IMG/VR virus record: IMGVR_UViG_3300048837_000676
Coordinates: 1 to 53,272 of that record
Length of the DNA stretch: 53,272 nt
Direction: 5' to 3' (one strand)
Source: a virus
Taxonomy: Duplodnaviria > Caudoviricetes
Below, in pieces: positions 1 to 53,272 of this stretch (within the stretch, counting starts at the first letter, position 1; each line of letters begins with the position of its first letter). The translations under genes and the position numbers were made by a program. The notes under the pieces are model-generated. The model had not been told where the DNA came from and did not search any database. It saw nothing but the letters and a program-made list of their open reading frames with translations.

Positions 1-3000
1 TCGGTGGAGACCGTTTTCTGCTGTTCGGCATCCAAGCTAGCAAACCAGTCGCTGCTGGCTGGCGCAGTGGCAAAGCCCTTCGCCCATGCCGCCACGGCTT
101 CGCGAGTCTTCGTCAGGGTGGGGGGGAGCTTCTGCCCTGTCCGCTTGGCGAACTCGGCCCGCCATGCCTTGTTGTCGGGGTAAAGCATTTCCGTCATCGC
201 ATCCACGTCACCAGCCTCGTAGGCTTTGTCGAACATGTCGCGGCTCTTCTGCGGCAACCCGTCGAAAGTAGGCGTGGCTTTGGCAGTCGGAACCGGTTTT
301 TTAGCCACATCTGGGGCGGACGGGCCGTACCGCTCGATGTACTTGTCAATCCCTTCGCTTGTCGGGACAACCTTCCATCCCTTGCCCCCATGTACTTTGA
401 CGACCTGCATCAACGAACCGTTCTTGCTGTCCTTCACGGCTTTGTCCGCATCTCGCCGCAGGGAGAACCTCGCATTGCCCTGCATCAAGGTGTCGCCGAA
501 TTTCAGCCGCCATGCGTTCCGTTCTTCCGGAGTCATCGCCAATAGTACCGTGGCTTGGTCGAGGCGTTCTTTGGCCTTCTGCTCGGCGGCGGACTTCTCG
601 ATAGCTCTCCTTTCGGCAATCTGCTTCTGGTATTTCTGTGAAGCGTTCTTCGCTTGGTCAACCACGCGCTGAATGTCTTCCGGCCAGATACTGGCGTTGG
701 CGATTCGCTGAAGCCAATCCGCAGCGGCAAAGTCTTCGAGCGGTAGTCTCTTGACTGTCTCTCTCGCCTGCTCTTTTAGCACGACGGAGCGGACAGTAGC
801 CAGTAAAATTTCGACAGCATTGTCTCTGCTCATGCCGGTGTAAGACTTGGACTCCTGCTGCATGGCGGCGATTTCCGCCTCGGTCGCGCCAAGCTCTTTG
901 CCCCGCCTGTCGATTTCGGCGTCAACCAGCTCTTGCGTTTGTGCCCAGGTCAGTTCGCCAAGTCTTTCTCTGGCTTTGGCCGCAACAATGGGGTTCCCGT
1001 CTTCAATGTCGTCTTCCGCCCAGGCTTGCCGCATCGTCTTGGCAAGCTCTTTCGTCTTGGCGTAAATCGCATACGATTCCTCGGATAGCTTTCGTGCCTT
1101 GCGCTCCGCTTGTTCCTGCGCTTTCGTACCTTGCTGTTTCTTGTCTGCGGCGTCATCGGCTTCTCGCGCTGCGACCGCTGCGGTGTCGCGAGCGATTTCC
1201 GCATCCCTCCATTCGGCATCCATCTTTTCACGTTCCGGAGTCCCCTTGCGAGGAGTCTTCCGATCAATGGTCTGCTGCTTCTTGACAGGTTCTGCTTTTG
1301 GCGAACTCGACTCTTTGGCTCTGGCGGGCGGAGGGACCAACGGTTTTTCGCCTCGGGGAACAATCCTCGAAGCCTGTATTACCTGGTGTTCTGCTTCCCC
1401 TAGCCTGCGCATCAACCGTTCGCGCCATCCCAGCACGGCATTGGCCATTCTCTCGATCTCGGCAATTCGGTCCTGCGCATCGGCAACCGCTTCTGCCGCT
1501 TGTTTTCGCTGGGGACTGTCAAAGCCATGCTTGTACTCGGCATCTTCCTCTTGCAACACCAGCTTGTCAACAGTGCTCCTTTGGTCGTCCAGTAGATTGG
1601 CAAGCCGAAGAATTTGCGGGACAAGCGACTTCGGGAGGCTGTCCAAATTCTCTACATCATTCCGCGAATGCCAAATATCCTTGGCGATTTCCCCCACCGC
1701 GCCCTGCGGCTCGCTCTCGAATGTTTCGCCGCGCTCAATCTCGCCTTCAAGCTGGTCGATCCGCTTGCGGATTGACTGCATCACGCGAGTCCAGCTTGTG
1801 CGGGTCGTCGCAGCTTTGATTTCCTGCTCCAGCCGCTGGAACGGGTCGCGCATCTCAGGCACATCCCTGGGTGCGGATTCAACTGCCGCCTCGCCTGGTT
1901 CGGGAGTCGTCCAAGGGGCTTGGTTGGCTGCGCCAGGTGCAAGTTTCGCGGCAGGATCGAGATCGGGGTACTCGGCAAGGACTTCGGCAGGGACCAAGTA
2001 GCCCTTTTGAATGGCATCGCGGACCACATCGCGATGCTGCTTGGCCGTTTGCACATAGACGAGACCCTTGTGGTCGGGATGCTCCGCCTCGCGGACCACG
2101 CCAGCATTCACCAAGTCACTGTTCTCCCGCAACCAGTTTCGGACAGTCAGGTTGTGGTTATCCATCGCGGCGGGCATGTCGGCTACGCGCCTATTGCGGG
2201 TGTCCTGCGCCTCCCCCATTGCCTTTTCGAGCTTGGCGAGTTCGTCCTGCGCTTTCTTGATGGCCTCGACGGAATTTGCCTTGGAAAGCTGGTCCCGGGC
2301 CTTGCCCATTCGCTGACGGATGCTTGCGATGGTTTCATCTACGGCAGAAGTCCCGCCGCTGAACGCCAGTCCCGGCATGGATTCGAGCCGCTTTGCCAGC
2401 CAGTCGCTGTATTGGCCTTGAGTCATGGCCCATAGGCGCGGCGTTTCCGGCTTGCCGTTCGTCGGCGTTGTCGCCGCCAACCCGGATTCCTTCGCCCCTT
2501 CCGGCTCCTGCCCTAATTTCGCATCGTCGCCAGATTTCGCTCGGTACACATCGTCCCAAGGGGGAAGCATGTCGAGAACCGCCTGCGCCTTGGCCCGGTA
2601 ATCTTCCTCGCTGAAATAGGTGCCGATGGCTGGCCGGTCAATGCCGGCTCTCTCGGCATGGGTGAAAATGCTTTGCATCGCGCTCTCGAACTTGCGTTTG
2701 CGCTTGTCCGAAAAACGCCCCGTATCCGGGTCGCCGAGAATATCCTGCACGGCCATGTGGAGCCGATACGCAGACTCGATCCCCCTTTTGGTTTTCGGCA
2801 TGGCAACGCGGCCGCTGCGGCCAGAATCTTCAGCCGTTTCCTCCGGTAGCCGTCTATATTTCTCCGCCTCCGCCCAGTCGAGAAGCCAGCCTTTTGTCTT
2901 GCTCCACGTTGGGGGCAGCTTCTTCTTCGTAACCCGCTCGAAATAGGCGCGAGCCTCCTTGTTGTCGGGCTTGAGCATCGTGCCCAACGCCTTAGCGTCG

Positions 3001-6000
3001 AGTGCCTGAATAGCCTGGGCAACTGTGACAGGCGCGACCCCGGCAAGCGTGGCAGGCGCGGCGCTAGCTGGCTTCGCTGGGATGCTGGCGGGTGCCTGAC
3101 CAGAGCTTTGCATCCCTAACTCGTCGAGTACCTTTCGCGCCTCGTCCCGGCTTACATCCTCCATGTCGGCGGGAGCACCCGGCATGTCCTGGGCGCCTGC
3201 CCACCATGCCCGCATGTAGGGCTTCGCTTTTTCGCCAAAGGCGTCGAACACATCTCGGGCAAAATCCGCGAATCGCCGGATTCCACTCTCCACGTACAGC
3301 CCCGTCAACTCGATCCCGTCCGCCATCAGCGTCGGGTCCGGCATCACCGAGTTCAGCGCGTTCAGCTTCCCGCGAATCCGCGCCTTCAGTTCTTCCGCCC
3401 GCGCCTGCTTCTCCGCCGATAGGTTGGCCAGCGTCCCGGCCTGTTCGACCTTGGGCTTGCCTTCGACGGCCTGAGATTTCGCTGGTTCCGTCTTGGAATC
3501 GGCGGTTTTTGTGTGCTTGGTTCTATCGTTGACCACAGCCCCACGGCTAGGCTCGGTGGAAAATGCCCATGCTCGAAATTCATCCACCGTCATGGGGGTG
3601 ATCGACTGCGCCCCTTTCCACCCCTTTTCGTAATTTGCCAGGTACGCCGACTCCGCAGCCTTGACGCTGCCCCATCCGAACATCGCCTTGTGCTCGTCGA
3701 ACGTTCCGGTCGCCGGATCGATCTGGTTCACCACATGGACCGCATCCCCTTCCGGCTTTGCCGGATTCACGAACACGTCGATATGGTCTTTGTCCTTGCC
3801 CACCGTACCGCGAATGTAGCCATAGTGATGCTTCATCACAGTACGCCAGCGGCGCCCGTCTCTGCTCCGCCCGCTCCGGACGCTTCCGGCTGGATTTTCA
3901 ACGGAGATGTCCATTCCGTGGACTTCGGCATGCCCCATCTCGTAGTTGCCGGCCTTCTTCTGCGCTTCGGTCGGTTCCGGCTTGTCGTTGGCCGGGGAAG
4001 TTGCCGCTTCATTGGCCATTTGGGCCACTTCGGAAGCCTTACGCTTCACCCGGTCCTTGCGGTTCTTCGCCTTGCGGGCCAGCACGGCGACGATTTCCCG
4101 GACCTTGCCCGCGTCGCCCGTCCCGAGGGCCTGCTCCAGTTGCCGGTACGCCCCCGCGTTCCGGTCGGCGAACTCCTGCGGCAACCCGTCGGTCGCCGTC
4201 TTGAGACGGTCAAGCTCGCGGTCGATGTTCGCCTGCACAGCCGCCGCTTGCTCGGGCTGTATGGCTGGCGCAACAGTTAAAGAATCCTGAACAGTTGCTA
4301 CGCCAACAACCGGCGCGGAGTCCGCAGCAGTTGCCGCCTGCTCCCGCTGCTGTTGCTCACGCACTCGCGCCGCCTCGGCGTCCCGCATAGCCCGCCCGGC
4401 CCGCGCCTCCGCCTGCCGCTCGGCAAGTTCCAGCCGTTCCTGCTCGCCCCGTTGCTCCGCCTCGAACTCGGCCCGAAGCTCGTCCTGCGTGGGCTCGCCG
4501 GGAAAGGGCTGGCTGTAGTCCGGATCTTCCTGCTGCTGGAGAAGATCGACCGCCATGCCGGATTCCAGCGGGGAACGCGCCTGCGCGGCCGCCCCTTGCA
4601 CTTCGGCGGGTGCATCCGCACCATCAAAGGGGGTGCCGTCCTGCGCCGCCTGCGGGGCTCCAGCGGGCTCCTGCTGCCCATCCTGCGCACTTCCTTCCCC
4701 CTCCGCCTGCCGCGCCTGCTCCCGCGCCTGCTCCGCCTGTTCGATGGCCGCGTCGATCTCGGCTTCCGGAACGTCCATTTTTCGCATGACATGCCGGGTC
4801 ACTTCCTTCTGGTCCTTGTCGGGGATCAGCTCCTCGACAGCCTTGGCCAGAGCTTCCGGCAAGTCTTCGTCGGCAATCTTGCTGTGGTCCACGCCGAGCG
4901 CCGTCAGCCCGTCGCGCAGCTTTCGCCGCTCGCGAACCAGATGCGGCAGGCTGGCTCCCCACTGCCCGCCGCGCATCAGGATCATGCCGGCCGCCATGTC
5001 CGGAACGGATTTGATGAATTCCGCCGTCGTTTCGGAAAGCCGACCACCGAGCCCCAGCCCGCTGTCCCGGAACTCGTATTCCAAGTCGAAGATCGCATTC
5101 ACTGCCGCCTCAAGACCTTCCTCCACCACGATTTCATCGAAGAGGTTGCCGAACCCGGTCGCATTGTTGAGAGCCCGCATGGACGGACGCAATCCGACGG
5201 GGACAGCCCCCTTCGCGGACTCGGCAATCCGTTTCACGGCTTCGGGCGCAAGCCGGTTGAATCCCGCCGCCCCGGCCCGGCGAATGACCTCGCCCACCTT
5301 GTCCCCGATCAACTTCTCGATGTAGTAGGTGGCAGTCGCGCCGAACAGCGCCTTTGCCGCCGCCTCGGCCCGCCCGACCGGCTCACGGACGGTCTCCAGG
5401 CTTTTGCCGTCCTCGCCGAGCAGCACACGCGGTGCCCTGGCGGACGCATAGCGCATCCCGGCCTCCATCGGGAGAAACGCGCCCTTGCCCAGGGCGATCT
5501 GTCCCATGTAGCCCACCATCCCGGTTGCCCCGCGAACCATGCGGTCCGCCGTCCCAAGCCCGTAGCCTTCCGTCCATCCGGGGTTTCGCTCCTCGGCTTC
5601 GCGCTCGAAGCTCTGGCTGGTGCGGAGATGCTTTCGGCTTTCCCGGTACAGCAAGCGGCGCAGGGCCTCCTTGTCGCCTTTGTTCCGCCAGATGTCCTCC
5701 CACACTCGGGAATCGTTGGTGAAATGCTGCAACGACATGTGGAGTCCGGCCAGACTCATGTCCTCGGTGGACTCCCACCCGTTTTCGTCGGCTCCGTATT
5801 TCGACGCGGCCGCATCCTTCCACATCTTCGCCCATCGGGCGGAGGGGCTTGCCAGCGTCCAGGCGCTGTAGACCGGCGCATTCTTCACGCCAGCCGTTTC
5901 GCTGTATCGGGTGGCGTATTCCCCGAACCACATCGGCGAACGTTTTGCCTCCGGTGCTACGGCGGTAGGCTGATTTCCGAGAATCTCGGCGGCGAGAGAA

Positions 6001-6101
6001 GCCGCGACGGCACGGGAATTCCCCGGCGCATGGCGGGCGTCGTGCTCGGCGGGGATGGCGGGGGGAACGGTTCCGGCGGATTCGGGCATGGGAATCGGCA
6101 T
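1..6101 (-). CDS. Giant large polyvalent protein (virion-injected, DarA/DarB-like), N-terminal part; runs off the left edge and continues in-frame at 53272
   Basis: ATG at 6101 after a GAGG RBS (MPIPMPESAG...). The ORF track lists no closed minus-strand ORF in this frame between 1 and 6101, and manual translation found no stop. It contains a polyvalent-protein inorganic-pyrophosphatase-like domain (~3560-3975: AGNYEMGH..ISVENPAGS.R.G..W...MKHHYGYIRGT.GKDKDHIDVF...FDEHKAMFG). Confidence 0.85.
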   Translation of the reverse strand, partial: MPIPMPESAGTVPPAIPAEHDARHAPGNSRAVAASLAAEILGNQPTAVAPEAKRSPMWFGEYATRYSETAGVKNAPVYSAWTLASPSARWAKMWKDAAASKYGADENGWESTEDMSLAGLHMSLQHFTNDSRVWEDIWRNKGDKEALRRLLYRESRKHLRTSQSFEREAEERNPGWTEGYGLGTADRMVRGATGMVGYMGQIALGKGAFLPMEAGMRYASARAPRVLLGEDGKSLETVREPVGRAEAAAKALFGATATYYIEKLIGDKVGEVIRRAGAAGFNRLAPEAVKRIAESAKGAVPVGLRPSMRALNNATGFGNLFDEIVVEEGLEAAVNAIFDLEYEFRDSGLGLGGRLSETTAEFIKSVPDMAAGMILMRGGQWGASLPHLVRERRKLRDGLTALGVDHSKIADEDLPEALAKAVEELIPDKDQKEVTRHVMRKMDVPEAEIDAAIEQAEQAREQARQAEGEGSAQDGQQEPAGAPQAAQDGTPFDGADAPAEVQGAAAQARSPLESGMAVDLLQQQEDPDYSQPFPGEPTQDELRAEFEAEQRGEQERLELAERQAEARAGRAMRDAEAARVREQQQREQAATAADSAPVVGVATVQDSLTVAPAIQPEQAAAVQANIDRELDRLKTATDGLPQEFADRNAGAYRQLEQALGTGDAGKVREIVAVLARKAKNRKDRVKRKASEVAQMANEAATSPANDKPEPTEAQKKAGNYEMGHAEVHGMDISVENPAGSVRSGRSRDGRRWRTVMKHHYGYIRGTVGKDKDHIDVFVNPAKPEGDAVHVVNQIDPATGTFDEHKAMFGWGSVKAAESAYLANYEKGWKGAQSITPMTVDEFRAWAFSTEPSRGAVVNDRTKHTKTADSKTEPAKSQAVEGKPKVEQAGTLANLSAEKQARAEELKARIRGKLNALNSVMPDPTLMADGIELTGLYVESGIRRFADFARDVFDAFGEKAKPYMRAWWAGAQDMPGAPADMEDVSRDEARKVLDELGMQSSGQAPASIPAKPASAAPATLAGVAPVTVAQAIQALDAKALGTMLKPDNKEARAYFERVTKKKLPPTWSKTKGWLLDWAEAEKYRRLPEETAEDSGRSGRVAMPKTKRGIESAYRLHMAVQDILGDPDTGRFSDKRKRKFESAMQSIFTHAERAGIDRPAIGTYFSEEDYRAKAQAVLDMLPPWDDVYRAKSGDDAKLGQEPEGAKESGLAATTPTNGKPETPRLWAMTQGQYSDWLAKRLESMPGLAFSGGTSAVDETIASIRQRMGKARDQLSKANSVEAIKKAQDELAKLEKAMGEAQDTRNRRVADMPAAMDNHNLTVRNWLRENSDLVNAGVVREAEHPDHKGLVYVQTAKQHRDVVRDAIQKGYLVPAEVLAEYPDLDPAAKLAPGAANQAPWTTPEPGEAAVESAPRDVPEMRDPFQRLEQEIKAATTRTSWTRVMQSIRKRIDQLEGEIERGETFESEPQGAVGEIAKDIWHSRNDVENLDSLPKSLVPQILRLANLLDDQRSTVDKLVLQEEDAEYKHGFDSPQRKQAAEAVADAQDRIAEIERMANAVLGWRERLMRRLGEAEHQVIQASRIVPRGEKPLVPPPARAKESSSPKAEPVKKQQTIDRKTPRKGTPEREKMDAEWRDAEIARDTAAVAAREADDAADKKQQGTKAQEQAERKARKLSEESYAIYAKTKELAKTMRQAWAEDDIEDGNPIVAAKARERLGELTWAQTQELVDAEIDRRGKELGATEAEIAAMQQESKSYTGMSRDNAVEILLATVRSVVLKEQARETVKRLPLEDFAAADWLQRIANASIWPEDIQRVVDQAKNASQKYQKQIAERRAIEKSAAEQKAKERLDQATVLLAMTPEERNAWRLKFGDTLMQGNARFSLRRDADKAVKDSKNGSLMQVVKVHGGKGWKVVPTSEGIDKYIERYGPSAPDVAKKPVPTAKATPTFDGLPQKSRDMFDKAYEAGDVDAMTEMLYPDNKAWRAEFAKRTGQKLPPTLTKTREAVAAWAKGFATAPASSDWFASLDAEQQKTVST

Positions 6102-6130
6102 ATCGGCACCTCGAACAAGGGTGAGGAATT

Positions 6131-7945
6131 CTAGCGGAAAGACTCTTGCATCGGCAAACGGAAACGCTGCGGCTGAGGTTCGGCGCGGGATGCGAATCTG
6201 CGTTTCAGTTCCTCCATGATTTTTTCGGCGTTCCCGTCGTCGGATTCGAGACGCTCGGCTATCCGCCCTTTTTCCTTGTCGGTCAGGCGCGGCCAAAACT
6301 CCTTGAACAAAACGGCAGCATCCGCGACGAATTCATCTCTCGTCTTTCCCGTTTTCTTCACCTTTCCGCCCGCTTGCGTCTTCCCGCCCGCTTGCCGTTC
6401 CAGTTCCTCGATCAGTTCGTCAATGGTCGTCTCGCCTTTGGCCAGCGCATCGGCCACCTTCTGCCGCTGGGCGGCGGTCATGTTCGGCCAGTACGGCTTG
6501 AGGTCGGCATCGGGCGGCTGCATGTCGGCAGTCTCCACCGCCTGCTCCTTGCCAAGCGGGCTCTTGCCGCCCGCGTCTTTCGTCCCGCCCTGCGCCTTGC
6601 GGATGACGGTCTGGACCTGCCCGAGCCGTTTTTCGTATTCAGACACCACGCCTTGCAGGCGCTTGGCCTCAGCGGCGAGGTCTTTGTCTACCCGACCGAA
6701 CCAGCCCTTGCTTTCCTCCACGGCACGTTCCGCCGACGCAAGGTCGGCCTTGGCGCTGTCCAGCAGCGCGGCCAGCGTGTGGCCCGTCGCCGCATAGGCG
6801 GCATCGGCATCGGGCAGGCCGCGCTCCAGGAAGTAGTTCACGCTGTCGGCGTAGAGCGTCCCGGCGGTGGTCATGCCGCCGTCCTCGCCGACCAGTTCGC
6901 CGACCTTGAACCCGCCTGGCGTCCGGGCCGTCATGCCCAGGTACGCGCCAACCTGATCCTTTGTCATGTTGCCGGTGGTCCCCGCCCGCGCCGCGCCACG
7001 ACTGCCGCCTTCCGTTTGCAGAGCCTCCCCGCCGCTCTGGAATTTTCGGGGATCGACCGGTTGGCCGGACGCTTCCGCCGCCTGCATCATCGCCTGCCAG
7101 CGGGGAAGGCGCGGGTTCTCGCGCTGCACGTCGGCCAGCGCGGCCCTGAAGAACGGATCGGCGGCAAATTCGCCAACCGCTTCCTCGACCTGCCGCAGCA
7201 TCGTCGAGTCGCGCAGATAGTCGGCCTGCGTTTGCAGCCCTCTCGCCCGCGCCGATTCCTCGCGCTCGATCAAAGCCCGTTCCTCTTCGCGCCTGCGCCG
7301 CTCAAGCTCGTACCGCCGGTCCTCGCCGCGCACACCGCCGCCGAGAGGCGAACGGGGCTCGCCGGAAAAACCGCTGCCCAGCAGCCTTCGCCGTCCGGTG
7401 CCCTGCGCAACGAGCCTCCCACCCTGCAACGTTCGCCGCCCGGTTTCCGGGCTCGTTCCGGTTTCCCATTCCCGGTCTTGCCTGCGCCAGTCCCACGCTT
7501 CGTTCCGGCGTTCGGCATCGGTCGCGTCCCGCTCCATGTCGAACCGGCCACGCTCAAGACCAAATCGCCCTTGCTCCATGCGCAAGCCATGCGCCTGCTC
7601 GTCCATTCGGAGACCCTTCCGGGCCATTCGCTGGCTGAAGTTCTGCGCCCGGTTCTGCAAGGCGATCTGCGCCCACTGCCGAAGAGCGGCGTCGCGCTGG
7701 AGAGCATAGCTCGCGTTCTGTTCCTGCCCGACCGCATAGCCACGCTCACGCGCCGCCGATTCGCCCGCAATGGAGTCGCGGGCCATCGTTGCCCGCGTAC
7801 CCGCGAAACGCCCGCTGTTGGGATTGATGCCCATGCGGGAAAGCCCACGGGACATTTCGCCGCCCGCCCGGTCGTAGGAGGCCCGCACAGTTGCCCCGGC
7901 GCGGTTCGCATAGCTCTCGGGGCTGGGAAGTCTGAATCTGGTCAT
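6131..7945 (-). CDS. Internal virion / DNA ejection protein
   Basis: AAGGAG RBS before ATG 7945. Helical, charged protein with the MGINPNSGRF motif seen in podophage internal proteins, located just upstream of the giant injected protein. Confidence 0.6.
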   Translation of the reverse strand: MTRFRLPSPESYANRAGATVRASYDRAGGEMSRGLSRMGINPNSGRFAGTRATMARDSIAGESAARERGYAVGQEQNASYALQRDAALRQWAQIALQNRAQNFSQRMARKGLRMDEQAHGLRMEQGRFGLERGRFDMERDATDAERRNEAWDWRRQDREWETGTSPETGRRTLQGGRLVAQGTGRRRLLGSGFSGEPRSPLGGGVRGEDRRYELERRRREEERALIEREESARARGLQTQADYLRDSTMLRQVEEAVGEFAADPFFRAALADVQRENPRLPRWQAMMQAAEASGQPVDPRKFQSGGEALQTEGGSRGAARAGTTGNMTKDQVGAYLGMTARTPGGFKVGELVGEDGGMTTAGTLYADSVNYFLERGLPDADAAYAATGHTLAALLDSAKADLASAERAVEESKGWFGRVDKDLAAEAKRLQGVVSEYEKRLGQVQTVIRKAQGGTKDAGGKSPLGKEQAVETADMQPPDADLKPYWPNMTAAQRQKVADALAKGETTIDELIEELERQAGGKTQAGGKVKKTGKTRDEFVADAAVLFKEFWPRLTDKEKGRIAERLESDDGNAEKIMEELKRRFASRAEPQPQRFRLPMQESFR

Positions 7946-7947
7946 TG

Positions 7948-8223
7948 TCACATCTCCTTTTCTTCGACCTTCTGCACCAACCCCTGACACCTCGCGCACA
8001 CCCCAGGATTCACCGGCATCGCGGGAAAACCGCCCTTCCTGCACCACCACTGCCGTCTTTTATGGCACTTCCGGCAGGACGTGACGGCCCGGTCTCCGCA
8101 CGGCCCCGGCCTCACCGCCAGCCGAAAAATCCGTCGCCCGATCCGCCGGTAGCCAGCCAGGGTTTCCGGCCCGCTGTCGTCGGTGAACACAATGGTTCCA
8201 TCTGAATGTTCCCGCGCATTCAT
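7948..8223 (-). CDS. Small Cys-rich hypothetical protein
   Basis: ATGA overlap with the upstream gene; CxxC motifs (CRKC, CARC). Confidence 0.55.
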   Translation of the reverse strand: MNAREHSDGTIVFTDDSGPETLAGYRRIGRRIFRLAVRPGPCGDRAVTSCRKCHKRRQWWCRKGGFPAMPVNPGVCARCQGLVQKVEEKEM

Positions 8224-9200
8224 AGATAGACGAAATCCCAATCGCATAGATAGAAAAAGCTGGCGAGCTGAAATCCAAGGCTGACACCCACATAGCCGGA
8301 AGGAAGAGTCGAGCTTGGCCAGGACGACGGGGCACCTGAATACCCGGAATACGTTTCCGCCGGCGCGTAGTTATCGTTGCCAGCGTCCACATAGGCTCCT
8401 GCAACTTTGCAGTAGACACCAGCCGACAGACCGCTGACCCCGTGGCCGGACCAATCTCGTTGCTGGACTCCGAAGCCGCCAGCCGTATTGGTCGCCACCG
8501 CAGGCTTGGCCCATAGCGAGATGGTTCGTCCGTTCCTTGTGTCCACCGACGCACCGCTGGTGGGCTGAATCAAACATGGCATGCAGGCGTATGCTGACGC
8601 CCGGTTGTTGAGGTAATAGTAGACATGGGTATGCACTCCGTAGGTTGCGCCTCCGCCATTCGCAAAGTTGTCTTTGGCCGACTGAATGGCATCGTCCATA
8701 GTCTGATCTGGCACGTTGTCGTCCTGTCCGCCCTTCGCATACCCAAGGGCCAGGCCCATATACGTAGGCAAATTCGGCAGAGTTGACCGCGCGAATTTCA
8801 CCACTTCCACAAACAGCTCATCCTCGTCCGCCACTTCAACAGTCTTGCCAGACCCAACCACGCCAAAATAGTTGGCGCTCCTGGTTGTGACCGGAGTGGC
8901 AGTTCCCCCACCATTCCAGTCGCGGTCCAGAATCCAATATTGATTCGCGCAGAAATTGTTGGCGAACGCGCAAAGCTCCGCCAGCGTGTAGTACGGACCG
9001 GTGTACGGGTCGATCAACTCACCGCTGGGGCGGTTTGCCGCTTTCTGGCGTTCGTAGATAGCCTCCATCAGCGACACGTCATTGACCGGATCTTCCCCGC
9101 AGCAGCACTCCTGCGCAGCAGCAAGCCCGTTGAAGATCAGCCCTCCGCCCGCGTTGCGGTACAAATTCCCCGTCACCGGGTTGCGCAGCAGACCGCCCAT
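8220..9200 (-). CDS. Putative tail appendage / receptor-binding protein with N-terminal CCC motif
   Basis: Starts MGGLLRNP...AQECCCGED; Gly/Tyr/Thr-rich, beta-type C-terminus; lies in the tail region; coupled to its neighbours. Confidence 0.5.
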   Translation of the reverse strand: MGGLLRNPVTGNLYRNAGGGLIFNGLAAAQECCCGEDPVNDVSLMEAIYERQKAANRPSGELIDPYTGPYYTLAELCAFANNFCANQYWILDRDWNGGGTATPVTTRSANYFGVVGSGKTVEVADEDELFVEVVKFARSTLPNLPTYMGLALGYAKGGQDDNVPDQTMDDAIQSAKDNFANGGGATYGVHTHVYYYLNNRASAYACMPCLIQPTSGASVDTRNGRTISLWAKPAVATNTAGGFGVQQRDWSGHGVSGLSAGVYCKVAGAYVDAGNDNYAPAETYSGYSGAPSSWPSSTLPSGYVGVSLGFQLASFFYLCDWDFVYL

Positions 9201-9201
9201 G

Positions 9202-10068
9202 CTACACCCCCTCCGGACATTCGAAGTCTTCGGCACCGGCAAACGTCGTCCACCCGGATTCCGTGCCCGGATCGACAACCTTCACCGTCCGGGTCTTGTA
9301 TTGCAGCGCCCCCGTCGTTGCGTCCTGTCCCACCGCCGTCACCACAGTCACCGTCGTGAAGGAGGGCACACTCGGGATGCTGATGCCATTGATTGCCTCC
9401 CGCACTGCCTGCTCGCTCGGCACGTTGGCGTCCGAACCGGGACTCCCTACCGTCGTCACCACGTAAGGCACACTCGGAATCGCCGCCCGCACTGCCTGCT
9501 CGGTTGGAATCGCCGAGGCGCTGCCCGGCGCGCCCACCGCCGTCACCACATCCCACAGCCCCGGAGTCCCCGCCGCATGGCCGGCCAACTGATCGGCGTT
9601 CTCGTTGTACCCCCCCACATCGATCCCGTTCCATCGCACAAGTAGCGTTCCGGGGTCTTCACCTGCTTCCACCTTGATGAAAGCCCCGTCTCCAGTCAGC
9701 TTGTCGGCAAGATAGCCGGGGTTTTCGTCAGACGACGAGATGCCGACCCGCTCGTCGGTCGAAGCCCCGCCGCCTGCTGAACCACCGGAAGACCTAATTT
9801 CCAGCGTGTCGCCAGCCACGCGGACTTCCACTCCGTTGCGCCCGCGAACGCGCCGGAACCCCAATTTGTCGCGCACCAGGCCGGCGAACACATCCGCGCC
9901 GTCGCCGATGTTCACGCCGTCGGCACTTCCATCGATGGCTGTCGCCCCCGCGGATTCCAGATACCGGAGCACCTGCACAATCGCGTCCAGGATGCGGCGA
10001 ATCTCGAAATCGCGCACGGTGTTGGTCGAGGGGATGGAACGCACCCGTTCCGGCATGACTCTAGCCAT
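9202..10068 (-). CDS. Putative tail fibre protein
   Basis: GGAGG RBS before ATG 10068; PGYLADKL motif and an internal ~29-aa repeat (VVT.VG.PGS...P[TS]EQAVR.AI) typical of fibres. Confidence 0.55.
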   Translation of the reverse strand: MARVMPERVRSIPSTNTVRDFEIRRILDAIVQVLRYLESAGATAIDGSADGVNIGDGADVFAGLVRDKLGFRRVRGRNGVEVRVAGDTLEIRSSGGSAGGGASTDERVGISSSDENPGYLADKLTGDGAFIKVEAGEDPGTLLVRWNGIDVGGYNENADQLAGHAAGTPGLWDVVTAVGAPGSASAIPTEQAVRAAIPSVPYVVTTVGSPGSDANVPSEQAVREAINGISIPSVPSFTTVTVVTAVGQDATTGALQYKTRTVKVVDPGTESGWTTFAGAEDFECPEGV

Positions 10069-12526
10069 TGCGCACCTCCGCCATGCTGGAAGCCGCCGCG
10101 ATTTCGTAGACGGTCGCCGTAGATTCCACTTCGAGGCTCCAACGCAGACAGCGCCCGTGGACCGGGATTTTCCGCGCCTGCCCGTCGGTCGGCACATAGG
10201 TGCCCCGTAGCAGTCCGTCGCCGTATAGCCGCAAACGAACGGCCCCGCCGTAGGCGGATGCGCGGACCTGCGCAACCACCCACCGGGCCGGGCGGGGCAG
10301 CACAAACTCCCGGCTGCGCCAGACCAGCGAACGGGCCGTTCCGTTGTCGGGACTCCAGATAACAAGGTCGCCCGCCGCGTCGATGGCATACAGGCTGTCT
10401 GTCTCGTCGTCCCGGTACAGCGCCGTGATTCCCGTGTCGTCCGCCGTCGTGGCCGTGTTCGCGCCCTCGCCGAAGTCGAGCAAAAGCGCCCCTTCCGAGT
10501 GAAAGCCGACATACGCGCCGTCCTGGCCAGCCGCAAGCAGGCTGGCGGGCGTGATGCCATTCCAAGTAGGCGCGTCGAAAAGCCCTTTCGTCGCCACGCT
10601 GGCCCCTCCGCCCAGAAAGGCACTGAGACCGTCAGGGCCGGGGGAGAGGACTAGACTCCTCACCTGCGCGACGCCGCGCTTTGCAAGTGCCCTTTCGTCG
10701 TGCATGATCTGTGTCTGAGTCATGTACTGCGGCTCGGACCCGGACAGCAGCCACGGGGTCTTCTCCGTCAGGACGAAAAGCTCGTTGCCGCTTGCCTTGA
10801 TCGCAACAATCTCATCATGGAACGCGAAGCGGTAGCCTTCCGGCCATGCCTCCGGGCGATAGGCAAGGGAAATCCATACCTCGCGCCCCTTGAACGCGGC
10901 GAAGTAGCCGCCGGGCAGACGGCATAGCCCCGCCAGAGCATCGTCAGGCGGCAGCACGTCGGGTTCCAACACTTCACCGAGAAGCTCGTATGACTTTTCC
11001 GCCAGGGCGTATTCCCAGGTCAGCACACCGTTGTCGGCAGCGGCGGACCCCTTCACGGATGCGTTGATCGTAGCCGATTGCGACGGATCGTCAACCGGCA
11101 CGTCGGCGACAAAACGCCAGTCGCCCGCGCCGTCCGTCTGGTATACCCGCTTGGTGACGATTCCTCGGTCTGCCCCGCCGGTCGGGAGTTGCACCGGCAT
11201 CCACACTTTGCCGACTTCGCCGTCCTCCACGACCAGTTCGCCGCTTGCTTCGCCGACCGGTCCCTCTTCTCCCCATTCGGTCACATAGGCGTAGCAGTAG
11301 CGAGGAAACGCCTTGTCGTTATTGGAGAAGCTCCCTTCCAGGGTGATCGTCGCGTTGAACTTGATCGTGATGGCATATCCGCCTTCCGGGCTGAGCGGGT
11401 CGAGAAGCTGGGCCTTTTGCCATACGGTGTTCACCGTCATGGTGGGGGAGACGCGGACACCGCTATCTTTTTTGGCAATCTCCGTGTCCGCGTCGTCGTG
11501 ATCGGTACCATTCGCCAAGTCCTCCTCCCACATCGGATAGTTGATGGAGTTGAACACCTTGTTGTAGGCGAACGACTGCACCCGGTTGCAGTAGACCCAT
11601 TTCGGCCCCCCATCGCAGTCCGTGCAATGCACCTTGACCACGAACCGGTATTCCTGCCCGGAAACGAGGCTCGACGAACTAAATGTGGCACTTGCTGTGA
11701 TTTTTCGTCCGTCCCGTTCCCATGCCGAAAAGCTGGTTCCGGCCGCCGAGGGGGCAGCGCCCGCCGTTTCGACGTACCATTTAATGTCGTCGAACGCAAG
11801 CTGCGGCGCAGCCTCGACAAGCGGTGCTCTGTCGGGCTTGGGAATGGCGAGGTCAAAGGTCTTTGTCGTCCCGGCGTCGTACCCGCGCACCTTTGGTTTC
11901 CCGTCCCCGGTCCAGTAGATGCGGCTGTACTGGTCGGAAGCTACGGAGCTGCGGACCACATCGACATCATTCGCCCAGGTCAGCCAGCTTTCCTTGGCGG
12001 CGTTGTCCAGCGTGGCCGCAGCAACCAGCCCGTTCAGCCAGGATGCCCCGCTGATGTCCGCGCCGGAGTCCGGGGCGGAAAGCGCCGTCACTTCGCCATT
12101 GCACCAGAAAATGAACTTGTTCGTCGCCCATTCCACCCGCTCGATACCCTCTGTCTCCTCCCGCAGCTTCGTCTGGATCGCGACGGCGATTCCTGCCATG
12201 TCCGTTGCGGCGGAGAAGGTGGGAGCGATGCTGTATTCGGTCCCGTCGATGGAAATCTTGAAGCCGGGATTCGTCAGCGCCTTCCACGCCGAAACCGTCG
12301 TGCTGCCCGCCGTCCCGCACGTCAGTTTATGCTCGTCGTACTCCCAGCGGTACAGCCCCTTATGGCCAACCGCGCCAAGCTCGGACACTACGCTGTTCCG
12401 CCGCAGAGGAACCAGCTTGCCGGACGACAATCGGCAATTCCGCGCCGTCTGCGCCATATGGTCGGCAAGCGCTTCCGGGTCAACGGCCGGGGCGATTCCG
12501 CCGAATCTGTCCAGAGCGATGTGCAA
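10061..12526 (-). CDS. Tail tubular / nozzle (stabilisation) protein
   Basis: 821 aa; N-terminus F.GIAP..DP..L....AQ.A.NC.L.SG.L.P; YCYAYVTEWGEEG; FKGREVWISL.Y.P.AWP..Y; C-terminal WRSREF. These match podophage tail tubular protein B-like families. Confidence 0.7.
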   Translation of the reverse strand: MHIALDRFGGIAPAVDPEALADHMAQTARNCRLSSGKLVPLRRNSVVSELGAVGHKGLYRWEYDEHKLTCGTAGSTTVSAWKALTNPGFKISIDGTEYSIAPTFSAATDMAGIAVAIQTKLREETEGIERVEWATNKFIFWCNGEVTALSAPDSGADISGASWLNGLVAAATLDNAAKESWLTWANDVDVVRSSVASDQYSRIYWTGDGKPKVRGYDAGTTKTFDLAIPKPDRAPLVEAAPQLAFDDIKWYVETAGAAPSAAGTSFSAWERDGRKITASATFSSSSLVSGQEYRFVVKVHCTDCDGGPKWVYCNRVQSFAYNKVFNSINYPMWEEDLANGTDHDDADTEIAKKDSGVRVSPTMTVNTVWQKAQLLDPLSPEGGYAITIKFNATITLEGSFSNNDKAFPRYCYAYVTEWGEEGPVGEASGELVVEDGEVGKVWMPVQLPTGGADRGIVTKRVYQTDGAGDWRFVADVPVDDPSQSATINASVKGSAAADNGVLTWEYALAEKSYELLGEVLEPDVLPPDDALAGLCRLPGGYFAAFKGREVWISLAYRPEAWPEGYRFAFHDEIVAIKASGNELFVLTEKTPWLLSGSEPQYMTQTQIMHDERALAKRGVAQVRSLVLSPGPDGLSAFLGGGASVATKGLFDAPTWNGITPASLLAAGQDGAYVGFHSEGALLLDFGEGANTATTADDTGITALYRDDETDSLYAIDAAGDLVIWSPDNGTARSLVWRSREFVLPRPARWVVAQVRASAYGGAVRLRLYGDGLLRGTYVPTDGQARKIPVHGRCLRWSLEVESTATVYEIAAASSMAEVRNG

Positions 12527-12528
12527 GG

Positions 12529-12870
12529 CTAGGTCGCCTCCATGTAGCGTCGGAAATGCGATGCCGAAAGACCGGCGTTGTGCTCATCGTCCGCGTCAAG
12601 CTCGAAAACCCGATGCGCCAGATAGTGGGCAAGCGGCTCCAGGTAGGCATATCCGACCGGAAGATCGGCAGACGCGACGGTTGCCGAAATCAAGCGGGAG
12701 AAGGTGGCAACGGACCCGTCGTCGGCAAGGCGCAGCGCAGGACGGCGGGAAAGCACGTCCTCGATGCCGTCGTTCAGGAACCCGACCATGACGGCGACAG
12801 GGTTCCGCTTCGTGCTCTCGGTGTCCTGCACCATGCTCCAGGCGCGGTCAATGACTTCCTGTCCGGTCAT
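12529..12870 (-). CDS. Phage adaptor protein (DUF6682-like)
   Basis: VIDRA...VQD......R......FLNDG...V...RP and L..YLAHR.F..D.D motifs; located between the head and tail genes. Confidence 0.6.
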   Translation of the reverse strand: MTGQEVIDRAWSMVQDTESTKRNPVAVMVGFLNDGIEDVLSRRPALRLADDGSVATFSRLISATVASADLPVGYAYLEPLAHYLAHRVFELDADDEHNAGLSASHFRRYMEAT

Positions 12871-13115
12871 GGTTTGACGACCTCCCTGATTTTCTGCACG
12901 ACGCCCAGCCCGAACAGCCCGACGAGAAACGCGACGGCGAGAGTGATGAACGCTATGAGCCCAGCCTTCCTGCCGCTCTTCCAGGTGTTGGCAAGGTCTT
13001 TCAACTGCGCAACCATCTCATGGTCGAGGCCGAGGACGCAGTGGGACTCCCCGCTTGTCGCCGCTATCTTCGCGGCCAGCCGTTCGACGATTTGATCCAT
13101 TTCGCGTTCGGTCAC
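12867..13115 (-). CDS. Small single-TM membrane protein (holin-like)
   Basis: AGGAG RBS with GTG start; C-terminal hydrophobic helix AGLIAFITLAVAFLVGLFGLGVV followed by a basic tail. Confidence 0.45.
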   Translation of the reverse strand: MTEREMDQIVERLAAKIAATSGESHCVLGLDHEMVAQLKDLANTWKSGRKAGLIAFITLAVAFLVGLFGLGVVQKIREVVKP

Positions 13116-13125
13116 GTCTCTTCTC

Positions 13126-13716
13126 CTACAAGTAGAAGGACGAATGCTGAACCCGGACATCTCCGGACCTTCGCCCCGTCAGCAGTTCGACTTTCGCCTC
13201 GAACACCCCTTGCCGGTAGCGTTCGAGAGCAAGAACCGCCCCGCTCGGGTCGTACCAAGGCACCGGATCGCGGCTGCTTTCCGGATTGAGCTTGAGCCCA
13301 GCCACCGCACGGCTGGAAATCGATTCCCCGAACCGAACCAGAAGCCAGTCGGGCAAGTCGTCGCAGGATACGGAAGGAAGGTAGACGACGGTCGCCACCA
13401 AGGATGTGCCGCCGACCCATTCCGGATCGAAGACAAGAACACCGTCAGTCTGGAACGACCAGCGGGATTCAGGAACAGTCGCCCCGTCGATCTCGACCGA
13501 AACAACGTGCCGAATTGTGGCGTTGCCATACTCCGGAACCAGTGCGTATTCTGTCTGTCCTGCCACCATCGCCACCGCGTCAATCGCCTCGCGCCAGCAG
13601 CCCGTGTCAAGGCAGAACTCTCGGGCCGCAAGCCGGAGAGCCTGCAACACCGCGTTGTCTGGACAGCGCGGAAGCTGCACCAGAGGAAGAAGTGTTTCGA
13701 TGGTGGCGGTGCCCAT
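13126..13716 (-). CDS. Head-tail adaptor (tail tubular protein A-like)
   Basis: PRCPD..V.QALR.AAREFC..T..WR motif typical of podophage adaptors. Confidence 0.65.
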   Translation of the reverse strand: MGTATIETLLPLVQLPRCPDNAVLQALRLAAREFCLDTGCWREAIDAVAMVAGQTEYALVPEYGNATIRHVVSVEIDGATVPESRWSFQTDGVLVFDPEWVGGTSLVATVVYLPSVSCDDLPDWLLVRFGESISSRAVAGLKLNPESSRDPVPWYDPSGAVLALERYRQGVFEAKVELLTGRRSGDVRVQHSSFYL

Positions 13717-13720
13717 GACG

Positions 13721-14260
13721 CTATTCCTCGGGCTGGCCCTGCACCGTCAGGCAGAGTTCCACCAGTTCGGGCTTGCCCATCCTGCCGGGGATTTTCGCGG
13801 CGCGGTCGAAGGCGCGAATCTGATTCCCGATCTCGGTCCTCGTCATCCCTTCAAGCTGCTCGCGGTTCATCCGCTTCGGTTCCGGCTGGAACGCGATGGG
13901 CTCTTCCATTTCGGGAGGAACGACGGTCAGGTCGGCCACGGCATCCGGCATGGGGGGAATGGGGTATTCCTGCGGGCCTCCCGGTTCGGGCATGGCATGC
14001 GCCACGGGAGCCACCACACCTCCCGCGACGGCGAGCATCTGGCGCAGTTTGGCGTTCTCCTCGATCAGACTGCGCTCCCGCTGCGACAGAGTAGACACGT
14101 CGAGGTCGCGGACCACGGCACGGTCGAGCTGGATTTCCCGCCGCCCGTCGTCATGCACCGTCAGCCAACCCGGGTGCATCTCCGGCATGGCGTCGAGAAC
14201 CGGCGTCCAGGTGAAAATCGATCCGTCCTTGCGCTGCACGATTCGCACTTTGTTCGGCAT
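13721..14260 (-). CDS. Hypothetical protein downstream of the capsid genes
   Basis: Clean ORF in the operon with RBS; short HeH/Rho-N-like C-terminal helical motif (LEGMTRTEI...KPELVE). Confidence 0.55.
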   Translation of the reverse strand: MPNKVRIVQRKDGSIFTWTPVLDAMPEMHPGWLTVHDDGRREIQLDRAVVRDLDVSTLSQRERSLIEENAKLRQMLAVAGGVVAPVAHAMPEPGGPQEYPIPPMPDAVADLTVVPPEMEEPIAFQPEPKRMNREQLEGMTRTEIGNQIRAFDRAAKIPGRMGKPELVELCLTVQGQPEE

Positions 14261-14281
14261 CTTCTTGGTTCCTTCTGTTGA

Positions 14282-14313
14282 GGCGGGCCGGGTTCAGGTG
14301 TCCCCGGCCCGCC
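14282..14313 (-). terminator. GC-rich stem-loop after the decoration gene
   Basis: GGCGGGCCGGG-N10-CCCGGCCCGCC, a perfect 11-bp stem. There is no clear U-tract, so it may instead stabilise mRNA. Confidence 0.4.
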
Positions 14314-14341
14314 GATGTTGTTGCCGTCTGCGGCGATGCCG

Positions 14342-14800
14342 TTAGCGGCAGTCCACGCACTCGATGATGAAGTCGATCACGGCGGCGTCGGCGGCGTTGT
14401 TGAACAGCGCCCCGATGTAGGCCGTGGCGGCGGCGTAGAACTTGCCCTCCGCGTAGGCGATGGTGGTCGTGTTTTCGGCGAGCTGGGCGCGGGTGAAGAC
14501 GACGGCCTGGGCATTGCCGTTCAGACCGTCGTGGTAGCCGTCTTTGTCCACCTCGGCGTCGTTGGCGATGGCGTGGTCGCCCACGTCAAGGGTGAGGGTG
14601 CCGCCCTCGGCGGTGCGGACGTTGACGATCACCTGTTTGACGAACGTGTTAGCCGGGACGTTCATCAGCTTCACAACGTCGGCCTGCGCCACGTTGTTCG
14701 CCGAGCAGTCCACGGTGCGTTTGACGACGAACGTCTTGCCACCGTCCTGGTGGTTGAGGGCATTGCCGTCGCCGATCATGGCAAATTCTTTCACGGACAT
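14342..14800 (-). CDS. Capsid decoration / cement protein
   Basis: Immediately follows the major capsid gene; strongly biased codon usage; beta-rich DVVKLMNVPANTFVKQV...TLDVGD motif. Confidence 0.6.
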   Translation of the reverse strand: MSVKEFAMIGDGNALNHQDGGKTFVVKRTVDCSANNVAQADVVKLMNVPANTFVKQVIVNVRTAEGGTLTLDVGDHAIANDAEVDKDGYHDGLNGNAQAVVFTRAQLAENTTTIAYAEGKFYAAATAYIGALFNNAADAAVIDFIIECVDCR

Positions 14801-14837
14801 CGGATGTACTCCTGTGTTCGGTGTGGTTTTCTTGGAC

Positions 14838-14864
14838 AGGCCGGGGGAACGACTCCCCCGGCCT
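14838..14864 (-). terminator. Stem-loop between the major capsid and decoration genes
   Basis: AGGCCGGGGGA-ACGAC-TCCCCCGGCCT, a perfect 11-bp inverted repeat. Confidence 0.4.
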
Positions 14865-14875
14865 TCCGTTCCGCG

Positions 14876-15799
14876 TCAGCCCTTGCGGATGTAGGGGGTT
14901 CCCAGAGCCCCGGGCTTCTGCACTTTGTCGCCGTAGACCTGGAGCGACCGCACGATCTCGCCGAAGTCGTCCGGGTTCTTGAGCGTCTCGGTCATCATCA
15001 TCTGGCTGGCGAACGCAATGGCCATCTTGTGGCCGAACATGGCGTTCGTGGCCGAATAGGCACCGTCGGCAACCACGGAGAGGTTGTTGGTGCGGAACAC
15101 CTCGAACCGGTCGATCATGCCCAGCCTGCCGTTGCGCAGCAGACTCTTGCCGTCGCCGGTCATGCTGGCGTCCTTGAGGTCCGATTTCTTGAGCAAGCCG
15201 CAGGCCCAGGACGGCAACGCCACCCAGCGTTCCTCGTCGGGCACGTTCTGCTCGTCGAGCACCACGCCCCAGTCGATGATGTTGTCGATGATGTTGTCCT
15301 TGGTCAGCGCCAGGGGGCTGCCGGACGCGCCGAGGTTGAAGTCACCGCTCACCTTGCCGGCCGTCGCGCCCTTGTTGTGGGCGTCCGCCTCGGCATAGAC
15401 CCGCCCGAGCACGTCGGTGTCGATGGCGACTTTCTGCTTCATGGAGGCGTGTTCAGCCCACTTTTGCACGTAGGGGATGTCGATCTGCTTCTTGTCCACG
15501 GCATTGATGCCGACGCCCCAATACTTGCCCTTGTCGATCACCAGATCGATGAAGCCGCCCTCGGGGGTCTGGTACTGGAGCTTCTGCCCCTTCACGTAGT
15601 CGCGGGACACGATCTCGGGAAGGGTCCGAATGCGGAGCGTGTCGCCGAACTTCTGGAGTTCGTCTTCATGCTCGGTCGTCGCGATGGCCCCGAAGATCGT
15701 GGCCGCGTAGAATTCCACCAGAAGCAAGGTGGCGAAGAGAAGAGGGATGTAGGTGCCCGAGTGATTCGGGTGTCCGGTTGCGGTAGGATAGCCAGGCAT
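14876..15799 (-). CDS. Major capsid protein
   Basis: 307 aa, follows the scaffold gene; YIP.LF...L...FY, GDTLRI, L.IDK.KY, LDEQNVP...RW, NGRLG.IDRF.V..TNNL and FG..VRSLQVYG motifs of P22/N4-type coat proteins. Confidence 0.85.
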   Translation of the reverse strand: MPGYPTATGHPNHSGTYIPLLFATLLLVEFYAATIFGAIATTEHEDELQKFGDTLRIRTLPEIVSRDYVKGQKLQYQTPEGGFIDLVIDKGKYWGVGINAVDKKQIDIPYVQKWAEHASMKQKVAIDTDVLGRVYAEADAHNKGATAGKVSGDFNLGASGSPLALTKDNIIDNIIDWGVVLDEQNVPDEERWVALPSWACGLLKKSDLKDASMTGDGKSLLRNGRLGMIDRFEVFRTNNLSVVADGAYSATNAMFGHKMAIAFASQMMMTETLKNPDDFGEIVRSLQVYGDKVQKPGALGTPYIRKG

Positions 15800-15839
15800 T
15801 TGCCGACTCCTTCAATTTGGAGGACGCCCCGGGGAGGCG

Positions 15840-16865
15840 CTACACGAAGGAGGGGGCACCCGCCCCCGCCCCGTCGTTGGGCTTCGCGACGCGCCCCTGC
15901 TGATAGGCGTCCATGAGTTCTTGTTTCCGTTTCACGGCTTCCGTCGGGCTCATGCCGCCCGAAGTAAGCCCCTGCATCTTTTTGGTCCAGTCCTCGAAGC
16001 TCATCGTGGCACCGGCGGCAGGCGCGTCGTGGACGCTGCGACCCGACGGCATCACCTGGCTTTCGACGGAAGGAGCCTTCTTTTTCCCGTCCGGGAATTC
16101 CCCGAGGAAGCGCTGGAACAGCCGCGCCACCCTGGCCGAATCGAATGTGCGGTAGGCGTCCTGGAGAAGCGACTCGAATGTCGTCCCTGTCAACGGCTCG
16201 ACTCCGCCGAGGAACTCGTCGAATTCCTTGCTGGAGTTGATCTGCTCCCATTCGGGAACCAGAGCGGACAACTCGGTGTAGAAAGCCCTGCGGGACTGGT
16301 CTTCCAGTCTGCCCTCGACTTGCTCGATTCTGTCCTGCGCGGGACTCCTGGACCCTTGCAGCGCCCGTTGCAGAGCGATCTGCTGCTTCCAGTAGTCCAC
16401 GCCGAATTCTTCGATCAGGTCGGGCTTGACCAGGCGCTTCACCTCGTCGTCGCCGACGATGTTGGCGTCCTGATCCATGCCGGGTTGCCGGGGCTGAATC
16501 TGCGTCGCGCCGTCCGGATGCCTGACGCGCAGAGCGTCAAGCTCCGCCGTTGCCCGTCGCAGTGAGTCGCGGAGCAGCCCGACTTCGGCGCGAAGCCGCC
16601 CCGTCTCGCTGACGTACTTGCCGTTGATGACATCGAACTTGTGCTTCCAGTCCTCGCTGCGGGGAGCCTGATCGGGATTCCCCTGCTGCCGCGCCTTTTC
16701 CTCCGGCTGCGGCTGCGGTCCTGCCTGTCTGTTCGCGGGCGGCTGGTCGTGGTTGCCGGGTTCGGCATGGTTCTGCGGCTGGGCCTTGTCCGGCTCCTGC
16801 GCATGTTCCTGCTGAGCGGCGTTCACCTTGTCCAACTGCGCCTGCAATGCGGTAGGGAGACTCAT
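15840..16865 (-). CDS. Capsid scaffolding protein
   Basis: Q/P-rich N-terminus, W.HKF..INGKY..E..RL, VPEWEQIN....F..FL, and C-terminal AYQQGRV; lies directly upstream of the capsid gene. Confidence 0.75.
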   Translation of the reverse strand: MSLPTALQAQLDKVNAAQQEHAQEPDKAQPQNHAEPGNHDQPPANRQAGPQPQPEEKARQQGNPDQAPRSEDWKHKFDVINGKYVSETGRLRAEVGLLRDSLRRATAELDALRVRHPDGATQIQPRQPGMDQDANIVGDDEVKRLVKPDLIEEFGVDYWKQQIALQRALQGSRSPAQDRIEQVEGRLEDQSRRAFYTELSALVPEWEQINSSKEFDEFLGGVEPLTGTTFESLLQDAYRTFDSARVARLFQRFLGEFPDGKKKAPSVESQVMPSGRSVHDAPAAGATMSFEDWTKKMQGLTSGGMSPTEAVKRKQELMDAYQQGRVAKPNDGAGAGAPSFV

Positions 16866-17194
16866 TGTCCTGCACCTCTGTTTGTGAGCCCTTTCGGGTG
16901 TTCACCTATGGCGGAAGTGCCGGAGCCGCCGGTTTGCGGTCTTCCGTCCGCCATGACACTCGTGTTCAATCCGCCCCGGACGATACCCGGAGCGGACTCA
17001 ATCATATCCACCAGCTCACGCAGCAGGGCCGCTTCGGCGCGTGCCTCCGCCATCATATGAGCGTCAGCCACGTTCAGCAGGTAGTGAATCGCATCGTCGG
17101 TAGCCAGCTTCAGCCACTCGACAAACACCCCGAAGTCATGCTCGCTGGACAGTCGGGCAATGGCGCGGACGGCTTCCATGTCGGGAGATGTCAT
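16862..17194 (-). CDS. Small protein between portal and scaffold (Bbp19-like position)
   Basis: GGAGG RBS, ATGA coupling, helical sequence, conserved gene position. Confidence 0.55.
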   Translation of the reverse strand: MTSPDMEAVRAIARLSSEHDFGVFVEWLKLATDDAIHYLLNVADAHMMAEARAEAALLRELVDMIESAPGIVRGGLNTSVMADGRPQTGGSGTSAIGEHPKGLTNRGAGQ

Positions 17195-17382
17195 TTCCAC
17201 CTCCCCGCAAGAATGCGGGCGGCGATGCCGACCCGACGCCAAAAAGGGAGCTTGCACACCGTTGCCTTGATCGCGGACTCGACCTGCGTCCCGACTCTGA
17301 GAGCTTCGCGGAAAACCCGGCTGCCCTCCTTAGCGGTCATTCTGCCCTGATCCCGCGCTATGCTTCGTTCCAGGCTACCCAT
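17191..17382 (-). CDS. Small hypothetical protein
   Basis: Overlaps the portal stop and the next gene start, suggesting translational coupling. Confidence 0.45.
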   Translation of the reverse strand: MGSLERSIARDQGRMTAKEGSRVFREALRVGTQVESAIKATVCKLPFWRRVGIAARILAGRWK

Positions 17383-19324
17383 TCTGCTCCCCTTCCGTTG
17401 ACGGATCGGACACGACGACTTGCTGTGCCAACTGCTCTTCGACTCTGCGGCGAAGCTCTTCCTCGCTCGGAATGATTTTCTCGACCGGGATGTCCAGTCC
17501 CTTCGCCACTTCGCGTAGCAGAGTGGCCCGGCCCTGCATGCCGATGATTTGCAGGTCGGTCGGATTGTTCGTCATGGCCAGGAACTCCTGGCGGCGAATC
17601 TGCACCTGCTCGCGCACCAGAATGGCAAGCGCCCCGCGAGGGACCACTTGCACGTCGCCCTTGAGCGAATCGTCTTCGATATGAACCATGTTCCAGGTAT
17701 ACAACCGCTCGATGGCCGGTCGGAGAACGTCCCGGTCCAGATTCTTGATGACCCGTTTGATTCCGCGAGCCGCCGCGTTCATCAGCATGGACAGACCGCT
17801 GGCCGTCTGCCCGGCACCGCCCAGGTTCTCGTTCCCGTAGACGTACCGAGGAATCAGGGTGCGGTCGTCCGACTTTTTCTCATAGTAGTCGGAAATGGCA
17901 ATCAGCTCCGCCGAATTGCTAGACGGCTGGAAGAAGCGGACCGGCTCGTTCTGCTGCGTCTTGGTGCCACGAAACAGCCAAACCTTCCACGGATACAACC
18001 GATTCACCGTCGGCACATGCTCAGGGGGAACCGCGTCCAGGTCCACGGCGACCTGCGGGCCGGAAGAGATGGCGAGATTGTTCAGCAGGTTCCGCTGCGC
18101 CCCGTTCACGCCCTCCTGGCAGTCCTCCATCTTCTCGGGAATGCTTTTCAGCCCCCACAGGGAGTTCTTGTTGCGGATGAACGACGACACGTAGTACGGG
18201 CGGCGTCCAAGCGGGTCTGGATTCAAAATCGCCTTCACGACTTGATTGCCGACCAGAATGCAGTTCACCTCGTGATACTGGTAGGGGTCGGAAATATCAT
18301 CCATACCCCATTCCGCCAGCATGGAGCCCGGCACATTTCCCCAAAACTCGATGACCCGGATCGTTGCATCCGGCATGCCGTTGTTGTGGATAGTCAGCCG
18401 ATTCTCAAGCGCCGCCTTCTCGGCTTCGCCCGACACCATCGGGTACATGGTCGCTGGCGCGTAGGCAAGAACCGCCTCGATGGCTTGCTTGTTCCATCCC
18501 GGAACGTCGCGCATCTCCGAGAGGTTGCGCCGGTCGAGGTCGATCACTTCGCACACGTAGGACTCGTTTACGTGCCGAGCATTCGGGCCAGGGTAGAACG
18601 AGAACGGATCAACGCAGCTCCATGTGGGGATGATTTCGTCCGTCACATCGACTTTCCCGTCTCGCCACGCCAACCGTTTCTTGCGCAGAAGAACCGGCCC
18701 CTTGAGTACCGCCGACGGATAGGTGCCGAGGTCGCTGATGAACTCGGTCAGAGCTTCGAATAGTCCGCCCTCCGCCGTCTGGTCCTCCATCTTGCGAACC
18801 ATGCGCTCGCATGTCTTCTTCGCCTCGTCGTACATCTGGCGCAGCGTTTCGTCGTAGAGGTCTTCTGCGAACGCCATCACCTCTTCGGGCGACACGTTGG
18901 GTTGCCCCTGGAACTGAGCGACAGTCGCCTCGACTACGGTTTCCGCGTTCCCTGAAGGCAGGGAAGGTATCGGGGTCGGCTGCGCGTCCCACGGACGGTC
19001 GCCAACCGGAGCGAAGACATCCTCAAGCCACGCCTCGAACGCTTCGCACTTGGTTTCCGTGATGTTGAAAAAAAGGGAGCTTCCACCCTTTGCCTGAATT
19101 GCGGCCAGCTTACCCTCGTCGTACTTCCCTGACTTTGCCCGCCGCGAACGCAGAAGCCGGTCCGTCACCCCTGTCGTCTGGCGGTGCATCTCGGCGTCCT
19201 GGAACGCCTTGGCCACGTATGCGGCAAGAGATGTGACAACTGGCGACTGCCGTTGCTGGTCAGCTTGGTCGAGCGCCTCGCGCTCTTCCGCCTCAAGCTG
19301 TGAATTGGGCTTGACCGTCAGCAT
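17375..19324 (-). CDS. Portal protein
   Basis: ~650 aa between terL and scaffold; FFNITETKC, GTYPSAVLKGP, VDPFSFYP, LNPDPLGRRPY and GAGQTASGLSMLMNAA..GIK.VI.N.D motifs. The start could be 19372. Confidence 0.85.
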   Translation of the reverse strand: MLTVKPNSQLEAEEREALDQADQQRQSPVVTSLAAYVAKAFQDAEMHRQTTGVTDRLLRSRRAKSGKYDEGKLAAIQAKGGSSLFFNITETKCEAFEAWLEDVFAPVGDRPWDAQPTPIPSLPSGNAETVVEATVAQFQGQPNVSPEEVMAFAEDLYDETLRQMYDEAKKTCERMVRKMEDQTAEGGLFEALTEFISDLGTYPSAVLKGPVLLRKKRLAWRDGKVDVTDEIIPTWSCVDPFSFYPGPNARHVNESYVCEVIDLDRRNLSEMRDVPGWNKQAIEAVLAYAPATMYPMVSGEAEKAALENRLTIHNNGMPDATIRVIEFWGNVPGSMLAEWGMDDISDPYQYHEVNCILVGNQVVKAILNPDPLGRRPYYVSSFIRNKNSLWGLKSIPEKMEDCQEGVNGAQRNLLNNLAISSGPQVAVDLDAVPPEHVPTVNRLYPWKVWLFRGTKTQQNEPVRFFQPSSNSAELIAISDYYEKKSDDRTLIPRYVYGNENLGGAGQTASGLSMLMNAAARGIKRVIKNLDRDVLRPAIERLYTWNMVHIEDDSLKGDVQVVPRGALAILVREQVQIRRQEFLAMTNNPTDLQIIGMQGRATLLREVAKGLDIPVEKIIPSEEELRRRVEEQLAQQVVVSDPSTEGEQNG

Positions 19325-19433
19325 GTCGTGTCCCGGAAAGAAAGAGGGCGTAGCTGGGAGTGGGCTGCCCAACTACGCCCGAACCAAGGAGACCCGCCCG
19401 CCACGCACCGCGCAATGCCTGCCGGACACCACT

Positions 19434-19462
19434 ACTTTACAGGGAACCCAAGAAGGTTACAA
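19434..19462 (-). promoter_or_regulatory. Sigma70-like promoter upstream of portal
   Basis: On the minus strand TTGTAA-17 bp-TAAAGT, in the AT-richer terL-portal gap. Confidence 0.5.
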
Positions 19463-19479
19463 GCGAACCCTCCAAGGTT

Positions 19480-20928
19480 TTACACCATTCCGGCCCAGGA
19501 GGCAGACGGAACGGGAGGAGAAACTGCCGGAACGTGTGCATGCATCGTGTCCACCAGCATGACAAGGTATTGCAACGCATCGTGCGGATGGCTGAACTTG
19601 TTCTTGCTCGGGACATCCCGGTAACGCTCTTCTCCGGACACCTGCACACGCTCGAAGCGATAGCCGCCAAGGAACCCGCGCCGCAGCATTTTGCACGACG
19701 GGTCGAGCAGGAATGCGGGTTTGCCGTCAACCATGCGCGTGAGCCGGTCAATTACCGCCTGCCGTCGCGGCAGGAAGTCGTTCGTAGGCGCGGCCCGAGT
19801 CGGGATGCCGAGCATCTCCAGTTGCCCGAGGCATGTAAGCTCGTCTGCCTGGCTCGCCTGATTGCCCGCCGGATCGCCTCCGGAAACCAACGGCACATTC
19901 GGAAAAAGCGCCGCAAGGGTGGGCTTGACAACATCCGTCGCGAACTGTTTGACGCCGCCACGCTGACATACCATTTCGCGAAGAATGCGCAGTTGACCGT
20001 CTGGAGCGAGTTGCCCGACGATGCAGGAAGGAGTGAGCCCGAAGTCCCAGCCAAGAAAAATCGGCCGGCCTCGAAATAGTCCGAGTGGCGTCGGCGACAC
20101 ATGGACAGCATCGTTGTACACCCCGCCGAACACCGGCTTGCCGTCGAACACCGTGCCGTAGCGTCCGCAGCAGTGAACCGCTATCCATTCCGGGTCCGCT
20201 CCTTCCGTCAGCCGCAGCCAATACTGATAGCCCAATGGCTGGTTCTGCACATTTTCCGCACCGGGATTGGCCTCGTAGCCAATGATCTTGCCATTGTCGT
20301 TCAGAACTTGCACCAGTGCGCCTGGCTGCTTGAAGAACTGCCACCCATCCGGTTTCACATCCTCCGCCAGGCGGTACCACCAGTGATCGTCGTCGGGCGG
20401 ATTGGTGTCCATGATGAGACCGGTCCAAGTGATTTCATCGCAGTCGCGTTTCGACGGATACCTGCCCGTCCGCGACAGCGCCGCCTGCGCAATGGTCTTG
20501 TCAATCTCCCTCGCTTCGTTGATCCACGCCCCGGTAAGCTCCAGCGATAGCAGCTTTTTCACGTCTCTTGGCTTGTCAAGGGCGAGAAAGTACACCTGCA
20601 TGTCCATCCTGGTGCCGTCGGGAAGCGGCGTAGCCATGCGCCCGTCGATTGGTGCACCGTAGGTGATCGGGCAAACCTGCTCCGGTACCCACTCCTTCCA
20701 TGTGTTGATCGTGGTAGATTTGAGTTCGGGATAGGTTTGACGAATCACGGCCCAGCGAGTCCGCCGGACCCCGTATTTGTCCGGTGCCTGCCGCATCGCC
20801 CGTGACAGAATCTCCACGCAGCATGCAACCGATTTGCCGGACCCAATCGGCCCCATCACCCCGCGAACCGAGGCTTCCGACTGATGGAACCTCGCCAACG
20901 TTGGTTCCGCCTTGTAGGTGATGTTCAC
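19480..20928 (-). CDS. terL: Terminase large subunit
   Basis: Walker A GPIGSGKS, Walker B-like AWINEA, coupling motif DTNPP, RNase H-like nuclease GWDFG...HPHDALQY; GTG start overlapping the upstream stop. Confidence 0.92.
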   Translation of the reverse strand: MNITYKAEPTLARFHQSEASVRGVMGPIGSGKSVACCVEILSRAMRQAPDKYGVRRTRWAVIRQTYPELKSTTINTWKEWVPEQVCPITYGAPIDGRMATPLPDGTRMDMQVYFLALDKPRDVKKLLSLELTGAWINEAREIDKTIAQAALSRTGRYPSKRDCDEITWTGLIMDTNPPDDDHWWYRLAEDVKPDGWQFFKQPGALVQVLNDNGKIIGYEANPGAENVQNQPLGYQYWLRLTEGADPEWIAVHCCGRYGTVFDGKPVFGGVYNDAVHVSPTPLGLFRGRPIFLGWDFGLTPSCIVGQLAPDGQLRILREMVCQRGGVKQFATDVVKPTLAALFPNVPLVSGGDPAGNQASQADELTCLGQLEMLGIPTRAAPTNDFLPRRQAVIDRLTRMVDGKPAFLLDPSCKMLRRGFLGGYRFERVQVSGEERYRDVPSKNKFSHPHDALQYLVMLVDTMHAHVPAVSPPVPSASWAGMV

Positions 20929-21341
20929 GCCGTCGTCCTGTGAGTCCAGTGCCTCGACGAGCCAACCGCAAGCGCCAGCCAGGCCGCGCCGAGCCAAAGC
21001 ATGGTGAGCGTCCAGCGGATGGCCTTGCCGGACACCAGCCCATGCCAGAATCCGCAACCGAAGCGCATTTTGGCCACCCGGTAGGTGTTTGCGAGGAACC
21101 GGCGATTCGCGGCGCGGCGGGCCTTTGCGTCTCCGCCAACATGGAAATCGATGTCATGAGGGCGGCTGGCCGGCTTGAGGAACGGCAGTAGATCGAACAG
21201 CCAGCGAATAAAGCGGGGCCACGACTCCGGCCCCACGCCGTTGAGGATATTCGACCGTTCGGCTGGAGTGAACTCATGCCAATGCGGGCCAGCGTCCAGC
21301 CAGTACCCGTCGATGTAAGTCAGCTTCGGCTTAGTCTTCAC
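20925..21341 (-). CDS. Phospholipase A2-like phage protein with C-terminal hydrophobic helix
   Basis: NGVGP...A...HDIDF..GG....R..AN..F resembles the prokaryotic/phage PLA2 HD motif. Confidence 0.5.
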   Translation of the reverse strand: MKTKPKLTYIDGYWLDAGPHWHEFTPAERSNILNGVGPESWPRFIRWLFDLLPFLKPASRPHDIDFHVGGDAKARRAANRRFLANTYRVAKMRFGCGFWHGLVSGKAIRWTLTMLWLGAAWLALAVGSSRHWTHRTTA

Positions 21342-21756
21342 TGCGGCATCCCTCCAGCAAGGCCAACACCTGGTCGATGGTCGCGCCCTTGGCCTGCGCG
21401 AAGGCGGAGATGCCAGACATGAACTCGTCATCATCCGACGCCAGCACGTTCGCGTTGTCCCAATCGAAGCGGAGATCGTTGGCGTCCAGAAAGGCCAGGA
21501 AGTCCGCCAGCCAGCCCTGCGCACGGAGCATCCGCCCTACCTTGAGCTTGCTGTACTGGACCACGGGAGGAGGGAACCACGGCGCCATCTCTTCCGCCGT
21601 CGCCTCGCGGACCTGCCCGCTGTCCAGCACGGGACAGGACAGCGATCCCACATCCAACCACGCCCGCAAGTCGGCGCAGACATGGACGCCCTCGCCGGGC
21701 TGGTAGTCGTAGCCGGGGGCGGTCAAGCGTCCGTCGATAATGCGGAATCCGTACAT
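21331..21756 (-). CDS. Putative tail fibre assembly chaperone
   Basis: Follows the lectin-domain fibre; YSKLK...L...G....F..FL......W..A..L..DD..F pattern. Confidence 0.45.
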   Translation of the reverse strand: MYGFRIIDGRLTAPGYDYQPGEGVHVCADLRAWLDVGSLSCPVLDSGQVREATAEEMAPWFPPPVVQYSKLKVGRMLRAQGWLADFLAFLDANDLRFDWDNANVLASDDDEFMSGISAFAQAKGATIDQVLALLEGCRSED

Positions 21757-21758
21757 GG

Positions 21759-22505
21759 CTATACTCCAAACCGGTGGCGGGTTGACTCGTAGAGATAGCG
21801 CCGGGCACCAGCGGCTGTAGTTCCTGCTACAACGCAAGCGTCGTCTATGCTGCCCTGGAAAAAGCCGGAAAGATTGCCGTTGCCCGACTCCGCTCCAATG
21901 CCGGTGCGCAAGCCGTCGGCACCGCTTACAAACAACGACCCGGCGGTGAAGTTTCCGGTTACTTCCGTTGCGTTCACGCGGGCGACGTAGGTTCCTCCCG
22001 CAGCGTTTACCGACGCCAGCACAAAGGCCCATGCGTCTTGCGGAATGGTCAAACCCGTAGACAGCTCGCGAAAACCACTGCTATTGGTCACAATGACGCG
22101 AACAATCAAGTTTGCGCCATCTGCAACCAACGCGCCGCCGCCCCGATTTGTGCCTCCCCCAGAAGTAAAATCGCGGTCCCAACACAGTATGCCAGCGCCG
22201 GTTACGCTGGCCGCGCGGCGCACCCACGCGAACATTGTCACGCCGGGCAACCCGTGCAAACCCATTACTCCGCCTACGCCCGTAATGTAGCGAGGCGATC
22301 CGACCCATGACGTCGTGCCGGGAAAAACGGCTCCTGCTGGTGCGACGCTGGCCCCGCCGCCCGCCGCGTAGGACAATCCGGACTGCCACGGCGAGCAATC
22401 GAGCCAGCTTCCGCCCGCAGGAACGCGAGGATGGTAGAGAGTAGACAGGCATAGCCGCACGTCGCGGGGGTTGGCTACGTCGAAAACTGGGTGCAGGCTA
22501 GGCAA
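21759..22505 (-). CDS. LamG / concanavalin A-like lectin domain protein (receptor binding)
   Basis: T.FAWVR...W.FV.........VN.......IG.......FFQGSIDD..V LamG signature; codon usage differs from neighbours; TTG start after GGAGG. Confidence 0.7.
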   Translation of the reverse strand: MPSLHPVFDVANPRDVRLCLSTLYHPRVPAGGSWLDCSPWQSGLSYAAGGGASVAPAGAVFPGTTSWVGSPRYITGVGGVMGLHGLPGVTMFAWVRRAASVTGAGILCWDRDFTSGGGTNRGGGALVADGANLIVRVIVTNSSGFRELSTGLTIPQDAWAFVLASVNAAGGTYVARVNATEVTGNFTAGSLFVSGADGLRTGIGAESGNGNLSGFFQGSIDDACVVAGTTAAGARRYLYESTRHRFGV

Positions 22506-23406
22506 GGGCCACCTCCCCGCCGTGCAGGACGGCGCTGGTGGCATAGGTGCCGGGGTCGAGTGCCGAACGGTACACCTCCACCCGGCAGTGGTCTCCGGCG
22601 GCGAGGATGCCGGATAGCGTAATGGTCGCGCTGTCGGCTTGCGGGTCTCCGTTGTCTTCGTCGAGGGTGCTGGTGAGCGTAGTTTCGGCGACTACCCACG
22701 CGGGCGCGGTGCCGTCGCTCCACTTGTAGATGCGGATTTTCCAGAGGACTGTTTTCGACCCCGCATTGCCGCCCGCCCAATCGGATTTGCCGACTAACAC
22801 CCGAACGACTAGCGAAACCGCCCCGGATGCAATGCGCAAGTCATCGACGGCCAGGAAGGCATACGCGCCGGATTCGGCAGCGGCACGGACCACGCGGCAC
22901 GCTAGCGCATAGTTGGGTGCCAACGGGACGGCGGCGGCGACGGCCAAGGTTTCTCCCGTCCACGCGCCAGCGCCAGCGTAGTTGCCCGCCAACGTCGCGA
23001 GGGTGAAATAGTCGGTTCCGGCGGTGCCGAGGACAGCGGACACATACCACGCTGTACTGCCGTTGTACCACAGATAGAGCGTGCCGTCCTGCGAGATGTA
23101 AGCGGCTTGGCTGTTGTACTCGCCTATGCAACGCCAGACGCAGTTTGCGCTGGTGTCGGTGGTCGCTCCCGTCGAAAGCAGCGCGTCGATCCCCTGGTAG
23201 GAAAATTCGCGGGTCGGGAAGCCGGAGCCAAACGGCCCTACCACAGTGCCAGCAGGCAAACGGGCGTACAACCCATCCGCCTTGGCATACATTTCGAGGA
23301 TGCCAGAACCGGGAGCCGTGGGGTCCGTGGACAGCATGGCCAGACTGACGGGAGCATCGCCAAGCTGTGCAACGCTCCCGCTTGACAGTATGAGCGGTCT
23401 TGGCAT
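22498..23406 (-). CDS. Putative tail fibre / virion structural protein
   Basis: N-terminal P.AP.SG...MYAKADGLY.R fibre motif; Gly/Thr/Tyr-rich. Confidence 0.55.
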   Translation of the reverse strand: MPRPLILSSGSVAQLGDAPVSLAMLSTDPTAPGSGILEMYAKADGLYARLPAGTVVGPFGSGFPTREFSYQGIDALLSTGATTDTSANCVWRCIGEYNSQAAYISQDGTLYLWYNGSTAWYVSAVLGTAGTDYFTLATLAGNYAGAGAWTGETLAVAAAVPLAPNYALACRVVRAAAESGAYAFLAVDDLRIASGAVSLVVRVLVGKSDWAGGNAGSKTVLWKIRIYKWSDGTAPAWVVAETTLTSTLDEDNGDPQADSATITLSGILAAGDHCRVEVYRSALDPGTYATSAVLHGGEVALA

Positions 23407-23430
23407 ATCGCAGTATCCTTGCCGAACCGA

Positions 23431-23943
23431 CTACGCGAGGATGATCGGGTCCGACGGATTGAAGTTGATGGCGGTTGCGCTGGACGAGACGCCGAGTCGT
23501 TGCACGATGTTGCCGGTTGCGCTCGGGGCGGTCTCGGTTGTCGCACCGGGAGTCGTCGCGAGATACTGGACGGTGCCGACAGTCATGCCGGTGCGGTGGC
23601 TGTTGGTCGTCCCGATGGGGTAGATGGTCGCATTTGCCGCACTTTCGACCGCAGCCAGAACAAACCCGTGGGCTGGCTTGTTGGTGGTCGCGTCCGCCTT
23701 GCGGCATTTGACCGTCGTGTCGTCGTTGTAGAGGTTGACGAAATCCCCGTCGGCGATTGCCTCGGAAGCGGGAACGACGATTGTGTCGGCCCCAACTCCC
23801 GCGGGCATCATGCTGGACGCGAGCAGACCGGACGCATCGAGAGCCGGAATCTTCCCGGCATCGCTAGCTCCGGCGGAAGTCTGAATCGCCGCCACTTCCT
23901 GGAGGTTGCCGCCGCTGTGCGAAAGATACTTGTTTCCTGCCAT
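23431..23943 (-). CDS. Head fibre / capsid cement-like protein
   Basis: SAGASDAGKIPALDASG.L..SMMP.GVG and ASEAIA.GDFVN...KADA....AHGFV, a conserved phage structural family. Confidence 0.65.
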   Translation of the reverse strand: MAGNKYLSHSGGNLQEVAAIQTSAGASDAGKIPALDASGLLASSMMPAGVGADTIVVPASEAIADGDFVNLYNDDTTVKCRKADATTNKPAHGFVLAAVESAANATIYPIGTTNSHRTGMTVGTVQYLATTPGATTETAPSATGNIVQRLGVSSSATAINFNPSDPIILA

Positions 23944-23959
23944 TTTTGGAACTCCTGTG

Positions 23960-24766
23960 CTATGCGAGGGTGATCGTGCGTTGGATACGGATTGCGATTT
24001 TGGTTGCCGAGATTGCCTGTGCGACGGGCGCGGACACGCCAGAACTCGGAGCCGTCTCCGTCAGGACTCCGTTCACACCGGCGTAGAGGATGGCGTTCGG
24101 AGTCCAAGACCATGAAGAATCAATCATGATTCCCTCGGTCTGAATCGTGAGGTCCGCCCCGGTCACTGCTGCGCCGGCCGTAATTCCAAGCGGCGGGACG
24201 GTTGCGCTGGCGGAAAGGTAGTAGTTGCCTTGGTGATCGACTACGCGCCCTCCTCCGATCTCACCGGGCGACTCAACCGTGCATCTGGCAGGACCGGAGT
24301 TGTTGACGAGCGCATCCACTTCGGCATCGGTGTAGGTGTTCTCGTCGGGGTTGACCGGGGGCGTGTCTGCGGGCCTGTATGCCTGGTTGCCCAGCAGTGC
24401 CGCGCCTCCCGCCACGTCTACCCCCATCGGGCCATAGACCAGATCGTCAAGGCCCCATTGCAACGGGAGCCAGTCGGCGGAGCCGATCAGATTCCGCAGG
24501 GCGGGAATGGACAGGTCTAGCGCGACGGTCCCGGACCTCTCCCCCATCACGGCGACAGGCCAGTGTCCGACGGCATCCGCCCCAAGCTCGCCTACCCGCT
24601 TGGCCGTCAGCCGGTAGGTGTGCCCGTCCTCGAAAGTCCAATCCTCGTCGGCTGCAATGACGACCGCCACGGCAAACACGTTGCCTACGGACATCGGGCC
24701 TCCCGACCAAACCAGTGTCCGGGCGGAGGGCGTGACGGTGAGGGTTCTGGATTCGGGAGTTGCCAT
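23960..24766 (-). CDS. Virion structural protein with C-terminal cement-like domain
   Basis: C-terminal GIT..AA..G....I...G......W.W......Y.G.NG.LT..AP..G...VA.AI..T.I.I domain, related to the adjacent gene family. Confidence 0.55.
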   Translation of the reverse strand: MATPESRTLTVTPSARTLVWSGGPMSVGNVFAVAVVIAADEDWTFEDGHTYRLTAKRVGELGADAVGHWPVAVMGERSGTVALDLSIPALRNLIGSADWLPLQWGLDDLVYGPMGVDVAGGAALLGNQAYRPADTPPVNPDENTYTDAEVDALVNNSGPARCTVESPGEIGGGRVVDHQGNYYLSASATVPPLGITAGAAVTGADLTIQTEGIMIDSSWSWTPNAILYAGVNGVLTETAPSSGVSAPVAQAISATKIAIRIQRTITLA

Positions 24767-24774
24767 TGTCGTCC

Positions 24775-25014
24775 CTACTCGTCGAGAGCCGTGTAGGTGT
24801 AGGTGGCGTAGTCTGCGGCCACCAGCTTGCGCCCCGTCACGATCTTGCCGCCGACAACCGGGTAGGCATTGCTGCCAACCGAGTCGGTCTTGACGATGCT
24901 CCATGCGGCCTCGGCCAGGGGAGTGCCGATTGCCGCCTCGCAGGTGTACGTCCCGGCGGTATCTCCTTCGGCCACGACGTACACCTTTTTACGGACTGGT
25001 GCCAGTGTGCTCAT
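24775..25014 (-). CDS. Small virion-associated protein
   Basis: Y.CEAA.GT....A.W.I.K motif found in phage structural proteins. Confidence 0.5.
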   Translation of the reverse strand: MSTLAPVRKKVYVVAEGDTAGTYTCEAAIGTPLAEAAWSIVKTDSVGSNAYPVVGGKIVTGRKLVAADYATYTYTALDE

Positions 25015-25030
25015 TGTGCCATGCTCCGAA

Positions 25031-25098
25031 TAGCGGGGGATGGAGTCGAACCACCTCAGCCAGATCATGGGCCTGGCCAGGCTCCGAGCCGCCCCGCG
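25031..25098 (-). tRNA. Atypical tRNA(CAT)-like element, initiator-like, with reduced D-arm
   Basis: CGCGGGG/CCCCGCT-A acceptor stem with 1:72 mismatch; anticodon arm CCAGG-CCCATGA-TCTGG; T-arm GGTGG-TTCGACT-CCATC; D-arm reduced to GGCTCGGAGCC; 68 nt; no encoded CCA. Confidence 0.7.
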
Positions 25099-25103
25099 GT
25101 GGT

Positions 25104-25778
25104 CTAGTAGTCGCCGAGGTTGATCCAGTGGACAGTGACGGTGCCGCTCACCAGGGACTCGCCATTGCCGGTGGTCACATCGCCAGCGTCGATCATGACG
25201 TTGAGGTGCATGTCCTTGGCGGTGGTCGTGCCGTCGAACTGCGCCGAAGCGGCGAGTGCCCCCTTTGCCGTGCCGACGCCCGCGACCATCGGGTCTGTGA
25301 TCGCGGTGGTCGGGAGCAGGTCGGCCAGGGTGGAGGTGAGGGACGCAACGGCGTTGGCGGCGACGGTGCCGAGGGCGAGATCGCCACTGCCCGTGTCGCC
25401 CACGTTGGCCGACCCCGAGACATCAACCACGAGGTCCGCAACCACGCCGAGGACGAGGATACGCCCGGCGGGGAAGTCGAGCAGCTTGGCGGTGCCCCAG
25501 CCGGAGCTGTCTTCGGTTTTGCGGGTGATGGTGACGGCCAGCTCGTCGAGGGTGATGACGGTCTTGTTCGCGCCGCCGAAGGTGGTTGCAGCCGCGACAC
25601 CGGTGCCAGCCGCCTCGCCACTGGGGGCCAGCCCCGCCAGCATGTTGAGTTCGGCGGCGGAAGCCGTCAGCAGGGTGCCGGGAGTCCCGTTCTCGGGATC
25701 ACCCCCGAGATGCAGGGCCTTGATGTGCCCTTCGCGGATTTTGGTCTTGCCGAGGGAGATGTTTTCGCGGAATGCCAT
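25104..25778 (-). CDS. Virion structural protein (head/tail fibre-like)
   Basis: AGGAG RBS; TASAAELN.L.G repeat motif; beta-rich C-terminus (LLDFPAGRILVLG...FDGTTTAKD..LN...GTVTVHWINLGDY); high-expression codon bias. Confidence 0.6.
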   Translation of the reverse strand: MAFRENISLGKTKIREGHIKALHLGGDPENGTPGTLLTASAAELNMLAGLAPSGEAAGTGVAAATTFGGANKTVITLDELAVTITRKTEDSSGWGTAKLLDFPAGRILVLGVVADLVVDVSGSANVGDTGSGDLALGTVAANAVASLTSTLADLLPTTAITDPMVAGVGTAKGALAASAQFDGTTTAKDMHLNVMIDAGDVTTGNGESLVSGTVTVHWINLGDY

Positions 25779-25849
25779 CGTCGTACTCCTGTGCTCTGAG
25801 CCTATGTTTGCCCTGCCCGCCACCCGGCGGGTCGGAGCGGGAAACTGTC

Positions 25850-26320
25850 TTACGGATTCGTCGTCGAAGCGGCCTGCCGCGTTTGGTCGAGTGCGTCCAG
25901 CACGGTAGCCGCATCCTGCGCCTCGCGTTCGAGTCGCTCAAACACATCCCTGGGCTCCTGGGAAGGCTCCTGCCGGGCTTCTTCGCCTTCCCCCATACCT
26001 ACTGCCAGAACGGACTCGTCGCTGTCCTGGGGCGATTCTGCGGGTTTGATGGCAACGGCCTGTGGCCTGTCCATCGTCTGCGTCTGATTCGCGCCCTGCT
26101 GATAGGCGGCGTTCGCGGCTACAGCCGGGTTGAGGATATCGAGCCCGACCGGCTTTGCCGTCACGCCCACCTGGGCGTTGTTGACGATGATGACTGGGCC
26201 GTGTCCGCCTTCGCCCCTAAACTCCAGCGTGATGCGGGACTCGGGAGGGCTGGTCATGTTCTGCGTGGTGGAAGCGCAGCCGGCGACGAAAGCCAAGCAG
26301 ATCGCGAACAGGTTCTTCAT
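25850..26320 (-). CDS. Lipoprotein
   Basis: Signal peptide MKNLFAICLAF with lipobox VAG-C. Confidence 0.65.
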   Translation of the reverse strand: MKNLFAICLAFVAGCASTTQNMTSPPESRITLEFRGEGGHGPVIIVNNAQVGVTAKPVGLDILNPAVAANAAYQQGANQTQTMDRPQAVAIKPAESPQDSDESVLAVGMGEGEEARQEPSQEPRDVFERLEREAQDAATVLDALDQTRQAASTTNP

Positions 26321-26829
26321 TTCGCACCGTCCTTTTCGCCGTCCATGTGCAGGTTGAACACCACGCCGCCGAGGTCGTGCTTCTCTGGCTCGTTCCAGCC
26401 GTTCATTTTGGCGAGCACCTCAATAGCCCGGATCGGGTCGCGGAGCTTGACGCTGATCCGCTGCCCAGCCTCGGTATCCGCCAGTTGGACCGCCTCCAGG
26501 TCCGAGCGGGCCTTCGAGATCGCGGCCAAGTCGAACGTTCCGTCCGGTCGGAGATAGCGAGCCAACTCGCCCCTGGCCACCGATGCGAGGATGGCGATTG
26601 CCTCTTCGCGCTTGAGGCAGGCCCGGTCCGCCGCCCTGGCAGTCAACTCCTCGACGTAGGCGGCGACGTGCGGCAACTGGAACAGCTCCCACGCTCTCCT
26701 GCCGACGACGGTAGACTCCTTGGCTACGTTGTAGGCGCTTCGGTATGCGTCGGTCTTAGTCGCTCCGGCGACGAGGGCGTGAGCCGCCTTCGCCTGCTTC
26801 TCTGTCAGCTTTTTGTTTGTCCGGGGCAT
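26317..26829 (-). CDS. terS: Terminase small subunit
   Basis: KLTEKQ.......G.T.TDAYR.AY.......A..L...P.V.AY.EEL N-terminal HTH and KL.D...AIE.LAKM.GW C-terminus. Confidence 0.85.
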   Translation of the reverse strand: MPRTNKKLTEKQAKAAHALVAGATKTDAYRSAYNVAKESTVVGRRAWELFQLPHVAAYVEELTARAADRACLKREEAIAILASVARGELARYLRPDGTFDLAAISKARSDLEAVQLADTEAGQRISVKLRDPIRAIEVLAKMNGWNEPEKHDLGGVVFNLHMDGEKDGAK

Positions 26830-26924
26830 GACTTCACCGCCTAATGGCTGGGAGTGACTAACACACTGTAGCACACCTTGCAAACCTTGAAAAGTTTTTT
26901 CAAACGTCTGCGGGGGCGTGTGGC

Positions 26925-26963
26925 ACAAAAAAAAGAGTCACCGAAATGGTTTCGATGGCTCTT
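26925..26963 (-). terminator. Rho-independent terminator closing cassette 1
   Basis: On the minus strand AAGAGCCATCGAAA-CCA-TTTCGGTGACTCTT followed by a T-run. Confidence 0.75.
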
Positions 26964-26982
26964 GCTCATTTCTCGATCCGCC

Positions 26983-27180
26983 CTATCCGGCGGGTTTTTC
27001 ATGCCCCGTCAAGTACGCCGCCAGCGCCAGCAGCTCCCCGGCGCGGACGGTCGCCTGCCCGGCCAGCCGCTTTTCCACGCTGGATAGGGACAGACCGAGT
27101 GCGGCGGCGATTTCCGGCTGGGTCTTGCCGAGCTTCTTGGCGCGGCGGATGAGGCGTTGGAAGGTCACTGTGTCGTTCAC
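26983..27180 (-). CDS. Small HTH (XRE/Cro-like) regulator, Aca-like position, cassette 1
   Basis: KTQPEIAAALGLSLSSVEKRLAG HTH; paralogue of 29108-29296. Confidence 0.8.
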   Translation of the reverse strand: MNDTVTFQRLIRRAKKLGKTQPEIAAALGLSLSSVEKRLAGQATVRAGELLALAAYLTGHEKPAG

Positions 27181-27204
27181 TGGTCATTTCCTTTGGTCTG
27201 GGTG

Positions 27205-27321
27205 TCATTTCGATTCGCGGGGCAACTGGCGGCCCACGAAGGAGGTCGCAACGATAGCGGCGGGCCACGCCTCCGTGGATCGGATGGCGGCGTTACCTCT
27301 GTGTTCTGCGGCGGCTCCCAT
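27205..27321 (-). CDS. 38-aa internally deleted paralogue of 29339-29662 (possible pseudogene)
   Basis: AAGGAG RBS; MGAAAEHRGNAAIRSTEAWPAAIVATSFVGRQLPRESK shares both ends with the 107-aa protein. Confidence 0.6.
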   Translation of the reverse strand: MGAAAEHRGNAAIRSTEAWPAAIVATSFVGRQLPRESK

Positions 27322-27330
27322 GTCCTGTCT

Positions 27331-27361
27331 CCTTGGGCCGGGTGGCGGTCCCCGGCCCGGT
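27331..27361 (-). repeat. Intergenic hairpin repeat, copy 1 (loop GACCGCCA)
   Basis: GGGCCGGG-GACCGCCA-CCCGGCCC followed by AAGGAG. Confidence 0.7.
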
Positions 27362-27369
27362 GGGGGTGG

Positions 27370-27669
27370 CTAGCGGGCGAGGATTTCGTCCAGCCGTTCG
27401 CGGGCGCTGCCTTTGGTGCTCTGCGCGATGTACTCGATGCGCTGGATGTCCGACGGGTCGTCGGCAAGGCCCATCAGCACGGCGGCGCGGGTGGCGACGG
27501 AAGCGGCGCGCCATTCGCGAGCGTGCCAGTAATCGGAGAGGTTACCTTCGCGCCACACGTCAGCGGCAGGGTCGTACTGGACTACCTGGTACTGCCCGTT
27601 AAACGGGCGAATCAAGACTTCGGTTGCGGCCTGCTTGAGTGCGGCGGTTTTGGCGGTCTTGGTGGTCAT
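27370..27669 (-). CDS. Hypothetical protein, cassette 1 (anti-defence candidate)
   Basis: AAGGAG RBS, 99 aa, no recognisable motif. Confidence 0.7.
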   Translation of the reverse strand: MTTKTAKTAALKQAATEVLIRPFNGQYQVVQYDPAADVWREGNLSDYWHAREWRAASVATRAAVLMGLADDPSDIQRIEYIAQSTKGSARERLDEILAR

Positions 27670-27696
27670 TGTTCGGCTCCTTGGTTGGGGGGAATC

Positions 27697-28170
27697 CTAT
27701 ACCAGGCAAAAAAAGCCGCCGGTGGTCGTCTCTGATTCCACTGTCACGGCTAGCCGCCGGTGACGGCACTCTCCGCTGTCTTCCGCTTCCACCATCCGCC
27801 AGCGGTCGGCAATCACCGGCGGAAGCGCTTCGATTTCCCGCGCCGTGAGCAGACGGACGGACAGGTCGTCCGCTTCCTCCATGTCGGCCCCTGTTTGTCC
27901 GTGCAACACCACGGCGGGTATGCTCTCGATCACTCCGTCCGCTTGCAACGCTTCCAGGGCTTCGCGCCGGGTCGTGTGCTTTGTCGGGTTGTCGGCAGTC
28001 CCGTTGCACTGCCGGTGGGTAACTACCCAGCGGGGCCGAGACGTGCTGCTATCTGTCTCGCGCGTCACGTAGCTTTCTACCGGCCAATCGGTCCCCATTA
28101 TTTTCTGCCATCCGATGAGCAGGGTGTCCACTTTTTTACGCTGTGCTGTGTTTTTTGTCGCGTTCATCAT
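27697..28170 (-). CDS. Hypothetical protein, first gene of cassette 1 (anti-defence candidate)
   Basis: Starts just after the leader hairpin and an AAGG RBS; 157 aa. Confidence 0.65.
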   Translation of the reverse strand: MMNATKNTAQRKKVDTLLIGWQKIMGTDWPVESYVTRETDSSTSRPRWVVTHRQCNGTADNPTKHTTRREALEALQADGVIESIPAVVLHGQTGADMEEADDLSVRLLTAREIEALPPVIADRWRMVEAEDSGECRHRRLAVTVESETTTGGFFCLV

Positions 28171-28185
28171 CTTTGCCCTTGTTCT

Positions 28186-28267
28186 GTCGGCGGGAACCTT
28201 TCCCGTCAACACCACTAATATGCCATAGATTTTACGGTATGCAAGCTAAAAGCCGTAAAAAGTACGG
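28186..28267 (-). promoter_or_regulatory. Cassette 1 promoter, paired operators and leader hairpin
   Basis: TTGCAT(28244-28239)-16 bp-CATATT; palindromes CCATA-N5-TACGG (28223-28237) and CCGTA-N5-TACGG (28253-28267); hairpin TGTTGACGGGAA-AGG-TTCCCGCCGACA. Confidence 0.7.
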
Positions 28268-28271
28268 TTTT

Positions 28272-28664
28272 TTATCCAAGTTCCTCGACCTGCAAAAAAA
28301 TACCGGGGGTGTCCGACCAGAACTTTTCGACCACCGAGCTGACCACCTGGGCGTCGTCCAACCAGTATCCGGCGTCGGTCATGCAGTCGTGCAGCAGCTT
28401 GGTCAGGTTGTCCACGTCGGGCTTGGTCTCTTTCCATTCCCCGTGCCGATGCTTGCCGGTCGCCGGGAATAGCCACTTCGCCACGCACCGCACAGGTCCT
28501 GTCGCCGGGGCTTCGGGTCTGTGCCGCCCTAGGTGCGCCATCAGCTTCGCCCTGGCATCCTTGAGGGCCGGGGGCTCGAAGAATACCGGCTTGCCTTTGG
28601 CTACGCGCACCTGCTTCTCCTGGTGCGTGGTCGTCGGCGGTTCCATCGCGAGGAAGACTTGCAT
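28272..28664 (-). CDS. rusA: RusA family Holliday junction resolvase
   Basis: PPT.THQ.K N-terminus and catalytic KPDVDNL.K.L.D.M....W.DD.QV motif. Confidence 0.9.
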   Translation of the reverse strand: MQVFLAMEPPTTTHQEKQVRVAKGKPVFFEPPALKDARAKLMAHLGRHRPEAPATGPVRCVAKWLFPATGKHRHGEWKETKPDVDNLTKLLHDCMTDAGYWLDDAQVVSSVVEKFWSDTPGIFLQVEELG

Positions 28665-28916
28665 CAGACATTTCTCCCGTCGAACCGGTCTTCGGTCCGG
28701 TTGTAGCCGACATGGACGGACACACCGTCCAGCCGTCCAGCCGGGTGAACCACTTTGCGATACACGGTCCATGTCATATTCTTCCGTCGCTCCCTGTTTT
28801 GAGAAATGCCGGGATGTCCTTGGCCTTGCGGGTCAGGGGTGGCCGCTATAAGAGGCCGGGGTAGGTTTCGGCGAGCTTGTGAGCCGGAACCCCCCCTTAT
28901 CCGCAAGGACTTGACC

Positions 28917-29117
28917 GAAGGGAAAAAGATACTATCTCGTAAGAGATAGTAGTTTTCCTTCCCTCGGGAAAAAGCTAGTACGGTTTTCCCTTCCCTCTGT
29001 TTCGCGAGGGAAAAAGCTAGTATTTTCTTCCCTTTCCCTTGGGAAATTGGGAAAAAGCTAGTGTTTTCCCTTCCCTGGCTAGTGATATGGAAAAATTGGG
29101 AAAACACCTATTTTCCC
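28917..29117. repeat. Iteron-like array, probable replication origin
   Basis: GGGAAAAAGCTAGT at 28966, 29008 and 29049 (42 and 41 bp spacing), each followed by TTTTC(C/T)..CCC; perfect hairpin TACTATCTC-GTAA-GAGATAGTA at 28930-28951; AT-rich. Confidence 0.7.
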
Positions 29118-29296
29118 TCCCGTTCGAGGATAGCGGCGAGGGCGATGATCTCCCCCTCGCGGACGGGTGCGTCGCCTGACAGCCGCTTCTGGACGCTGGA
29201 CTTCGAGAGGCCCAGGCGGTCGGCAATGGCCTGCTGATTCAGGCCCTGCCGCTTCGCGATCCGGCAGAGACGGGTAAACTCTCTAATGGTGTTCAT
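29108..29296 (-). CDS. Small HTH (XRE/Cro-like) regulator, Aca-like position, cassette 2
   Basis: LNQQAIADRLGLSKSSVQKRLSG HTH; paralogue of 26983-27180. Confidence 0.8.
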   Translation of the reverse strand: MNTIREFTRLCRIAKRQGLNQQAIADRLGLSKSSVQKRLSGDAPVREGEIIALAAILEREGK

Positions 29297-29311
29297 GTGC
29301 GTGTCTCGTGG

Positions 29312-29337
29312 TTGGGTCGGGTGGCAGTCCCCGGCTC
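29312..29337 (-). repeat. Intergenic hairpin repeat, copy 2 (loop GACTGCCA)
   Basis: GAGCCGGG-GACTGCCA-CCCGACCC. Confidence 0.65.
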
Positions 29338-29338
29338 G

Positions 29339-29662
29339 TTATGCGTGTGACGCTTCTCGGGGAAGTTGGCGACCGACATAGGTCGTGGCAATGACTGCGG
29401 CAGACCACGCCTCGGAAAAAAACCGATCACCCCACTTCGAGAGCAGGGCGTAACGACGGAACGAATCAGGCACGGCACACTGGTAGGGACCGAGCGTAAC
29501 GATCCCACCGCGCGGGTGCTTCCAGGACAGAACAGTCCCCTCGGAAATTACTTGCGCCCAAAGCCGTGTGCGCTCGTCTAGGGTATTGGCGCGGGCTTTT
29601 GCTTCATCGGCGAGCATGTTAATCAAAACGGCACTAGTGCGAGAGTATGCAGCGTGCCCCAT
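29339..29662 (-). CDS. Hypothetical protein, cassette 2 (anti-defence candidate)
   Basis: AAGGA RBS; 107 aa ending EAWSAAVIATTYVGRQLPRE. Confidence 0.7.
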   Translation of the reverse strand: MGHAAYSRTSAVLINMLADEAKARANTLDERTRLWAQVISEGTVLSWKHPRGGIVTLGPYQCAVPDSFRRYALLSKWGDRFFSEAWSAAVIATTYVGRQLPREASHA

Positions 29663-29683
29663 GTTTGTTATCCTTGGCTGGCT

Positions 29684-29707
29684 GGCCGGTGGCTGTCCCG
29701 GCCCGGT
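29684..29707 (-). repeat. Intergenic hairpin repeat, copy 3 (loop GACAGCCA)
   Basis: GGCCGG-GACAGCCA-CCGGCC. Confidence 0.65.
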
Positions 29708-29715
29708 CTAGATGA

Positions 29716-29931
29716 CTAACGGTCGGACTTGGCGACGACTTGCAGCCCATGCACTTTGACGGTCCATCCGTTGCACCGGCTGGACTGGTATCCGCCACGG
29801 TTGGGTTCCTGCATCAATGCCCCCATGAGGGCGGTATCGATGTCGCTCAGGTCGCTGCCAGTGGCATCGATTACTTCAGCGGCGTGGAACTCGCGGCCTT
29901 CGGGGATTTGAAACTTGACGGTCTTTTTCAT
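29716..29931 (-). CDS. Hypothetical protein, first gene of cassette 2 (anti-defence candidate)
   Basis: TAAGGA RBS after the leader hairpin; 71 aa starting MKKTVKFQIPEG. Confidence 0.65.
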   Translation of the reverse strand: MKKTVKFQIPEGREFHAAEVIDATGSDLSDIDTALMGALMQEPNRGGYQSSRCNGWTVKVHGLQVVAKSDR

Positions 29932-29945
29932 CGTCGTTTTCCTTA

Positions 29946-30031
29946 GTTGTCGGCGGGAACCATTCCCGCCTACAACCAACAAAATAGCGTAAATATTATG
30001 CAATGCAAGCGAGAAAGCGGAATATTTACGT
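29946..30031 (-). promoter_or_regulatory. Cassette 2 promoter, paired operators and leader hairpin
   Basis: TTGCAT(30008-30003)-16 bp-TATTTT; palindromes GCGTA-N5-TATGC (29987-30001) and GCGGA-N5-TACGT (30017-30031); hairpin GTTGTAGGCGGGAA-TGG-TTCCCGCCGACAAC. Confidence 0.7.
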
Positions 30032-30071
30032 TTTTTTTTCCCGCCATTTTGGCACCCTACTCGGGGCGTGC

Positions 30072-30287
30072 TTACATGCCTTCCGTGTGTCCGCTGCGGA
30101 CATTCCTCCACCCCTTTCCTGGAATCCCATCCCCCATCTTCCTCTCGTACGCCTCCCGTTCATCCCACGCATTGTGAATGCAGACCGGCTCCCAACAGCC
30201 TGCATCCATCTCCACCACCGGATTACACGGGCACTCCGGAGTCGCGTCGTGGGGCTTGGCGTCGTTGGCCGGGATTACATGTATCAT
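30072..30287 (-). CDS. Small His/Cys-containing phage protein
   Basis: HVIP.ND..PH....C.C.P........IHNAWD.RE motif; coupled to the upstream gene. Confidence 0.6.
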   Translation of the reverse strand: MIHVIPANDAKPHDATPECPCNPVVEMDAGCWEPVCIHNAWDEREAYERKMGDGIPGKGWRNVRSGHTEGM

Positions 30288-30577
30288 CAGCGGCTCCAGT
30301 CGATCAGGCCAAGCGCATCGAGAGCACTGCGCAGGGCGGCGGCGTTGTAGATGGTGACTTTCCGGTCAGAGTCGCACGACACCCACGCGGAAAGCTCCCG
30401 CAGTCCGCGCCCGAAGGCAATGGCGCACCCGGGAGGGCCACCATTCGACGATGGGCGGTGTGATGCATCGTCCGGAAACACCAGACGAATCAGCGTGTGG
30501 TAGGAGATGCCGCTCCTGTAGTGCCTCAGAATTCGGCGCGCGGTCTTGGATGGCGGACGGTAGTCGGACTCGGGCAT
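30287..30577 (-). CDS. Hypothetical protein
   Basis: GAGG RBS; ..SSNGGPPGC..AF.R.L motif. Confidence 0.55.
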   Translation of the reverse strand: MPESDYRPPSKTARRILRHYRSGISYHTLIRLVFPDDASHRPSSNGGPPGCAIAFGRGLRELSAWVSCDSDRKVTIYNAAALRSALDALGLIDWSR

Positions 30578-30581
30578 TGGT

Positions 30582-30827
30582 TCATTCCTCTCTGCTGGTG
30601 GACTCGAACAGCGGCAACCCCGCGACGGACTTGTCCACCGGGCGCACGTCTGCCATCTGCCGGTTGACCTCGCTGCACCAAATCCGGTACGGGTGATAGG
30701 CCCGCTCGCCCCACGGGTAGGCGTCCCGCAGCGCCCGCCGGATTTCCTTCTCCGGTTCGCCCTTGTGTTCGGCAATCACCCGGTAGATGATTGGCTTTGC
30801 TTTGTCTCGCCATGTCATGTGTCTCAT
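30582..30827 (-). CDS. Conserved phage hypothetical protein
   Basis: TWR..A..II..V..........R.AL.DAYP.GER..HPY.IW..EV motif. Confidence 0.6.
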   Translation of the reverse strand: MRHMTWRDKAKPIIYRVIAEHKGEPEKEIRRALRDAYPWGERAYHPYRIWCSEVNRQMADVRPVDKSVAGLPLFESTSREE

Positions 30828-31072
30828 TCGGTTTCCCTCCCGGTGATGGACGCCACGGTCAGCTCGTGGGCCTTGGCCTGGCAATCGTGGCACATGGCGT
30901 TTTCGGGGGCCGTGGCGTAGTAGGGGTTGGCGTAGGGATCGAAGGCGGGCTCGCGGTAGTGCCAGCGCTGGCCGCAGAGGGTCAGCCCGCCGCGCCGGGC
31001 CTCGCCGTCGCAGAGGTGGACGGGGCCGCCCGGCTCGATCCGGACCTCGAAGAATCGGCGGTAGCGGTTCAT
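30824..31072 (-). CDS. Small Zn-binding hypothetical protein
   Basis: H...TLCG...C..C motif; ATGA coupling. Confidence 0.55.
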   Translation of the reverse strand: MNRYRRFFEVRIEPGGPVHLCDGEARRGGLTLCGQRWHYREPAFDPYANPYYATAPENAMCHDCQAKAHELTVASITGRETE

Positions 31073-31227
31073 GGCCGTGCCCCCTTCCGCTCGACCTGCG
31101 CGGTCAACTCGGCGATCTGCCGTTCGAGCTCGCGCTGCTGCTCGCGGGCGGCCTCGATGTCCCGGTCCAGTTGCCGGATTCCGTTCCGCAGGATCGCAAT
31201 TCTCGTCTTGGCTTGCTCCTTGGTCAT
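31069..31227 (-). CDS. Small coiled-coil protein
   Basis: MTKEQAKTRIAILRNGIRQLDRDIEAAREQQRELERQIAELTAQVERKGARP; coupled to the next gene. Confidence 0.5.
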   Translation of the reverse strand: MTKEQAKTRIAILRNGIRQLDRDIEAAREQQRELERQIAELTAQVERKGARP

Positions 31228-31319
31228 CGCTCAGCCCTCGCCGTGGCAGCTCGCCGCCTCAAAGTCCGGGCATCCCGGCTGGTCTGCTTCCACCGGCCTG
31301 CATGTGATGTAGCCGTCCA

Positions 31320-32234
31320 TCATTCGTCTCCCTTCCGCGCCGGGGCGGCGTCGTCTTCGTTATCGTCCGCAAAAAGGAACTCGCCTTGGCATTGCAAACC
31401 ATCGTCGCGCCTCGCCCCGGAGAGCCACCATTCCCACATTGCATCCCCGCTGGCGAATGCGGCGGAGTACCGAGGCTTGCCGTCATTGCGCGGGACATCG
31501 TGCCACCGTTCCCAGAAGCGCACAATAGCCCGCTTCCACAGCGCCCGGTATCGCGGCCAGCGGTCAAACTCTCTGGCAACGCTATTTGGCCCTCCCATCG
31601 GGCATCCGACACATCCAAGCCGAGCAAATCCCTGGTCGTAAAGCTCGCAATATGGCAGCATCCGCTGGCGGATGAACTGCCAAACGTCTTCGTCCGTCCA
31701 GTAGCAGATCGGGCAGACAATGCCGCCGCCCCTTCGGTTAGGCACGTAGGTCCGCCACAGCTTGGCGCGGCGCGAGCTCTCGGCAACCCGAATCCCGATC
31801 AGCTTCATCCAGCCCCTGCCGCCGCCCTCTTTGAATTCCTCGCAGCACCACCGCGCGAGCCTCGTTGGTGGCCCGTTGCTTCGCCGCGCCAGGCGAGCAA
31901 AGAAGCTAATGGGTTGCCTAACCCACTCCACATCCGGATGCTCGCGCTTGATGAAGCGCACAAGCTCCGGCGGGTCAATCGTGGTGACGCTGTAGGCGGC
32001 GTGGTATTTCACGCCCGCCATCTTGGCAAGCTCCAGCATCACACACGAATCCTTGCCGCCGGAAAACGCCAGCCAAAACCCGGCAGGATTCAGCGACAGC
32101 GCCATCGGCTCGTAGGCTCGGAGCGTGTCTATGGCCGTCTGGATTTTGGCCTCCAGCGGCAACGCCATAGCCTCGGCTACCATGTCGGCTTCGGTCTTTT
32201 CGTATCCCGGCAAAAGCATCTGGCTGGCCATCAC
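31320..32234 (-). CDS. Phosphoadenosine phosphosulfate (PAPS) reductase family protein
   Basis: PP-loop AFSGGKDS, TT.DPPEL, RWCC..FKE, GIR.AES..R, PI..WT..DVW and LYD.GF.RLGCVGCP. Confidence 0.9.
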   Translation of the reverse strand: MMASQMLLPGYEKTEADMVAEAMALPLEAKIQTAIDTLRAYEPMALSLNPAGFWLAFSGGKDSCVMLELAKMAGVKYHAAYSVTTIDPPELVRFIKREHPDVEWVRQPISFFARLARRSNGPPTRLARWCCEEFKEGGGRGWMKLIGIRVAESSRRAKLWRTYVPNRRGGGIVCPICYWTDEDVWQFIRQRMLPYCELYDQGFARLGCVGCPMGGPNSVAREFDRWPRYRALWKRAIVRFWERWHDVPRNDGKPRYSAAFASGDAMWEWWLSGARRDDGLQCQGEFLFADDNEDDAAPARKGDE

Positions 32235-32809
32235 TCGCCCCCCTTCCGCGCCGTGGCGGCGAGGGCAGCTTGAGCCCTGCTGGCCATCCCGTTCCAGTCC
32301 GGCTGACCTATGTTACCTGGCCGCTGTTTGGCGGCAAAAAACGCAAGCGGCTCCAAAACCTCCCGCAGCGCCTCGACCTGCTCCGCCAACTGGCGTGGGG
32401 AAAGGCCCGTCTTCTCGAATATGTTACTCGCTTCGTTGGCGATCATTGTACGTTTGCGGGCCAAATTCTCCCTGTCCTTCACAGCGTACGCGGGACCAAT
32501 ACGATCCAGCCTGTCCGCAATTTCATCGTCGATGCGGTACAGATGAATCTCAAAGGGTCCGCCATCAATGTCGCTCCCGCGTATGACATAAGGATGAACG
32601 TTCTCGCCCTTCCGCCAGATGTTTTCTCGGGTGATCGACAGAGCGCCCTTGGTGATTGTCGCGAGACAATCATACAGGTCATCCTGCCACAGTCCATGCG
32701 TCCACACCTCCGCCGCCTCCCCCAAGTCGGAGCTTTGTTTGATTGCGTGGGCAAGCAGAAAGGCTGTTTCATCGTCAAGATTGTGCTTTTTCCATGGAAA
32801 CCACTTCAT
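32231..32809 (-). CDS. Hypothetical protein
   Basis: GGAGG RBS; C-terminal TGLSPRQLAEQVE.LR motif shared with the next gene. Confidence 0.6.
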   Translation of the reverse strand: MKWFPWKKHNLDDETAFLLAHAIKQSSDLGEAAEVWTHGLWQDDLYDCLATITKGALSITRENIWRKGENVHPYVIRGSDIDGGPFEIHLYRIDDEIADRLDRIGPAYAVKDRENLARKRTMIANEASNIFEKTGLSPRQLAEQVEALREVLEPLAFFAAKQRPGNIGQPDWNGMASRAQAALAATARKGGE

Positions 32810-32810
32810 C

Positions 32811-33116
32811 TCACACCTCCAGTGCTTTGCACAGATCAGCAGCCAGACCGGGTAATCCACCAACTGCGCAGCGATGCGCCGCGTCCGCAATCACCGTGCG
32901 TAGGCGCTCGACCTGCGCCGCCAACTCGTGCGGGGACAGGCCGGTCGTGCGTGTCACGTTTTCTGCCTCCGCCAGCAGTCTCGCGGTTTCTTCGTGCCCA
33001 CAGGTGGCCACGCAAGCGCGAAACATTGAGCCGTCGGCCACTCCCCACACCCTTGCGGAAGTGTACCAGTTGGCTCGCCACGGGCCTGCTGGCAGTTTGC
33101 TCATATCAATGCCCAT
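32811..33116 (-). CDS. Hypothetical protein (PGPW-type phage family)
   Basis: AGPW N-terminus, A.L.AEA and TGLSPHELAAQVE.LR. Confidence 0.6.
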   Translation of the reverse strand: MGIDMSKLPAGPWRANWYTSARVWGVADGSMFRACVATCGHEETARLLAEAENVTRTTGLSPHELAAQVERLRTVIADAAHRCAVGGLPGLAADLCKALEV

Positions 33117-33207
33117 CGATCACCCCTCGCTTTCTTCGTCGTCACCGTTCGGCCATACGAGGTTGTCAATCCACAGAATCACAGCGACCAGTGCCTTGCG
33201 CCACATG

Positions 33208-33567
33208 TCACGCCTCCTTCCGCGCCGGGGCGTCGTCCGGAACTCGCATTCCAAAATGAAGCTGGGCGCAGACGCGGCAGAACCACACGCCGCAGTAGAG
33301 ACAGCGATAAGCGCGTACGAGGTACAGCCTGACCCCGCAACTGCCACAGGACACGGTGAGCGTTTGGCTTCCCGGCTGTTCGGAAATATCGGCCAACTGG
33401 CCGCGCATCCTGGCCCTAGCCAAAGCCCGCTCTTCGTCGCTGGCGTTGCTCTCGTATTTTGGCAGGTGTTGCAGTTCAGCCGAACGCTTGGCAGCGGTGG
33501 CGTCTGATTCCTCCACCGGAGGCAGATATGGCATGGTGTCGAGGGATACAAACTGTGCGTCCATCAC
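33208..33567 (-). CDS. Zn-finger hypothetical protein
   Basis: CGSC...YRCLYCG.WFC..CA..HFG. Confidence 0.65.
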   Translation of the reverse strand: MMDAQFVSLDTMPYLPPVEESDATAAKRSAELQHLPKYESNASDEERALARARMRGQLADISEQPGSQTLTVSCGSCGVRLYLVRAYRCLYCGVWFCRVCAQLHFGMRVPDDAPARKEA

Positions 33568-33740
33568 TCCGCCTCCTTAAGTTCGCCGTCGGCGTCCCGG
33601 TGCGCCCAGTCCGTCACGGCCCCGGCTGCGCGGGAAACCTGTTCGTCCGCCCACTCCGTCGCCATCGCGACGAAATAGAGCAGTCCGGATAGCACCAGTA
33701 GCAAAATCGCCAGCGGCCAAAATATGAAGTTGCGCCACAT
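33564..33740 (-). CDS. Small membrane protein
   Basis: GGAGG RBS; MWRNFIFWPLAILLLVLSGLLYFVAM TM helix. Confidence 0.5.
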   Translation of the reverse strand: MWRNFIFWPLAILLLVLSGLLYFVAMATEWADEQVSRAAGAVTDWAHRDADGELKEAE

Positions 33741-33741
33741 G

Positions 33742-34770
33742 TCACGCCTCCAATCTGTTGACCAGCTTCGCCAGCGCCCGGTGCGCATCCCGCTCGCGGG
33801 CCAGCTCGGCGCGGGCATCGCGCTCGTCGCTGCACGTGTCGGCGTAGGCCTTTTCCCATGCTTCGGCTTGCTCCCGCGCCTCGTCCCGCTCTTCGACCAA
33901 CTCGGCCAGTTCAGCAACGGCGGTTTCCGCGTCAGCCCGCGCCTTGTCCCGCTCGCCCATGACCCGCTCCAGGTCTTGCCGCAGCGCCTCCTGCCCGGTG
34001 CGGTAGTCCGCGATCTGCTGGTGCAAATTGCCTTCGCGCCCTTTCGCCCAAGTAAGTTCCTCACGCAATTTGTGCAGTTCGGTTTCGTAGACTTCGCATT
34101 GCTGGAGTCTTCCGGCAGACTCCAACTGCGCGTCCTCAATCTGCTGGCGGAGTTTGGCGCACTCCGCGCAGTCGCCCGGTTGGTCCGGCAAGATGATTCC
34201 CTTCCCCGGCCCGAAGGTGTTCGTGGCGGTCGGGACGGGGACGCACTTGGGCACACTCACGCCGTTGCCACACCGTATGCATTTCGTCTCGCATCCCGCC
34301 ATCCATGGCCCGAAGGTGTTCGTGGCGGTCGGGACGGGGACGCACTTGGGCACACTCACGCCGTTGCCACACCGTATGCATTTCGTCTCGCATCCCGCCA
34401 TCCATTCGTGCGGCCGAAGGTGTAGGCAGTCTTGGAACTGGCAGGATTCGCCATGCTCGCACCGCATCATCTTCGCGGGCTTGGCTGGCTCGGCGGCGAT
34501 GGGGACGCATTTGGCGTCGGGCTGGCCGAACGGAGCGCACGAGGTGGCGCAGCATCGCTCCTGCTCGTGGTCCTCCACATGCGTACAGCCGCCCGCCTCC
34601 TTGCACACGTCCGCCCTGTTGCAGCGGACCATGACAGGCTTGCCGTGGTCGATCAGGTCTTCGGCGGTGGAAATGTCCGCGCCATCGATCGGCACCGCGA
34701 CACCGTGGTAGCCGCAGCGCCGGCACGGCTGGCCGGCGGCGGTGAACGACTTGCACTTGGGGCATCTCAT
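33742..34770 (-). CDS. Cys-rich repeat protein with C-terminal coiled coil
   Basis: N-terminal CPKC/CRRC, repeated C..C..C.H...H..C..C..KCVP units, then a long coiled coil. Confidence 0.65.
   Translation of the reverse strand: MRCPKCKSFTAAGQPCRRCGYHGVAVPIDGADISTAEDLIDHGKPVMVRCNRADVCKEAGGCTHVEDHEQERCCATSCAPFGQPDAKCVPIAAEPAKPAKMMRCEHGESCQFQDCLHLRPHEWMAGCETKCIRCGNGVSVPKCVPVPTATNTFGPWMAGCETKCIRCGNGVSVPKCVPVPTATNTFGPGKGIILPDQPGDCAECAKLRQQIEDAQLESAGRLQQCEVYETELHKLREELTWAKGREGNLHQQIADYRTGQEALRQDLERVMGERDKARADAETAVAELAELVEERDEAREQAEAWEKAYADTCSDERDARAELARERDAHRALAKLVNRLEA
34208..34405. repeat. Exact 99-bp tandem duplication (33 aa)
   Basis: Two identical copies starting GGCCCGAAGGTGTTCG at 34208 and 34307. 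Confidence 0.9.
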
Positions 34771-34781
34771 TGGTCTGTCTC

Positions 34782-35003
34782 CTAAATGGTTTCCAGGTCC
34801 GCGCCAAAGCACGGCACCCGCCGCCCCTGGCTGTCCACAATCAGCAGGTCGCCGTCGCCGTCTTCGGTATGGTCCGGCACGATCTCGGCAATCACGCCGA
34901 TACGGCCCGCCAGACGGTGAGGGGGCTTGCTCCGGGTGATCCTTACCCGCATGCCGAGGCGGTAGACGGGGTTGAGGGACGTGTCGCAGGTGGGGTCGCT
35001 CAT
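34782..35003 (-). CDS. Small SH3/KOW-like protein
   Basis: YRLGMRVRI.......GRIGVI.EI pattern. Confidence 0.5.
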   Translation of the reverse strand: MSDPTCDTSLNPVYRLGMRVRITRSKPPHRLAGRIGVIAEIVPDHTEDGDGDLLIVDSQGRRVPCFGADLETI

Positions 35004-37231
35004 CGATCGGTCTCCGTGCTCAATCTCGACACCTTGCCATCCTTCACTTCGAGCCCCTTGCTGGCCCTGACCTGGTTGCGGACCGTCTTCTCGGTGCACC
35101 CCAGGTATTCGGCCAGCTCAGCGACGGCAGGGTTTCCGTCGATGGAGCAGGCTGCGAATGCCGCTTCTATGGCCCCGGCCTTCTCTTTTCGGCGTTCCGC
35201 GACGCTGCGTTGCTTCTCCTTCGCCGCAGCCATCCAGGGAGGTTCCTCCCCGTCCGCTTTGGCGTCTGCCAGCAGTCCCCACGAATCCTCGACGTGCAGT
35301 GGCCACCGGAAGAAGATTCGACGGGGAGAGAACGGCGCGAATTCGCGGACGGTCCCCTCTATCCGCCAACCTGTGGCCTTGTCCGCCGCCTCCCACGCCT
35401 GCGTCCTCGAAGCCCGCATGGCGTCTCCCATCCCTTCCCGCTCCCCCCATCGTGCCAGGGATTCGGCCACCAGCGCATCGTCCTGCGGGCATTTGTCGCG
35501 CCAGTCGGGGCGGCAGACATCGTAGGCGCGTTCCATCGCCGCACACTCCCACCGGTTGTGTATCTGCTTGCGCCGGTCTCCGTCGATCTGGAGTTCGATC
35601 ATGTCGAGGATCGCATCGGGGTCGCGGGCGAACACACCAGAGCCGGAAGACCGGTCGCGGCTCGCCTTCTGCCCCTGCGCCCCCTTGCTGTGATGGTGGC
35701 AGTAGATGGTAGCCGCCCCGAGGGCGAGGCAAATCTTGTCGAACTGGTTGCAGAACCGGGCCATTTCCTCGGCGGAGTTCTCGTCGCCTGTGAGCACCTT
35801 GTAGATGGGGTCGATCACCACGGCCTGATAGTGCTTCTTCTGCGCCCGGCGGATGAGCTTCGGAGCCAGCTTGTCGAGGGTCGTGGCGTTGCCCCGCAAC
35901 TGCCACACGTCCAGCATGTCGGGCGTCTTCTGCTTTCCCATCTCACGGTAGATCGACCAGTAGCGATGGATGCAGCTCATCTTGTCCAGTTCCAGGTTTA
36001 CGTAGAGCACCCGGCCCTGGCGGACGCGCCAGCCAAACCAATCCCCCCCCTCGGCCATCGCGATGCAGAGTTGCAGCAGTGCGTAGGACTTGCCCGCCTT
36101 CGACGGCCCGGACAACAGCATCTTGTGCCCTTCGCGCAGGACACCGGAGATGATTTCGGGGGCGAGGGGCGGTTCTTCCTGGCCGAATTCGAGTTCCGCG
36201 ATGTCGGGTAGGTTGTCTTTCAGGTCTTCGATCCACTCCTGCCACTCTTTCCATGAGCCCTTGCCCATGTTCGTCCCGGCCAGGAACTGCTTCCGCCCGT
36301 TCCGCATGATTCCCGGCATCCGGGACAGCCGCGACGGATTCCGGTTCTGGCGGTCCAACTGGATGCCGTTCCGTTGGCAGACCTCGTAGAGAAAGTCCAC
36401 CCGCTTGCGGTATTCCGCGTAGTCGTCCGCATCCACCCGCACAATGGCATGCAGGCTCTTGCCGCCGGAATGCACCAGCGCGGCCACCGGCAATTCCAGT
36501 TCCTTCACCAGCGCCATCTGCTTGGCGACCGGGATTTCGTCCGACTCGATCAGCGCGTAGCGGTAGCTCGTCACATTCTCGTCGCGCACTCCCTTGCCGT
36601 CCACGGGGTTGAACCGAATCCACGCCCCCACCTCCGGGTTGCAGTCGCCGATCACGGCCCCGATGTCTCCGCCGCAGCCCTGGAGCGCTTCGAGGAGCTG
36701 CCCGGCCGTCCGGTCCCAGCATCCCTTCTTCGGCAGGTGTCTGCCGTCCTTGTCCTCCCAGCTCTCCGTCACGTAGCCGACGTGTTCGTCGCTCTGAAAC
36801 AGGGTGGACAGATAGGTGGACAGGTCGCGGACGGGGTTCCATCCGTCTCCCGGCTCCTGAATCTCCTCGTCCTGCACCCATTCCTGGCGCACCACGGCCA
36901 GCCCGTCCCCCCCGTGCCCGCCGCCGATCTCGTCGTCCCATTCCAGTTCCCGGTCCGGGACGGTTTGGCGTTCCTTGGGCGGACGCCAGCCCTGCGCCTT
37001 GGCAAGCGCGACCAGTGTTCCCGCAGTGACCGGCTTGGCAGACCCGCGAAACCCGTCCCATTTCCGCCAACATTCGCCGGTCTTGTACCTGGCATGGTCT
37101 CGACGGCTCCACTGATCCCAATCCGCCGCCGTGGCCCCCGCATGCTGAAGGGCCATGCCGACCTGTAGCCATTCCTCGTAGGTAAGCATGGCGGGGTCGA
37201 TATGGTCAAGGATTTCAATCGCGTCGCTCAC
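35000..37231 (-). CDS. Primase-helicase (PriCT-2 + primase + AAA_25/RepA-like helicase + C-terminal HTH)
   Basis: Y.EWL.VGMAL...WD.WS.....Y...EC..KW.GF (PriCT-2); RFNP.DG.G; ALIESD; VHSGGKSLH; NPSRLSRMPG; Walker A GPSKAGKS; VIDPIYK; HHHSKG. Confidence 0.9.
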   Translation of the reverse strand: MSDAIEILDHIDPAMLTYEEWLQVGMALQHAGATAADWDQWSRRDHARYKTGECWRKWDGFRGSAKPVTAGTLVALAKAQGWRPPKERQTVPDRELEWDDEIGGGHGGDGLAVVRQEWVQDEEIQEPGDGWNPVRDLSTYLSTLFQSDEHVGYVTESWEDKDGRHLPKKGCWDRTAGQLLEALQGCGGDIGAVIGDCNPEVGAWIRFNPVDGKGVRDENVTSYRYALIESDEIPVAKQMALVKELELPVAALVHSGGKSLHAIVRVDADDYAEYRKRVDFLYEVCQRNGIQLDRQNRNPSRLSRMPGIMRNGRKQFLAGTNMGKGSWKEWQEWIEDLKDNLPDIAELEFGQEEPPLAPEIISGVLREGHKMLLSGPSKAGKSYALLQLCIAMAEGGDWFGWRVRQGRVLYVNLELDKMSCIHRYWSIYREMGKQKTPDMLDVWQLRGNATTLDKLAPKLIRRAQKKHYQAVVIDPIYKVLTGDENSAEEMARFCNQFDKICLALGAATIYCHHHSKGAQGQKASRDRSSGSGVFARDPDAILDMIELQIDGDRRKQIHNRWECAAMERAYDVCRPDWRDKCPQDDALVAESLARWGEREGMGDAMRASRTQAWEAADKATGWRIEGTVREFAPFSPRRIFFRWPLHVEDSWGLLADAKADGEEPPWMAAAKEKQRSVAERRKEKAGAIEAAFAACSIDGNPAVAELAEYLGCTEKTVRNQVRASKGLEVKDGKVSRLSTETDR

Positions 37232-38853
37232 AGTTCACCCCCGTTTGCTTGGGCATGCGGTTTGAATGTCTTCGGGTCGAGGTCCGCCGGAACGTGCCAG
37301 CGGTTCGCCGCGATCCGGTCGATCAGGGCGCGGGCCGAATTAAATTCCCATGTGCCAACGTCGCGGAAGCCAACCCGTTCCAGAAATCGGATTTGCTTCG
37401 GCGTGGTCAGTCCCTCGATGCGTCGTTTGTCCAGCCGGTCTAGCATTTTCTCCGCCTTCCCGGCGTTCCCCACCTCGTCGGGCAAAATGCCAAGCCGTTC
37501 GAGGGAGGCCCGCTGCGCGTCGGTCGGCGGTCCCATCTCCCAGCCGAACGCGGGCACATAGTTCACCAAGTCTTCGGCGTGGATGCTCATCTCGAACTGG
37601 AGGGGATCGACGAGCTTCTTCTTCCGGTTCCGCATTTCGGCCAGCCGTTTGGCGAGAGCCTCTTCGCGCTCCGCGATGCAGTCTCCCTCCGCCTTCTTCT
37701 CCGCCTCTTCCAGATCGACCGCCATGCCGGATTCGGCCTCGATGTTCGCCGTCATCTTTTTGGCGACTTCGGCGTCCTCCGCGATCAGGCAGGCCGGGCG
37801 ACAGAGTTCGTGCTTCTCGCTGTTCCAGAGAAAATCCAACAGGAGCAGGTGGTCTTTGCCCGTCTCCGGCGAAAGCCGTGTCCCCCGCCCCACCATCTGG
37901 CAGTACAGGCTGCGGACCTTGGTAGGGCGCAGGCAGACGATGCAGTCTACGGCTGGCTCGTCCCAGCCCTCGGTGAGCAGCATCGAGTTGCATAGCACAT
38001 TGGTCCTGCCGTTGTGGAAGTCGCGCAGGACTTCCGCTCTGTCCTTGCTGTCCCCGTTGACTTCGCCGGCTTTGAACCCGCGAGCCAGCAGCAGGTCGCG
38101 CATCTTCTGGCTGGTCGCCACCAGAGGCAGGAACACCACGGTCTTCCGCCCCCGGCAGTGCTCGGCCATCTCGTTGGCAATCAGGTGCAGATACGGGTCC
38201 AGCGCGGTGCCCAGGCCGCCGACGGCAAAGTCTCCGCCAGTCATCGCCACCCCCGTCAGGTCGAGTTTCAGCGGGATGGTCATGGCCTTGATCGGAGTGA
38301 GATAGCCGTCCCGGATAGCCTTCGGCAAAGTGTACTCGTAGGCGAGACTGTCGAAATACTGCCCCAGGTTGCGCATGTCGCCCCGGTCGGGCGTGGCCGT
38401 CACCCCGAGCACCTTCGCTTCGGCGAAATGCCCCAGAACCCGCTGGTAGCTGTCGGCCAGCGCGTGGTGGGCCTCGTCCACGATAATGTGTGAGAAGTGG
38501 GCATGGCCGAATTGGGCAAGCCGAGTCGGCCTCATCATCGTCTGTACACTGCCTACCGTGATCCGGAACCACTCGATCAGGCAGCTAAGCTCGGCCTTCT
38601 CGACGGAGCACCCGAGCCCCGTCGCCTTGGCCATCTTGTCCGCCGCCTGCTGAAGCAGTTCCTCGCGGTGGGCCAGGATCAACACCCGCCCGCCGCCGCG
38701 AACCAAATCCTCTGCCAGCTTGCAGAAGACGATGGTTTTGCCGCAGCCGGTCGGCAGGACCAGCAGCGTTCGCCTTACGTCCGGCTTCGCCCACTCTCGG
38801 TGGATCGCGCTCCGCGCCTCGTCCTGGTATGGTCTAAGTTGCATATTGCCCAT
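37228..38853 (-). CDS. DEAD/DEAH-box SF2 helicase
   Basis: LRPYQ, LPTGCGKT, DEAHH, GVTATP.R.D, LLTEGWD and QMVGRGTR. Confidence 0.93.
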   Translation of the reverse strand: MGNMQLRPYQDEARSAIHREWAKPDVRRTLLVLPTGCGKTIVFCKLAEDLVRGGGRVLILAHREELLQQAADKMAKATGLGCSVEKAELSCLIEWFRITVGSVQTMMRPTRLAQFGHAHFSHIIVDEAHHALADSYQRVLGHFAEAKVLGVTATPDRGDMRNLGQYFDSLAYEYTLPKAIRDGYLTPIKAMTIPLKLDLTGVAMTGGDFAVGGLGTALDPYLHLIANEMAEHCRGRKTVVFLPLVATSQKMRDLLLARGFKAGEVNGDSKDRAEVLRDFHNGRTNVLCNSMLLTEGWDEPAVDCIVCLRPTKVRSLYCQMVGRGTRLSPETGKDHLLLLDFLWNSEKHELCRPACLIAEDAEVAKKMTANIEAESGMAVDLEEAEKKAEGDCIAEREEALAKRLAEMRNRKKKLVDPLQFEMSIHAEDLVNYVPAFGWEMGPPTDAQRASLERLGILPDEVGNAGKAEKMLDRLDKRRIEGLTTPKQIRFLERVGFRDVGTWEFNSARALIDRIAANRWHVPADLDPKTFKPHAQANGGEL

Positions 38854-39071
38854 AGTCTCCGTAGGTCGTTTTGCAGGGCTCCGTATCTAGCCCTCGGTCC
38901 TGTCCGCCCGCGGCTGGCGTCCTCTTGCAGGGACTCCAGCCAACGCGCCGGGTCGGCATAGGTGTTCCAGCATTCCTGCCCGTTGTGCCCTCGCCCCAGG
39001 CGAACCCGGTACGGCCCCGGCGGCAAGTCCGCCGGGGCCAGCGACAAGACCCATTGGAACAGGTCAACCAC
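38775..39071 (-). CDS. Hypothetical protein
   Basis: Fills the gap between the SSB and helicase genes; GPRARYGALQ.DL..L motif; overlaps the helicase start. Confidence 0.45.
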   Translation of the reverse strand: MVDLFQWVLSLAPADLPPGPYRVRLGRGHNGQECWNTYADPARWLESLQEDASRGRTGPRARYGALQNDLRRLWAICNLDHTRTRRGARSTESGRSRT

Positions 39072-39524
39072 CTAGAAAGCACCCTCTTTCCAGCCGGAAG
39101 CGGCGGTCTTCGGCGGCTTGCCCGCGTCGCTGGGGTCAAGAAAGCGCTTGATCTCGGTATACTTCTCGCCGTTGTACTCGCGGATGCCGGTCTTGCAGCG
39201 CCCCGTCGCACCGGGCACCGTGTTCCAGTCCATGCGCAGCGCCTCGCCGTGCTTCCGCGCGCCGATGCTGCGGAAGAACTCGCACAGCAGCCCCTCGGTC
39301 TTGCTGTGCAGGTAGAGGCGGTGCTTGGTGAAGGCCGTGCCGTGCTCGCCGCCGTCGATCTCGATGGAGAGGACAGCCATGTTGCAGGGGGGGAGCTTCT
39401 CGGACCCGGCGAACCGGCCCCGCTCGAAGCCCTTCACCTTGAAGTCGTAGTCTCCGACGGGAAGGACAACGAAGTCCTCGCCGTCGTTCTGGATCGTCTC
39501 GTTCCAACCGTATTCGCGTTCCAT
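39072..39524 (-). CDS. Phage ssDNA-binding protein (DUF669-like)
   Basis: F.VLP.GDY.F.V..FERG...GS.KLP.C..A and L.LH...EG.L..FF.SIG; follows the AAA_24 gene. Confidence 0.75.
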   Translation of the reverse strand: MEREYGWNETIQNDGEDFVVLPVGDYDFKVKGFERGRFAGSEKLPPCNMAVLSIEIDGGEHGTAFTKHRLYLHSKTEGLLCEFFRSIGARKHGEALRMDWNTVPGATGRCKTGIREYNGEKYTEIKRFLDPSDAGKPPKTAASGWKEGAF

Positions 39525-40646
39525 CTACTTGGTCTCCTTCATGCGCTTGATCGCGGAGTGGACCTGATCCCACGCGGCGATCAGGACTCCGTTTACGAAG
39601 TTCTCGTCGTACACGCCGATGGGCGTGTTCTCGGGGTAGTAGCCCTTGCTGGCGACCACTCGCCGAATGTCCTCCTCCTGCACCCCGTGCATGGTCATCA
39701 GATCGAAGAGCTTGGGCGAGAATGCGTCGGGCTGGGTATGCGCGACCCGCGTCCCCGTCGCCTCGGGCTCCGGAGCGGGCTCCTGGATGGCCTTGCGCTC
39801 AACGGCATCCGCCGGATCGGGCATCGCCTCCTCGGGTATCGGCTTCGGCGCGGCTTCCCGTTTCGGGTCATTCTGCCCGTCCGGCTCTTCGCTCTGCTTG
39901 CAGGCCGTGCCCGGCTGAGTCTTCTTGTGCTCGACTGAGCCGCCCGCCCCGCCGAAGCACCCCGCCACGGCGGCGAAGGAGAAGGGGAGAACGTCGTCCA
40001 GTCCGTGCCGGTTCTTCGCATCCCAACAAGCGTGATGACTGGTGTACATCACCCGCTTGCCGCCCTGCGCCTTCTTCTTCCCGTCGATCTCCACGACGAC
40101 GGTCTGGTAGTTGGCGAAGAGCACCATGTCCGCCCATTCCTTGAGAAGCGGAGCGCACTTCTTCGAGAGCTTCAGCTCCCAGCGGTCGTACTGGCCGGCC
40201 TCGTCCGGCTGCTCGAACTTCCGCATGGCCGCATGGGCCAGGACCACCACATGCCGACCGCTTTCCGCGATGTCGGCCAGGTAGTTCAACATCTTCCCCC
40301 ACTTCTCGGCCAGGTACGTGAACCCCTTGCCGTAGCCGAAGTCCTCGATGCCGCCCTTCTGCGAAGCGGCGCAGAGGTCTTCGATGCAGAGTTGCTCCGC
40401 CCAATCGGCGGTGTCGATGACCAGCGTCCGGTAGTCGGTCTCCCGGAACATCCGCACCTGCTGGCCGAACATCGCCCAGCTAGTGGGGCGGGGGAACCGC
40501 GCCACATCGAGCTGCGCCGTGCTCCCCTCGGTGTCGATGAACAACGGCTCGGGGAACTGGCTGGCGAAGGTGCTCTTGCCGATCCCCTCCGGCCCGTACA
40601 CCACAACCCGCTGGGCCTTCTGCTGTTTGCCCGTGATGATCTCCAT
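39525..40646 (-). CDS. AAA_24 / Sak4-like ATP-binding recombination protein
   Basis: YGPEGIGKST, FIDTEGS, LVIDTADW, FGYGKG, EWAD..LFANY and DAKNR. Confidence 0.88.
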   Translation of the reverse strand: MEIITGKQQKAQRVVVYGPEGIGKSTFASQFPEPLFIDTEGSTAQLDVARFPRPTSWAMFGQQVRMFRETDYRTLVIDTADWAEQLCIEDLCAASQKGGIEDFGYGKGFTYLAEKWGKMLNYLADIAESGRHVVVLAHAAMRKFEQPDEAGQYDRWELKLSKKCAPLLKEWADMVLFANYQTVVVEIDGKKKAQGGKRVMYTSHHACWDAKNRHGLDDVLPFSFAAVAGCFGGAGGSVEHKKTQPGTACKQSEEPDGQNDPKREAAPKPIPEEAMPDPADAVERKAIQEPAPEPEATGTRVAHTQPDAFSPKLFDLMTMHGVQEEDIRRVVASKGYYPENTPIGVYDENFVNGVLIAAWDQVHSAIKRMKETK

Positions 40647-40648
40647 GA

Positions 40649-40903
40649 CTACTTGTCCTTTCTGAACATGTTCGCGATGATCTGTTTTTTGATTTCCGTC
40701 ACCAGTTCGGGCGGCGGAAGGGAATTCGTCGGCTGTCCGTTCGCCTTGCGCAGTTCCTGGATCAGCACCTCGGCCTGGGGCAGGGGAATCCCCTTCTGCT
40801 CCAGAAACCGTTTGAGGTCTTCGGCCTTGGTGTTCCAGGTGCCCACCGCCAGCCATGCCGCCTCCTGGTCGATCCGCTGCGCCAGCATCTGTAGAGTCGT
40901 CAT
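40649..40903 (-). CDS. Hypothetical protein
   Basis: Closely packed ORF between the two ATPase genes. Confidence 0.5.
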   Translation of the reverse strand: MTTLQMLAQRIDQEAAWLAVGTWNTKAEDLKRFLEQKGIPLPQAEVLIQELRKANGQPTNSLPPPELVTEIKKQIIANMFRKDK

Positions 40904-40905
40904 GG

Positions 40906-42192
40906 CTAGAAGCTCCCCGGCACGAACTTGGGCTTGGCGTCGGGCGCGGTGAGCGTCCCGGTCCCGTCCTCGATGATGATCGAGCACTCGTCACCAGTGC
41001 TCACCCGGGTCGCGATGGCCTGCAAGCCCTCGGACTCCAGCCAGTCGCCAAACTGGCGCAGGCTCCGCAGGTCCATCTGCTCCAGCTTGTCCAGCAGCAC
41101 AAAGCCGCAGTCCGGGTTCAGACGGCGCACGATGGCCGTCGCCACCTGCAACTGCTCCGCCCCGCTCATGCCGTCCCAGGGCTGGCCCCGGTAGAAGAGA
41201 GCGCCTTCCGCCACCGACAGGCCCGGCATCGGCAGGTCCGCGCCGTCCAGCAGAGCCGTCTTCTCCCGGCGGGTCTCGTCCAGCCTGGCGGTCAGTTCGT
41301 CGTACTGCTTCCGGTGGCTGGCGGCGTCCTCGATGGCCTTGGCTTTGTCCAGGTTGGCCCGTACCTTGGCGTTCGTCTCGTCGATCTCCGCCAGCCGCTG
41401 CTCGATTTCCGCCGTGCTGGCGTCCTCCAGTTCGCTGGCCGACTTGCTGGCCGTCTCGTAGTCGGCGGCGATCACCGCCTGCCGTTTCTCGGCTTCGGCC
41501 AGCCGACCACGCAGGGAAGCCACTTCGCCGTCGATGGCCTTCAAGTCCATCGCCAGCCGGTCCACCCGCTGCCGCTTCCTCTGGTTTTCACCGTTGCGGG
41601 CCAGAATCTCCTGCTGCTCGCGGATCAGTTCCGCCGCAGTGACCGGCACGTACGGGGCGTCCGCGAAGGCGGGAAGCTCGTCCGCGAACTTCTGCTTGCG
41701 GTCGGCAATCTGTCCGGTCGCGTGGCGCTCGCTGTAGATGCGCTGCTCCGCCTGCTCAAGCCGGGCCAGTTCCTCGCCCACCCCGATCACCTGGAGCAGC
41801 GTTTCCGCCTTCTCCCGCGCCGAGGCGTTCAGAAACTTCGGCAGGTCCAGGGCGAACTGGTGGACAAAGGCGTCCAGCAGCTTCTGCCCGCCCCGGTTCC
41901 CCTGCGGGTCCGTCACCTTGAGGGCGCAGTTCTTGCCCTTTCGCTCCACCACGATGCCGTTCGAGAGCGTCACCTTGATCTCGGGGGGAACCAGCGAGCC
42001 GTCCCGCTCCGCCTTGCTCGGGCGGTAGCGCTCGCCGCCGAGGGCGTAGGCAATGGCGTCAAGGACGCTCGTCTTCCCCTCGCCGTTCGCCCCGCCGATC
42101 ACCGTCAGAGCCTGCCCGGTGCAGTCCAGCCGGACGGCCTTGACCCTCTTGAGATTCTCCACTTCAAGCGCATTGATCTTCACGTTGCCCAC
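40906..42192 (-). CDS. SMC/AAA_23-like coiled-coil ATPase
   Basis: N-terminal L.VEN.KR.K, Walker A GANGEGKTS, long coiled coil, signature MSGAEQ and Walker B VLLDKLE. Confidence 0.88.
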   Translation of the reverse strand: MGNVKINALEVENLKRVKAVRLDCTGQALTVIGGANGEGKTSVLDAIAYALGGERYRPSKAERDGSLVPPEIKVTLSNGIVVERKGKNCALKVTDPQGNRGGQKLLDAFVHQFALDLPKFLNASAREKAETLLQVIGVGEELARLEQAEQRIYSERHATGQIADRKQKFADELPAFADAPYVPVTAAELIREQQEILARNGENQRKRQRVDRLAMDLKAIDGEVASLRGRLAEAEKRQAVIAADYETASKSASELEDASTAEIEQRLAEIDETNAKVRANLDKAKAIEDAASHRKQYDELTARLDETRREKTALLDGADLPMPGLSVAEGALFYRGQPWDGMSGAEQLQVATAIVRRLNPDCGFVLLDKLEQMDLRSLRQFGDWLESEGLQAIATRVSTGDECSIIIEDGTGTLTAPDAKPKFVPGSF

Positions 42193-42222
42193 CGTCGTTT
42201 CTCCTTGTGTTGGTCGTCTTGC

Positions 42223-42498
42223 CTAGTCCAGTTCGGCGTCGCACTCGTCGCAGAACGGATCATCCTCCGCGCAGTCCGCGCAGTGGACTGCCCCGCATTT
42301 GGGGCACAGCCGCATGTCTTCCAGCCCGGTCCGTTCGCCGCAGCGGACGCACACATACCGCTCGTCGCTCTTGGCCTTCTTCATGTCCTCGTCCTTTTCC
42401 ATGTTTGTCGCGGCCCCGCATACCGGGCACGGCCCGGCGGTGTCGTCGCCGAGTACCACCGTGCGGCATCGGGGGCAGTTGTGCAGCTTGCAGGTCAT
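42223..42498 (-). CDS. Multi-CxxC zinc finger protein
   Basis: Six CxxC motifs; ATGA overlap with the excisionase-like gene. Confidence 0.6.
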   Translation of the reverse strand: MTCKLHNCPRCRTVVLGDDTAGPCPVCGAATNMEKDEDMKKAKSDERYVCVRCGERTGLEDMRLCPKCGAVHCADCAEDDPFCDECDAELD

Positions 42499-42797
42499 CG
42501 CTCCGTCATCTCCCGGATTGCCTCCAGCGGGATGCGGTAGTCCCGCCCCAGCCGCTTGCCGGGCAATCGACCGTCGGCCACCATCCGGCGAACGGTGTAG
42601 ATGCTGGTGGCCAGCAGGTCGGCAGCTTCGCGGACAGTCACCATCCGGCAACCGGAGGCCGCTTCCTCGCGTCCGCCCGGCTCGTAGGTCCGGAGAGCCG
42701 CCACCAGCCCCGTCGGCGAGATGCCGGGGACGTGAGGTTCCAGCAAGGCATGGATGGCCGTCAGGGAAGCGGCGGGGATGGGTGTGGCGATTTTCAT
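42495..42797 (-). CDS. Excisionase-like DNA-binding protein (HTH_17)
   Basis: VTVREAADLL..S..TVRRMV..G.L...RLG..YRIP. Confidence 0.8.
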   Translation of the reverse strand: MKIATPIPAASLTAIHALLEPHVPGISPTGLVAALRTYEPGGREEAASGCRMVTVREAADLLATSIYTVRRMVADGRLPGKRLGRDYRIPLEAIREMTER

Positions 42798-43018
42798 TCC
42801 CCGAACCCCCGGCAGAGAAACCAGACGGCGGCGGTTACGAGCGCAGTAGCGGCGCAACAGGCCAGAAGCGCGACGGCCTGCCTGCATCCGTCGGTGTGCA
42901 GGCGGACTTGCCGCGACCGCCATGCGACCGCATCGGGCGACATTCCCGCCGCCCGCCGTTTTGCCTGGGGTCCGCTGTAGATGCGGAGCTTGCCAAATTT
43001 GCGGCTATTCAAGCGCAT
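42794..43018 (-). CDS. Small membrane protein
   Basis: GGAGG RBS; C-terminal hydrophobic helix. Confidence 0.5.
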   Translation of the reverse strand: MRLNSRKFGKLRIYSGPQAKRRAAGMSPDAVAWRSRQVRLHTDGCRQAVALLACCAATALVTAAVWFLCRGFGE

Positions 43019-43020
43019 GG

Positions 43021-43542
43021 TCAGCCCTCCATGCCGACTCGGGCGGAGGCCCGGTCGAGGTCCGCGATCACCTTGTCCACGCTTGTGCGGGCCAGCCGCT
43101 GCTGGCGGTCGGTGTCCGCCTCACCGTCCTCACCGTCCTCGCCGTCCTCTAGCGCGGAGCCGATGGGCTCGGGAAGCGGGCTCTCCGCCCATGCCGTCGT
43201 CAGCAGGGTGTTCTCAGCCAGCATCCGGGCCGGGCGGATGAAACCGCGCGACAGATGCTCTCCGATGGTCGTCAGGACCATCCGCAGGTGTTTGATCTCG
43301 TCGATCAAGCCCCGCTCGGTGACGGGGTGGATGCGCCGCTCCTGGGCGATCTCCCACAGGTTGAGCAGTCCGCCCCGGTGCTCGCCGTTCAGGCTGGTCG
43401 CCTGCCACAGCGTCGAGGTCTGGCAGGCCGAGCAGGCCAGTCGCTCGATGCCGCGCTTGCGGTCGCTGATCCAGTGGACCTGCCCCCCGCAGCGGCAGGC
43501 CTGCGACGATTTCGTCAGGACTTGGTTCTCGGTGGTTGCCAT
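43021..43542 (-). CDS. Hypothetical protein with N-terminal Zn ribbon
   Basis: AAGGAG RBS; CRCGG...CSAC. Confidence 0.6.
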   Translation of the reverse strand: MATTENQVLTKSSQACRCGGQVHWISDRKRGIERLACSACQTSTLWQATSLNGEHRGGLLNLWEIAQERRIHPVTERGLIDEIKHLRMVLTTIGEHLSRGFIRPARMLAENTLLTTAWAESPLPEPIGSALEDGEDGEDGEADTDRQQRLARTSVDKVIADLDRASARVGMEG

Positions 43543-43569
43543 GCGCGTGGCTCCTTATTCCACAGAAGT

Positions 43570-43746
43570 CTACCGAAGTTCAGATGCGTACTTTTGGGGG
43601 AGGTACTCAAGCAGAGCCTTCTCCACGATTCGGCGGCGAGGGATGTCCGTCGCTTTGTTCACCCTGTCGATCAAGGCCCGAACTTCGGGGCCGACTTCGA
43701 CTATCCGGCTTTCCGCTTGGCTCTTGTAGGTTTTTCGCTTCGTCAT
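43570..43746 (-). CDS. Ribbon-helix-helix (Arc/Cro-position) DNA-binding protein
   Basis: AGGAG RBS; VEVGPEVRALIDRV......RRRIVEKALLEYL; divergent from the CI-like gene. Confidence 0.65.
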   Translation of the reverse strand: MTKRKTYKSQAESRIVEVGPEVRALIDRVNKATDIPRRRIVEKALLEYLPQKYASELR

Positions 43747-43784
43747 GGTGGTCTCCTGTTGCTGGTGTGATTTGTGCCTACGCT

Positions 43785-43870
43785 GAGAAAGTAACACAGA
43801 AGTTTTCCGAAGCAAACCAAAGAACACAATATTTTTCTTTGGTTTACTTTTGATCTTGGTGTATGGTGGT
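43785..43870. promoter_or_regulatory. Divergent promoter / operator region of the lysis-lysogeny switch
   Basis: AT-rich; inverted repeat AAACCAAAGAA-N10-TTCTTTGGTTT (43814-43845); leftward TTGCTT-16-TACTTT and rightward TTGGTT-17-TATGGT candidates. Confidence 0.55.
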
Positions 43871-43891
43871 GTTGCATCGGGAGTTACAGCC

Positions 43892-44233
43892 ATGAAAAAA
43901 CCTACTCCGGAAATCCGCAGAGCAATCGATTTGTGCATGGTGGATCGCGGGTTGACCGCTCGCGAGCTTGCCTCAATGGTTGGCGTCGCAGAGAGCTCCA
44001 TGTCAAGTTGGCGGTCGGGGAAGCAGAACATAGCGAATCCCCACTGGGCCAAACTCCGAGAGATTCTCGCTCCCTATCTGGATTCGCCCACGCCGGGGAG
44101 TTCCCCTAGCGCCGTGTCTCCCGGCGACGTGTCCGGATTCTCGACCGTTCCCGTGATCTGGATTGCCCGCGCCGCCGACTACGAAGCCTGCCTTCAGTCG
44201 GTCACGATAACAACCACATCGCCGTCAGGCTAG
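43892..44233 (+). CDS. CI-like XRE repressor, apparently truncated before the S24 peptidase domain
   Basis: RGLTARELASMVGVAESSMSSWRSG HTH, a linker, then VPVI..A.AA.Y (start of an S24-type domain) and an early stop overlapping the stop of the giant gene. Confidence 0.75.
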   Translation: MKKPTPEIRRAIDLCMVDRGLTARELASMVGVAESSMSSWRSGKQNIANPHWAKLREILAPYLDSPTPGSSPSAVSPGDVSGFSTVPVIWIARAADYEACLQSVTITTTSPSG

Positions 44234-47200
44234 AACGACCGGGCCAGTCCCCTTCCGGTGCCGCTTTGGAAGGACCGGCGCAGACTCTTGCCGGTCCCGG
44301 CCCTGCGTTCTTCCTCTGGAATGAAGCCGATCTCGCCAGGATCGTCCCGTTCCGCCAGCCCGGCCCGAATCCTCTCCCGTCGTTCGATGGTCTCCATTCG
44401 CTTGAGCTGGGTCTTGATGCTGGCCTCGGTCACGAACGAGACATTGCCGTGTGCGCTGGCTCGCACTCTGGCGTTGTAGAGTTCCACGTCCAGCAGAATC
44501 TTGGCCCATTCACCCTTGCCGCCGCCGGACAGCTTCCACCGCCGCATCCTGGTGTATAGCTCTGTCCGCTCGTCGCGGTACGCGCCCTCCGCCTGTCGGT
44601 CCTTCCATTGACGCTCTCGCTTCGCGGAGATTTCCGCCGGGTTGAATGCAAGGCTACGCAGGAACGCATCGTACCAGCTCGCCCGCAGACGTTCATCCCC
44701 GTAGTAGAGTGGTTGATTGGTGTGTGTGGTCACTCCCTCGGTTGCCTCGCGCAGTCCGCGCATCGGGCCTTGTAGCATTCGAGGGGCTAGCCGCTCCGCC
44801 CCTTTGTAGAGGTCGCCGCGAAGAATGTCGCCGAAGCCGTATCGGGCATCCTCGAACAGGGAATAGGGGGCTCCCAGCAGGTCTTTGAGATTCGTCGGGA
44901 TGTCGGTGATTCCAATGGCCAGCGAGCCCTTGAGGTTTACGCCGAGCATGCCGGGAACCCCCATGCGGGGGATTCGCCCGAAATAGTCGCCGAATTCCTC
45001 TTCGGCCCATCGGTAGAACGCCTCTTCCGGGTCGTCAGGGGGGGGCTGTCCAAAGGCGGCGAACAGCGCCTTCGCCATCAAAGCGAAGGCCGGGGTCGCA
45101 ATCATGGCCGCCCCGCCACCGAAGACAGCGGGCGAAAGCATCATGTAGGCAAAGGCTTTGGCGCTCGCCGCCCGGTCGTCGCCGAACAGGGCGTCGTAGC
45201 CCATCTCGCTCATAGTCTGGAGGTAGGTATGCGAGAAAGTCTTGTACATGTAGAAGCTGCGGGCAGTCTGCGCTCCGACGGACGGGCCGCGCGCCCATGC
45301 CGGGAGATTGACCTTTCCGTAGACGCCGTGCGCCTTGTCGCTGATCTCCTTGGCCTGTTGCAGCGCCGCATCCTGCTCGACGCCCTGCGCCCGCAGGCCG
45401 TAGTACGTGGCCGCAATCGTGCTGGCCCGGTTGATTCGTTCGGTGACACTGAACGGTAGCAGCGCTTTCTCGATCAGCCATCCCCAAGCGCCACGCGCCT
45501 TGCCCTGCAACACGCCGACGGCCTCCCGGTTCATCAAGGCGTCGTCCCAGCCGCGCTTGGAAATCTCGTCGAACAACCATGCGTCCTCGCCGGCCAGCCC
45601 TTCACCCTTGCCCCATCGGGCATGCGAGTAGTGCTTCCCGTAGTTGGTCGCCCCTCTGGTCAGCAGCCCGGCGGCGCGAGCCAGCGGGATTTTGCCGTAG
45701 TGGAGCATGGCGGCGGGGACCGTCGTCCCGAGCGCCGTCATGTTGACCAGCGCCGGGGCGATGCCGGACAGGTGCTTGATGGAGGCGACGCCTTTGACCA
45801 TGCCGAAGACCCGCTCGCTGGATTCTTCATTGCGAAGCATGTCGCGCATGAAGGCGGTGCCTTCCCGATATGCTTCCGGCTGGGTGGCCGAGTCGATTCG
45901 CCGCTTGTCCACTTCCGCGCTGTACGCTTTCCACACATCCTGCATGGCTTCCGGGTCGCTCCGGTCGATCTGGTTTGCCAGAATGTAGCCGTCGCGGAAT
46001 TCCGCCCAGCCGATGTCGGTGCCCGTGATCTGGCGCATCATGTCCCGCGCCATCATTCGCTTGGCGACTCCGCCCGCAGTCGCGTGGCCCGCCATAGCCA
46101 GCGCACGGAGAGCGTCGCGTTCGTAGCCGACGCGAACCTCGTCCCCGGTAGCCTGCCGTCGCCCGATTCGCCGGGACAGACTGCCTCGGCTCTGAATCAT
46201 GCCCGCAAGCTGTTTCACGAACGTGTTGGCGAAGGCTTGGGTAAGCTCGACTTCCCCGAACTGGTGCGCTGTCATGGCTTTGGCAAGTTGTCCTTCCAAC
46301 CCCTGTTTTGGATTGGCGAAATGCCAGACGTTGCCGGTGTCGGTCTGGCCGTCGTCGTAGAACCGGCCTCCGAAGTCCTTGAAAATCGCCGCCCAGGTGC
46401 CTCGTTGCGGAGCGTCGATTACCAGATGCCGTTCGGTCGTGCCGTCCTTTCGCGTGTAGGTGACTCGCGCCGCCGTCATGCCGAAGCCTTCCAGCGTGGC
46501 TTTCGCCCCGATCTTCTCCATCCGCTGCACGGCGTTGGCCACTGCATCGTTGAGCGCCACCAGATTCATGTCGAGGAAAGCCGCTTCGCTCGGGGTTTCG
46601 CTCAGAGACAAGCGGGCCGAGTAGCCCTGCTTTTCGAGGCTGGCCCGCCGCGCCCGCCGACTCAGCGGATTGTCGAACGCCTCCGTGATGGGCTGCTCGC
46701 CGTCCTTGTCCGCGTGGAGTAGATAGCGCCCGGTGCGAATGCGCGGCATGTAATATCCCCGGCGGTCGCCCATTTCCCGGATCGCTTCGAACAGGTCGAT
46801 AGTCCCGCCGTGCCCGTCGTCCATTTCCGGCATCGGCAGACCAAGTTCGTCCATCTTGGCTTTCAGTTCCTCGGCTTCACCCCGGATCATGTAGTACATC
46901 CGGTCGGCGATTTCCCGGTACTTGGACACTGCGAAAGCGGCGTCCTTCGAGAAACCGTCCGCCAGCAGGTCTTTGGACTCCAGCAGGCGGGCGTGTTGCC
47001 ATGCCGCCGCCTCGGTGTCATGCCGCGCAACCTCGTTGCCACCCGGGTTGATGACCGCCCAGGATTCCGAATCCGTCTGGCGGGCCGAGTAGCCCTTGGC
47101 GTCCATGTCGCGCTGCACAAGGTACTCGTTTGCCCGCTCCCATTCCTTGGGATTCCGGCGACCAAATTCGCGAATCAGCGCCAGGTCGCCTTCGCCTGTG

Positions 47201-50200
47201 CCAAAGATTTGCTCGCCCAGCCGGTGTTTGTTGTCGTTGTGCCCAAGCGCCGTGTCGAACATGCGCCGGAGAGCGGGGACTTTGGCGGCATAGTGCGAAA
47301 TGGTACGAAACACCGTGTCGAGGGGGGAGAGGTCAGGACGGGCATTCGAGTCTTTCACCCGGTTGTCGAAGAACCTTCCAAGCCAACTGATGCCTTCGCC
47401 CACCGCTACACGCCACGACTTCTCCGCTTCGGGTTCGGCCAAGCGGTAGTCGTAATCGCCGTCCTGTCCAGGAGATTTGACAGAATGCCACCACTGGTAT
47501 ACCTTGTTTCTAGCGAGGCCATCTTGCGTAACCCCCCGGTTTGTTACCGGGTCAGGTCCGGCAAGGTGGCCTTTCTCTATGATGCCCATCCAAGTGATGT
47601 TGTGATCGTGGTAGCGGTCGAAGACTTCCAGCCCTTCCTTCAACTCGAAGGTGGTCAACTGCATATAGACTTCCTGCCCGTTGATGGAAGCCTTAACCGC
47701 GTAGGTGTGCCACATTTTGATGTTGGCATACTTTTTGGGGTCTTTCTCCTGTTCGGAATAGATGTGCATTGCCTGTTCGAGCATGGCAGGCAGTCCGGGA
47801 ATTGCCCGCATGATGCGCGGGTCGGCACTGTGCGACGCTGGCTTTCCAAACTGGCCTAGGCGGAAAACGAATCGTCTCCCGTCCCGGCGGTTCACCACTG
47901 CGTTTTGCACTTCGCCGTGCCGTTCCACCAGCTTGGCGTACTCCCTACTGCCAATCTCTATCAGTCGGCTTCTGTCCCCCTCTTCCCCGAAGGCCGAAGT
48001 GTCCACCACTACTGGCGGCATGGTCCGGACCGCCTCCCGCTTCTCCCAATCGCTCATCGCGTCGGAGCGCCGGAACGTCACCTGCTCTGCGTTTGCCGAA
48101 TCCCGCGTCGTGCTCCGCTTCGCATATTCGCCAGCGAGAAGCCGGTCGTAGAAGTCCAGCAGCTTATCCGCGTCGCGGGCAGTCCCCAGGAACGAGCGGA
48201 GCCGACGGAGCAAGCGAGCCACGAATTGACGAGCCTTGCCGACAATCCCCCGGCCATCGCGGGCGTACTGGATAATGCCCTCGGCCCGCGCCTCCGCGTC
48301 CGGCATGGCATTGCGCAGGCCGGCCAGTTCGTCCGGCGTGAGGAACAGGTCTTCCGCCCGGTGGACGGCTTCGTGCAGAACCGTGCTTTCAGGGTCGCCC
48401 TTGCCGGTGGAAATCTCCGCCCAGCCGTCGCGGTAGCGCCCCATTGCCTCCCGCCCGTCCGGAGTCAGGATGTTGTCGCGAAGAGTCAGCCATTCGTCGC
48501 CGAACAGCCGCTTGCCCAGGGCAAGAAGCCGCGCCTTGTCGGCAGGGCCGAGGGATTGCGAAACGTCCTGGAAGCTGATGCCTTCCCCCGTGCGGTACAA
48601 CTCCACGCCCCGGTCGGTCTCGCGGGTCTTGATGGTGGAAACCAGTTTGTCGAAAAGGGCGTTTGTCGCTTGCCGTTCTTCCCCGAACGGTGCCCACGCG
48701 GATTCCGCCTCTTCCTCCGCTGCGCGGGTAAGGTACGAGTTGCGGATGTCGATCTCAGCCAAACGGTCCCCGACGAAGGCGTTGAATGCACGGGCGAACA
48801 TTTCCGGGGAGGTAGCCCAGTAGCTCTTCCCCCCCTTCAGCCCGTCCATCTCCTGGGAACTCTTCAGGTATTTAGAATCGGTAAGCGCCGGTTCGTGGGT
48901 CTTTTGGTGCGCAGCGGAATCGGAGATGTACAGAAGGTGGTTCAGGTTCCCCTGCAACCCGTCAATCTGCTGTTTGCTGTACTTCTCTCTCTTGGCGTTG
49001 CCAGCTTGGTAGAGGTCGCGCATCTGCTGGACGACAGGAGATAGGGTATGGGAAACGTTGCGCCCGTTGACCACCGTCTGCCCTGCGCCCCCAACGTCCA
49101 GAGTGCGGACTTTGTTCGCCAGCTTGTCAAATGCCTCGCCGTAGGTGGTAGTCCCACCGTCTCCGTCGGGGACCTGCTGGGATTCGTCCATACCCTGCAT
49201 GAAGTCGCGGCGGATGCTGGCCAGCCAGCTTTCCATGTTCTTCCGCCCCTTGTCCATGTTGGCTTGGTGCTTGGCGGTCAAATCTTCCGGCGTCATGGGC
49301 CGCTGGCGCATCGCTGTGACCAAGTCCCTGAAGATGGCGACGATTTCCGGGCGCAGCCCGGAGAATGCCGCAGTCCGGTAGTGGGATGTCATAAAGGGGT
49401 CGCCGCCCCGATCAAGGCCACCTTGGCGGGCGAAGTAGTGATCCAACCCGTGCGCCCACTCATGCGCCAGCGCCCCTGCCCCTGCCGTGCGGGTAAGGTT
49501 GATCTCGTTCACGCCAGGCACGAAGTGGGCTGCGTAGACTCCGCTACCTTGGGCACCAAACGCGAGGCCAAGTAGACCGTTCAACGACATTGCCTGCGGT
49601 GGTACTCCCATGACGGCGGCAAGGTCCATGAACGAGTCGTAGGCATGGTTCAGGTGCAACTGGCGCTCGGCTTCGTTGGTGTTGCCGTGCATCCAGTTCC
49701 CGAAGTTGACGCCTTTGAACCCGAACGTGGTCTGAAGCATCTCGCTGGTGGCGTCCACGCCATCGGGACGGCGAGAAACACCAAAGCGGCTGGCTTGCGC
49801 CACGGCCATCCCCTCTTCCGCTATACGGGTCTTTCCCTTCGGTGCCGTTGCTCCCTTTGCGGCGGCAGACGCATCGGCTTCGGTATCGTGGACGCTCACT
49901 TTTTGCCCGGACTTGTTTAGGAGGACGTATTTCCCCTCCATCTCTGCGCGGGCCTTGTCCACCTCTGCTATCACTTTCGGGTCGGTGACTGACGTTGCGT
50001 CGCTGATGATTACGCTGGAGATGGACCGAGCGCTCGCTCCTCCGCCATCGATTGCGAACCGCACACTGACCATAGGTATGCTGGCCCCTCCTGGTTTGGC
50101 CCGATTCCAAGTAAACGGTGCCGCAACCAGCTTGTCTACCAGCATGATCTTGTAGCCACGACGCTGCCAGGCTTCCGTTTTCGCGGGCCAGCCAAGACCA

Positions 50201-53200
50201 ATTTCCTTGCTGGCTCGGATGGCTTCGTCCATCCCCGGCTGAAGGGAGGAAATGAACTTGTTCCCTCCGAGAATCATCACTTCCTCGCGCCGGGTTCTCC
50301 ACCCATCCGGGTAAACGGCCCCCAGCGGGCGCACCACGTTGGAGGTTTCAGACATGAGAGACGAGACAGAAAACGGCCCGGCCTGTAGGCGGCGTTCGGC
50401 ACGGGTTCCCAAATCGCGGACGAATGCCTCCCCGCGTCCGTCGGTAGCCCACTCGTTGATGGCCTGCATGACCCGGTTCACGCCTTCGATGTACTGCTGC
50501 AACTGAGCGTCGGTCGGAGCGCCGCTGGTTGCGGGCTTGGCCGCGATGCCGTCGTATGCCTGTTTCACCATGTGCGCGAGAACGGGATTCATCCCGTCCC
50601 CAACCATTCCCTCGTAGTCAGGCTTCGGAGACACTTTCTGCTTGGTCGTTTCGCGGACACGCAGCGCGGTTTCCTTGCCTTCGAGGTCCGCCCACTTGAC
50701 ACCCGTGATAATTCGGTTGCGCTTGTTGTAGACGAGTTCGGTCCCCACGTCGGAGGTGCGGGACTCATTTACCCGCTTCGCCTCTTCCCTGGCTGCGGCC
50801 TGCTTCTCGATGGAGTCGTTGAACTTCTTCGCTTCGTCTCGTGCTTGGCGGGAGACGCTCTTTCGATGTTCCTTCACGTCCGCGATAGACACAAACCGCT
50901 GCATGTTGCCCCACTCCACCCACAGTTCTTCCCCCGATTTCTCGGGATGCACGGATAGAACGTCGAAAGCCGTTTCCCCGGCAGCAAGGTCAACGACCAC
51001 CACGTCGTTTACATGAATCTCGCTCAGAGGCACACCGTCCTGCGTGGTCAGCACGGCGACCACGGGCGCGACACTTCGCTCCGGAAGTTGCAGCGCCACC
51101 ATGTAGTTCTGCACCTCTTCATACTGCGCGGGGTCCAGCCGACCGAAGGTTTCTCCGGGATAGGCATTGGTGGCGTCGTTCAGCATTCTCAAGGTTGCCA
51201 CCCGAGCGGCGTTGTGCGCCATTCGTTGCTGTTCCTGGACGCTGCCATTGCGGGCACGGTCCGGTTCGGTAAGGCGAAGTTCCGGACGGGGGGGCATTGC
51301 TCCCGATGGCTTGGCTTTTTCTTCGGGTTGCGCTTCTTTCACTCGCACCGGAGCCATGCGAACATCTTCGGCGTTGACTCGGGTTGCGCCTGGGCCGGGT
51401 TCGGAACCGGGCAGGGATACGTTGAACAACCGCCCCTGATTTTGTGCACTCCGGATTTCGTAGGGACGCCATGCGTACTGCTTCCGCCCGATCTGTGTCC
51501 TGACGACAGCGGGAACGCCGTACAACGCGCCTTGCACTTCCGGCGAGTCCATGTCCAGCCCCACAATTGCTTCCTCGGCGGAGACGTACCCAGCGGGGAT
51601 TTCGCCGCTGGTGGCGTCCGCCGTCGCTTTGACTGCCTGCGGAGCGGTGGGGGCTTCCGCTCCCGTCAGACGCTTGATGCTTTGCGCTTCCTGTGCGCTG
51701 GGCTGGAATTCACCGAAGTATTCGACGAATGTGGTGGCACTGTCATTAGTCCCGATTCGGTTGCCTCCATCCGTTTGCCGGGTGATGTAGCCGTGCTTGC
51801 CATCGGCAAACTGCCGGGCTTCGCGCAAGGTGTCGAACATGCGGGTTTCAGAAGTTCTACCCACATTGGCCTGCTCGGTCCAGTTGACAAACCACGCCAG
51901 TTTTTCTCCCTTGGCGGGGATGGTGGGTACAATCGGTGGCTCCCAAACGTTTTTGTCATATCCCCATTGCGTCCACCCAATTTCGCGAAGGCGCGACTCA
52001 ACTGCCGTTCTGTTTTCAGCAGGGGCATAGGTCTTTTCCCCCCTGTTATCTTTGGGGAACCGCCAATCGCGAAGCGTGATGCTCCCTACTCCTTGTCGAA
52101 CGGCATCGTCTACGTCTGACGGGACAGCATGAAATAGGTTGATCCTCCCAATGGACTTGCCGGGAGACCCTTCCGGTCTCGTTTGAATTTCCAGCCCAGA
52201 TTTAGACTCAGGCGCGGGCTTTGCCGCTTCCGGCAGCGTCTCCGGCGTATAGTGGGAAGGCTCTCCGTTCGCAAAGTGCCGACGCCCAGAAGACGCATGG
52301 ATTTCGTCGGGGTCGTAGGGTGATGGGTCCGAAACTCGATCAAACCCGTTTGCCACATAGCCACGAACGTCTTCCACATCCGTCCCGTCAACACGGGCCA
52401 AATCCCCGTCCCGGTTCTGAGCAAAAAATGAGAAGGAAAGCGGCCTGCCGGTTTTTCCGTAATTCAAGTTGGCCGCCGCTTTGCGACTTTCAACTGGCGT
52501 TTCAGCGGCGCGAACGATCCTCTGCTCCCGACCTTCTTCACGGTTCTTGGTTTTTGCCGCAAAGGCATAGGCTTGATCCAGCCATTCCTTTTCCTTCTTT
52601 GGCGTAACCATCTTTGTTAGCCCAAGTGCGGTATGCAGGTGTTCGCGCCCATAGACGCGAACACGGCCCTTTGCATCGGCAACGTACCAGGCATGGACGA
52701 TTGCTCGGCCGCATTCGGCGCATGGCATAGCCCGATCCCAGTCGCTAACCATCGCTGCCTTCAACCCCCCGTCCGCGCTGTCTTTTTCGCCTTCGCGACG
52801 AACATGGACGTGGGCCAACAACTGCGATCCGTTTTTTCCGTCAATACCGGTTCCAAACACATCCACAACGTCGGTGGAGCGGTTGGCTGTAGGGAAGTAG
52901 ACCACCCCTTTGCGGTGGACTTCCTGGCTCGCCGGTTCCTGTACTACTGGCTTTGCCGCGTTTAGGAGAGAACGCATTGTGTCGTCGATCAAAGGGTCGG
53001 CCGTTCCCTCGTCCCGTTGCCACATTGTGTCACCGGGGCGTTTCGCGTTGTGATTGCGCACCCACTCCCGCGCCAATTCCTTCGCGGCGGCGGCGGCTTC
53101 CTGTGGCGACTTTCCCCGGTTGACCTTGGAAAGCATCTCGCGAAGCACGTCCGCTTTGATTGATTCGTCAAACCTGGCCGGGCCGACAGGGAGAGTCCCG

Positions 53201-53272
53201 CCTGGCTCTGCAAGTTTGCGATCACGGTTGAAGTATGTTTCCTCCTCTGCTCTGATTCGACGCATCTCGGTG
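44230..53272 (-). CDS. Giant large polyvalent protein, C-terminal ~3,010 aa (LPD5-like, LPD1, zincin HExxH motifs, LPD3-like segment, PLxRFG/LPD38-like C-terminus)
   Basis: The 3011-aa ORF is open to the window edge. Motifs seen: PKPDYEGMV; FGFKGVNFGNW...SLNGLLGLAFGAQG...INLTR..GAGALAHEWAH (49450-49464); YWATSPEMFARAF; and a second HExxH, HEAVH (48361-48375). These are typical of large polyvalent proteins of phages and conjugative elements. Confidence 0.85.
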   Translation of the reverse strand, partial: TEMRRIRAEEETYFNRDRKLAEPGGTLPVGPARFDESIKADVLREMLSKVNRGKSPQEAAAAAKELAREWVRNHNAKRPGDTMWQRDEGTADPLIDDTMRSLLNAAKPVVQEPASQEVHRKGVVYFPTANRSTDVVDVFGTGIDGKNGSQLLAHVHVRREGEKDSADGGLKAAMVSDWDRAMPCAECGRAIVHAWYVADAKGRVRVYGREHLHTALGLTKMVTPKKEKEWLDQAYAFAAKTKNREEGREQRIVRAAETPVESRKAAANLNYGKTGRPLSFSFFAQNRDGDLARVDGTDVEDVRGYVANGFDRVSDPSPYDPDEIHASSGRRHFANGEPSHYTPETLPEAAKPAPESKSGLEIQTRPEGSPGKSIGRINLFHAVPSDVDDAVRQGVGSITLRDWRFPKDNRGEKTYAPAENRTAVESRLREIGWTQWGYDKNVWEPPIVPTIPAKGEKLAWFVNWTEQANVGRTSETRMFDTLREARQFADGKHGYITRQTDGGNRIGTNDSATTFVEYFGEFQPSAQEAQSIKRLTGAEAPTAPQAVKATADATSGEIPAGYVSAEEAIVGLDMDSPEVQGALYGVPAVVRTQIGRKQYAWRPYEIRSAQNQGRLFNVSLPGSEPGPGATRVNAEDVRMAPVRVKEAQPEEKAKPSGAMPPRPELRLTEPDRARNGSVQEQQRMAHNAARVATLRMLNDATNAYPGETFGRLDPAQYEEVQNYMVALQLPERSVAPVVAVLTTQDGVPLSEIHVNDVVVVDLAAGETAFDVLSVHPEKSGEELWVEWGNMQRFVSIADVKEHRKSVSRQARDEAKKFNDSIEKQAAAREEAKRVNESRTSDVGTELVYNKRNRIITGVKWADLEGKETALRVRETTKQKVSPKPDYEGMVGDGMNPVLAHMVKQAYDGIAAKPATSGAPTDAQLQQYIEGVNRVMQAINEWATDGRGEAFVRDLGTRAERRLQAGPFSVSSLMSETSNVVRPLGAVYPDGWRTRREEVMILGGNKFISSLQPGMDEAIRASKEIGLGWPAKTEAWQRRGYKIMLVDKLVAAPFTWNRAKPGGASIPMVSVRFAIDGGGASARSISSVIISDATSVTDPKVIAEVDKARAEMEGKYVLLNKSGQKVSVHDTEADASAAAKGATAPKGKTRIAEEGMAVAQASRFGVSRRPDGVDATSEMLQTTFGFKGVNFGNWMHGNTNEAERQLHLNHAYDSFMDLAAVMGVPPQAMSLNGLLGLAFGAQGSGVYAAHFVPGVNEINLTRTAGAGALAHEWAHGLDHYFARQGGLDRGGDPFMTSHYRTAAFSGLRPEIVAIFRDLVTAMRQRPMTPEDLTAKHQANMDKGRKNMESWLASIRRDFMQGMDESQQVPDGDGGTTTYGEAFDKLANKVRTLDVGGAGQTVVNGRNVSHTLSPVVQQMRDLYQAGNAKREKYSKQQIDGLQGNLNHLLYISDSAAHQKTHEPALTDSKYLKSSQEMDGLKGGKSYWATSPEMFARAFNAFVGDRLAEIDIRNSYLTRAAEEEAESAWAPFGEERQATNALFDKLVSTIKTRETDRGVELYRTGEGISFQDVSQSLGPADKARLLALGKRLFGDEWLTLRDNILTPDGREAMGRYRDGWAEISTGKGDPESTVLHEAVHRAEDLFLTPDELAGLRNAMPDAEARAEGIIQYARDGRGIVGKARQFVARLLRRLRSFLGTARDADKLLDFYDRLLAGEYAKRSTTRDSANAEQVTFRRSDAMSDWEKREAVRTMPPVVVDTSAFGEEGDRSRLIEIGSREYAKLVERHGEVQNAVVNRRDGRRFVFRLGQFGKPASHSADPRIMRAIPGLPAMLEQAMHIYSEQEKDPKKYANIKMWHTYAVKASINGQEVYMQLTTFELKEGLEVFDRYHDHNITWMGIIEKGHLAGPDPVTNRGVTQDGLARNKVYQWWHSVKSPGQDGDYDYRLAEPEAEKSWRVAVGEGISWLGRFFDNRVKDSNARPDLSPLDTVFRTISHYAAKVPALRRMFDTALGHNDNKHRLGEQIFGTGEGDLALIREFGRRNPKEWERANEYLVQRDMDAKGYSARQTDSESWAVINPGGNEVARHDTEAAAWQHARLLESKDLLADGFSKDAAFAVSKYREIADRMYYMIRGEAEELKAKMDELGLPMPEMDDGHGGTIDLFEAIREMGDRRGYYMPRIRTGRYLLHADKDGEQPITEAFDNPLSRRARRASLEKQGYSARLSLSETPSEAAFLDMNLVALNDAVANAVQRMEKIGAKATLEGFGMTAARVTYTRKDGTTERHLVIDAPQRGTWAAIFKDFGGRFYDDGQTDTGNVWHFANPKQGLEGQLAKAMTAHQFGEVELTQAFANTFVKQLAGMIQSRGSLSRRIGRRQATGDEVRVGYERDALRALAMAGHATAGGVAKRMMARDMMRQITGTDIGWAEFRDGYILANQIDRSDPEAMQDVWKAYSAEVDKRRIDSATQPEAYREGTAFMRDMLRNEESSERVFGMVKGVASIKHLSGIAPALVNMTALGTTVPAAMLHYGKIPLARAAGLLTRGATNYGKHYSHARWGKGEGLAGEDAWLFDEISKRGWDDALMNREAVGVLQGKARGAWGWLIEKALLPFSVTERINRASTIAATYYGLRAQGVEQDAALQQAKEISDKAHGVYGKVNLPAWARGPSVGAQTARSFYMYKTFSHTYLQTMSEMGYDALFGDDRAASAKAFAYMMLSPAVFGGGAAMIATPAFALMAKALFAAFGQPPPDDPEEAFYRWAEEEFGDYFGRIPRMGVPGMLGVNLKGSLAIGITDIPTNLKDLLGAPYSLFEDARYGFGDILRGDLYKGAERLAPRMLQGPMRGLREATEGVTTHTNQPLYYGDERLRASWYDAFLRSLAFNPAEISAKRERQWKDRQAEGAYRDERTELYTRMRRWKLSGGGKGEWAKILLDVELYNARVRASAHGNVSFVTEASIKTQLKRMETIERRERIRAGLAERDDPGEIGFIPEEERRAGTGKSLRRSFQSGTGRGLARSF

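Follow-up and report, generated by a model that had tools for sequence, protein, structure and literature searches.

Two paralogous mini-operons, both located on the minus strand in the ~53-kb genome of an uncultivated phage, are real accessory operons with an acr-aca-like architecture, which probably regulate themselves. As best explanation we tentatively propose that the two are ancient duplicates within a complete 53-kb phage, self-regulated and accessory, with cargo that would comprise early host-takeover or counter-defence proteins; judged by analogy, an anti-defence role of the cargo is plausible. Paralogy, motif uniqueness, geometry, the fold class of the HTHs and selective constraint on HTH and peptide motif are shown from the sequence; activity of the promoters, binding and repression by the HTHs and a role in anti-defence are inferences. 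The common layout that the initial annotation had described was recovered with all its elements in the window (the whole stretch of 53,272 nucleotides analysed), at 28267-26925 for cassette 1 and 30031-29108 for cassette 2; all features given below are on the minus strand. All genes of a cassette are on one strand and 24-53 nt apart; they encode proteins of less than 200 aa, the last being a helix-turn-helix (HTH) protein of less than 150 aa. The predicted order of two to three small genes followed by an HTH gene holds as a layout, except that cassette 1 contains a fourth ORF, g1c (27321-27205).

Three homologous DNA blocks common to both cassettes were detected by blastn, with non-homologous cargo between them. 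These are the promoter and leader (28277-28163 and 30041-29927; 116 nt, 72% identity, E 5e-16), an intercistronic GC hairpin (27368-27319 and 29347-29294; 76% over 54) and a 3' block with a 22-aa peptide motif and the HTH gene (27273-26996 and 29413-29111; 306 columns, 62%, E 7e-17). The cargo enclosed by the conserved 5' control and 3' blocks appears to have been exchanged. A RusA-like Holliday junction resolvase gene (28272-28664; Pfam RusA 91.9 bits; phrog_140 E 4e-35) is situated between the cassettes, which sit exactly between terS and the RusA/replication genes. A PAPS-reductase gene is located 1.3 kb upstream, and among the further genes of the phage is one for a giant polyvalent protein. 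The phage proteins scanned did not include an integrase.

The 5' control blocks (28163-28277 and 29927-30041), the latter with an A-tract, promoter, leader palindrome and SD sequence, were defined by blastn and alignment. Within them, the motif GCTTGCAT-N16-YATWTT is matched perfectly at 28246-28217 (with CATATT) and 30010-29981 (with TATTTT) and nowhere else in the genome. When up to two mismatches are allowed, four matches occur in the window versus 0.45 expected (reached by 0 of 100 shuffles), and the other two carry two mismatches each. The aligned sigma-70-like promoter of the initial annotation is thus confirmed as a motif, but its hexamers are weak by manual count against the sigma-70 consensus, which may not be that of the host (TTGCAT 3/6; CATATT and TATTTT 4/6), and a generic promoter scan listed no site in 26000-31000. 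The weak hexamers and the negative scan count against our best explanation. Only four AT-rich 80-bp windows exist genome-wide, two of which are the cassette promoter regions, the others being a hairpin array (see below) and a divergent region at 43.8 kb; this was counted for our best explanation. Each cassette would be transcribed by the host RNA polymerase from its AT-rich sigma-70-type promoter.

The cassette 1 promoter region (28217-28267) contains the 15-bp palindrome CCGTA-N5-TACGG twice, at 28267-28253 upstream of the -35 and at 28237-28223 within the spacer; these are the sole matches genome-wide with up to one mismatch. In case of cassette 2, the spacer contains an imperfect palindrome GCATA-N5-TACGC (30001-29987), and the -35 is flanked by a 17-nt inverted repeat (30037-30021/29997-29981). 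These cassette-specific palindromes, degenerate in cassette 2, may add specificity. At the predicted transcription start, both cassettes have the palindrome CGGGAA-N3-TTCCCG in near-identical form; it is the probable operator and occurs twice in the genome, in the cassettes only (2 of 100 shuffles give two or more). Likewise, the leader 14-mer GGTTCCCGCCGACA is found perfectly at 28198-28185 and 29961-29948 only. The leader hairpin that had been reported as conserved is accordingly present in both cassettes: in cassette 1 (28185-28211, core CGGGAA-AGG-TTCCCG, -15.3 kcal/mol, z -2.0) the distance from the -10 to its start is 5 nt, and that from its end to the ATG 14 nt; in cassette 2 (29943-29979, core CGGGAA-TGG-TTCCCG, -23.6 kcal/mol, z -4.96) these distances are 6 nt and, measured from the end of the conserved core, 16 nt. 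Bound to the palindrome as DNA, an HTH dimer would obstruct RNA polymerase. In the transcript, the palindrome is predicted to fold into a 5' hairpin beside the ribosome-binding site, to which the HTH could bind as well, a mode of RNA binding that has been shown for Aca1 and Aca2.

In the alignment of the two control regions the 3' arm of the palindrome is the most conserved stretch and identical in both cassettes. Since the two hairpins differ in the 5' arm only and without compensatory change, covariation lends no support to an RNA structure (n = 2), which also counts against our best explanation. The same pattern bears on a distinctly unlikely alternative, namely that the cassettes are constitutive morons with unregulated promoters, leader hairpins that only stabilise the mRNA 5' end, and HTH proteins acting on host or other phage targets. 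Such morons would fit the promoter-like and terminator-like signals of each cassette between conserved phage genes, the thermodynamic stability of the hairpins and the GC content of the cassette 2 cargo (0.58 versus about 0.63 for the genome), as expected of acquired DNA. However, the palindrome is conserved as sequence rather than as structure, and the promoter-embedded CCGTA-N5-TACGG palindromes are confined to cassette 1.

Both terminal genes encode small XRE-type HTH proteins, HTH1 of 65 aa with a GTG start (26983-27180; Pfam HTH_3 23.6 bits, cut-off 23 bits; phrog_4583 E 1.8e-6) and HTH2 of 62 aa (29108-29296; HTH_3 30.5 and HTH_31 30.4 bits; phrog_4583 E 1.7e-8), and the best PHROG of both is annotated as transcriptional repressor. 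They are paralogues, as had been proposed, with 33 of 57 residues identical (58%, E 1e-18) and, by manual reading of the alignment, nearly identical putative recognition helices (SLSSVEKRL/SKSSVQKRL). A dN/dS of about 0.36 shows purifying selection on the pair, as estimated from the two copies. Under the self-regulated operon model, each HTH most likely represses its own and the sibling cassette in a negative feedback. A profile of the HTHs found only themselves among 5.8 billion proteins; due to this lack of specific homologues, which counts against that model, guilt by association is inapplicable. Weak sub-threshold matches were obtained to C.BclI and the 434 and lambda repressors (E 0.3-1.2) and to XRE antitoxin models (Y4mF/HipB-type, HigA3, PADLOC PDC-M64/M69).

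The gene preceding the HTH gene is the only cargo that is partly conserved. New in this analysis is that the 38-aa g1c shares its C-terminal motif (EAWPAAIVATSFVGRQLPRE) with the C-terminal 22 aa (EAWSAAVIATTYVGRQLPRE) of the 107-aa orphan g2b (29339-29662; BLASTP, 15/22 identical, 21/22 positive, E 5e-11), so that the conserved core consists of motif protein plus HTH. The motif is apparently under purifying selection (pN 0.17 versus pS 0.61; dN/dS about 0.15). Low dN/dS in HTH and motif together with a pS of about 0.6 in both blocks indicates an old duplication of which both copies were maintained. The intercistronic GC hairpin (GGGCCGGG-N8-CCCGGCCC; 27319-27368, fold -24.6 kcal/mol) comes with the SD sequence and start of g1c; its GC-rich paralogue, recovered by repeat search, blastn and fold, precedes HTH2 (29294-29347), and a related copy occurs at 29725-29697.

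A single, partly conserved cargo gene adjoining the HTH, as in toxin-first toxin-antitoxin (TA) pairs, counts against our best explanation. It would rather suit a partner module with g2b plus HTH2 and g1c plus HTH1 as core and the other genes as passengers. In such a toxin-first order, the HTH would neutralise or sense a motif protein with the role of toxin, anti-repressor or co-repressor, and the module could serve exclusion or defence instead of counter-defence. We regard such a module as very doubtful: the selective constraint on the motif and the antitoxin-model matches of the HTHs point to it, but these matches are far below curated cut-offs, neither g2b nor g1c has a match among toxin or defence families, g1c lacks most of g2b, and the HTHs, at 62-65 aa, consist of the bare DNA-binding domain and lack a further one for neutralisation.

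The remaining cargo comprises g1a (27697-28170; 157 aa, acidic, pI 5.4), g1b (27370-27669; 99 aa) and g2a (29716-29931; 71 aa, SD sequence AAGGA, GC3 0.74). Searches among 5.8 billion proteins returned only themselves for the orphans g1a and g2b, no family or relative of g2a was found in the libraries searched, and g1b was assigned to a small metagenomic family without a name. Codon-position GC signatures are clear for g1a, g1b, g2a and both HTHs (GC3 0.71-0.83) and weak for g2b (GC3 0.59). Structure prediction, which had been suggested for the cargo, gave a confident model of g1b (alpha-beta3-alpha3; pLDDT 94.4, pTM 0.86), but this model matches no known fold, and the AF2 single-sequence model of g2a is unusable (pLDDT 52). 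The cargo proteins (38-157 aa) are preceded by SD sequences, and no segment of transmembrane strength was recognised by manual reading (highest 19-residue Kyte-Doolittle mean 1.23). No match to Acr, anti-defence or defence families was obtained, which again counts against our best explanation. The cargo proteins are small, predicted soluble and mostly orphan; most likely they would act in host takeover or counter-defence, being produced in an early burst that must then be shut off.

Cassette 1 is closed by an intrinsic-terminator-like hairpin (26926-26963). The strong terminator announced for this position has the canonical shape of a stem with U8, but only moderate energy (-14.8 kcal/mol, z -1.0). 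Cassette 2 ends not in a single terminator but in an array of four to five GGGAAGGGAAAAC...TAGCTTTTTCCC hairpin/iteron units (GGGAAAA...TTTTCCC) directly after HTH2 (28920-29117; fold -84.4 kcal/mol, z -5.2). All five genome-wide matches of its motif are in the array (0.07 expected), where GGGAA/TTCCC occurs 14 times in 226 bp versus 3.06 per kb. The array may be terminator-like, origin-like or protein-binding.

Upstream of terS, a perfect palindrome TTGAAAA-AAC-TTTTCAA (26887-26903; single genome match, 0.04 expected) overlaps a -35-like hexamer and is possibly a late-promoter operator. This separate palindrome over the putative terS promoter counts against our best explanation, as does the location between replication genes and terS, an expected place for timing regulators; at this replication/packaging boundary, a timing regulator would fit equally well. 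The paralogous HTHs might then be middle/late regulators of the terS promoter and of each other's cassette, with the small genes incidental, and the paralogous activators Mor and C of phage Mu offer a parallel. In favour of such a timing function are, besides this position, the terminator-like hairpin that separates HTH1 from terS, the same arm-N3-arm geometry of the unique terS palindrome, and the scarcity of AT-rich windows other than the cassette promoters. We nevertheless consider it unlikely: by manual reading the terS palindrome agrees with the leader half-site at only 3/6 positions, the near-identical cassette promoters look co-regulated and not sequential, and the HTHs are bare XRE domains with a repressor-annotated best PHROG.

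Compared to known systems, the cassettes share features with several. Lambdoid morons are autonomous promoter-to-terminator units between conserved phage genes; similarly, the cassettes are inserted between RusA and terS with cargo unrelated to life-cycle modules, but they differ by a dedicated terminal regulator and a duplicated control region, neither of which is, to our knowledge, found in classical morons. Controller (C) proteins of restriction-modification (RM) systems and Cro/CI-type XRE repressors autoregulate by means of palindromic operators that overlap the promoter of their own gene. The cassette HTHs are likewise small and XRE-type, but RM genes are absent, and the HTH gene closes the operon instead of opening it. 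Type II TA pairs in toxin-first order with an XRE-type antitoxin, such as HigBA and MqsRA, typically autoregulate through palindromes. As in these, a small gene is kept directly upstream of the HTH gene in both cassettes; unlike these, there is no toxin family match, no neutralising domain on the HTH, one partner of just 38 aa, and extra cargo upstream.

The proposed acr-aca-like architecture is borne out. Except for the cargo without homology to known Acr proteins, the HTHs without detectable specific relatives (sequence searches against PDB chains returned none named as Aca protein), the own paralogous regulator of each cassette instead of one Aca for several operons, the conserved motif protein preceding the HTH, and an operator and repression predicted from sequence, the cassettes resemble acr-aca1 and acr-aca2 (PMC13551039; PMC6765145) in their order of promoter, small unrelated genes and terminal small HTH on one strand. 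Apart from homology, AcaFinder considers strand, spacing and size (PMC9765179), and both cassettes comply in all three. Genes of the PAPS-reductase and giant polyvalent protein types are tied to anti-defence regions (PMC13551039), and their presence was, by analogy, counted for the acr-aca-like explanation. As in the control regions of acr-aca1 and acr-aca2 described there, inverted repeats are located in the promoter, and as in acr-aca1 the repeat directly follows the predicted transcription start and leaves 14-16 nt to the first start codon (PMC13551039). One regulator family can serve neighbouring operons (PMC13551039), and in agreement with acr-aca operons, the cassettes have hairpin elements between genes and the same regulatory motif in two neighbouring operons.

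Two cassettes with the described parts, as proposed in the initial annotation, were recovered with all elements at minus-strand coordinates. Cassette 1 comprises a promoter-like motif (28246-28217), a leader palindrome (28211-28185), the small genes g1a (28170-27697, 157 aa), g1b (27669-27370, 99 aa), and g1c (27321-27205, 38 aa), the terminal regulator gene HTH1 (27180-26983, 65 aa, GTG start), and a terminator-like hairpin followed by U8 (26963-26926). Cassette 2 comprises a promoter-like motif (30010-29981), a leader palindrome (29979-29943), the small genes g2a (29931-29716, 71 aa) and g2b (29662-29339, 107 aa), and the terminal regulator gene HTH2 (29296-29108, 62 aa). All small genes listed previously are present, but g1c was missing from that list. 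When the cassettes were compared with each other by blastn, three colinear homologous blocks emerged, separated by non-homologous cargo. Identity is 72% in the 5' control region (116 nt, E 5e-16), 76% in an intercistronic GC element (54 nt), and 62% in a 3' block that takes in the end of g2b/g1c and the HTH gene (306 columns, E 7e-17). Between genes, a hairpin element that is rich in GC and includes an SD occurs in three copies. Except for g2b (GC3 0.59), coding is supported by codon-position GC for all cassette genes. The predicted promoter-like and terminator-like signals flank the cassettes between conserved phage genes. A lambda Q-type antitermination unit was ruled out, as no Q-like protein is present and genes lie between promoter and terminator.

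The last 22 residues of g1c are shared with g2b, with 15 of 22 positions identical and 21 positive. For the codons of this motif pS is 0.61 and pN 0.17 (a small sample of 22 codons), and for the HTH pair the values are 0.60 and 0.33. A pS of about 0.6 together with a lower pN in both cases points to an old duplication, after which the motif EAWxAAxxATxxVGRQLPRE and the HTH were kept by selection. A search of IMG/VR with the motif alignment found nothing. The conserved core of the cassettes is “motif protein + HTH”, and the genes ahead of this core form the variable part. Such a conserved pair of a small protein and an XRE regulator also suits a toxin-first toxin-antitoxin module or a repressor/anti-repressor pair, but g2b and g1c match no toxin family in Pfam, PHROG, NCBIfam, or PADLOC, and the scores obtained with XRE antitoxin models amount to 17-20 bits where 71-90 would be needed to pass the cut-offs; we consider this explanation quite improbable.

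The presumed paralogy of HTH1 and HTH2 is borne out by 58% identity. Both are bare XRE domains that reach the Pfam HTH_3 gathering cut-off of 23 bits (HTH2 30.5, HTH1 23.6) and thus belong to the XRE/HTH_3 superfamily. The best PHROG of both is phrog_4583, annotated as transcriptional repressor (E 1.7e-8 and 1.8e-6), and in NCBIfam and PADLOC only generic matches far below cut-off were obtained (DicA, RstR, HipB-type, PDC-M64/M69). By sequence, all PDB chains were searched; lambda and 434 repressors, P1 ParB, HigA3, and C.BclI were matched at weak E-values, and no chain named Aca occurs among these matches (profile E up to 1, HTH2 alone E up to 10). With the HTH profile, just the two window proteins were returned from 5.8 billion proteins and nothing from GTDB genomes. 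In case of HTH2 against IMG/VR, 100 of 175 stretches were confirmed by tblastn and 80 were kept, with coverage limited to the HTH core and its surroundings (residues ~7-62). Inspection of 15 of these 80 showed longer or membrane-anchored proteins with GLTQQAIADRLG, which were rejected as a different family. The lone tblastn match of HTH2 in phages, a 215-aa membrane-linked bacterial XRE protein amid housekeeping genes, was discarded as well.

The promoter-like pattern GCTTGCAT-N16-YATWTT has four matches with at most two mismatches in the window, compared to 0.45 expected, and four matches were reached in none of 100 shuffles; its perfect matches are those of the two cassettes only. Promoter pattern and palindrome in combination are found at two sites of the genome and at none elsewhere in IMG/VR, and CGGGAA-N3-TTCCCG is restricted to the two leaders in the whole genome. 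A generic promoter scan returned no promoter-like site at the cassettes, and the promoter hexamers are weak. Only four 80-bp windows of the genome fall below 42% GC, namely the two cassette promoters, a hairpin array, and a divergent region at 43.8 kb. CCGTA-N5-TACGG has only two genome matches, both in the cassette 1 promoter, the first preceding the -35 and the second located between -35 and -10. The cassette 2 spacer holds a degenerate counterpart, GCATA-N5-TACGC, in addition to a longer inverted repeat around the -35.

In both cassettes the leader palindrome starts 5-6 nt past the -10-like hexamer; its other end adjoins the SD, 14-16 nt ahead of the first start codon. The hairpin is predicted to be more stable in cassette 2 (-23.6 kcal/mol, z -5.0) than in cassette 1 (-15.3 kcal/mol, z -2.0). 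The 3' arm is the same in both copies and the 5' arm differs without compensatory change; due to this uncompensated difference, the two copies cannot tell whether the DNA or the RNA form is under selection. That the cassettes are simple morons lacking regulation, in which the 5' hairpin has a stabilising role, is, in our estimation, clearly unlikely.

Cassette 2 is followed by an array of four to five direct units GGGAAGGGAAAAC...TAGCTTTTTCCC (28920-29117). Each unit is an inverted repeat of the form GGGAA(G)GGAAAAC...TAGCTTTTTCCC with a spacing of 41-46 bp, and the array folds at -84 kcal/mol (z -5.2). All five genome matches of GGAAAA-N(1-30)-TTTTCC lie inside the array, in which GGGAA/TTCCC is also enriched approximately 20-fold; GGGAA/TTCCC arms are common to the array and the leader palindromes. 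The array could serve as a terminator stack, as an origin or iterons, as a pac site, or as a sink for the HTH proteins. A partition locus with the array as centromere was ruled out due to the lack of an NTPase gene in cassette 2. The adjacent stretch 28665-28920, approximately 250 bp upstream of the RusA gene, is devoid of a credible ORF (the frame extension listed there has a GC3 of 0.44) and blank in Rfam; it contains a long-range inverted repeat (28824-28842/28890-28908). Neither in the window nor in the cassette region was any Rfam match obtained, and tRNAs are absent from the window.

The stretch 26855-26903, just downstream of the cassette 1 terminator, contains the perfect palindrome TTGAAAA-AAC-TTTTCAA (26903-26887), which overlaps TTTTCA, a hexamer resembling a -35 element. 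It is unique in the genome and situated 17 nt upstream of TGC-TACAGT, an extended -10-like element, approximately 30 nt before the start of terS. This region is a candidate for a regulated late promoter. The palindrome ahead of terS and the location of the cassettes between replication and packaging genes would both suit HTH proteins that act as timing regulators of late transcription, an explanation that we regard as rather unlikely.

No family was assigned to any cargo protein in Pfam, PHROG, NCBIfam, or PADLOC, and by our reading of the values none contains a hydrophobic segment of transmembrane strength. For g1a, an acidic protein (pI 5.4), and g2b, only self-matches were found among 5.8 billion proteins in a word-indexed search that misses distant relatives. 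The ESM Atlas, with models of pLDDT 0.48 and 0.44, gave no lead for either protein, and an IMG/VR scan with g1a gave nothing. Relatives of g2a were found neither in IMG/VR nor by tblastn in GenBank phages or PLSDB plasmids; its AF2 single-sequence model reaches a pLDDT of 52. The only small protein near the cassettes, among those scanned against PHROG, with a phage family is an acidic, Cys-rich protein of 71 aa encoded just upstream of cassette 2 (30072-30287, minus strand), which matches phrog_2864 (function unknown, E 6e-16).

When 1.84 billion representatives were searched exhaustively with HMMER, g1b yielded 15 matches at E <= 1e-3. Among these, P0005 shares 83% identity with g1b, and P0009, an 813-aa protein with low-complexity repeats, is spurious and was left out of the family alignment. 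The other 13 matches have 87-112 aa and 29-46% identity and share an N-terminal SKTAAIKQA...GGQWQV..YD...AWRQG pattern. The g1b family thus counts 14 credible members of 87-112 aa, all from metagenomes; the ten matches looked up are located on short contigs of 721-5205 bp (1844 bp for P0005, 5205 bp for P0007), and in one cluster three proteins bear no other name than “hypothetical protein”. The AlphaFold2 model of g1b based on the family alignment (pLDDT 94.4, pTM 0.86) shows an alpha-beta3-alpha3 arrangement, for which Foldseek found nothing at E <= 1e-3 in PDB and BFVD. Single weak matches were observed to Pfam LPD15 in one family member (E 0.013) and to DUF6566 in another. Scans of IMG/VR and JGI metagenomes with P0005 and two family alignments were empty, as was tblastn of g1b and two relatives (P0010, P0011) against phages. 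The only GTDB match of the family is spurious, being part of a 2025-aa YD-repeat protein from Niastella.

The record is linear, 53,272 bp long, and of CheckV completeness 100 according to IMG/VR. Nearly all genes are carried on the minus strand, in the order of a giant ORF running off both record ends, the divergent region at ~43.8 kb, SbcC-like, Sak4-like, helicase, and primase genes, the PAPS reductase gene, small genes, cassette 2, the hairpin array, RusA, cassette 1, terS, approximately eight further genes, and TerL, portal, and internal virion protein genes. The primase is ~50-53% identical to primases of Bacillota phages, and the sole blastn match of the 3.5-kb region in GenBank phages is the RusA gene of a Flavonifractor phage. 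Taken together, both similarities make a high-GC gut Bacillota a possible, not an established, host. The single IMG/VR relative of terS (L083, 44% identity) is preceded by opposite-strand genes and has no cassette. The arrangement of the packaging genes is unusual in that ~5 kb with roughly eight genes separate terS and TerL (19480-26829, minus strand), among them a lipoprotein-like ORF of 156 aa (25850-26320) and genes encoding phrog_11997 and phrog_4368 proteins.

Two giant ORFs, 3-6296 (2098 aa) and 44230-53271 (3013 aa), both on the minus strand, are truncated by the record ends. If the record is circular or permuted, they share one frame, the 3 leftover bases forming a non-stop codon, and amount to ~5112 aa; a terminal repeat of 10-100 bp was not found at the record ends. 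Pfam assigned InPase to the first part and the large polyvalent protein-associated domains LPD1 and LPD3 to the second; these domains identify the product as a giant polyvalent protein. A gene for a DndC-like PAPS reductase (31320-32234, minus strand; phrog_424, E 2e-42) is situated 1.3 kb upstream of cassette 2. According to PMC13551039, PAPS reductase and polyvalent-protein genes are both associated with anti-defence regions or hotspots, and their presence in this phage may be counted as circumstantial support for an anti-defence reading. The divergent control region (43746-43892) separates a plus-strand gene for a 113-aa protein with a weak HTH_3 match (43892-44233) from a minus-strand gene for a small ribbon-helix-helix-like protein of 58 aa (43746-43570). 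It holds a perfect 11-bp inverted repeat, AAACCAAAGAA-N10-TTCTTTGGTTT (43845-43814), and resembles a cI/cro-type switch, although the 30 context proteins that were scanned include no recognisable integrase.

The initial annotation compared the cassettes with acr-aca operons. The guilt-by-association definition of AcaFinder (PMC9765179) asks for genes on the same strand, gaps below 250 bp, proteins below 200 aa, an HTH protein below 150 aa, and a homologue of a known or predicted Acr. All 7 ORFs are located on the minus strand. The genes of cassette 1 are spaced by 27, 48, and 24 nt and encode proteins of 157, 99, 38, and 65 aa; for cassette 2 the spacings are 53 and 42 nt and the proteins have 71, 107, and 62 aa. 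The key element, an Acr homologue, was not found in Pfam, PHROG, NCBIfam, and PADLOC, nor for g1a and g2b among 5.8 billion proteins. Hence the architecture agrees with published operons, but the cargo has no Acr homologue in the libraries searched. As described in PMC13551039, Aca1 operons possess a promoter DNA motif with the TSS ~10 nt downstream. The TSS is directly followed by an inverted repeat of ~20 nt, and another ~20 nt separate the end of this repeat from the acr start codon. Aca1 binds this repeat as RNA, and Aca2 binds its own motif and thereby blocks the ribosome-binding site; RNA motifs between the genes are reported there as well, and most Aca families appear to control neighbouring operons too. 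Within this description the cassette layout matches point by point, including the Aca1/Aca2-type combination of a promoter inverted repeat and a second repeat in the 5' UTR just downstream of the predicted TSS.

Due to this match in layout, a regulation in four steps can be proposed. Both promoters would be fired early by host RNA polymerase, cargo and HTH proteins would build up, HTH dimers would attach to the start-site palindrome, perhaps also to those in the promoters, and this binding would shut down both cassettes. It is tempting to speculate, albeit with low confidence, that an undescribed Aca-like XRE family with two diverged paralogues runs sibling anti-defence operons via a shared TSS palindrome read as DNA and as 5' RNA hairpin, acting jointly with a micro-protein that carries the 22-aa motif and whose gene directly precedes the HTH gene, and that the cargo includes new anti-defence proteins, one of them with the g1b fold. 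No tie of the cargo to defence is apparent from sequence.

If the HTH proteins repress the cassette promoters, the acr-aca paradigm would gain a new family of regulators along with a cargo set made up of orphans only, originating from a phage lineage for which hardly any relatives have been sequenced. The cassettes would then provide a natural two-copy system for operator-regulator co-divergence after duplication, and the four cargo proteins as well as the motif protein of 38 aa could enter defence-panel screens as candidates. If the HTH proteins instead time late transcription, two promoters, the hairpin array, and the late-promoter palindrome would form a compact regulatory hub within 3.2 kb of an uncharacterised podovirus-like phage.

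Since neither an Acr homologue nor a solved Aca chain was matched, we liken the way in which the locus works to that of an acr-aca operon and do not count it as a member of that family. Small-gene operons that are capped by an HTH gene and controlled by a palindrome are of a known kind, and control of several operons by one regulator family has already been published (PMC13551039). Particular to this locus are a wholly orphan cargo, with a g1b family for which the libraries searched contain no structural match, a micro-protein motif conserved beside the HTH, and, as far as can be judged from the DNA, two diverged regulator paralogues that appear to share one start-site palindrome.
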